NCBI RefSeq assembly: GCF_001457615.1
Contig: NZ_LN831024.1
Span: 1,800,001-1,832,000 of the forward strand
DNA from: Pseudomonas aeruginosa
Lineage (GTDB): Bacteria; Pseudomonadota; Gammaproteobacteria; Pseudomonadales; Pseudomonadaceae
Reading direction: 5' to 3'
Length of the DNA: 32,000 nucleotides
A program made the position numbers and the translations under genes. This document shows, piece after piece, positions 1-32,000 of this stretch (position 1 is its first letter; every line of letters begins with the position of its first letter). The notes beneath the pieces are model-generated. The model was not told the origin of the DNA and ran no database searches. It saw only the letters and a list, made by a program, of their open reading frames with translations.

Positions 1-1
1 G

Positions 2-2452
2 GCGGCCCAGCAGGGTAGCCTCGAGGAAGTGTTGACGGTGGCCAGCGCGCTGTCCGTGCAGGACCCGCGCGAGCGTCCGGTGGAGCGGCAGCAGGCCGCC
101 GACCAGGCGCACGCGCAATGGAAGGACCCGGATTCCGACTTCGCCGCGCTGATCAATCTCTGGCGTGGCTTCGAGGAGCAGCGCCAGGCGCTGGGTTCCA
201 ATGCCCTGCGCAGCTGGTGCCGGAAGAACTTCCTCAACTACCTGCGCCTGCGTGAGTGGCGCGACGCCCACCGCCAACTGACCCTGATCTGCCGCGAACT
301 GAAGCTGCCGTTCGGGCGTCCGGCCAAGGCCGAGGCGCGCAAGCCGGAGGCGAAGAAAGGCGCGTCGGCCGACAACGAACGCGAGGTACCGGGGATCGAT
401 TACGCGGCGGTCCACAAAGCGATCCTGTCCGGCCTGCTCAGCCAGATCGGGCAGAAGGCCGAGGAAGGCGACTACCTCGGCGCTCGCCAGCGACGTTTCT
501 GGATCCATCCGTCCAGCGGCATCGCTCGCAAGCGCCCGCAATGGATCATGGCCGCGGAACTGGTGGAGACCACCAAGCTGTTCGCCCGAATGGTCGCGAA
601 GATCGAGCCGGACTGGCTGGAGCCGCTGGCTGGGCACCTGATCAAGACCAACCACTTCGAGCCGCACTGGGAGAAGCGTCGCGGCCAGGTGGTGGCGTTC
701 GAGCAGGTCACCCTCTACGGCCTCATCGTCATCGGTCGACGTCCGGTGCACTACGGTCCGATCGACCCGCCGGTGGCGCGCGAGCTGTTCATCCGCGAAG
801 GCCTGGTGCGCGGCGAGATCAACAGCCGCGCCAAGTGCCTGAGCGCCAACCGGCAGTTGCTGGAAAAGCTCGACGAGCTGGAAGCCAAGGCGCGCCGGCG
901 CGACATCCTGGCCGACGAGGAAACCCTGTTCGCCTATTACGACGCGCGCCTGCCGGCGGATATCTACCAGACCGCCAGTTTCGAGAAATGGTACGCCCGC
1001 GAGCGGCAGAACCAGCCGGACCTGCTGCTGATGCGCGAGGAAGACGTGCTGGCCCGTGAAGCCAGCGAAGTCACTGCGGCGCAGTACCCGGATCGCCTGC
1101 GCCTGGGCGACCTGCACCTGTCGCTGAGCTACCAGTTCGAGCCCGGCACCGCGCGCGACGGCGTCACCGTGCGGGTACCGGCGCCGCTGCTGCCGCAATT
1201 GCCGGCCGAACGCATCGACTGGCTGGTGCCCGGCCTGCTCTACGACAAGGCGGTGGCGCTGGTGCGCAACCTGCCGAAGGCGATCCGCAAGAGCTTCGTG
1301 CCGGTACCGGACTTCGTCCGCGCCGCCCTGGAGCGCATCACCTTCGGCGAAGGTTCGCTGCCGCAGGCGCTGGGCCGCGAGCTTCAGCGCATGACCGGCG
1401 TGCGGGTAGCCGACGAGGCCTGGGCCGAGGCGGCGACGCAGTTGGACGATCACCTGCGGATGAACATCGAGGTGGTCGACGCCCAGGGCAAGTTCCTCGG
1501 CGAGGGCCGCGACCTGGCCGAACTCACCGCGCGTTTCGCCGAAGCCAGCCAGGCGGCCCTGGCGATACCCCAGGCCGACAAGGAACAGCAGCGTCCGGTG
1601 GAGGCCAAGGCCTTCGCCAGCGTCGCCGAGAAGGCCCAGCAGAAGGTCGCCGGATTGTCGATGACGGTATACCCGGCGCTGGTGGAGGAGCAGGGCGAGG
1701 TCAAGGAAGGGCGCTTCCCGACCCAGGCCGAGGCCGACTACCAACACCGCCGCGCCCTGCAACGACTGCTGTTGCAGCAACTGGCCGAGCCGGCCAAGTA
1801 CCTGCGCGCCAAGCTGCCGGGGCAGACCGAGATGGGCCTGCTGTACCGCGAGCTGGGACGGGTCGAGGCGCTGGTCGAGGACATCCTCCTGGCCAGTCTC
1901 GACAGTTGCGTGCTGCAGGGCGAAAGCCTGCCGCGCGACGGCGCCGCCCTGGCCGCGCTGGCCGAGCGCAAGCGCGCTGCCTGGAACGAGCACGCCGAGC
2001 GCCTGGCACGCCTGGTGCTGGATATCCTCAAGCTCTGGCACGGCCTGCAGAAGCGCTTCAAGGGCAAGGTCGAGCTGGCCATGACCGTGCCGCTGAACGA
2101 CGTCAAGGGCCAACTGGCCAATCTGGTGTATCCGGGGTTCGTCCGCGCCACCCCGCTGGAGTGGTTGAAGGAGTATCCTCGTTACCTCAAGGCCATCGAG
2201 CAGCGCCTGGACAAGGTCGCCGGCCAGGTCCAGCGCGACCGGGTGTGGAGCGGCGAGCTGGGCGAACTCTGGGCGCAATACCAGGCGCGTCTCGCCAAGC
2301 ACGCCCAGGAAGGCAAGCGCGACGCCGAGTTGCAGGTGTATCGCTGGATGCTGGAGGAGTACCGGGTCTCGCTGTTCGCCCAGCAACTGGGAACCCGGCT
2401 GCCGGTCTCGGACAAGCGCCTGGCCAAGCAGTGGAGCCAGGTCGAGGGCTAG
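2..2452 (+). CDS. hrpA: ATP-dependent RNA helicase HrpA, C-terminal ~815 aa (5' end outside window)
   Basis: The frame stays open to the window edge (codons 2-28 read AAQQGSLEE with no stop), so the N-terminus lies upstream. The translation carries the ASALSVQDPRERP segment and the long C-terminal region I recognise from HrpA-type DEAH helicases. TAG stop at 2450-2452 is followed by a hairpin terminator. Family call is from memory. Confidence 0.88.
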   Translation, partial: AAQQGSLEEVLTVASALSVQDPRERPVERQQAADQAHAQWKDPDSDFAALINLWRGFEEQRQALGSNALRSWCRKNFLNYLRLREWRDAHRQLTLICRELKLPFGRPAKAEARKPEAKKGASADNEREVPGIDYAAVHKAILSGLLSQIGQKAEEGDYLGARQRRFWIHPSSGIARKRPQWIMAAELVETTKLFARMVAKIEPDWLEPLAGHLIKTNHFEPHWEKRRGQVVAFEQVTLYGLIVIGRRPVHYGPIDPPVARELFIREGLVRGEINSRAKCLSANRQLLEKLDELEAKARRRDILADEETLFAYYDARLPADIYQTASFEKWYARERQNQPDLLLMREEDVLAREASEVTAAQYPDRLRLGDLHLSLSYQFEPGTARDGVTVRVPAPLLPQLPAERIDWLVPGLLYDKAVALVRNLPKAIRKSFVPVPDFVRAALERITFGEGSLPQALGRELQRMTGVRVADEAWAEAATQLDDHLRMNIEVVDAQGKFLGEGRDLAELTARFAEASQAALAIPQADKEQQRPVEAKAFASVAEKAQQKVAGLSMTVYPALVEEQGEVKEGRFPTQAEADYQHRRALQRLLLQQLAEPAKYLRAKLPGQTEMGLLYRELGRVEALVEDILLASLDSCVLQGESLPRDGAALAALAERKRAAWNEHAERLARLVLDILKLWHGLQKRFKGKVELAMTVPLNDVKGQLANLVYPGFVRATPLEWLKEYPRYLKAIEQRLDKVAGQVQRDRVWSGELGELWAQYQARLAKHAQEGKRDAELQVYRWMLEEYRVSLFAQQLGTRLPVSDKRLAKQWSQVEG

Positions 2453-2475
2453 TTCCAGGGATACCGCGCGAAATG

Positions 2476-2511
2476 AAAAAGGCGCGCCGGTCGAAACCGG
2501 CGCGCCTTTTT
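2476..2511. terminator. Bidirectional intrinsic terminator between convergent hrpA and phoA
   Basis: Perfect 11-bp stem GGCGCGCCGGT (2481-2491) / ACCGGCGCGCC (2496-2506) with loop CGAA. It is flanked by AAAAA (2476-2480) and TTTTT (2507-2511), so it can act on both strands. Confidence 0.75.
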
Positions 2512-2524
2512 CGTTCTGGTCCGA

Positions 2525-3955
2525 TCAGTCGCGCAGGTTCAGTGCGCGACGGATGGTGAAGAACAGGTCGGTCTGGTCGGTCAGGCCGGTGACATTGGCG
2601 GCCTGCGGGCCGTAGGCGGCGATGCGCAACTGGGTGCCGGTGTGCTCCTGGGAGCCTTCCTCGGAGTTGCCGTAGCTGATCGCCAGCGGCGCGCCGTCCT
2701 TGGTCGTGAGCAGTTGGGTCAGCCCCGGCGCGGCGGTTTCCGGCGGGATGATCTGGCTGGAGTGGGCGTGGTCGGCGGTGACGATCACCAGGGTCTCGCC
2801 ATCGGCCTTGGCGAAGGCCAGGGCCTTCTGCACGGCTTCGTCGAGGTCGACGGTCTCGCCGATCTGGCCGCACGGATTCGCGGCGTGGTCCTGCTTGTCG
2901 ATGGACGCGCCCTCGACCTGCAGGAAGAAGCCGTTCGGATTGTCCTTCAGCAGCTCGATGGCCTTGCTGGTCATTTGCGCCAGGGTCGGGATGTCGGCGG
3001 TGCGCTTCGGGTTCGCCTCGCAGCTCACCGCCGGCTGGTTCAGGTTGCCGTGGTAGGTGGCGGTCGGACCGAGCCAGCGCACCGGCATGTTGCCCGGCGC
3101 GAACAGGCCGATCAGCGGCTGCTTCTGGTTGGCGCGGCGCACGGCTTTCAGCTCGTCGAGGTTCTCGACGATCCGGTAGCCGCGGGCTTCGGCCTGGGCG
3201 CGGAGGGTCTTGCCGGCATAGCGGCCAGCCTTGGCGGTTTCCGCGAAGGTCGCGGCGCCGCCGCCGAGAACCACGTCAGGGCGGGTCTTCAGCCACTGCT
3301 CGGTGATCGAGCCGGCGCCGCCGTTCTCCAGGGCATTGCTCGGGCACTGCTTGCTGGTGGCCTCGGGACCGTAGCACTTGCGAGCGGTGACGTGGGCGAG
3401 CAGGGCGGCGGGGGTGGCGTCCTGCAGCTCGGCGGTGGAGACGTTGCCGGTGGCCTTGCCGTTGAGCTTGGCCAGCTCCAGCAGGTTGCGGTGCGGCTGT
3501 TCGTGGATATCCACGCCGATCGCGCCGTTGTACGACTTGACCCCGGTGGTCCAGGCGGTGGCGGAGGCGGCGGAATCGGTCACGTAGTCCGGCAGGCCGC
3601 TGTCCTTGTGCAGGGAGTAGTGGGTGTACTGGCCGGTCAGCGGCAGCGCATCGATACCCTTGAAGTAGCCGCCCGCGCCGCGCGCGTAGTTGCGCGCCAC
3701 GGTGATCTCGGAGTCGCCCATGCCGTCGCCGATCAGCAGGATCACGTTCTTCGCCTTCTTCTTCGACAGCGACTGCTTCAGGGCCTGGGTCAGGTCCTGC
3801 TCGACGCGCCGTGCGCCGCCGTACTCGCTGAGTTCGCCACGGGCCTGGCGGTTGAACAGCGACGGATCGTCCTGGCGCGCCTGGGCCGGCAAGGCGCTGC
3901 CGAGCACGGCCATGGAGACGGCAAGAGAGAGGGCGAGGGGATAACCTGGGGTCAT
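2525..3955 (-). CDS. phoA: Periplasmic alkaline phosphatase
   Basis: 476-aa ORF with signal peptide [26 protein letters not shown]. It has the GDGMGDS metal-site motif and the [12 protein letters not shown] active-site serine motif of alkaline phosphatases. A Pho-box-like site lies ~80 bp upstream. Confidence 0.93.
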
Positions 3956-4036
3956 GACGCATTTCCCTATGTTGAGGAGGTGGCTGTGCGAGACGGCAGG
4001 GCCATCCGGCGAGTGCTACGAAAGTAGGGAAGGGTG

Positions 4037-4054
4037 ATGACGGGCTTGTGACAA
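4037..4054 (-). promoter_or_regulatory. Pho-box-like PhoB site upstream of phoA
   Basis: The minus strand reads TTGTCAC-AAGC-CCGTCAT: two CTGTCAT-like heptamers with a 4-bp spacer (11-bp period). It sits 82-99 bp upstream of the phoA ATG at 3955. Confidence 0.55.
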
Positions 4055-4159
4055 TTTCTTTCGAAGTGTGTGGCGCGCGCGACGCATCACGTCGTGACGA
4101 GCGGGGAGCGAGCCGGTATGGTGCGCAGGTCTATTCCGGTTCGTTCAAGGAAAGCCTCC

Positions 4160-4597
4160 ATGAGTCTGCACGGCGTTTACGATTCCCAGAACATCTTCGC
4201 CAAGATCATTCGCGGCGAAGCTCCCTGCTACAAGGTCTACGAAGACGAGGACGTGCTCGCCTTCCTCGATCTGTTCCCGCAGTCCTACGGGCATACCCTG
4301 GTGATTCCCAAGCACGCCGAGGCGCGCAACCTGCTCGAGATCGATGCGCAGAACCTGGCCAAGGTCATGGCCGTGGTCCAGCGCCTGACCCGCGCCCTGG
4401 TCGAGGAGGTGCAGCCGGACGGCGTGCAGGTCGCCCAGTTCAACGGCGCCCCCGCCGGGCAGACGGTCTTCCACATCCATTTCCACGTCATCCCGCGCTT
4501 CAGCGGCGAGAATCTCGGCATCCATGCGGCGAAGCAGGGCGACCCGGAAGTGCTCGCACAACTTCAGGAGCGTTTGGCGCAGCGTCTGCAAGGCTGA
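4160..4597 (+). CDS. HIT (histidine triad) family nucleotide hydrolase
   Basis: ATG 4160 is preceded by AAGGAAAG. The HIHFHVIP histidine-triad motif (HxHxHxx) lies near the C-terminus. The 5' extension of the tracked ORF (4070-4159) has no RBS support. Confidence 0.85.
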   Translation: MSLHGVYDSQNIFAKIIRGEAPCYKVYEDEDVLAFLDLFPQSYGHTLVIPKHAEARNLLEIDAQNLAKVMAVVQRLTRALVEEVQPDGVQVAQFNGAPAGQTVFHIHFHVIPRFSGENLGIHAAKQGDPEVLAQLQERLAQRLQG

Positions 4598-4825
4598 TTG
4601 CGCATGGGCCGGCCCGGTTCGGGGGCGGTCCTTCGCTCGTCGGATTTTTCTGAAATATTTTGTTACATACTGTCGAGGGTCAGGCGCGCCGCGGTTTTCC
4701 GGCGATGTGCGCAACAATTTGCACAGTTTTTTTGACGTAGCATCCGCGACATCCCGCTCTTCGGAGCGACCACGGCGAACAGGGACGCCAGCCGTGCAGG
4801 TTTTTCGAGCAACAGGGGACAGCGG

Positions 4826-6892
4826 ATGTTCAACCCGGCCAACCAGACCCACTTCAGCCTCAGCCTCGACGGCCTCCGTCACGACCTGCAGGTTCTCGAA
4901 TTCAGCGGCCACGAAGGCATCAGCCGGCCCTACCGCTTCGAACTCGAACTGGTCAGCGAGCGCGCCGGCCTCGACCTCGAAGCGCTCATGCACCGGCCCG
5001 CCTTCCTCGCCTTCACCCCGCAGGGCCAGGGTGTCCACGGCCTGGTCTACGGCGCTGCCCAAGGCGATGCCGGCAAGCGCCTGACCCGCTATCGCCTCAC
5101 CCTCGTCCCACACCTGGCCTACCTCGCCCAGCGCAACAACCAGCGGATCTTCCAGCACCTCACGGTGCCGCAGATCGTCGCCCTGGTCCTCGAGGAGCAC
5201 GGCATCCTCGCCGACGCCTACCGCTTCCAGCTCGGCACCCGGTATCCCGAGCGCGAATACTGCGTGCAGTACGACGAAAGCGACCTGCATTTCGTCCAGC
5301 GCCTCTGTGCCGAAGAGGGCATCCATTTCCATTTCCGGCACAGCGCCGAGGCGCACCTGCTGGTGTTCGGCGACGACCAGACGGTGTTCCCCCGCCTGGG
5401 CCGTCCCACCGCCTACGTGCACGACAGCGGGCTGGTCGCCGACGAACCGGTGATCAAGCGCTTCAGCCTGCGCCTGGCCAGCCGCACCACGCGCACCACC
5501 CGCCGCGACTACGACTTCGAGAAGCCGCGGCTGCTGCTGGAGGCCGGCAACCGCCCCGCTGCCGACGCCCCGGCCGAGCCGGACCTGGAGGACTACGACT
5601 ACCCCGGTCGCTTCGTCGATCGCCAGCGCGGCAAGCTGCTCAGCCAGCGCGCCCTGGAGCGCCACCGCGCCGACCGGCGCCTGGGCGAAGGGGTCAGCGA
5701 CCAGCCGCTGCTGGTCAGCGGGCACTTCCTGGAGATCGCCGAGCACCCGCGCGCGGAGTGGAACGACCTGTGGCTGCTCAGCGAAGTCTTCCACGAAGGC
5801 AAGCAGCCGCAGGTGCTGGAAGAGAACGTTACCTCCGACACGTCGGCCAGCACGGACGACTTCCAGCAGGGCTACCGCAACCGCTTCCTCGCGACGCCCT
5901 GGGAGGTGTTCTTCCGCCCGCCGCTGGAGCACCCGAAGCCGCGCGTGCTGGGCAGCCAGACCGCGGTGGTGACCGGCCCGCCAGGCGAGGAAATCCACTG
6001 CGACCGCTACGGCCGGGTCAGGGTGCAGTTCCACTGGGACCGCGAGGGCCAGGGCGACGACAAGAGCAGTTGCTGGCTGCGCGTAGCCAGCGGTTGGGCC
6101 GGCAACGGCTATGGCGGCATCGTCATTCCGCGGGTCGGCATGGAAGTGCTGGTGGACTTCCTCGAAGGCGATCCCGACCAGCCGCTGGTCAGCGGCTGCG
6201 TCTACCACGCCGCCCACCCGGTGCCCTACGAGTTGCCGGCGAACCAGACCCGCAGCGTCTTCAAGAGCCTCAGCAGCCCTGGCGGCGGTGGCTACAACGA
6301 GCTGCGCATCGAGGATCGCAAGGGCCAGGAACAGATCTTCGTCCATGCCCAGCGCGACTGGGACGAGAACATCGAGCATGACCAGAAGATCCGCGTCGGC
6401 CACGAACGCCACGACACCGTGGAGGCGAACAGCTACAGCGAGTTCAAGGCCGAGGAGCATCACACCGTGCACGGAGAGCGCAAGGTCGAGCTGAAGGCCG
6501 ATGACCACCTGACGGTCGGCGACAGCCAGCACGTGAAGCTCGGTCGTGCCTACCTGGCCAGGGCCGGGCGCGAGATCCACCTGAAGGCCGGGCAGAAGAT
6601 GGTGATCGAGGCTGACAGCGAACTGACGGTGAAGGCCGGCGGCAGCTTCATCCGGCTCGACGCAAGCGGCATCGCCATCAGCGGCCCGCTGGCACGGATC
6701 AATGCAGGCGGCGCGCCGGGAAGCGGCTCGGGGATCGCGATCAAGATGCCGCGGGTGCCGGGCATGGCCGACCAGGACAGTTCCGGCGCGCCACCCGAGG
6801 CGGTCGCGGCCAACCTGCCGCCGCGGCAACCGGTCTGCGAAGAGTGCCTGCTACAGGCGAAGAAAAGAGGCCAGGCGCTCGCCGAGCGCTGA
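4826..6892 (+). CDS. vgrG: T6SS spike protein VgrG (PAO1 vgrG4a/PA3294 by synteny, from memory)
   Basis: 688 aa. The N-terminus MFNPANQTHFSLSLDG..LQVLEFSGHEGISRPYRFELELVS is a typical VgrG gp27-like start. The GGIVIPRVGMEVLVDFLEGDPDQPLVSGCVYH gp5/OB segment follows, then a repetitive beta-helix region. ATG is preceded by GGGGA. Confidence 0.93.
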   Translation: MFNPANQTHFSLSLDGLRHDLQVLEFSGHEGISRPYRFELELVSERAGLDLEALMHRPAFLAFTPQGQGVHGLVYGAAQGDAGKRLTRYRLTLVPHLAYLAQRNNQRIFQHLTVPQIVALVLEEHGILADAYRFQLGTRYPEREYCVQYDESDLHFVQRLCAEEGIHFHFRHSAEAHLLVFGDDQTVFPRLGRPTAYVHDSGLVADEPVIKRFSLRLASRTTRTTRRDYDFEKPRLLLEAGNRPAADAPAEPDLEDYDYPGRFVDRQRGKLLSQRALERHRADRRLGEGVSDQPLLVSGHFLEIAEHPRAEWNDLWLLSEVFHEGKQPQVLEENVTSDTSASTDDFQQGYRNRFLATPWEVFFRPPLEHPKPRVLGSQTAVVTGPPGEEIHCDRYGRVRVQFHWDREGQGDDKSSCWLRVASGWAGNGYGGIVIPRVGMEVLVDFLEGDPDQPLVSGCVYHAAHPVPYELPANQTRSVFKSLSSPGGGGYNELRIEDRKGQEQIFVHAQRDWDENIEHDQKIRVGHERHDTVEANSYSEFKAEEHHTVHGERKVELKADDHLTVGDSQHVKLGRAYLARAGREIHLKAGQKMVIEADSELTVKAGGSFIRLDASGIAISGPLARINAGGAPGSGSGIAIKMPRVPGMADQDSSGAPPEAVAANLPPRQPVCEECLLQAKKRGQALAER

Positions 6893-6901
6893 GGAACCGC
6901 G

Positions 6902-7717
6902 ATGACGCCGAACCCCCGCCATTGGGCCCGCGAGCTGTGGCAGCGCTCCCGCGATCGCGGCTTGCAGACCCACATCGATGTATTGGTCGATGCCACCGGG
7001 CTGGACGACTATCCCTTGCTCGCCGAGCATGCGCGGCAAAGCGATCCTCCAGCGCTGTTCAAATTGCTGGAGCAAACCCCGGAGGCCGCCCTGGCCGACG
7101 AGGGCCCGCTGCTGCTGCGCCTGGAAGACGGCCACGCGGCCTGGCTGGACGAACTGCTCGAACGCATCGACTGCCGCCGCCACCTGATGCTCCTGTTCAG
7201 CCCCTGGCCGTTGCCGCGCCTGGGCGAGCACCTGCGCAGCTGCACCCAGGCCGAGTGGAACCAGGGCCGTTCCAGCGGCGTACTGCGTTTCTACGAGCCG
7301 GGCCTGTTCATGGCCGTCAGCGACATGCTCGATCCCCGGCAGAGCCGTTACCTGCATGCCCCGGTTTCCAGCTGGCACTGGCTGGACCGCGACGGCCGGC
7401 CGAGGGCGCTGGCCGGTCATTACCAGGCCCATGAGACGCCGCCGCTGCAAGCGGCCCTCCGCCTGGAAGCGCACCAGGTCGCTGCCTTGCGCGCCTGGAG
7501 CGAGGCCGAAGCCTACCGCCGCGAATACTTCGTGCTGCCCCGCGAGCATGGCCTGGGCAGCCAGGAAAGCCTGCTCCAGCATCTGGTCCAGGCGCACCTG
7601 GCCGCCGACCGCCAGGGCTTGCAGGACTTCGACCAGCGCGATGCCTTCGTCGCCCAATGGCTACGCGAACAGACCCCCGGCCCCGGCTTTTCCCCGGCGG
7701 GAACGAGTCGCGCATGA
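6902..7717 (+). CDS. DUF4123-like T6SS effector adaptor/chaperone (Tap/Tec type)
   Basis: 271 aa, starting 9 bp after the vgrG stop. The N-terminal region (VLVDATGLDDYPLLAEH..ALFKLLEQTPEAALADEGPLLLRLE) resembles DUF4123 proteins. Its position between vgrG and an effector/immunity set is the canonical adaptor slot. Its stop overlaps the next start (ATGA at 7714-7717). Confidence 0.72.
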   Translation: MTPNPRHWARELWQRSRDRGLQTHIDVLVDATGLDDYPLLAEHARQSDPPALFKLLEQTPEAALADEGPLLLRLEDGHAAWLDELLERIDCRRHLMLLFSPWPLPRLGEHLRSCTQAEWNQGRSSGVLRFYEPGLFMAVSDMLDPRQSRYLHAPVSSWHWLDRDGRPRALAGHYQAHETPPLQAALRLEAHQVAALRAWSEAEAYRREYFVLPREHGLGSQESLLQHLVQAHLAADRQGLQDFDQRDAFVAQWLREQTPGPGFSPAGTSRA

Positions 7718-8235
7718 ACGGGCGCGGCATCGGCCTTCCCGCCCTGCTTCCGGGGCCCCTGCTGGCCACGGGCTGCCAGAGCGGGCCGGACATGCTGGCG
7801 GCGCCGGTGATGGGTTACAACCATACGTCCGCGGCGATCAATTGGTTTTCGGTGAATGGGGCGGGTGGACCTCGTTTAGGCCCTTATCAGGGGGATGGTA
7901 GCCAGGTTTGTTGCGGAGTGATTCCAAAGAAGTGGAATCCAAATTTGAAAGCTGTCGTGGAATGGGAGAAAGATCCCAAACCGCACGCCGCTATAAGGCG
8001 AGATAGATATGGACGGCTGGATAAAGATGATTACTTGAGACATGCCTCAAGCTACACCCGACACAAGATGATCGTGGATATACCTAGATATAGTGAAAAA
8101 ATATGCCTGTTGCAGGAGCATTTCCTCCCGTGCGACCAGGTCGCGGTCTCAACAACCTATTACAGCCAGGGGCATCCAGAGTATCCAGATAGAAAGTATT
8201 TTCAGAAGAGAGAGCCTTCATGCAAAAGCTCTTGA
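7714..8235 (+). CDS. Tli1-like periplasmic lipoprotein, copy 1 (DUF3304-like, putative Tle1 immunity)
   Basis: 173 aa from ATG 7714. The signal peptide carries a lipobox-like LLATGC. The mature part is roughly 70-75% identical by eye to copy 3. The 5' ~110 nt are GC-rich and the remainder is AT-rich, giving a chimeric appearance. Confidence 0.75.
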   Translation: MNGRGIGLPALLPGPLLATGCQSGPDMLAAPVMGYNHTSAAINWFSVNGAGGPRLGPYQGDGSQVCCGVIPKKWNPNLKAVVEWEKDPKPHAAIRRDRYGRLDKDDYLRHASSYTRHKMIVDIPRYSEKICLLQEHFLPCDQVAVSTTYYSQGHPEYPDRKYFQKREPSCKSS

Positions 8236-8769
8236 ATGCAAAGGGGTTAAGGACACCTGATTGGCTGATTGCTTTACTGATAGGTTTTTTGTTTTTAAAA
8301 GCGTGCCAGGCAGGCCCTGATATGGTGTCTACTCCTATCGGAGGATACAACCATACTTCGGCGGCTATTAACAGATTCAGTGTAAATGGTGCTGGCGGAT
8401 TAAACCTTGGTCCATTTCAGGGGGAGCAGGGCAGGTATGTTGTGGTGTCGTTCCTAGAGTTTGGAAGTCGGGCTTGAAGGCAACCGTATAGTGGGGGGTG
8501 GTTCCTGAGCCAGGGGCTTATAAAGACTGGCCGGAAAGATATTTTCAGATGGCTGGAGAAAACGTATGAGAGAGCATGGGCTCTTGTATATTCGTCATAA
8601 GGAAGCCGTCGATATACCTCCTTGTGATAGTAAGGAGATTTGTTCGCTAAAAATACACTTTCTTCCATGTGATAAGGTTGCTACTTCAGCTGCCTGTTAT
8701 ACGCCGTTTCATCCTGAATATCCGAATAAAGGTTGCTTTGATATGAGGGGTATGTCATGCAGAAGTTGA
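8220..8769 (+). pseudogene. Decayed Tli1-like lipoprotein gene, copy 2 (at least 2 frameshifts plus an in-frame stop)
   Basis: Homology to copies 1 and 3 runs through three frames. The first segment (8220-~8430) gives a signal peptide with lipobox LKAC plus GYNHTSAAINRFSVNGAGGLNLGPFQGE. The next frame reads GAGQVCCGVVPRVWKSGLKATV and ends at TAG 8489-8491. The third segment is ORF 8566-8769 (YIRHKEAVDIPPCDSKEICSLKIHFLPCDKVATSAACY). Confidence 0.8.
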
Positions 8770-9311
8770 TGAGCTTGATCTGTGTGGGAAATAAAAATTC
8801 CATTGGGCTGGTGGTTTTTCTCAGCACCTTCTTTGGGCTGGTGGCATGCCAGGCTGGGCATGAAGTGCTGTCTGCACCTATCATGGGTTACAACCATACT
8901 CCGGCGGCGATTAACGAATTTACGGTGAATGGTGCTGGCGGACCGAACTTAGGTCCTTATCAGGGAGATGGTAGTCAAGTTTGTTGTGGGGTAATTCCAA
9001 AGAGATGGAATCCAAATTTGAAAGTTATTGTGGAATGGGAGAAGGATCCAAATCCCCGTGCCGTTATAAAACGAGATAAATATGGGCGGTTGGATGAGAG
9101 TGATTATTTGAGGCATGCCTCAAGTTACACCCGTCACAAGGCGACTGTGAATGTGCCTAGGTATGATGAAAAGGTGTGCTTGCTGCAGGTGCACTTCTTG
9201 CCGTGTGACGAGGTGGCTGTTTCTACGACTTGTTATGGGCCGAATCATCCAAAATATCCTGATAAGGCCTATTTCGAGATGAGAAAGTCAACGATATGTC
9301 CGGCTAACTGA
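8757..9311 (+). CDS. tli1: Tli1-like periplasmic lipoprotein, copy 3 (DUF3304-like; likely cognate immunity, directly upstream of tle1)
   Basis: 184 aa, intact. The signal peptide has lipobox GLVAC. RBS GAGGGG lies 7 nt upstream of the ATG. The gene ends 14 bp before the effector start. Confidence 0.75.
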   Translation: MQKLMSLICVGNKNSIGLVVFLSTFFGLVACQAGHEVLSAPIMGYNHTPAAINEFTVNGAGGPNLGPYQGDGSQVCCGVIPKRWNPNLKVIVEWEKDPNPRAVIKRDKYGRLDESDYLRHASSYTRHKATVNVPRYDEKVCLLQVHFLPCDEVAVSTTCYGPNHPKYPDKAYFEMRKSTICPAN

Positions 9312-9325
9312 AGGCAGGTGGGAAG

Positions 9326-11974
9326 ATGCCTAATTTTGGATTTCATATAGCACCCACCCATCCTGTGGCAGGGCGCCTGATTTATGATTCTAAAAAATTA
9401 TCAGAAAATATATTAAAGCAGCAGAGCGATGAACGGGTTTTTTCAAGGGCGCAAGAGCAAAAAAGGCTTTCTGAAGGTGACGTAGTCGGTGGTGCGCCTT
9501 GCTGTAAAGCTATCCATATTACACTTGGTTTTGATGGGACTAATAATAACGATAAGGCTGATGGTTCATCGGTTTCTCCATCTTGCAGTAATGTCGCTAG
9601 GCTAATTCATGCAAGTATTGGGAGCGGCGATGATATAAACAGTAGGGGGATTTTTAAGTACTATTGCCCAGGTGTGGGTACGGTGTTTCCGGATATTAAA
9701 GAATTTACGCCTTCAAACATGGGATTAATTGGTGCTGAGGGAGGCGAAAATCGAATAAACTGGGGGCTGGTTCAGTTAGTTGATGCTCTTTTCTATACTT
9801 TATTAAAAAGTAGGCTTAAACTAAATGAGGTTCAGGGCCTAGTAGAAGAAATGTCCACTAACTGGACCGTCAGTACGCTCACTGGTGGTTTATTGGAAAA
9901 CGGCGAGAAAAAACGCCGAACTGCCTTGGAGCCAAAACTCAAGGAACTGGAAGAAAAGCTTCGACAGCGTCAGAACTCTGGACAGAAACCGCATATCCTG
10001 GCCATGCGCTTGTATGTCTACGGATTCTCCCGTGGGGCGGCAGAAGCACGAGCCTTTGCCAACTGGCTGCAGGAGCTAACCCGGGTCAGCGATGCCGATG
10101 GTCGGGTGGAATATCGCTTTGCCGGTCTGCCGATCTCGATCGAGTTCCTCGGCCTTTTCGATACCGTGGCGGCAGTTGGGCTGGCGGATAGTGCGCCGTT
10201 CGCTGCCGGGCATATGGATTGGGCCGATGACACCATGCGCCTGCCCGATGAGGCCCTCTCCCAGTGCCTGCCGACCATCCTGCCGGAAGACTGTTCTTTT
10301 CTGAAACGTTGCGTGCATCTGGTTTCCTGTCATGAGCAGCGTGCCAGTTTTCCACTCGATTCGATCCGCCGTCGTGACATGGATGCCAACGGACGTCGGA
10401 CGGGGCCCTCCTGCTACCGGAAGTGGACGGTGGAATATGCTTATCCTGGTGTTCACTCGGATGTTGGTGGCGGTTATGGCGTCGGCAACCAGGGGAAAGC
10501 TGTGGGAGGTTCGGAATTTCTACTATCCCAGATAGCGTTGCAGCATATGTATGCGGAGGCTTTCGAGGCAGGTGCTCCTTTGCAAGTTCCAGCACCTGCC
10601 GTCCATCCAGACTTTCATGAAGAGTGGCGGGTAATGGTGCCCAAGATTGAAGCGGAGTTCAGCGTCTCCGAAGAACTCGCCACCCGTTTCAACGCCTGGC
10701 AGGCCCAGGCCAAGGCCGGCCCCCTGGAAGAGGTGATCCGTCGCGAGACCGCGTTGATCACCGCCTGGCGCATCGACCGCTATGCCGGCGGGCTGCGCAA
10801 CAAGGCGTTCTTCGCCAATGTCCCGCCGGACATGCCGGAAGCCCAGCAGAAGGCCTGGGAGGCCCTGCACAAACGGCGTAGCCGGGAGTACGCGGCCGCC
10901 CAGCAGGGCAAGCCGCTCCCGCCGATGAGCGCCGCCGAACAGGCGGAGTGGGATCGCAACGTGGCGCTGATCGGCGGCGAGGACAAACTGCGCGACCTGC
11001 GGGTGGAGAAGCAGTTCGATCCGCCGCTGGACCAGCGCCAACTACTCGGCGCCGCCGCCGAGTTCGCCCATGACTACAAGGGCGACTGGGGCGTGCTCGA
11101 CGACGGCATGACGGTGGGCGGAGTGATCGACCTGCTGCTCGGCGGCACCGTATTCCTGATCAACGAGGAAGACGAAGCCGAGGAATACAGCCAGATCCAC
11201 CGCGACGGCAGCGCGCGCTACCACCAGTTGTTCAGCGCTCCCGACCGGGTGGTGCCGGGCCAGGAAAAGCTGGTGGCGCTGTTCGACGAACAGGTGCACG
11301 ACTCCCGCGCCTGGTTCATGAACACTTCGGCGATAGGCCCGCGAGAACCCTTCACCGACTACTTCCGCTATCGCCTGGTGCATTTCGACAACGAGTCGAA
11401 CAAGCGGCTCTCGGTACTGGCCACCGCCGGGCGGGTGGTAGGCGTAGGGGTGATGCTGGCCAGCGTCGGCCTCAGCGTCAAGCGTCGCGATCCGCGGATG
11501 CTGCTCGGGCTGTTCCTGCCATCGCTGGCGCGTCCGCTGCTGAGCGGCAAGGTCGGCCTGCCGGAGATCAGCGCCTTCGACCCGCTGACCGGGATCGCCT
11601 TGCCGATGGTCGGCGGGGCGGCGCTGGACAACCTGCGGGCCTTCACCCGCGAGCCTGGCGACAAGGTCGAGCAGATCGGCCAGTTGCCGCCACCGCCGCC
11701 GCTGGCGGTCGCGGCGGTGCAATCGCCCGCATTGCAGCAGGTGCTGCTGGCTCAGCAGACCGTGGAGGCGCTCAACGCGCGCGACCTGGGCAGCCTGGCC
11801 GGGCTGGTGGCCAAGGCCGAACTCACCCAGGCGCCCGCGGCGGCGACGCCGGCCTGGCTCGCCGAGGCGAAGCAGGCCTTGCAGGACATGGGTACGGAGC
11901 AGGCGCAACCGCCGGACCCCGGCTCGGCGCCGGGCTGGCTGCAGCGCGGCAAGGACCTGATGGAATCGCTTTGA
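9326..11974 (+). CDS. tle1: T6SS phospholipase effector, Tle1 family (DUF2235 alpha/beta hydrolase); PAO1 PA3290 by synteny
   Basis: 882 aa. It has the FDGTNN motif (res 69-74) and the GxSxG lipase motif GFSRG (res 233-237; Ser codon 10028-10030), followed by LGLFDTVAAVG and YPGVHSDVGGGY segments typical of DUF2235. It is the last gene of the vgrG-adaptor-immunity string. Confidence 0.88.
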   Translation: MPNFGFHIAPTHPVAGRLIYDSKKLSENILKQQSDERVFSRAQEQKRLSEGDVVGGAPCCKAIHITLGFDGTNNNDKADGSSVSPSCSNVARLIHASIGSGDDINSRGIFKYYCPGVGTVFPDIKEFTPSNMGLIGAEGGENRINWGLVQLVDALFYTLLKSRLKLNEVQGLVEEMSTNWTVSTLTGGLLENGEKKRRTALEPKLKELEEKLRQRQNSGQKPHILAMRLYVYGFSRGAAEARAFANWLQELTRVSDADGRVEYRFAGLPISIEFLGLFDTVAAVGLADSAPFAAGHMDWADDTMRLPDEALSQCLPTILPEDCSFLKRCVHLVSCHEQRASFPLDSIRRRDMDANGRRTGPSCYRKWTVEYAYPGVHSDVGGGYGVGNQGKAVGGSEFLLSQIALQHMYAEAFEAGAPLQVPAPAVHPDFHEEWRVMVPKIEAEFSVSEELATRFNAWQAQAKAGPLEEVIRRETALITAWRIDRYAGGLRNKAFFANVPPDMPEAQQKAWEALHKRRSREYAAAQQGKPLPPMSAAEQAEWDRNVALIGGEDKLRDLRVEKQFDPPLDQRQLLGAAAEFAHDYKGDWGVLDDGMTVGGVIDLLLGGTVFLINEEDEAEEYSQIHRDGSARYHQLFSAPDRVVPGQEKLVALFDEQVHDSRAWFMNTSAIGPREPFTDYFRYRLVHFDNESNKRLSVLATAGRVVGVGVMLASVGLSVKRRDPRMLLGLFLPSLARPLLSGKVGLPEISAFDPLTGIALPMVGGAALDNLRAFTREPGDKVEQIGQLPPPPPLAVAAVQSPALQQVLLAQQTVEALNARDLGSLAGLVAKAELTQAPAAATPAWLAEAKQALQDMGTEQAQPPDPGSAPGWLQRGKDLMESL

Positions 11975-12012
11975 ACCTCGACCGGCGAACGCGGCCGACC
12001 TGTCGCCCCGGA

Positions 12013-12426
12013 TCATTCGGTGCGGATGTCGAACCCGCTGCTGGCCTCGCTGACGATACGGAAGCGCGCGTTGCCGTCCGCGGCGATCCGGGTTCTCAGC
12101 TCGCGGTTCAGCAGGCCCTTGCCGCAGAGAGTGTCGTCCTGGGTATCGATGCCGATACCGACCACATGCTCGCCCGCCGGCACCTGGAAGCTGGCTTCCT
12201 CGCCGACGCCGATGCGCGCGGCGACCTGGCGGTCGATAAGGAACGCCACGTAGCAGCCGCCGCCCAGGTAGCCATAGTCGCGGTGGACTTCCAGCCGGCC
12301 GCCACCGCTCACCGGTTGCTGGTAGCCGAGCAGGCGTTCGGCGGGGATCGCCCGGGTCTTCTCGGCGGGAACCGAGGAACAGCCGGCCAGGAGGAAAAGG
12401 ATCGCTACGGCGTACATCGGGCGCAT
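12013..12426 (-). CDS. Small lipoprotein of unknown function
   Basis: 137 aa. Signal peptide plus canonical lipobox MRPMYAVAILFLLAGCSS. It is convergent with tle1, with 38 bp between the stops. Confidence 0.7.
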   Translation of the reverse strand: MRPMYAVAILFLLAGCSSVPAEKTRAIPAERLLGYQQPVSGGGRLEVHRDYGYLGGGCYVAFLIDRQVAARIGVGEEASFQVPAGEHVVGIGIDTQDDTLCGKGLLNRELRTRIAADGNARFRIVSEASSGFDIRTE

Positions 12427-12538
12427 GAAGGCTCTCCGTCGAAAGGTTCCCTCAGGCTAGCCCAGTTTCGCTGGAGCGCGGAGCGACGGGGCGGAGTGGG
12501 CTAGAATGCCTGGCCTGTTCTTCCGGAGCCGACTACCG

Positions 12539-13009
12539 ATGCGCCAGGCCCTGCTGATCGTCGACGTGCAACCCTGTTTCGCCCCGCCGGACTGGCTGCT
12601 GGAAGGCATCGGCCAACTGCTCGGGCGGATGCCCTCGGTGGCCAGCGTCGAGCGCCATGACGAATCCCGTACGCCGTTCCAGCGCCAGCTCGGCTGGCGA
12701 CCGCCGCTCGACGATGCCTGCCTGGTGGCGGCCGACCGGGTCTTCGTCAAGCATGGCTACCTGCCGACGGCGGAACTCGTCGACCATCTGCGTGCGCTGC
12801 GAGCGGAACGGGTGCTGGTATGCGGCATCCAGGCCGACACCTGCGTGCTCGCCGCCGGCTTCGCCCTGTTCGACGCCGGCCTGCAACCGACCCTGATCGG
12901 CGACCTGGTGCTCGGCTCCTCGCTGGATCGCTCGGGGGAGCTGGGTGTGCGCCTGTGGAAGCATCATTTCGGCCAGGTCGTCAGCCTGGCCGAGGTGCTG
13001 GCGGATTGA
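12539..13009 (+). CDS. Isochorismatase-family (cysteine) hydrolase
   Basis: The N-terminus MRQALLIVDVQPCF is typical for the family, and a VLVCGIQADTCVLA segment carries the conserved Cys. An alternative upstream ATG at 12506 cannot be excluded. Confidence 0.7.
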   Translation: MRQALLIVDVQPCFAPPDWLLEGIGQLLGRMPSVASVERHDESRTPFQRQLGWRPPLDDACLVAADRVFVKHGYLPTAELVDHLRALRAERVLVCGIQADTCVLAAGFALFDAGLQPTLIGDLVLGSSLDRSGELGVRLWKHHFGQVVSLAEVLAD

Positions 13010-13012
13010 GGC

Positions 13013-13528
13013 TCAGTGGGGCCGGCTGAGCAGCGCGACCGTGGCCTCGGCATTCATCATCCGCGCTGCCGCCAGCGGCGTCAGCCCGGCGGCGTCCTGG
13101 GCGTCACGACGGGCGCCGTGGGCCAGCAGGCTGGCGGCGACCTCGGCCTGGTTGAACATGGCCGCCATCATCAGTGCGGTCTTGCCGTCGGCCGAGGCGC
13201 CCTCGACGTCGGCGCCGCCGGCGAGGAGCAGTTCGACCATCGCCAGGTCGCCCTTGAACGCAGCGCCGGCCAGCGGTGTCTGCCCGGCCAGGTTGCGCAG
13301 GTCCGGGTCGGCCTTGTAGGCCAGCAGCAGGCGTACCGTGTCGGCGTGGCCATGGTAGCTGGCCAGCATCAGCAGGCTGTCGCCCTTGTGGTTGCGCAGG
13401 TTCGGCGGCAGGCCCTGTTGCAGCAGTTGCTCGAGGCGCTGGCTGTTGCCCTGGCGGGCCAGGTCGAACAGCTGGTGGACGAACTCCTGGGTTTCCATAT
13501 CCAGTTCTGGACGAGGGCTATCGGTCAT
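13013..13528 (-). CDS. Ankyrin-repeat protein
   Basis: 171 aa from ATG 13528. It has repeated ankyrin consensus blocks (GDSLLMLASYHGHADTVRLLLAYKADPDL, GQTPLAGAAFKGDLAMVELLLAGGADVE, GKTALMMAAMFNQAEVAASLLAHGA). The upstream 169 codons of the tracked ORF look noncoding. Confidence 0.85.
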   Translation of the reverse strand: MTDSPRPELDMETQEFVHQLFDLARQGNSQRLEQLLQQGLPPNLRNHKGDSLLMLASYHGHADTVRLLLAYKADPDLRNLAGQTPLAGAAFKGDLAMVELLLAGGADVEGASADGKTALMMAAMFNQAEVAASLLAHGARRDAQDAAGLTPLAAARMMNAEATVALLSRPH

Positions 13529-14018
13529 GGGGCTGCTTCCTTGTGAATACCGGGTTTGCCGAATGATAGGCGGCCTTGCCGAGGTGGGCTGTTGAGCATT
13601 GCCTATGGGGCGGGTTGGCAAATTCAATCGATGGTTGGGGTGGGAAGGTGCCAGCCTGCTGTGACCGGAAGCCGGCCTGGTTGCGTCGTCTTTACAGTTC
13701 GATACGGATATCGGTGGCGAAAACGGGGAAAATAAACCGATCGTGCGCCTATCGGCTGTGCCCGGCGCGCACTCTGGAATATCCTTGGCGCCTTCGATAC
13801 CACTGAGCGGTGCGCGCGCTTGCCGAAGCGAGGCGGTGGCACACTGCGCAATGGCCGACCTTGCCCGGGCCCTGTACGAAAGCGCGTCGCCAACGTCTTT
13901 TCGTAGAGCGCCCGGCATCGCCGCGAGCGAACCCGTTTCCGGTGCCGGCCCCAGGCGGGCACCGCTATGCCTAATCGGCCCCGTTCGACGGCGGCCCAGC
14001 GAGAGAAGAGGAACAACT

Positions 14019-15140
14019 GTGCATAAAGCCGTCATCAGCGGAACCGGTCTTTATACTCCGCCCTACAGCATCTCCAACGATGAGCTGGTGGAGAGCTTCA
14101 ATACCTTCGTGCGCCAGTACAACGACCAGCACGCCGAGGCCATCGCCAAGGGCGAACTGGAGGCGCTGGCCGAGTCCAGCTCGGCGTTCATCGAGAAGGC
14201 GTCCGGCATCAAGAGCCGCTTCGTGATGAACAAGGAAGGCATCCTCGACCCGCAGCGCATGGTTCCGTACCTTCCCGAGCGCAGCAACGACGAGTGGTCG
14301 ATCCTCTGCGAGATGGCCGTGGCCGCCGCCAGGGAGGCGCTGCAGCGTGCCGGCCGCAGCGCCGCCGACATCGACGGGGTGATCGTCGCCTGCTCCAACC
14401 TGCAGCGCGCCTACCCGGCGATCGCGGTGGAGGTGCAGGCCGCGCTGGGCATCCAGGGCTACGGCTACGACATGAACGTGGCCTGCTCCTCGGCCACCTT
14501 CGGTATCCAGGCCGCCACCACCGCGATCCAGACCGGCCAGGCGCGGGCGATCCTGATGGTCAACCCGGAGATCTGCACCGGCCACCTGAACTTCCGCGAC
14601 CGCGACAGCCACTTCATCTTCGGCGACGCCTGCACCGCGGTGATCGTCGAGCGCGCCGACCTGGCCGTGTCGAAGCACCAGTTCGACATCGTCAGCACCA
14701 GGCTGCTGACCCAGTTCTCCAACAACATCCGCAACAACTTCGGCTTCCTCAACCGCGCCGACGAGAGCGGTATCGGCAAGCGCGACAAGCTGTTCGTCCA
14801 GGAAGGCCGCAAGGTGTTCAAGGATGTCTGCCCGATGGTCGCCGAGCTGATCGGCGAGCACCTGGCGGCCAATGAAATCCAGGTCGCCGAGGTCAAGCGC
14901 TTCTGGCTGCACCAGGCCAACCTGAACATGAACCTGCTGATCACCCGCAAGCTGCTCGGCCGCGACGCCGAGGCGCACGAGGCGCCGGTGATCCTCGACA
15001 GCTACGCGAATACCAGTTCCGCCGGCTCGGTGATCGCCCTGCACAAGCACCAGGACGACCTGCCCAGCGGCGCCATCGGGGTGCTCAGCTCGTTCGGCGC
15101 CGGTTACTCGATCGGTAGCGTGATCCTGCGTAAACACTGA
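14019..15140 (+). CDS. FabH-like beta-ketoacyl-ACP synthase III (PAO1 PA3286-type)
   Basis: GTG 14019 is preceded by GAGAAGAGGAA. The protein is 373 aa with the KAS III Cys-His-Asn triad contexts NVACSSATFG, WLHQANLNM and YANTSSAGS. The 92-codon 5' extension of the tracked ORF is rejected. Confidence 0.88.
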   Translation: MHKAVISGTGLYTPPYSISNDELVESFNTFVRQYNDQHAEAIAKGELEALAESSSAFIEKASGIKSRFVMNKEGILDPQRMVPYLPERSNDEWSILCEMAVAAAREALQRAGRSAADIDGVIVACSNLQRAYPAIAVEVQAALGIQGYGYDMNVACSSATFGIQAATTAIQTGQARAILMVNPEICTGHLNFRDRDSHFIFGDACTAVIVERADLAVSKHQFDIVSTRLLTQFSNNIRNNFGFLNRADESGIGKRDKLFVQEGRKVFKDVCPMVAELIGEHLAANEIQVAEVKRFWLHQANLNMNLLITRKLLGRDAEAHEAPVILDSYANTSSAGSVIALHKHQDDLPSGAIGVLSSFGAGYSIGSVILRKH

Positions 15141-15142
15141 TC

Positions 15143-15754
15143 GTGGCGGCGCCTACCGACGCCGAGCTGCTGCCGCGCCTGCTGGCCGGCGAGCAGCGAG
15201 CCTTCCGCGAGCTGGTTGGCGCCTACCAGGGCGCCATGCGGGCCGTGGCCTGGGCGATCATCGGCAGATCGCATACCGAGGAAGTGGTGCAGGACGCCTG
15301 GCTCGCGGCGGTTCGCGGGCTGGACGGGTTCCAGGGGCGTTCGAGCCTGAAGACCTGGCTGCTGACCATTACCGCCAATACCGCCAAGAGCCGCTTGCGC
15401 CAGGTTCGCCGGGAAGTTTTCCTCGACGACCTGCCGGGGCCCCATGGTACGGTGGATGACCAGCGCTTTGCCGCCGACGGTCACTGGAGCCAGCCGCCGC
15501 ACGCCTGGCACGAGGATTCGCCGGAAGCCCTGCTCGCCGAGGGCGAACTGCGCGATTGCCTGGACAAGACCCTCAACGGTCTGTCCGAGCTGCAGCGCAG
15601 CGTGCTGACCCTGCGCGAACGCCAGGGCTTGGAGCTGGAGGAAATCCGTGATCTCCTGGATATCACGCTTTCCAATGTCCGGGTGCTGCTGCATCGCGCC
15701 CGCCTGAAGGTCTTCGCCACCCTGGAGCATTTCGAGGAGACCGGCCAATGCTGA
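15143..15754 (+). CDS. ECF-type RNA polymerase sigma-70 family factor
   Basis: 203 aa. Region 2 is seen in EEVVQDAWLAAVRGL and region 4 (HTH) in LSELQRSVLTLRERQGLELEEIRDLLDITLSNVRVLLHRAR. It starts 2 nt after the KAS III stop. Confidence 0.88.
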   Translation: MAAPTDAELLPRLLAGEQRAFRELVGAYQGAMRAVAWAIIGRSHTEEVVQDAWLAAVRGLDGFQGRSSLKTWLLTITANTAKSRLRQVRREVFLDDLPGPHGTVDDQRFAADGHWSQPPHAWHEDSPEALLAEGELRDCLDKTLNGLSELQRSVLTLRERQGLELEEIRDLLDITLSNVRVLLHRARLKVFATLEHFEETGQC

Positions 15755-15987
15755 GTTGCAAGGAACTGGTCGCCCGGTCCAGCGACTTTCTCGATGGGCA
15801 ACTGGACTTCCGCGGACAACTGGCGGTGCGCAGCCACCTGCTCATGTGCCGGCATTGCCGGCGCTTCATCCGCCAGATGCGCCTGACCCAGGCGACCGTG
15901 CGCCATCTGCCGGAAGGGCCGGGGCCGGAACTCGACCGTCTGGCCGCGCATCTCTCCGAATTGCGCAAGGACGCCGCGCGGCGCTGA
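15748..15987 (+). CDS. Small cytoplasmic zinc-binding (ZAS-type) anti-sigma factor
   Basis: 79 aa. Its ATG overlaps the sigma gene's stop (ATGCTGA). It has the HxxxCxxC motif HLLMCRHC and no transmembrane segment. Confidence 0.78.
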   Translation: MLSCKELVARSSDFLDGQLDFRGQLAVRSHLLMCRHCRRFIRQMRLTQATVRHLPEGPGPELDRLAAHLSELRKDAARR

Positions 15988-16009
15988 GCCGGGGTACCCT
16001 CGACACCAA

Positions 16010-16043
16010 GCCGCCGCCCGCGATTCGTGGGCGGCGGCTTTTT
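16010..16043 (+). terminator. Intrinsic terminator closing the KAS III-sigma-anti-sigma operon
   Basis: 10-bp stem GCCGCCGCCC (16010-16019) / GGGCGGCGGC (16029-16038) followed by TTTTT (16039-16043). Confidence 0.75.
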
Positions 16044-16141
16044 CGTTTCCGCTATCCGGCGTGGGCGAACCGAACCCGGCCTGGCATGGGTGGCTCTCCC
16101 TTCCGCGTGACGAGGTCGAGGAGTGTGGCTGGGCTTGGCGG

Positions 16142-16251
16142 ATATCGCTGCGCGATATGCACCCTACGGAGGGGCGGCAATCCGTTTCGCTGGGCGAGCA
16201 TCCGAAGTTGAGGAGAACGCCTGGGACCTGGCGAATATCGCCGACCGATAT
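16142..16251. repeat. Pair of related palindromes in the precursor-gene leader (possible operator pair)
   Basis: IR1 is ATATCGC-tgc-GCGATAT (16142-16158). IR2 is ATATCG-ccgac-CGATAT (16235-16251). The flanks also match (TGGCG[G/A]ATATCGC). The centres are 93 bp apart. Confidence 0.6.
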
Positions 16252-16392
16252 TTCTCCAGCAGGGGCAATCCCTGAGTTCAGGCAAAGGGACGGGAAATTT
16301 TTTTTGACTCCGCTGTAACGCCGCCAGGGGTGCTCCGTCCATTGGAGCGAGGACGCCATACCGGCGCCCGCTACCAACTTCAGGAGTTACCC

Positions 16393-16707
16393 ATGAAAAA
16401 GATTTCCCTCGCTTCTTCCGTCGTCGGCGCTGCTCTGCTCGGCGTAGCCAGTGTCGGCGCGCATGCCGCGCAGAATCCCTTCGCCGTGCAGGAGCTGAGC
16501 AGCGGCTACAGCGTGGCTGCCGCCGAGAAAGCCAAGGAAGGTTCCTGCGGCGAGGCCAAGTGCGGTGCCGACAAGGGCAAGCGCGAAGCCTCCAAGGCAG
16601 GTCATGAAGGCAGCTGCGGTGCGGATCGCAAGGCCAAGGAAGGTTCCTGCGGTGGCGAGAAGAAGGCCGGCGAAGGCAACTGCGGCGCCGACAAGAAGAA
16701 GTCGTAA
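16393..16707 (+). CDS. Secreted Cys-repeat RiPP precursor candidate (HvfA/bufferin-like metallophore precursor)
   Basis: ATG 16393 is preceded by AGGAG (16382-16386). The protein is 104 aa with Sec signal MKKISLASSVVGAALLGVASVGAHA|AQ. The C-terminal half carries five CG motifs (EGSCG, EAKCG, EGSCG, EGSCG, EGNCG) in a Lys/Glu/Gly-rich sequence. It lies immediately upstream of a DUF692 gene. Confidence 0.8.
   Translation: MKKISLASSVVGAALLGVASVGAHAAQNPFAVQELSSGYSVAAAEKAKEGSCGEAKCGADKGKREASKAGHEGSCGADRKAKEGSCGGEKKAGEGNCGADKKKS
16531..16652 (+). repeat. Internal 20-bp perfect direct repeat inside the precursor core
   Basis: GCCAAGGAAGGTTCCTGCGG occurs at 16531-16550 and again at 16633-16652. It encodes AKEGSCG both times. 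Confidence 0.9.
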
Positions 16708-16725
16708 GGCCTGAGGAGACGGACC

Positions 16726-17580
16726 ATGCAACGGGAATTCGTCAGCGGCGCCGGGCTAGGCCTGCGTCGCGCGCTGCTGGAGCCGCTCGGCGCCGGCGAT
16801 GAGGTCCGGGTCGACTTCCTCGAGGTCGCCCCGGAGAACTGGATCGGCATCGGCGGCCGTCTCGGCCGCCAGTTCCGCGAGCTGACCGAGCGCCTGCCGT
16901 TCCTCTGCCATGGTCTGTCTCTCAACCTCGGCGGCTACGCCCCGCTGGACATGTCGTTGCTGCGCGCGATCAAGGGTTTCATCGAGCAGCATGACATCCG
17001 TGCCTACAGCGAGCACCTGTCGGCCTGCGCCGACGACGGCCAGCTCTACGACCTGATGCCGCTACCGTTCAGCGACGAATCGGTGCGCCGGGTCGCCGAA
17101 CGGGTCCGGGTGGTACAGGACGTCCTCGAGCGGCCGTTGATCGTCGAGAACGTCTCGGCGTATGCGCGCTTGCCGGGCGAGCTGGAAGAGGTCGATTTCG
17201 TCCGCGCGGTACTGGAGGAAGCCGATTGCCAATTGCTGCTGGACGTCAACAACGTCTACGTCAACGCCTGCAACTTCGGTTTCGACGCACACGCCTACAT
17301 CGCCGCGATGCCCAGCCGGAGGATCGCCTACCTGCACATGGCCGGGCACGACGAACAGGGCGCCAGCCTGAAGATCGACACCCATGGCGCGCCGGTCTGC
17401 GATCCGGTCTGGGAACTGCTGGCACATGCCTATGCCTGCCATGGCGAACGCCCGACGCTGCTGGAGCGCGATTTCAACCTCCCGCCACTGAGCGAGCTGT
17501 ATGCCGAAACCGATCGCATCCGCGAGCTGCAGCGGCGCAGCGGTGAAGCGCAACTGCGCAGCCTGGGGTACGGCACATGA
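16726..17580 (+). CDS. DUF692 / MNIO (multinuclear non-heme iron oxidase) family enzyme, MbnB/BufB/HvfB-like
   Basis: 284 aa with the family-typical blocks GLGLRR, FLEVAPENW, CHGLSLNLGG, YSEHLS, IVENVSAY, LLLDVNNVYVNACN, YLHMAGH, IDTHGAPV and PTLLERDFNLP. Confidence 0.88.
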   Translation: MQREFVSGAGLGLRRALLEPLGAGDEVRVDFLEVAPENWIGIGGRLGRQFRELTERLPFLCHGLSLNLGGYAPLDMSLLRAIKGFIEQHDIRAYSEHLSACADDGQLYDLMPLPFSDESVRRVAERVRVVQDVLERPLIVENVSAYARLPGELEEVDFVRAVLEEADCQLLLDVNNVYVNACNFGFDAHAYIAAMPSRRIAYLHMAGHDEQGASLKIDTHGAPVCDPVWELLAHAYACHGERPTLLERDFNLPPLSELYAETDRIRELQRRSGEAQLRSLGYGT

Positions 17581-18311
17581 ACCACACGACCTTGCAACGG
17601 CGTTTCGCCGCACGTATCCGCGATCCGCAGCAGGCCTTGCCGCCCGGCATCGCGACGGAGCGCATGGCGATCTACGAGGAACTGTTCTTCAACAACCTGG
17701 ACGGTTTCATCAGTAGCGGTTTCCCGGTCCTGCGCCAGTTGTTCGACGAGCCGCGCTGGCATCGCCTGGTGCGTGCCTTCATGCGCGAGCATCGCTGCCG
17801 CACACCGTACTTCAGCCAATTGGGCGAGGAGTTCATCGGCTGGCTGCAGGACGGCTACCGTGCGGAGGAGGGCGATCCGCCCTTCCTGCTGGAGCTGGCT
17901 CACTACGAGTGGGTCGAGCTGGCCCTGTCGCTGGCCGAGGCGCCTGTCGAGACGCTGCCGCAGGCCTGGTCGTGGTCGCCACTGGCCTGGCCGCTGGCCT
18001 ATCGCTGGCCGGTCCATCGCCTGGGGCCGAGCCATCGGCCGATGGAGCCGCCGGCCGAGCCGACCTGCCTGCTGGTCTGGCGCGATCCGGCGGAGCGGGT
18101 GCGCTTCCTGCACCTGTCGCCATTCGCCTATCGCCTCGCGCAGCGCCTGAGCGAGGAGGGCGAGGCGCCGGTGGCGCTGCTGCCGTTGTTGCGCGAGTTG
18201 GCCGGAAGCTGCGGCCTGAGCGCCGACGTGGAGTATTTCGAAAATGCCTTCGCCTTGCTGGAGGACTGGCACGCCCAGGGCATCCTCATGGGCGAGGGCG
18301 CTCTGGAGTGA
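17577..18311 (+). CDS. DUF2063 protein, MNIO partner (BufC/HvfC/MbnC-analogous)
   Basis: 244 aa. Its ATG overlaps the DUF692 stop (ATGA at 17577-17580). The N-terminal LQRRFAARIRDP...ERMAIYEELFFNNLDGFISSGFPVLRQL segment is typical of DUF2063. Confidence 0.8.
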   Translation: MNHTTLQRRFAARIRDPQQALPPGIATERMAIYEELFFNNLDGFISSGFPVLRQLFDEPRWHRLVRAFMREHRCRTPYFSQLGEEFIGWLQDGYRAEEGDPPFLLELAHYEWVELALSLAEAPVETLPQAWSWSPLAWPLAYRWPVHRLGPSHRPMEPPAEPTCLLVWRDPAERVRFLHLSPFAYRLAQRLSEEGEAPVALLPLLRELAGSCGLSADVEYFENAFALLEDWHAQGILMGEGALE

Positions 18312-18904
18312 TGATGAAGACTGTCTTCCTGCGTTTACAGCATGCCCTCGACGTCACCCGTCGAGCGGATTTCCTCGCCCCGCTGGCGCTGCGCCTGTAC
18401 CTGGCGCCGGTGTTCTGGATGGCCGGCAGCCAGAAGCTGGCGGACATGCCGGCCACCATCGAGTGGTTCGGCAATCCCGACTGGGGACTCGGCCTGCCGT
18501 TTCCCGAACTGCTGGCCTGGCTCGCCGCGCTGAGCGAGGCCGGTGGCGCCGTGTTGCTGTTGTGCGGCCTGGCCGTGCGCTGGATCAGCCTGCCGCTGAT
18601 GGTGACCATGCTGGTAGCGATCTTCGCCGTGCACTGGCCGAACGGCTGGCAGGCGATCGCCGATCCGTCCGCGCCGTTCGCCAACGCCCAGGTGCTGGAG
18701 GCTGGCGAGAAGCTGGCGCGAGCCCGGGAAATCCTGCGCGAATACGGCAACTACGACTGGCTGACGTCGAGCGGAAGCTTCGCCATCGTCAACAACGGCA
18801 TCGAGTTCGCCGCGACCTACCTGGTGATGTTGCTCGCGCTGTTCTTCGGCGGCGCCGGCAAGTGGCTTTCTGCTGACTTCTGGATTGCTCGAAAATTGCG
18901 CTGA
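18311..18904 (+). CDS. DoxX-family integral membrane protein
   Basis: 197 aa from ATG 18311, which shares its A with the upstream TGA. It has several hydrophobic helices (LALRLYLAPVFWMAGSQKL, LAWLAALSEAGGAVLLLCGLAV, LPLMVTMLVAIFAVHW). The long 5' extension of the tracked ORF overlaps the DUF2063 gene and is rejected. Confidence 0.8.
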   Translation: MMKTVFLRLQHALDVTRRADFLAPLALRLYLAPVFWMAGSQKLADMPATIEWFGNPDWGLGLPFPELLAWLAALSEAGGAVLLLCGLAVRWISLPLMVTMLVAIFAVHWPNGWQAIADPSAPFANAQVLEAGEKLARAREILREYGNYDWLTSSGSFAIVNNGIEFAATYLVMLLALFFGGAGKWLSADFWIARKLR

Positions 18905-18930
18905 GATTTCTACCCATATCGAATAACCCG

Positions 18931-18960
18931 AAAGGCCCGTAGTAGAGGGCTTTTCGCTTT
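18931..18960 (+). terminator. Intrinsic terminator after the DoxX gene
   Basis: Stem AAAGGCCC (18931-18938) / GGGCTTTT (18947-18954) with an 8-nt loop and a T-rich tail. Confidence 0.6.
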
Positions 18961-18986
18961 ATTCGCATTGGAGATAAAAAGTTCCT

Positions 18987-19004
18987 CTGTAATGAAACAT
19001 TTAT
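18987..19004 (+). promoter_or_regulatory. Pho-box-like site upstream of oprO
   Basis: CTGTAAT-GAAA-CATTTAT (7+4+7 layout) lies ~150 bp upstream of ATG 19151. Confidence 0.45.
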
Positions 19005-19150
19005 CTCCATGCAATTTGGCTGCAATCTGCCATCGCCAAGATTCCCCCCAACACAAAGGGGCCGCCTTACGGCCAGCGCGGAACAAGGGGCGCGCTGTAG
19101 CCAGGCACTCGCGTGTTGCCAATGCACACACCATTAAGGGGAAATCTTCG

Positions 19151-20467
19151 ATGATCCGTAAGCACTCGCTCGGCTTCGTTGCCAGCGCTCTGGCTCTGGC
19201 CGTATCTGCCCAGGCGTTCGCCGGCACCGTGACCACCGACGGCGCCGATATCGTGATCAAGACCAAGGGCGGCCTCGAAGTCGCCACCACCGACAAGGAA
19301 TTCAGCTTCAAGCTGGGCGGTCGCCTGCAGGCCGACTACAGCCGTTTCGACGGTTTCTATACCAAGAATGGCAACACCGCCGACGCCGCCTACTTCCGCC
19401 GCGCCTTCATCGAACTCGGCGGAACCGCATACAAGGACTGGAAATACCAGATCAACTTCGACCTGTCGCACAACACCGGCAGCTCCGACAACGGCTATTT
19501 CGACGAAGCTTCGGTCACCTACACCGGCTTCAACCCGGTCAACCTGAAGTTCGGTCGCTTCGACCCCGACTTCGGCCTGGAAAAGGCCACCAGCTCCAAG
19601 TGGGTGACCGCTCCCGAGCGTAACGCCGCCTACGAACTGGCCGACTGGATCAACACCCACCAGGACGGCATGGGCGCCCAGGTCAACTCGACCCTCGCCG
19701 ACATGGCCTACCTGTCCGCCGGCGTATCCGCCAAGGACGCCGACGACAGCGACGGCGACAGCGTCAAGCAGTTCAACTTCCGCGGCGTGTTCGCGCCGAT
19801 GCACGAAGCCGGCAATGTTCTGCATGTCGGCGTGAACTATGCCTACCGCGACCTCGACGACACCGCCTTCGACTCGCGCATCCGTCCGCGCCTGGGCATG
19901 CGCGGCATCGCCACCAGCGGCGGCAACGACGCCGGTGACAACGGCAACCGCGCGACCTTCGGCGGTGTCTCCAACTCGCCGGCCGGTTCCTACAAGGACG
20001 ATAGCGTCTGGGGCCTGGAAGGCGCCTGGGCGATGGGCCCGTTCTCGGCCCAGGCCGAATACCTGGCACGCAAGCTGAAGGCCGATGACAACGCCTACAA
20101 GGACATCAAGGCCAAGGGTTACTACGCGCAACTGGCCTACACCCTGACCGGCGAGTCCCGCCAGTACAAGCTGGAAGGTGCCAAGTTCGACTCCGTCAAG
20201 CCGGAAAACAAGGAAATCGGCGCCTGGGAAGTGTTCTACCGCTACGACAACATCAAGGTGGAAGACGACAACGTGGTCGCCGATACCGCCACTCGCGAAG
20301 TCGGCGACACCAAGGCCAAGGCCCACAACCTGGGCGTGAACTGGTACGTCAACGATGCGGTGAAGATCAGCGCGGCCTACGTCAAGGCGAAGACCGACAA
20401 GATCACCAACAACAATGGCGACGATGACGGCGACGGCTTCGTGACCCGTTTGCAGTACGTGTTCTAA
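19151..20467 (+). CDS. oprO: Pyrophosphate/polyphosphate-selective outer-membrane porin OprO
   Basis: 438 aa. Signal peptide [24 protein letters not shown], then [39 protein letters not shown] and a C-terminal ...LQYVF. It is a tandem paralog of the next gene and was recognised as P. aeruginosa OprO. Confidence 0.9.
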
Positions 20468-20497
20468 GAAGCGACAACGATCTGCTCCTGTTTTCGG

Positions 20498-20520
20498 CCT
20501 CGCTCCGGCGAGGTCTTTTT
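20498..20520 (+). terminator. Intrinsic terminator after oprO
   Basis: Stem CCTCGC / GCGAGG with loop TCCG, followed by TCTTTTT. Confidence 0.65.
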
Positions 20521-20782
20521 AATCGCTTCCTTACCCGGTTGTGGCGATGTTGGCAGCCTGCAACCGGGTCTTTCTTTCGTTACAGGTCTACCCGCAGGTA
20601 CTGGCAGGAATATCCGAAAGCCAGACGGTTATCGGCAGAAACTCTTGGTTTTCATTGCAGTCATGCAATCTTCGCAAGGTTGCCGCAATATATGAAACAA
20701 ACTGTTACATCTGTCGCCCGGACCTGATGCCTCTAGGCCTGCGCCCTTATCCGACGGCCTCATCCAGGCGCTATCCGGCTGC

Positions 20783-20830
20783 CTGTCACAAAAGCTTTCG
20801 CGCTTTGCAGTCTCGCTGTCACAACCCATC
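20783..20830 (+). promoter_or_regulatory. Pho-box region upstream of oprP
   Basis: Two CTGTCAC heptamers at 20783-20789 and 20816-20822, 33 bp (3 x 11) apart. The first lies in the context CTGTCAC-AAAA-GCTTTCG. They sit 104-143 bp upstream of ATG 20926. Confidence 0.55.
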
Positions 20831-20925
20831 CAGATGATCCCCCTCCAGCAGCGCCGGCCGGCGACAGAACCGGCCGTTTCCGCGCTGCTCAAGACCATTC
20901 GAAATCCGAACAGGGGACTTACCTG

Positions 20926-22248
20926 ATGATTCGCAGACACTCGTGCAAAGGGGTGGGGAGCAGTGTTGCCTGGAGTTTGCTGGGCCTGGCGATTTCCGCG
21001 CAGAGCCTGGCCGGGACCGTGACCACCGACGGTGCCGACATCGTGATCAAGACCAAGGGCGGCCTCGAAGTCGCCACCACCGACAAGGAATTCAGCTTCA
21101 AGCTCGGCGGCCGCCTGCAGGCCGACTACGGCCGCTTCGACGGCTACTACACGAACAACGGCAATACCGCCGATGCCGCCTACTTCCGCCGCGCCTACCT
21201 GGAGTTCGGCGGCACCGTCTACCGGGACTGGAAGTACCAGATCAACTACGACCTGTCGCGCAACGTCGGCAACGACAGCGCCGGCTACTTTGACGAAGCT
21301 TCGGTCACCTATACCGGCTTCAACCCGGTCAACCTGAAGTTCGGCCGCTTCTACACCGACTTCGGCCTGGAAAAGGCCACCAGCTCCAAATGGGTCACCG
21401 CGCTGGAGCGCAACCTCACCTACGACATCGCCGACTGGGTCAACGACAACGTCGGTACCGGTATCCAGGCCAGCTCGGTGGTGGGCGGCATGGCTTTCCT
21501 CTCGGGCAGCGTGTTCAGCGAGAACAACAACGATACCGACGGCGACAGCGTCAAGCGCTACAACCTGCGCGGCGTGTTCGCGCCGCTGCACGAGCCGGGC
21601 AACGTGGTGCACCTGGGCCTGCAATACGCCTATCGCGACCTGGAGGACAGCGCGGTGGATACCCGGATCCGCCCGCGCATGGGCATGCGCGGCGTCTCCA
21701 CCAATGGCGGCAACGATGCCGGCAGCAATGGCAACCGCGGTCTGTTCGGCGGCAGTTCGGCAGTCGAGGGGCTGTGGAAGGACGACTCGGTCTGGGGCCT
21801 GGAAGGCGCCTGGGCGCTGGGTGCCTTCTCGGCCCAGGCCGAGTACCTGCGGCGCACGGTCAAGGCCGAGCGCGACCGCGAGGATCTCAAGGCCTCCGGC
21901 TATTACGCGCAACTGGCCTACACCCTCACCGGCGAGCCGCGCCTCTACAAGCTGGACGGCGCCAAGTTCGACACCATCAAGCCGGAGAACAAGGAAATCG
22001 GCGCCTGGGAGCTGTTCTACCGCTACGACTCGATCAAGGTCGAGGATGACAACATCGTCGTCGACAGCGCCACCCGCGAGGTCGGCGACGCCAAGGGCAA
22101 GACCCATACCCTGGGCGTCAACTGGTACGCCAACGAGGCGGTGAAGGTTTCCGCCAACTACGTCAAGGCGAAGACCGACAAGATCAGCAATGCCAACGGC
22201 GACGATAGCGGCGATGGCCTGGTGATGCGCCTGCAGTACGTGTTCTGA
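20926..22248 (+). CDS. oprP: Phosphate-selective outer-membrane porin OprP
   Basis: 440 aa. [42 protein letters not shown]... was recognised as P. aeruginosa OprP. It ends ...MRLQYVF. Confidence 0.93.
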
Positions 22249-22416
22249 GGCGCTCGGGCCCCGTCCGGCGGGCGGGGCTCGTTTCCGCAGGATGTTACCC
22301 GCGTCATGAAATTGCCTGGTGGATGTCCGGGCGGGCCGCCCAGCTTGACCCAGGGCACAGATCGCATGGCGGCATCTGGCTATGCTGGTCCCTCGGAAAC
22401 GCTCTGGGAGGGACTG

Positions 22417-22716
22417 ATGATCGGCTGGGGACGTGTCTGTATTGGCGTCGGGGGGCTGCTGTTGCTGGGCCAGTTGCTGGGGGGCGCCCTGCTGCTCGCG
22501 GACGACGGCGAAGCGACGCTGGCGGTCGAACACTTCTGGCAATTCGTCTTCCTGATCCCGGCGATCCTGGTGGCACTGGGAATGTTCGTCCTGCAGCATC
22601 ACGTGGGTTCCTTCGCCCAGTTGTACCGCCGGCGTCTCGATGGCGCCTCCTACCTGCTGGTTTCCTGCGGCATCGCCCTGGTCCTGGGCAAGCTCTGCGT
22701 CCTGCTGCTCGCCTGA
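22417..22716 (+). CDS. Small integral membrane protein, unknown function
   Basis: ATG 22417 is preceded by GGGAGGGA. The protein is 99 aa with 3 predicted hydrophobic helices. The upstream 37 codons of the tracked ORF lack RBS support. Confidence 0.6.
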   Translation: MIGWGRVCIGVGGLLLLGQLLGGALLLADDGEATLAVEHFWQFVFLIPAILVALGMFVLQHHVGSFAQLYRRRLDGASYLLVSCGIALVLGKLCVLLLA

Positions 22717-22841
22717 GCCCCTCGCGCGGCCCGGCATGTCCGGGTTTGCCCGAGGCATTCAGCTTCCTGATTTAGCCGGAGGGCGCTGAAACCCTTGGTT
22801 ACACTGGCCTTCATCACACGAACAGGAAGGCAGGACCCCCT

Positions 22842-23654
22842 ATGCAAAACCGCATGATGATCACCGGTGCCGGCTCCGGGCTGGGGCGCGAAATCGCCCT
22901 GCGCTGGGCGCGTGACGGCTGGCGCCTGGCGCTGGCCGACGTCAACGAGGCCGGCCTGGCGGAAAGCCTGAAACTGGTGCGCGAGGCGGGTGGCGATGGC
23001 TTCACCCAGCGTTGCGACGTACGCGACTACAGTCAACTGACCGCGCTGGCGCAGAGCTGCGAGGAGAAGTTCGGCGGCATCGACGTCATCGTCAACAACG
23101 CCGGGGTGGCCTCCGGCGGCTTCTTCGGCGAGTTGTCCCTGGAGGACTGGGACTGGCAGATCGCGATCAACCTGATGGGCGTGGTCAAGGGCTGCAAGGC
23201 CTTCCTGCCGTTGCTGGAGCGAAGCAAGGGCAAGATCGTCAACATCGCCTCGATGGCGGCGTTGATGCAGGGCCCGGCGATGAGCAACTACAACGTGGCC
23301 AAGGCCGGGGTGGTGGCGCTTTCGGAAAGCCTGCTGGTAGAGCTGGCGCTGGTCGAGGTCGGCGTCCATGTGGTCTGCCCTTCGTTCTTCCAGACCAACC
23401 TGCTGGACTCTTTCCGCGGCCCGAGCCCCGAGATGAAGCACCAGGTCGGCAAGTTGCTGGAGAGTTCGCCGATCAGCGCCGCCGACATCGCCGACTACAT
23501 CCACGCCGAAGTGGCCAAGGGCAGTTTCCTGATCCTGCCCCACGAGCAGGCGCGGATGGCCTGGAGGATCAAGCAGCAGAATCCCCAGGCGATCTATGAC
23601 GAGATGACCGCGATGGCCGGCAAGATGCAGGCCAAGCGTCAGCGCCAGGCCTGA
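22842..23654 (+). CDS. Short-chain dehydrogenase/reductase (SDR)
   Basis: 270 aa with the TGxxxGxG motif ITGAGSGLG, the NNAG motif and the catalytic YNVAK (YxxxK). Confidence 0.88.
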   Translation: MQNRMMITGAGSGLGREIALRWARDGWRLALADVNEAGLAESLKLVREAGGDGFTQRCDVRDYSQLTALAQSCEEKFGGIDVIVNNAGVASGGFFGELSLEDWDWQIAINLMGVVKGCKAFLPLLERSKGKIVNIASMAALMQGPAMSNYNVAKAGVVALSESLLVELALVEVGVHVVCPSFFQTNLLDSFRGPSPEMKHQVGKLLESSPISAADIADYIHAEVAKGSFLILPHEQARMAWRIKQQNPQAIYDEMTAMAGKMQAKRQRQA

Positions 23655-23790
23655 GTGGAAATGGCTGCAGGCCAGCAGGGGCGCGGCTTTGCACCATTGC
23701 GGTGCGGCGCAGATAGTGCTTGCCCAAGGCGGTGCGATCGAGTAGCTTGAGTCACCGGCCTGCCTGCCGAAGTACGTTGGACCCCACAAG

Positions 23791-23817
23791 AAGCCTCGCT
23801 CATTTGCGAGGCTTTTT
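23791..23817 (+). terminator. Strong intrinsic terminator 137 nt downstream of the SDR stop
   Basis: 9-bp stem AAGCCTCGC (23791-23799) / GCGAGGCTT (23806-23814), loop TCATTT, T-rich tail TTTTGCTTTT. Confidence 0.75.
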
Positions 23818-23886
23818 GCTTTTCCGCCCTCGCGCCCTGTGCTAGAAGGCTGCCTCTGCGAGTCCGTTCTGTTCTGGAGTACCCCT

Positions 23887-24309
23887 GTGGAGTCTGAATC
23901 CATCGTCTATGGCTGCATCCGCGACTGGCCGGGCGATTCGATGGAGCGGCGCATGCGTCGTGCCGCCAACCGCCGCGTGCTGGACAGCCTGCCGGGCGGC
24001 GAGGCCTGGCCGTTCCTCGGACGCGAGATGTTCAGCCGCTGCGAGCAGTCCGGGGCCGGGCTCTACCAGACCCAGATCATCCACTTCGGTGCCAGCTACC
24101 AGGCCATCGAATACGAGTGGAGCCTGTGGGTCGAGCAGTTCGAGGCGTTGCTCAGGCGCCTCTACTGGGCCAGCGCGGTGGTCCACCTGGAGACCGAAGT
24201 GAACGGCAGCCATACCTTTCGCTGGGAGTCCGAGCGTGGCTTCCATACCCCCCAGGAGAGCGACCTGCAGGTCCGCTGCGCCTGGGAGCGGGAGGGCGGG
24301 CGGCGGTGA
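23887..24309 (+). CDS. Hypothetical protein
   Basis: The open frame has GC-rich codon usage. I prefer GTG 23887 (GGAG 9 nt upstream) over GTG 23839. Its stop overlaps the next gene's GTG (GTGA at 24306-24309). No recognisable motif. Confidence 0.5.
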
Positions 24310-24635
24310 TCAACTACTTCTGGTTCGTCCTCGCGGCGTTCTGCGAGATCGCCGGCTGCTACGCTTTCTATCTCTGGCTGCGGCTGGGCAAGAGCGCCCT
24401 GTGGGTGCTGCCCGGCCTGCTCAGCCTGACCCTGTTCGCCTTGCTGCTGACCCGCGTGGAGGCCAGCTACGCCGGCCGCGCCTATGCCGCCTATGGCGGC
24501 ATCTACGTCGCCGCGTCGCTGTTCTGGCTGGCTTTCGTCGAGCGCTCGCGGCCGCTATGGAGCGACTGGCTGGGCGTGGCCTTGTGCGTGGTCGGTGCCA
24601 GCGTCGTGCTGTTCGGCCCGCGCCTGTCTCAGTGA
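24306..24635 (+). CDS. ynfA: YnfA-family (UPF0060) small membrane protein
   Basis: 109 aa with four hydrophobic helices. The N-terminus [25 protein letters not shown] and the [16 protein letters not shown] segment match my memory of the YnfA family. Confidence 0.72.
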
Positions 24636-24713
24636 CTCAGGCGGGGTAGGTGGCGCGCCCGTCACGGGCGCCGGACCCCGCCGTCCCGGGCCACCGCACC
24701 CCGAACCGGCGGA

Positions 24714-25001
24714 TCACTGCGAAGTGTTGCGCTGTACGTCACCTTTTTCCTGATCCAGTTCCTTGAGCATCTGCGCGTAGGCATCGCAATCGCTCGGCCG
24801 GTTCTGTTCCGAGCGGGCTTCCTGGCGCTGGCGCAACTGCTCGTTGAGTTCCCTGGCCCGTTGCGGGTTCTTCTGGGTGATCGAGGCGACCTTGGTGGCG
24901 ACTTCCTTGCCCATCTTTTCCGCCTCCGCTTCGGAACAGGCGAAGACCGGCGTGGCGACCAGCAAGGCGCAGGCGCTGGCGAGGGCGAAAAGCGGTTTCA
25001 T
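24714..25001 (-). CDS. Small secreted/periplasmic protein, unknown function
   Basis: ATG 25001 is preceded by AGGAG. The protein is 95 aa with signal peptide MKPLFALASACALLVATPVFA|C and a charged helical remainder containing 2 Cys. Confidence 0.6.
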   Translation of the reverse strand: MKPLFALASACALLVATPVFACSEAEAEKMGKEVATKVASITQKNPQRARELNEQLRQRQEARSEQNRPSDCDAYAQMLKELDQEKGDVQRNTSQ

Positions 25002-25167
25002 GGCGTACTCCTGTGGGGTGGTCCTGAGCGGTGGAGCCCGGTCGAGCCGACAAAGTTCAGCCGCAACGCCGGACGGCGACCGATTCGAACCCTCGCGGCG
25101 GGTTGCGGGTCGCACGCATAGAGAGGGTGCGAAGGACCCTCGTTGCTTATGCCGCAGGAGGTATGCC

Positions 25168-25551
25168 ATGACTCACGATTGGGATCTGGTCGAACGGTTG
25201 CTGCTGGAGGTCCGGCAGTCCGCCCATGAGAACTTCGCCCCGCGCGCCCATGCCGAACGCCTGGCCGAGGAACGCTCCCAGGCCGGGCAGCGGGTCGGCG
25301 ACATGGATGCGTTGAAGCAGAAGGCCGCCGACTACGAGGCGATCCTGCTGGAGGGCGGCTTCATCGAGCCGCGTCCGGAAGAGCAGGGCGGCAATGGCGA
25401 GAACTTCGTCCTCACGCCGCGCGGCGAGCGCCTGCTCGGCCTGATCGGCGGCGAGACGCCGAAGGCCGCCGAGGCTCGCCGGCTGCTCGAGGAGAACGGC
25501 AGCGAAGCGCTGCACGCCGAGCGCTTCGACCGTTTCGTCGCCGGGCTCTGA
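25168..25551 (+). CDS. Hypothetical cytoplasmic protein
   Basis: ATG 25168 is preceded by AGGAGG. The protein is 127 aa. The upstream portion of the tracked ORF is antisense to the previous gene and is rejected. Confidence 0.6.
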   Translation: MTHDWDLVERLLLEVRQSAHENFAPRAHAERLAEERSQAGQRVGDMDALKQKAADYEAILLEGGFIEPRPEEQGGNGENFVLTPRGERLLGLIGGETPKAAEARRLLEENGSEALHAERFDRFVAGL

Positions 25552-25616
25552 AACTGCGCCCGACGGGCGATCGGCGGGGCTTGTGAGTCGCCCGCGGCGC
25601 CACCATAGTGCGGAGC

Positions 25617-28600
25617 ATGATGCCTATTTCATCCTCTTCCGCCCGCCGCGCCGAGCCGGCTCCGCGGCCCCTGGCGGAGTTCCATCCCGTCGTCCGCCAG
25701 TGGTTCGAACGCCACTTCGCCGCGCCCACGCCGGCGCAGGTGGAGGCCTGGCCGGCGATCCGCGAGGGGCTTTCGACCCTGGTCGCCGCGCCCACCGGTT
25801 CGGGCAAGACCCTGACCGCCTTCCTCGCCGCCATCGATGCCTTGGTGGTGGAGGGGCTGGCCGCCGGCGGCGAGTTGGCGGATGCCACCCAGGTGGTCTA
25901 TGTCTCGCCGCTGAAAGCGCTGTCCAACGACATCCGCATCAACCTGGAGCAACCGCTGGCTGGCATCCGCGAGGAACTGGCGCGTCTCGGCCTGCCCGAC
26001 GTCGATATCCGTAGCGCGGTGCGCACCGGCGATACGCCGCAGGACGAGCGCGGATCGATGCGCAAGCGCCCGCCGCACATCCTGGTCACCACGCCCGAAT
26101 CGCTGTACATCCTGCTCGGCTCGGAGTCGGGCCGGCAGATGCTTGCCGGGGTGCGCAGCGTGATCGTCGACGAGATCCATGCCCTGGCCGGCAGCAAGCG
26201 CGGCAGCCACCTGGCGCTGTCGCTGGAGCGCCTGCAGGCGCTGTGTCCGCGACCGCTGCTGCGGATCGGGCTGTCCGCCACGCAGAAACCGATCGAGAAG
26301 GTCGCGCGCTTCCTCGTCGGCGCCAGCGGCAATCCGCGCGATCCGGCCTGCCGGATCGTCGACATCGGCTATACGCGCCCCCGCGACCTGGGCATCGAGG
26401 TACCGCCGGTGGCGCTGGAAGCGGTGATGTCCAACGACACCTGGGAGCTGGTCTACGACCGCCTGGCGCACCTGGCCGGCGAGCACCGCACCACCCTGGT
26501 GTTCGTCAACACCCGGCGCATGGCCGAGCGGGTCACCCGCTTCCTCGCCGAACGCCTCGGCAGCCGCCAGGTGGCGGCCCACCACGGCAGCCTGGCCAAG
26601 GAGCTGCGCCTGGATGCCGAGCAGCGCCTCAAGGCCGGGCAATTGAAGGTACTGGTGGCGACCGCCTCGCTGGAGCTGGGCATCGATATCGGCGACGTCG
26701 AGCTGGTCTGCCAGTTGTCGTCGCCGCGCTCCATCGCCGCCTTCCTGCAACGGGTCGGGCGTTCCGGGCACAGCGTCGGCGGCACCCCCAAGGGCCGGTT
26801 GTTCCCGACCTCCCGCGACGACCTGGTGGAATGCGCGGCGCTGCTCGACAGCGTGCGCCGTGGCGAGCTGGACAGCCTGGTGCTGCCACGCCAGCCGCTG
26901 GACGTGCTGGCGCAGCAGATCGTCGCCGAAGTGGCCTGCCAGGAGTGGCGCGAGGACGACCTCTATCGCCTGGTGATCCGCGCCGAGCCCTACGCCGGGC
27001 TGGAGCGCGAGCGTTTCGACGAAGTCCTGCGGATGCTCGCCGAGGGCTACCACTCACGCCTCGGCGTGCGCGGCGCCTATCTCCATCGCGATGCGCTCAA
27101 CGGCCTGCTCCGTGGCCGCCGTGGCGCGCGGCTGACCGCGCTGACCTCGGCGGGACCATTCCCGATACCGGCGACTACAGCGTGCTGCTGGAGCCGCAGG
27201 GCCTGCTGGTGGGAACGGTCAACGAGGACTTCGCGGTGGAGAGCCTGGCCGGCGACGTGTTCCAGCTGGGCAACACCTCGTACCGGATCATCCGCATCGA
27301 GCCGGGACGGGTACGGGTCGAGGACGCCCAGGGCCAGCCGCCGAACATTCCGTTCTGGCTGGGTGAGGCGCCGGGGCGCAGCGACGAGCTGTCGGCCAGC
27401 GTGGCGCGCCTGCGCGACACCCTCGACGAGCTGCTCGGCGAAGGCCAGGCATTGCCGGAAGGGCAGCGGCTGGAGCCAGCCATCGCCTGGCTCGGCGCCA
27501 CCCTCGGGCTGGACGATGGCGCCGCGCGGCAGATCGTCGAGTACCTGGCCCGCGCCCGCCAGGCCCTGGGTGGCCTGCCCGGGAGCCGGCGGCTGGTGAT
27601 GGAACGCTTCTTCGACGAATCCGGCGGCATGCAACTGATCATCCACAGTCCCCACGGCAGCCGCCTCAACCGCGCCTGGGGCCTGGCGCTACGCAAGCGT
27701 TTCTGCCGCAGCTTCAACTTCGAGCTGCAGGCGGCGGCCACCGAGGACGCGATCATCCTCTCGCTGTCCACCAGCCACAGCTTTCCCCTCGACGAGGTCT
27801 GGCGCTACCTGCATTCGGCGAGCGCCGAGCACCTGTTGGTACAGGCCGTGCTCGACGCGCCGCTGTTCGGCGTGCGCTGGCGCTGGAACCTGACCACCTC
27901 GCTCGGTTTGCCGCGCTATGCCGGCGGTCGCAAGGTGCCGCCGCAACTGCTGCGGATGAAGAGCGAGGATCTGCTGGCCAGCGTGTTCCCCGACCAGGTG
28001 GCGTGCCTGGAGAATATCGTCGGCGAGCGCGAGGTGCCCGATCACCCGCTGGTGGCGCAGACCCTTGACGACTGCCTGCACGAGGCGATGGATTGCGAGG
28101 GCTGGCTGGCCCTGCTGCGCGACATGGAGAGCGGCGCGGTGGACTTGCTGGCGCGCGACCTGCCGGCGCCTTCGGCGTTGGCGGCGGAGATACTCACCGC
28201 GCGTCCCTACGCCTATCTCGACGATGCGCCGCTGGAGGAGCGGCGTACCCAGGCGGTACAGAATCGCCGCTGGAGCGATCCCGAGTCCGCCGACGACCTC
28301 GGTGCCCTGGACCTTGAGGCGATCGAGGCGGTGCGTGGCGAGGCCTGGCCGGAAGCGCGCAACGCCGACGAGATGCATGAGGCGCTGAACAGCCTGGGCT
28401 TCCTCACCTCGGGCGAGGCCGAGGCCAATCCGGGCTGGGGGGAATGGCTTGCGCAACTGTCGGAGCAACGCCGCGCCGGACGCCTGGACTGCGCAGGCAG
28501 CACTCTCTGGCTGGCGGCGGAGCGCCTGCCGGCGATGCGCCTGGTGCATCCCGCGGCGAAGGTGCCCGACGCTTTCCAGGCGCCTCGCGGCTATCCGCCG

Positions 28601-29965
28601 CCGGACTCGGCGGAAGCGGCGACCGTGGAGCTGACCCGCGCCCGCCTGGGTGGCTTCGGGCCACGCACGGCCGGGCAGTTGGCGGCCGACCTGGGCATCG
28701 GCCTGGCCGACCAGCAGTACGCCTTGGCCGCCCTGGAGCGCGAAGGCTATGTGCTGCGTGGCCGCTTCAGTCCTGGCGCGACGGAAGAGGAGTGGTGCGA
28801 ACGCCATCTGCTGGCGCGCATCCATCGCTATACGGTGAAGCGCCTGCGCCGGGAAATCGAGCCGGTGGAGCGCGCCGATTTCATGCGTTTCCTGTTCGAC
28901 TGGCAGCGCCTGGCGCCGGGCACCCGTGGCCGGGGAGCGGAGTCCCTGGCTACGGTGGTCGAGCAACTGGAAGGTTTCCAGGCCGCGGCGGCCGCCTGGG
29001 AAAGCGAACTGCTGGCAGCGCGGGTGGCCGACTACGCCAGCCATTGGCTGGACCAGCTGTGCCGTTCCGGACGCATCGTCTGGGCGCGCCTGGCCGGACG
29101 CAGCAAGGCCGCCGGCGGTCCGCTGCGCAGCGCGCCGATCGTGCTCCTGCCGCGCCGCGAGCTGGGGCTCTGGAGCGTCCTGCAGCGCGACGCGCCGGAG
29201 CCGGAACTGTCGCCGCGCGCGGCCAGGGTACTGGAGGTGCTGCGCGAGCAGGGTGCATCGTTCTTCGACGAACTGAGCCAGGATGCCCACCTGCTGCGCA
29301 GCGAGCTGGAGAACGCCCTCGGCGAGCTGGTCTCGGTCGGCCGGGTCAACGCCGACAGCTTCGCCGGGCTGCGCACCCTGCTGATGCCGGCGGACAAGCG
29401 CAGCCGCCAGGAGCGCCGCTCGCGCGGCCTGCCGGGCGGCATGCAGGACGCCGGGCGCTGGGCGCCGCTGCGCCGGGCGAAGGCGGAAGAGGCGGGGCAG
29501 CGTTTGCCGGCGGAGGTTCTCGAACATGTCGCCCGGACCTTGCTGCGGCGCTATGGGGTGGTCGCCTGGCGCCTGCTGGAGCGCGAGGCCGACTGGCTGC
29601 CGCCGTGGCGCGAGTTGCTGCGCGTCTACCATCGCCTGGAAGCGCGCGGCGAGATTCGCGGCGGGCGCTTCATCGCCGGCCTGGCCGGCGAGCAGTTCGC
29701 CTTGGCGGAAGCGGTCGGCCTGTTGCGCGAGGTGCGCAAGCGACCGCCGGATGGGGCGATGCTGGTGGTGTCGGCAGTCGATCCGTTGAACCTGGTGGGC
29801 GGCCTGCTACCCGGCGAACGGGTGCCGGCGGTGACCGGCAACCGCCTGCTCTATCGAGACGGAGCGCCGCTGGCGGCGCTGGTAGCCGGCAAGGTGCGGA
29901 TGCTCGCGGAAGTCGACGGCGAGACCGCGCAGCAGATCCGTGCGCTGCTGATCCGCCGTCACTGA
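25617..29965 (+). pseudogene. lhr: Lhr-type large ATP-dependent helicase, reading frame broken by an apparent 1-nt deletion near 27148-27154
   Basis: The N-terminal frame carries Walker [10 protein letters not shown], the DEIH box VIVDEIH and helicase-C motifs, and looks coding up to ...[10 protein letters not shown]. Coding-like sequence then continues in another frame ([31 protein letters not shown]...) to the stop at 29965. The junction reads CTGACCTCGGCGGGACC. One extra G would restore a single ~1449-codon ORF. Confidence 0.65.
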
Positions 29966-29972
29966 GGCCCGC

Positions 29973-32000
29973 TCAGCGCAGGCTCAGATGGCGGCTGAGC
30001 AGGGCCCGCAACGCGGCCGGCTTGACCGGCTTGGACAGGTAGTCGAGGCCGGCGGCGTGGATCTCCGCCACCAGTTCCGGCCGCGCGTCGGCGCTGATCA
30101 CCACGCCCGGCACCGGCTCGCCCAGGCGCGTGCGCAGCCAGGCCATCAATTGCGTACCGGTCTCGCCGTCGTCCAGGTGATAGTCGATCAACGCCAGTTG
30201 CGGGCGCATCTCGCTGTCCAGCAGCGTGGCGCATTCCTCGCGGCTGCGCGCGGTCCAGACCTGGCAGCCCCAGCGGCTGAGCAGGCTGTTCATGCCGGCG
30301 AGGATGCTGTCCTCGTTGTCCACGCAGAGCACCTGGGCGCCGTTCAGCGCCTGCGCCGGTTCGGCCTTGTGGCCGTTGGCCAGGGCCGGCGGCGCCTGCC
30401 GCGCCAGCGGTACGCGGACGCTGAAGACGCTGCCCTTGCCCGGCCAGGAACGTACTTCCAGCGGATGGCCGAGGACCTTGCAGAGCCGGTCGGCGATCGC
30501 CAGGCCGAGACCGAGGCCTTTCTCCGCGCGGGTCTGGTGGCTGTCCAGGCGCTTGAACTCTTCGAAGATGACTTTCTGCTTGTCCGGTGGGATGCCCGGC
30601 CCCTGGTCCCAGACCTCCAGGCGCAGGTAGCCGTCCTCGCGGCGCACGCCGAGCAGCACGTGGCCCTTGGCGTAGCGGAAAGCGTTGGTCAGGAAGTTCT
30701 GCAGGATGCGCCGCAGCAGCTTGATGTCGCTGTCCACCCGCAGCTGACTGCCGCGCAGGCGGAAATGCAGGCCCTGTTCCTGGGCCAGCGCCTTGAACTC
30801 GACGCCGAGGGCATCGTAGAGGTTGTTCAGCGGGAACGGGTTGCGTTCGGCGCTGACCCGGCCGCTTTCCAGGCGCGAGATGTCCAGCAGGTCGGTGATC
30901 AGGTCCTCGGCGGAACGCAGCGACGAGTCGAGGTGCTGCACCAGGTCGCGGACCTCGCCGGGCAGCGCGTCCTGGTGGGCGAGGGCGGCGGAGAACAGCC
31001 GCGCGGCGTTCAGCGGCTGCATCAGGTCGTGGCTGACGGCGGCGAGGAAGCGGGTCTTCGACTGGTTGGCGGCCTCGGCGTTGCTCTTCGCCTCGCTGAG
31101 TTCCTGGTTCAACTGCGAAAGTTCCTGGGTACGCTCCTGGACCCGCTGTTCCAGCGACTCGTTGGCGCCCTTGAGGCCCTGTTCGGCCTCGCGGTAGGCG
31201 GTGATATCGGTGAAGCTCATGACGAAGCCGCCGCCGGGCATCGGGTTGCCGATCAGCTCGATGACCCGGCCGTTGGGGAACAGCCGCTCGGAGGTGTGCG
31301 GAGTGCCCTGGCGCATCCAGTACAGGCGCTTGGCCACGTGCATGTCCGGATCGCCGGGCCCGCACAGGCCGCGATCGGCGTTGTAGCGGATGATGTCGGC
31401 GATCGGCCGGCCGACGTAGATCAGCCCGTCCGGGTACTCGAACAGCTCCAGGTAGCGGTGGTTCCAGGCCACCAGGCGCAGCGACTGGTCGACCACGCTG
31501 ATGCCCTGGGTGATGTTCTCGATCGCGCCCTGCAGCAGGGCGCGGTTGAATTGCAGCACCTCGGAGGCTTCGTCGGCGATCCGCACCACGTCCTCCACCT
31601 GCATCTCGCGCCCTTCGATGGCGGCCTTCACCACCGCCCGCGCCGAGGACGCGCCGAGGACCCCGGCGAGCAGGCGCTCGGTGTGCGCGATCCACTCGTT
31701 GTTGGCGGTCTGGTTCGGGGTGAAGCCCTTGCCCTGGCGGTAGGCGAAGCGGATGAAGCTTTGCCGCGCGCGTTCCTCGCCGACGAAACGCGCGGCGAGC
31801 ATCAGCAGGTCTTCCACCTGCACCGCGAGCATGAAGCGCGAGTTCTGCCGCTGGGAGATCTCCTGGCCGATGAAGCGGCTGGCCTGCCAGTGCTCGGACA
31901 CGCGGGTGCGCGAGAGCACCGAGACCAGGCCGAACAGGGCGAAGTTGCCGACCAGCGAGATCAGCACGCCCTGGGTCAGCGGCTCGATCGGCAGGCCGAA
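29973..32000 (-). CDS. Hybrid sensor histidine kinase/response regulator (PAS - HisKA - HATPase - REC), 5' end outside window
   Basis: H-box SHDLMQPLNAA, G-box GLGLGLAIADRL and a C-terminal receiver (VLCVDNEDS...LALIDYHLDDGETG). The frame stays open to the window edge (FGLPIEPLTQG upstream of the tracked GTG, hydrophobic), so a membrane N-terminal domain lies outside the window. Confidence 0.85.
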   Translation of the reverse strand, partial: FGLPIEPLTQGVLISLVGNFALFGLVSVLSRTRVSEHWQASRFIGQEISQRQNSRFMLAVQVEDLLMLAARFVGEERARQSFIRFAYRQGKGFTPNQTANNEWIAHTERLLAGVLGASSARAVVKAAIEGREMQVEDVVRIADEASEVLQFNRALLQGAIENITQGISVVDQSLRLVAWNHRYLELFEYPDGLIYVGRPIADIIRYNADRGLCGPGDPDMHVAKRLYWMRQGTPHTSERLFPNGRVIELIGNPMPGGGFVMSFTDITAYREAEQGLKGANESLEQRVQERTQELSQLNQELSEAKSNAEAANQSKTRFLAAVSHDLMQPLNAARLFSAALAHQDALPGEVRDLVQHLDSSLRSAEDLITDLLDISRLESGRVSAERNPFPLNNLYDALGVEFKALAQEQGLHFRLRGSQLRVDSDIKLLRRILQNFLTNAFRYAKGHVLLGVRREDGYLRLEVWDQGPGIPPDKQKVIFEEFKRLDSHQTRAEKGLGLGLAIADRLCKVLGHPLEVRSWPGKGSVFSVRVPLARQAPPALANGHKAEPAQALNGAQVLCVDNEDSILAGMNSLLSRWGCQVWTARSREECATLLDSEMRPQLALIDYHLDDGETGTQLMAWLRTRLGEPVPGVVISADARPELVAEIHAAGLDYLSKPVKPAALRALLSRHLSLR

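Follow-up and report, generated by a model that had tools for sequence, protein, structure and literature searches.

What does the gene cluster that follows an ECF sigma factor and its anti-sigma factor in Pseudomonas aeruginosa produce, and which signal switches it on? We addressed this within a window of 32,000 nucleotides, the whole stretch of DNA analysed here. The proteins of the locus are exact P. aeruginosa sequences, with PA3284 corresponding by protein match to UniProt Q9HYV9, which bears the name 'Secreted protein', some copies being named HvfA family. The Fro system of the literature, made up of froR, froI and froABCD, spans PA3285 to PA3281; the locus tags of the fro genes are mapped in the published fro papers, where the gene targeted by the froA primers is PA14_21570 in PA14 and PA3284 in PAO1. 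The locus is thus already known as the named, oxidant- and flow-induced fro locus, and the gene call of the initial annotation was correct, not new. That annotation had also held product and regulation to be uncharacterised in this species, a view superseded by the published control through FroR and FroI in a system under study since 2013 and 2019, by RiPP papers naming P. aeruginosa among the carriers of the hvf operon, and by PGAP, which already labels the proteins HvfA/HvfB family. Within the accessible papers, we found no mutual citation between the fro and the RiPP literature, and what is added here is this gap, a predicted, conserved FroR-type promoter, invariant FroI residues and the reassignment of the sRNA P17 to froI coding sequence.

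We consider it likely that the Fro region consists of two transcription units, fabH3-froR-froI and then froABCD, the latter an HvfABCX-type (EGxCG 'captophorin') RiPP cluster that would act through the oxidant-release and copper-peptide mechanism proposed below. The analysis shows which genes are present and to which families they belong, as well as the conservation of the promoter and the invariance of the ZAS residues; the inducers and the control by FroR and FroI are shown in published work, and for the modification, export and copper binding of FroA, and for the sensing chemistry of FroI, we infer from homology only. The first unit contains the following features.

14019 to 15140, plus strand: fabH3 (PA3286), KAS III (NCBIfam NF005703, 671 bits; called beta-ketoacyl-ACP synthase III in its 373-aa form)
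15143 to 15754, plus strand: froR (PA3285 / PA14_21550), ECF sigma factor of 203 aa (Pfam Sigma70_r2 and r4_2)
15748 to 15987, plus strand: froI (PA14_21560), soluble 79-aa ZAS anti-sigma factor (zf-HC2, NF052368)
15758 to 16039, plus strand: match to Rfam RF01670, 'Pseudomonas sRNA P17' (cmscan 328.8 bits, full-length model 1-282)
16008 to 16050, plus strand: strong intrinsic terminator closing the fabH3-froR-froI transcript (15-bp stem, 12 GC pairs, 3-nt loop; hairpin with T-rich tail placed at 16008-16040)

The fabH3 gene, reported as the first gene of a fabH3-froR-froI operon with SigX induction (PMC3875570), ends 2 nt ahead of froR. FroR matched P. aeruginosa proteins exactly and scored 82 bits against TIGR02937 (cut-off 43), and FroI scored 57 bits against NF052368 (cut-off 50) and 37 bits against zf-HC2 (cut-off 22). 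The two genes overlap by 7 nt at ATGCTGA, which couples the froI start translationally to froR, and the ATG(C/T)TGA junction is kept in 10 of 11 froI homologues. A hydrophobicity scan found no transmembrane segment in FroI and likewise no hydrophobic segment in FroR. The PAO1 numbering (PA3285-PA3281) gives froI no number. Downstream, the terminator hairpin, where an inverted repeat (I2) is 94% complementary, is followed by the T-rich tail TTTTCGTTTCC. What Rfam lists as "sRNA P17" is the coding sequence of froI together with this terminator, the coding nature of the region being supported by protein-family profiles, P. aeruginosa protein matches and the conservation of FroI homologues.

FroI carries the motif H30-x3-C34-x2-C37 together with C4, and these four residues are invariant across 11 FroI homologues, whereas Met33 and Met44 vary, which points to a zinc-thiolate centre as the candidate sensor. 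The initial annotation had proposed a cytoplasmic redox, thiol or metal trigger, of which the redox/thiol part agrees with the published induction by HOCl and H2O2. Flow/H2O2 and HOCl are the published inducers of the fro operon, which depends on FroR and is repressed by FroI, although H2O2 is disputed, being an inducer according to one group and non-inducing according to another. The metal part found no such backing: full-text literature searches on every PAO1 and PA14 locus tag yielded no study of copper or gold induction of fro, and no evidence for a metal trigger apart from zinc starvation. A gig-like operon, in which copper, gold or another metal switches on the sigma/anti-sigma pair for metal resistance, is accordingly improbable in our judgement. 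It would accord with the metal-induced bufferin/gig operons of Caulobacter, Cupriavidus and Legionella, which adjoin ECF sigma genes, and with a 4-5-fold rise of PA3282-84 in a zinc-starved znuA mutant, independent of Zur and with no Zur site; the published inducers, however, are flow/H2O2 and HOCl, and the zinc datum reflects starvation rather than excess. Zinc binding is itself an established property of ZAS domains, which also fits a metal trigger.

Between froI and froA, and at the 5' end of the froA mRNA, we found these features.

16142 to 16158 and 16235 to 16251, no strand: two 17-bp palindromes, ATATCG-N5-CGATAT, within 28-nt direct repeats
16296 to 16341, plus strand: predicted froA promoter, with an A/T tract, -35 TGTAAC (16314-16319), a 16-nt spacer and -10 CGTC (16336-16339)
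16346 to 16372, plus strand: predicted hairpin at the froA mRNA 5' end (MFE -15.8 kcal/mol, z = -2.3)

In an alignment of 19 upstream sequences, CTGTAAC...GTC.A is kept, with an invariant 16-nt spacer in the 17 that were measured. The pattern GTAA(C/T)-N15-17-NGTCNA lies ~80 nt 5' of the precursor gene in all 18 close loci, none of 62 distant ones having it there, and the site upstream of froA is the only one of its type in the 32-kb window. We therefore predict that this conserved TGTAAC-N16-CGTC is a FroR-type (ECF-type) promoter. The palindromes, two matches against a chance expectation of 0.00 and belonging to a direct-repeat family (D1), are possible operator sites, in a froI-froA gap that is far shorter in most close relatives. 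The 5' hairpin is put forward tentatively: one is predicted at the same position in most relatives with differing stem sequences, and RNAalifold found no consensus for it.

The second unit and its flank read as follows.

16393 to 16707, plus strand: froA (PA3284 / PA14_21570), precursor peptide of 104 aa (NF050137, 32.1 bits, cut-off 19.5)
16726 to 17580, plus strand: froB (PA3283), HvfB-family multinuclear non-haem iron oxidase (MNIO/DUF692; NF003818)
17577 to 18311, plus strand: froC (PA3282), HvfC/DUF2063 partner protein (PME1, contains RRE; NF050145, 282 bits, cut-off 142)
18311 to 18904, plus strand: froD (PA3281), HvfX/DoxX-family membrane protein (NF050144, 234 bits, cut-off 80; DoxX, 83 bits)
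18929 to 18956, plus strand: weak terminator-like hairpin in the froD-oprO gap (10 pairs, 6 GC, 8-nt loop, poor T tail)
19151 to 20467, plus strand: oprO (PA3280), phosphate/pyrophosphate porin (Porin_O_P, 410 bits)

The froB start lies 18 nt past the froA stop, froC starts in an ATGA overlap with the froB stop (17578-17580), and froD starts at ATG 18311, or alternatively at GTG 18308, overlapping the froC TGA at 18309-18311. All coordinates and structural statements of the initial annotation, from the 104-aa five-cysteine precursor through the gap and overlaps to the terminator, were confirmed, and HMM searches with scores above cut-offs and far beyond chance bore out its family assignments (MNIO/DUF692, DUF2063, DoxX, ECF sigma and ZAS anti-sigma). 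In the close Pseudomonas-group loci oprO is the neighbour on the downstream side, a porin match lying 3' of the froD match in 14 of 16 loci (L001-L016; exceptions L006 and L009), and oprO is reported to be FroR-dependent. The window scan found no FroR-type promoter upstream of oprO, and the froD-oprO hairpin is probably a leaky terminator.

FroA residues 1-25 form a Sec-type signal (MKK, a hydrophobic stretch and AHA|A) containing its sole hydrophobic segment (residues 4-22, KD19 1.87); in no other fro product is hydrophobicity confined to an N-terminal segment. The 79-aa core holds an NPFAxQELSSGY motif and five ExxCG pentamers, EGSCG, EAKCG, EGSCG, EGSCG and EGNCG, which contain all five cysteines (52, 57, 75, 86 and 97); EGSCG ranks second in frequency among natural pentamers in a motif census (51 of ~450). 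The NF050137 match and this census uphold the earlier reading of a Sec-signal, Cys-repeat precursor of an HvfA-type RiPP, against which count a score of only 29 bits to the HvfA equivalog (cut-off 95), a lysine before the cysteine in only one of five motifs and the isolation of three motifs outside tandem pairs. A single-repeat FonA peptide underwent no modification in vitro, which counts against FroA modification, but the FroA pentamers agree with the measured FonBC substrate rules, which call for Glu in position 1 and a small residue in position 5 and allow Ala, Arg or Thr in position 3.

FroA might alternatively be an unmodified, low-complexity secreted or surface protein that modulates the T3SS or takes part in host-cell interaction, to name two examples, FroBCD having an unrelated task. 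The original description of NTHI1441 was of a secreted invasion factor, exoS-lux rose 6-fold with a transposon insertion mapped to PA3284, and gut and lung colonisation reportedly needs fro. Nonetheless, the precursor-MNIO-partner order is kept across related loci with tight spacing or overlaps, the MNIO gene is preceded by ExxCG pentamers in most of 80 related loci, and all homologues tested to date are modified; we regard an unmodified FroA as very improbable.

FroB scored 406 bits against HvfB NF003818 (cut-off 360, E 6e-122) and 329 bits against PF05114. It aligned with the MNIO structure PDB 3BWW (E 6e-75) with HGLS, SEHLS, VEN, DVNN, H.AGHD, DTHG and ERDF conserved, and its R14-R15 and D249-F250 occupy the positions that in FonB hold the Arg pair gating the substrate, the Asp of catalysis and the Phe typical of the Lys-Cys group. 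FroC matched DUF2063 and NGO1945_C in Pfam as well as PDB 3DEE (E 2e-15). The hydrophobicity scan found no transmembrane segment in FroB or FroC, both soluble, while FroD has hydrophobic segments.

Combining these observations with homology, we propose that FroR is held by FroI at rest, and that HOCl, chloramines or flow-replenished H2O2 would attack FroI at its Cys4/His30/Cys34/Cys37 zinc centre, freeing FroR. Freed FroR would transcribe froABCD, with oprO and oprP raised by read-through. In the cytoplasm, FroC would bind precursor FroA, whose ExxCG cysteines would be turned into 5-thiooxazoles by FroB, an iron enzyme; Sec export of FroA and cleavage of its signal peptide would follow. Modified FroA may then bind Cu(I) in the periplasm, lessening copper- and oxidant-driven damage, with FroD (DoxX) as a putative membrane accessory protein.

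A different use of the same peptide is conceivable though unlikely, namely that modified FroA is a putative sacrificial or recyclable periplasmic thiol-type scavenger of HOCl and chloramines, re-reduced by FroD with quinol electrons, copper being secondary. Oxidants rather than metals are known to induce fro, and the published FroR-dependent genes include msrB, msrPQ and oprO/oprP, the last two under HOCl; the 5-thiooxazole sulfur is reactive and readily alkylated by iodoacetamide; a Brucella HOCl-responsive ECF pair drives a Met-rich peptide and an MsrPQ homologue; and a Mycobacterium tuberculosis DoxX homologue works in thiol/oxidative-stress defence. Some EGKCG clusters also contain oxidored_molybd and ferric-reductase genes, which we take to be the MsrP and MsrQ families. 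Yet no recurrent Msr-like cluster appeared near the 80 related loci, with neighbour clusters identified by eye, and both Cu(I) binding and protection against copper have been demonstrated for relatives. Against the copper-peptide mechanism proposed above count the oxidant nature of the known inducers, with no copper induction of fro in the P. aeruginosa papers searched, and the published HOCl phenotype of the froR deletion, which may stem from the msr genes rather than froABCD.

Compared with known systems, FroA, FroB, FroC and FroD fall in the NCBIfam HvfA, HvfB, HvfC and HvfX families, all above cut-off (HvfA by its repeat domain). The bufferin, gig and methanobactin models did not fit froABCD; FroB scored 40 bits as MbnB (cut-off 325). 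Unlike bufferin/gig systems, FroA has no DUF2282 match, FroB scored 259 bits as BufB (cut-off 310) and the anti-sigma factor is ZAS rather than NrsF, differences that displace the initial gig/bufferin assignment and speak further against metal-stress control. The oxazolone/thioamide chemistry that the annotation gave for HvfA has since been revised to 5-thiooxazole. By sequence, froABCD is a member of the known HvfABCX family, in which the cysteines of the secreted peptide are expected to become copper-binding thiooxazoles, as in the homologues from Haemophilus, Neisseria and Fontimonas, which carry 5-thiooxazoles and bind copper.

By sequence identity, the six-gene locus is the already known Fro system of Pseudomonas aeruginosa, comprising froR, froI and froABCD (PA3285–PA3281 in PAO1, PA14_21550–21600 in PA14). 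The ORF listing and sequence reading recovered every feature and coordinate of the initial annotation, which had proposed an ECF sigma/anti-sigma pair upstream of a precursor, MNIO, DUF2063 and DoxX operon.

Genes of the fro locus, from the ORF listing and sequence reading
15143–15754, + strand, froR, ECF sigma factor, 203 aa
15748–15987, + strand, froI, anti-sigma factor, 79 aa
16393–16707, + strand, froA, precursor, 104 aa
16726–17580, + strand, froB, MNIO, 284 aa
17577–18311, + strand, froC, DUF2063 protein, 244 aa
18308 or 18311 to 18904, + strand, froD, DoxX protein, 197–198 aa

The PAO1 numbering PA3285–PA3281 takes in just five of these six genes. The froI ATG lies within the final codons of froR, and a strong intrinsic terminator stands 3′ of froI (16008–16040; 15 pairs, 12 of them GC, with the T-rich tail TTTTCGTTTCC). 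Within froABCD, froB starts 18 nt after the froA stop, the froC start overlaps the froB stop as ATGA, and the froD start overlaps the froC stop. The surroundings fit the PAO1 map: fabH3 precedes the locus, tle1 and vgrG lie farther out on that side, and oprO and oprP follow it. The window proteins are exact P. aeruginosa sequences carried on at least 1000 contigs, FroA being UniProt Q9HYV9_PSEAE of PAO1 ("Secreted protein"), and some copies already carry the PGAP names "HvfA family ... RiPP metallophore" and "HvfB family MNIO-type RiPP peptide maturase"; being in public annotation already, the classification is left unchanged by our analysis. In published work, PA14_21550 is froR, PA14_21560 is froI and PA14_21570 to PA14_21600 are froABCD, the flow-regulated operon, and the froA qPCR primers address PA14_21570 in PA14 and PA3284 in PAO1.

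The fabH3-froR-froI operon is induced by SigX overexpression (PMC3875570), and the main fro paper reports that overexpressed froR raises, and overexpressed froI lowers, fro expression. Flow induces fro by replenishing H2O2, micromolar HOCl and taurine chloramine induce it as well, and FroR is required both for HOCl tolerance and for the HOCl induction of froABCD, oprO, oprP, msrB, msrP and msrQ. The system is also reported to be important in gut and lung colonisation. Given this published regulation, the earlier view that product and regulation were both uncharacterised in this species was half right: it holds for the product, but control by FroR/FroI, flow and HOCl had been described, and the metal trigger proposed with it found no support in the searched literature. 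P. aeruginosa is also listed in RiPP papers as a species with the hvf or MNIO-PME1 operon. Within the searchable papers, however, the Fro and RiPP literatures are not joined: the words DUF692, MNIO, DoxX, RiPP and copper are absent from the main fro paper (version dated September 2026), and the RiPP papers and their supplements make no mention of fro, flow or hypochlorite linked to P. aeruginosa. What the present analysis adds is the connection of Fro with the captophorin family of EGxCG-type thiooxazole RiPPs, an examination of the promoter and the ZAS residues, and corrections to annotation.

FroB scored 406 bits against the NCBIfam HvfB model NF003818 (cut-off 360) and 329 bits against PF05114 (Pfam name MbnB_TglH_ChrH), but stayed below cut-off for BufB NF050167 (259 versus 310 bits) and MbnB TIGR04159 (40 versus 325 bits). 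It aligned to PDB 3BWW with an E value of 6e-75, with the characteristic His/Asp/Glu motifs conserved at H62, H97, E141, D173/N176, H204/H208/D209, D218/H220 and E247/D249; single residues among these may correspond to the iron sites of MbnB structures. FroC passed the HvfC model NF050145 (282 bits, cut-off 142), contains DUF2063 and NGO1945_C domains (Pfam) and matches PDB 3DEE (E 2e-15), and FroD passed the HvfX model NF050144 (234 bits, cut-off 80) and scored 83 bits for DoxX, with hydrophobic segments present. In addition, FroB has R14–R15 and D249–F250, positions at which FonB carries arginines that gate the substrate, its catalytic Asp249 and a Phe characteristic of the Lys-Cys group (10.1101/2025.11.18.689057 / PMC13097082). 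Taking the passed Hvf models, the BufB and MbnB scores, the 3BWW and 3DEE alignments and the FonB-like residues together, homology places the system in the HvfABCX or "EGKCG captophorin" type, not the bufferin/gig type and not methanobactin.

The initial annotation had thus called the families correctly, with HMM matches in NCBIfam and Pfam for the MNIO, DUF2063 and DoxX proteins and in NCBIfam for the precursor repeat domain, but its gig-type reading was not borne out. Membership in the bufferin Buf1/gig group was rejected because no match to DUF2282, the precursor with four conserved Cys, was found, the FroA cysteines lie in ExxCG repeats and the BufB score is below cut-off; methanobactin membership was rejected on the MbnB score and on a Sec signal in place of a leader peptide. 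The oxazolone/thioamide chemistry that it had ascribed to HvfA is outdated, the product now being described as 5-thiooxazole. As a separate observation, the substitution PA3283 N142S, published in cinnamaldehyde-selected multidrug-resistant mutants (PMC9774640), affects froB codon 142 (17149–17151), within the MNIO's conserved V140-E141-N142 motif.

Hydropathy analysis gave FroA a single N-terminal hydrophobic segment ending AHA-A, no hydrophobic segment in FroB or FroC, and FroD as the only membrane protein, which suggests a signal-like N-terminus on FroA, soluble FroB and FroC, and FroD as the sole membrane component; FroA is accordingly predicted to be exported. A 2023 review (PMC10151825) calls the four Fro products "uncharacterised", with FroA and FroB predicted to be cytoplasmic and FroC and FroD predicted to be in the inner membrane.

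FroA contains five cysteines, in the pentamers EGSCG, EAKCG, EGSCG, EGSCG and EGNCG. It scored 32.1 bits against the NCBIfam HvfA repeat domain NF050137 (cut-off 19.5) and 29 against the HvfA equivalog model, below the cut-off of 95, and had no Pfam match at E <= 0.01, DUF2282 included; judged by these scores, it is a member of the HvfA family and not an HvfA equivalog. A scan of relatives with one genome per species gave 80 loci encoding MNIO relatives, most of which have ExxCG precursors upstream of the MNIO gene. Among their pentamers EGKCG ranked first (350 instances) and EGSCG second (51), and FroA stands at the Lys-poor end of the family, with a tandem pair formed by its first two motifs only. 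FonBC accepts Ala, Arg or Thr before the Cys and requires a small residue after it, and a single-repeat FonA peptide was left unmodified (10.1101/2025.11.18.689057 / PMC13097082). These two properties make modification of FroA plausible by analogy, and complete modification of its three isolated motifs uncertain. Formation of 5-thiooxazole from Cys, with a loss of 4 Da per residue and absorbance at ~305 nm, is reported, along with Cu(I) binding, for the Haemophilus, Neisseria and Fontimonas homologues only; from them the same heterocycle, absorbance and Cu binding would be expected of FroA.

A sigma-70 promoter scan of 13000–20600 gave no site. In an alignment of the 160 nt upstream of froA in the window and 18 relatives, an A/T tract, CTGTAAC and CGTC(T/C)A were conserved, and phylogenetic footprinting found an ECF-type promoter with a −35 element TGTAAC at 16314–16319 and a −10 element CGTC at 16336–16339, separated by a 16-nt spacer that was invariant where measured (17 of 19 sequences). 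All 18 close Pseudomonas-group loci (L001–L018) have the relaxed motif ~80 nt ahead of the precursor gene, and none of the 62 more distant loci has it there. Eleven of the close loci carried homologues of froR as well as froI, another (L006) had froI alone at the contig edge, and the motif also stood in close loci whose sigma gene is not adjacent, implying control in trans. The distant loci had no FroR or FroI homologues apart from one weak, distant match (L059). Adjacency of an ECF sigma gene as a general feature of HvfB loci was rejected, the matches and the promoter being otherwise confined to the close loci.

No second FroR-type site was found upstream of fabH3, froR or oprO, the motif occurring once in the 32-kb window. 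Thus, froR and froI are not preceded by a FroR-type promoter of their own, in agreement with the unchanged fabH3-lacZ activity on froR overexpression (PMC3875570). Since oprO has no such site upstream either, we infer that transcription reading through a weak hairpin at 18929–18956 is the best explanation for the FroR-dependent oprO and oprP induction. A porin match follows the froD match in 14 of the 16 loci L001–L016. The sequence CTGTAATGAAACATTTATCTCC at 18975–18996 (+), upstream of oprO, resembles a Pho box and would be consistent with oprO being controlled by phosphate besides read-through from froD.

At the 5′ end of the froA mRNA, a hairpin at 16346–16372 (+; −15.8 kcal/mol) is proposed tentatively: RNAalifold on a MAFFT alignment of froA 5′ UTRs gave no consensus structure, and most relatives, folded singly, had a hairpin at the same position with other stem sequences and modest z-scores. 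Two 17-bp palindromes of the form ATATCG-N5-CGATAT, of which none is expected by chance, lie at 16142–16158 and 16235–16251, 93 bp apart and within 28-nt direct repeats, and may be operator sites for some regulator. Most close relatives lack the surrounding ~250 nt, which in the window separate the froI terminator from the froA promoter.

The neighbours of the 80 loci were clustered in search of msrPQ or metal genes, and no Msr-like or metal-resistance cluster was evident by eye; the recurrent clusters (a large helicase-like protein, a lipoprotein, fabH3 and an endonuclease III-like protein) look ordinarily syntenic. A fabH3-like KAS III gene (~2240–3500) lies directly upstream of an hvf-like operon in four loci (L025, L036, L069 and L071, three of them labelled Alcanivorax), with no froR or froI; fabH3 of the window is at 14019–15140. 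Elsewhere in the window, a low-GC stretch at 7657–9311 (+; GC 0.44–0.46) contains three tandem paralogous small ORFs, the middle copy split in two (8220–8477 and 8566–8769), immediately preceding a gene for a Tle1-type T6SS phospholipase (9326–11974), with vgrG (4826–6892) and a DUF4123 gene (6902–7717) just upstream of the array. Together they resemble an array of immunity genes in which one copy has decayed.

FroI carries the motif H30-x3-C34-x2-C37 and an upstream fourth ligand, C4, adjoins an ECF sigma gene and scored above cut-off for both zf-HC2 and NF052368, bearing out the small soluble ZAS anti-sigma factor of the initial annotation. In 11 FroI homologues, C4, H30, C34 and C37, the full ZAS ligand set, were among the invariant residues, whereas Met33 and Met44 differed, and the ATG(C/T)TGA junction with the sigma stop was kept in 10 of the 11. 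The published sensing proposal, in the main fro paper, places weight on Met and Cys density. The invariant ligands and variable methionines favour the zinc-thiolate centre as the putative oxidant sensor of FroI. PA3282–84 are 4.1–5.0-fold up in a zinc-starved znuA mutant, among nine genes induced at least 4-fold without a Zur site. If FroI also senses zinc loss, this Zur-independent 4–5-fold induction would be explained; we put this forward as a hypothesis.

The same gene accounts for two points of annotation. In reviews, PA3285 appears as an ECF sigma factor lacking an anti-sigma factor, and one review equates PA3285 with PA14_21540, which is fabH3 (PMC3875570); both statements contradict the sequence and PMC3875570. 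The sole Rfam cmscan match in the window was RF01670, "Pseudomonas sRNA P17", at 15758–16039 (+; 328.8 bits, full-length model), a region made up of the froI coding sequence and terminator. The ORF is conserved at the protein level (51–68% identity), coupled to froR, recognised by two protein-family models above cut-off and publicly annotated as an anti-sigma factor. On these grounds P17 was rejected as a true sRNA, and RF01670 probably represents part of an mRNA, the simplest candidate being the 3′ portion of the fabH3-froR-froI transcript. The corrections that follow are that PA3285 has an anti-sigma factor, that the "sRNA P17" region is its coding sequence, and that the predictions are export for FroA and solubility for FroC.

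Taking these observations together, we propose, as the best-supported model, that oxidants would inactivate FroI and free FroR, which would drive froABCD from the TGTAAC-N16-CGTC promoter. FroC would present FroA to the iron enzyme FroB for conversion of its ExxCG cysteines to 5-thiooxazoles in the cytoplasm, and the peptide would be exported by Sec and bind Cu(I) in the periplasm; modification, export and Cu(I) binding are proposed by analogy with the homologous systems HvfABC, NgoABC, FonABC and the bufferins. The main rival is a periplasmic oxidant sink, in which reactive thiooxazole sulfurs and the DoxX protein FroD are deployed together with MsrPQ. The known fro inducers are oxidants, some EGKCG clusters carry oxidored_molybd and ferric-reductase genes, and an analogous HOCl-responsive module is described for Brucella in PMC10151825, which together give such a sink some support. 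A reading that combines the two, starting from the proposed FroI–FroR switch, is an oxidant-triggered periplasmic module in which the zinc-thiolate of FroI senses HOCl, H2O2 and zinc loss, and thiooxazole-bearing FroA and FroD form a quinone-coupled copper/oxidant buffer co-deployed with MsrPQ; we consider it conceivable but rather unlikely. If true, it would assign a biochemical role to the "flow-sensing" fro operon, which has lacked one, and make captophorins oxidative-burst defences, not only metal-stress defences.

fro is among the strongest P. aeruginosa responses to flow and neutrophil HOCl and is reported to be needed in animal colonisation models. Reading froABCD as a putative HvfABCX-type thiooxazole-peptide cluster offers the fro field a biochemical hypothesis, and provides RiPP research with a pathogen that is amenable to genetics and whose inducing signals and regulators are already known.

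Among known systems, the ZAS pairs RsrA-SigR of Streptomyces, ChrR-RpoE of Rhodobacter and MseR/NMB2145-sigmaE of Neisseria meningitidis share the H-x3-C-x2-C motif and an N-terminal fourth ligand, and RsrA is, like FroI, a soluble single-domain protein. The MseR/NMB2145-sigmaE pair reportedly adjoins DUF692 and DUF2063 genes and controls msrAB. FroI resembles these pairs in the translational coupling of its gene to the sigma gene and in its oxidant trigger, but differs in having just 79 aa.

HvfABCX of nontypeable Haemophilus influenzae, which makes oxazolin (PMC11252979, 10.64898/2026.07.17.739211), has the same four gene families as fro, with the order precursor-MNIO-DUF2063 as in hvfABC. 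HvfA and FroA are both ~100 aa long and combine a Sec signal with ExxCG repeats, the fro products pass the HvfB, HvfC and HvfX models, and both systems are linked to infection; hvf expression has also been tied to oxidative stress, with reference to work on the ECF sigma factor RpoE2 and hypochlorite. However, FroA has five cysteines against six modified ones in Haemophilus HvfA, and mostly Ser or Asn before the Cys in mostly isolated motifs, against Lys and tandem AEGKCGEGKCG in HvfA; fro also has sigma and anti-sigma genes directly adjacent. With FonABC (fontiphorin) and NgoABC (gonophorin; 10.1101/2025.11.18.689057 / PMC13097082), fro shares an MNIO and PME1 partner acting on EGKCG-type repeats, and FroB has the Arg-Arg and Asp-Phe pairs of the Lys-Cys group in common with FonB. 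By contrast, the fon cluster encodes only an MNIO, a partner and a precursor, FroA is poor in Lys-Cys, unlike the Fon and Ngo precursors, and fro regulation is known.

The bufferins Buf1 and Buf2 and the gig cluster (Caulobacter vibrioides, Cupriavidus metallidurans; PMC11626156, PMC12452194) have the same precursor-MNIO-DUF2063-DoxX layout, a Sec-exported precursor, 5-thiooxazole chemistry (for fro, by analogy) and an ECF sigma gene nearby, and their MNIOs fall in the same sequence-similarity cluster as FroB. Their precursors, however, have DUF2282 or 6/12-Cys domains in place of the EGxCG repeats of FroA, the Caulobacter anti-sigma factor is NrsF and not a soluble ZAS protein such as FroI, and their operons are induced by metals, whereas fro is induced by oxidants. 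Methanobactin MbnABC likewise uses an MNIO and a partner to modify ribosomal-peptide Cys to a copper-binding heterocycle, as fro would by analogy, but its product is oxazolone/thioamide as opposed to 5-thiooxazole, and a leader peptide takes the place of the Sec signal. Finally, the Brucella BcrS/AbcS-bcrXQP system, described in PMC10151825, resembles fro in that an HOCl-responsive ECF sigma/anti-sigma pair drives a small peptide rich in oxidisable residues and an MsrPQ-type reductase; it differs in its Met-rich non-RiPP peptide, its proteolysed anti-sigma factor and its lack of an MNIO.
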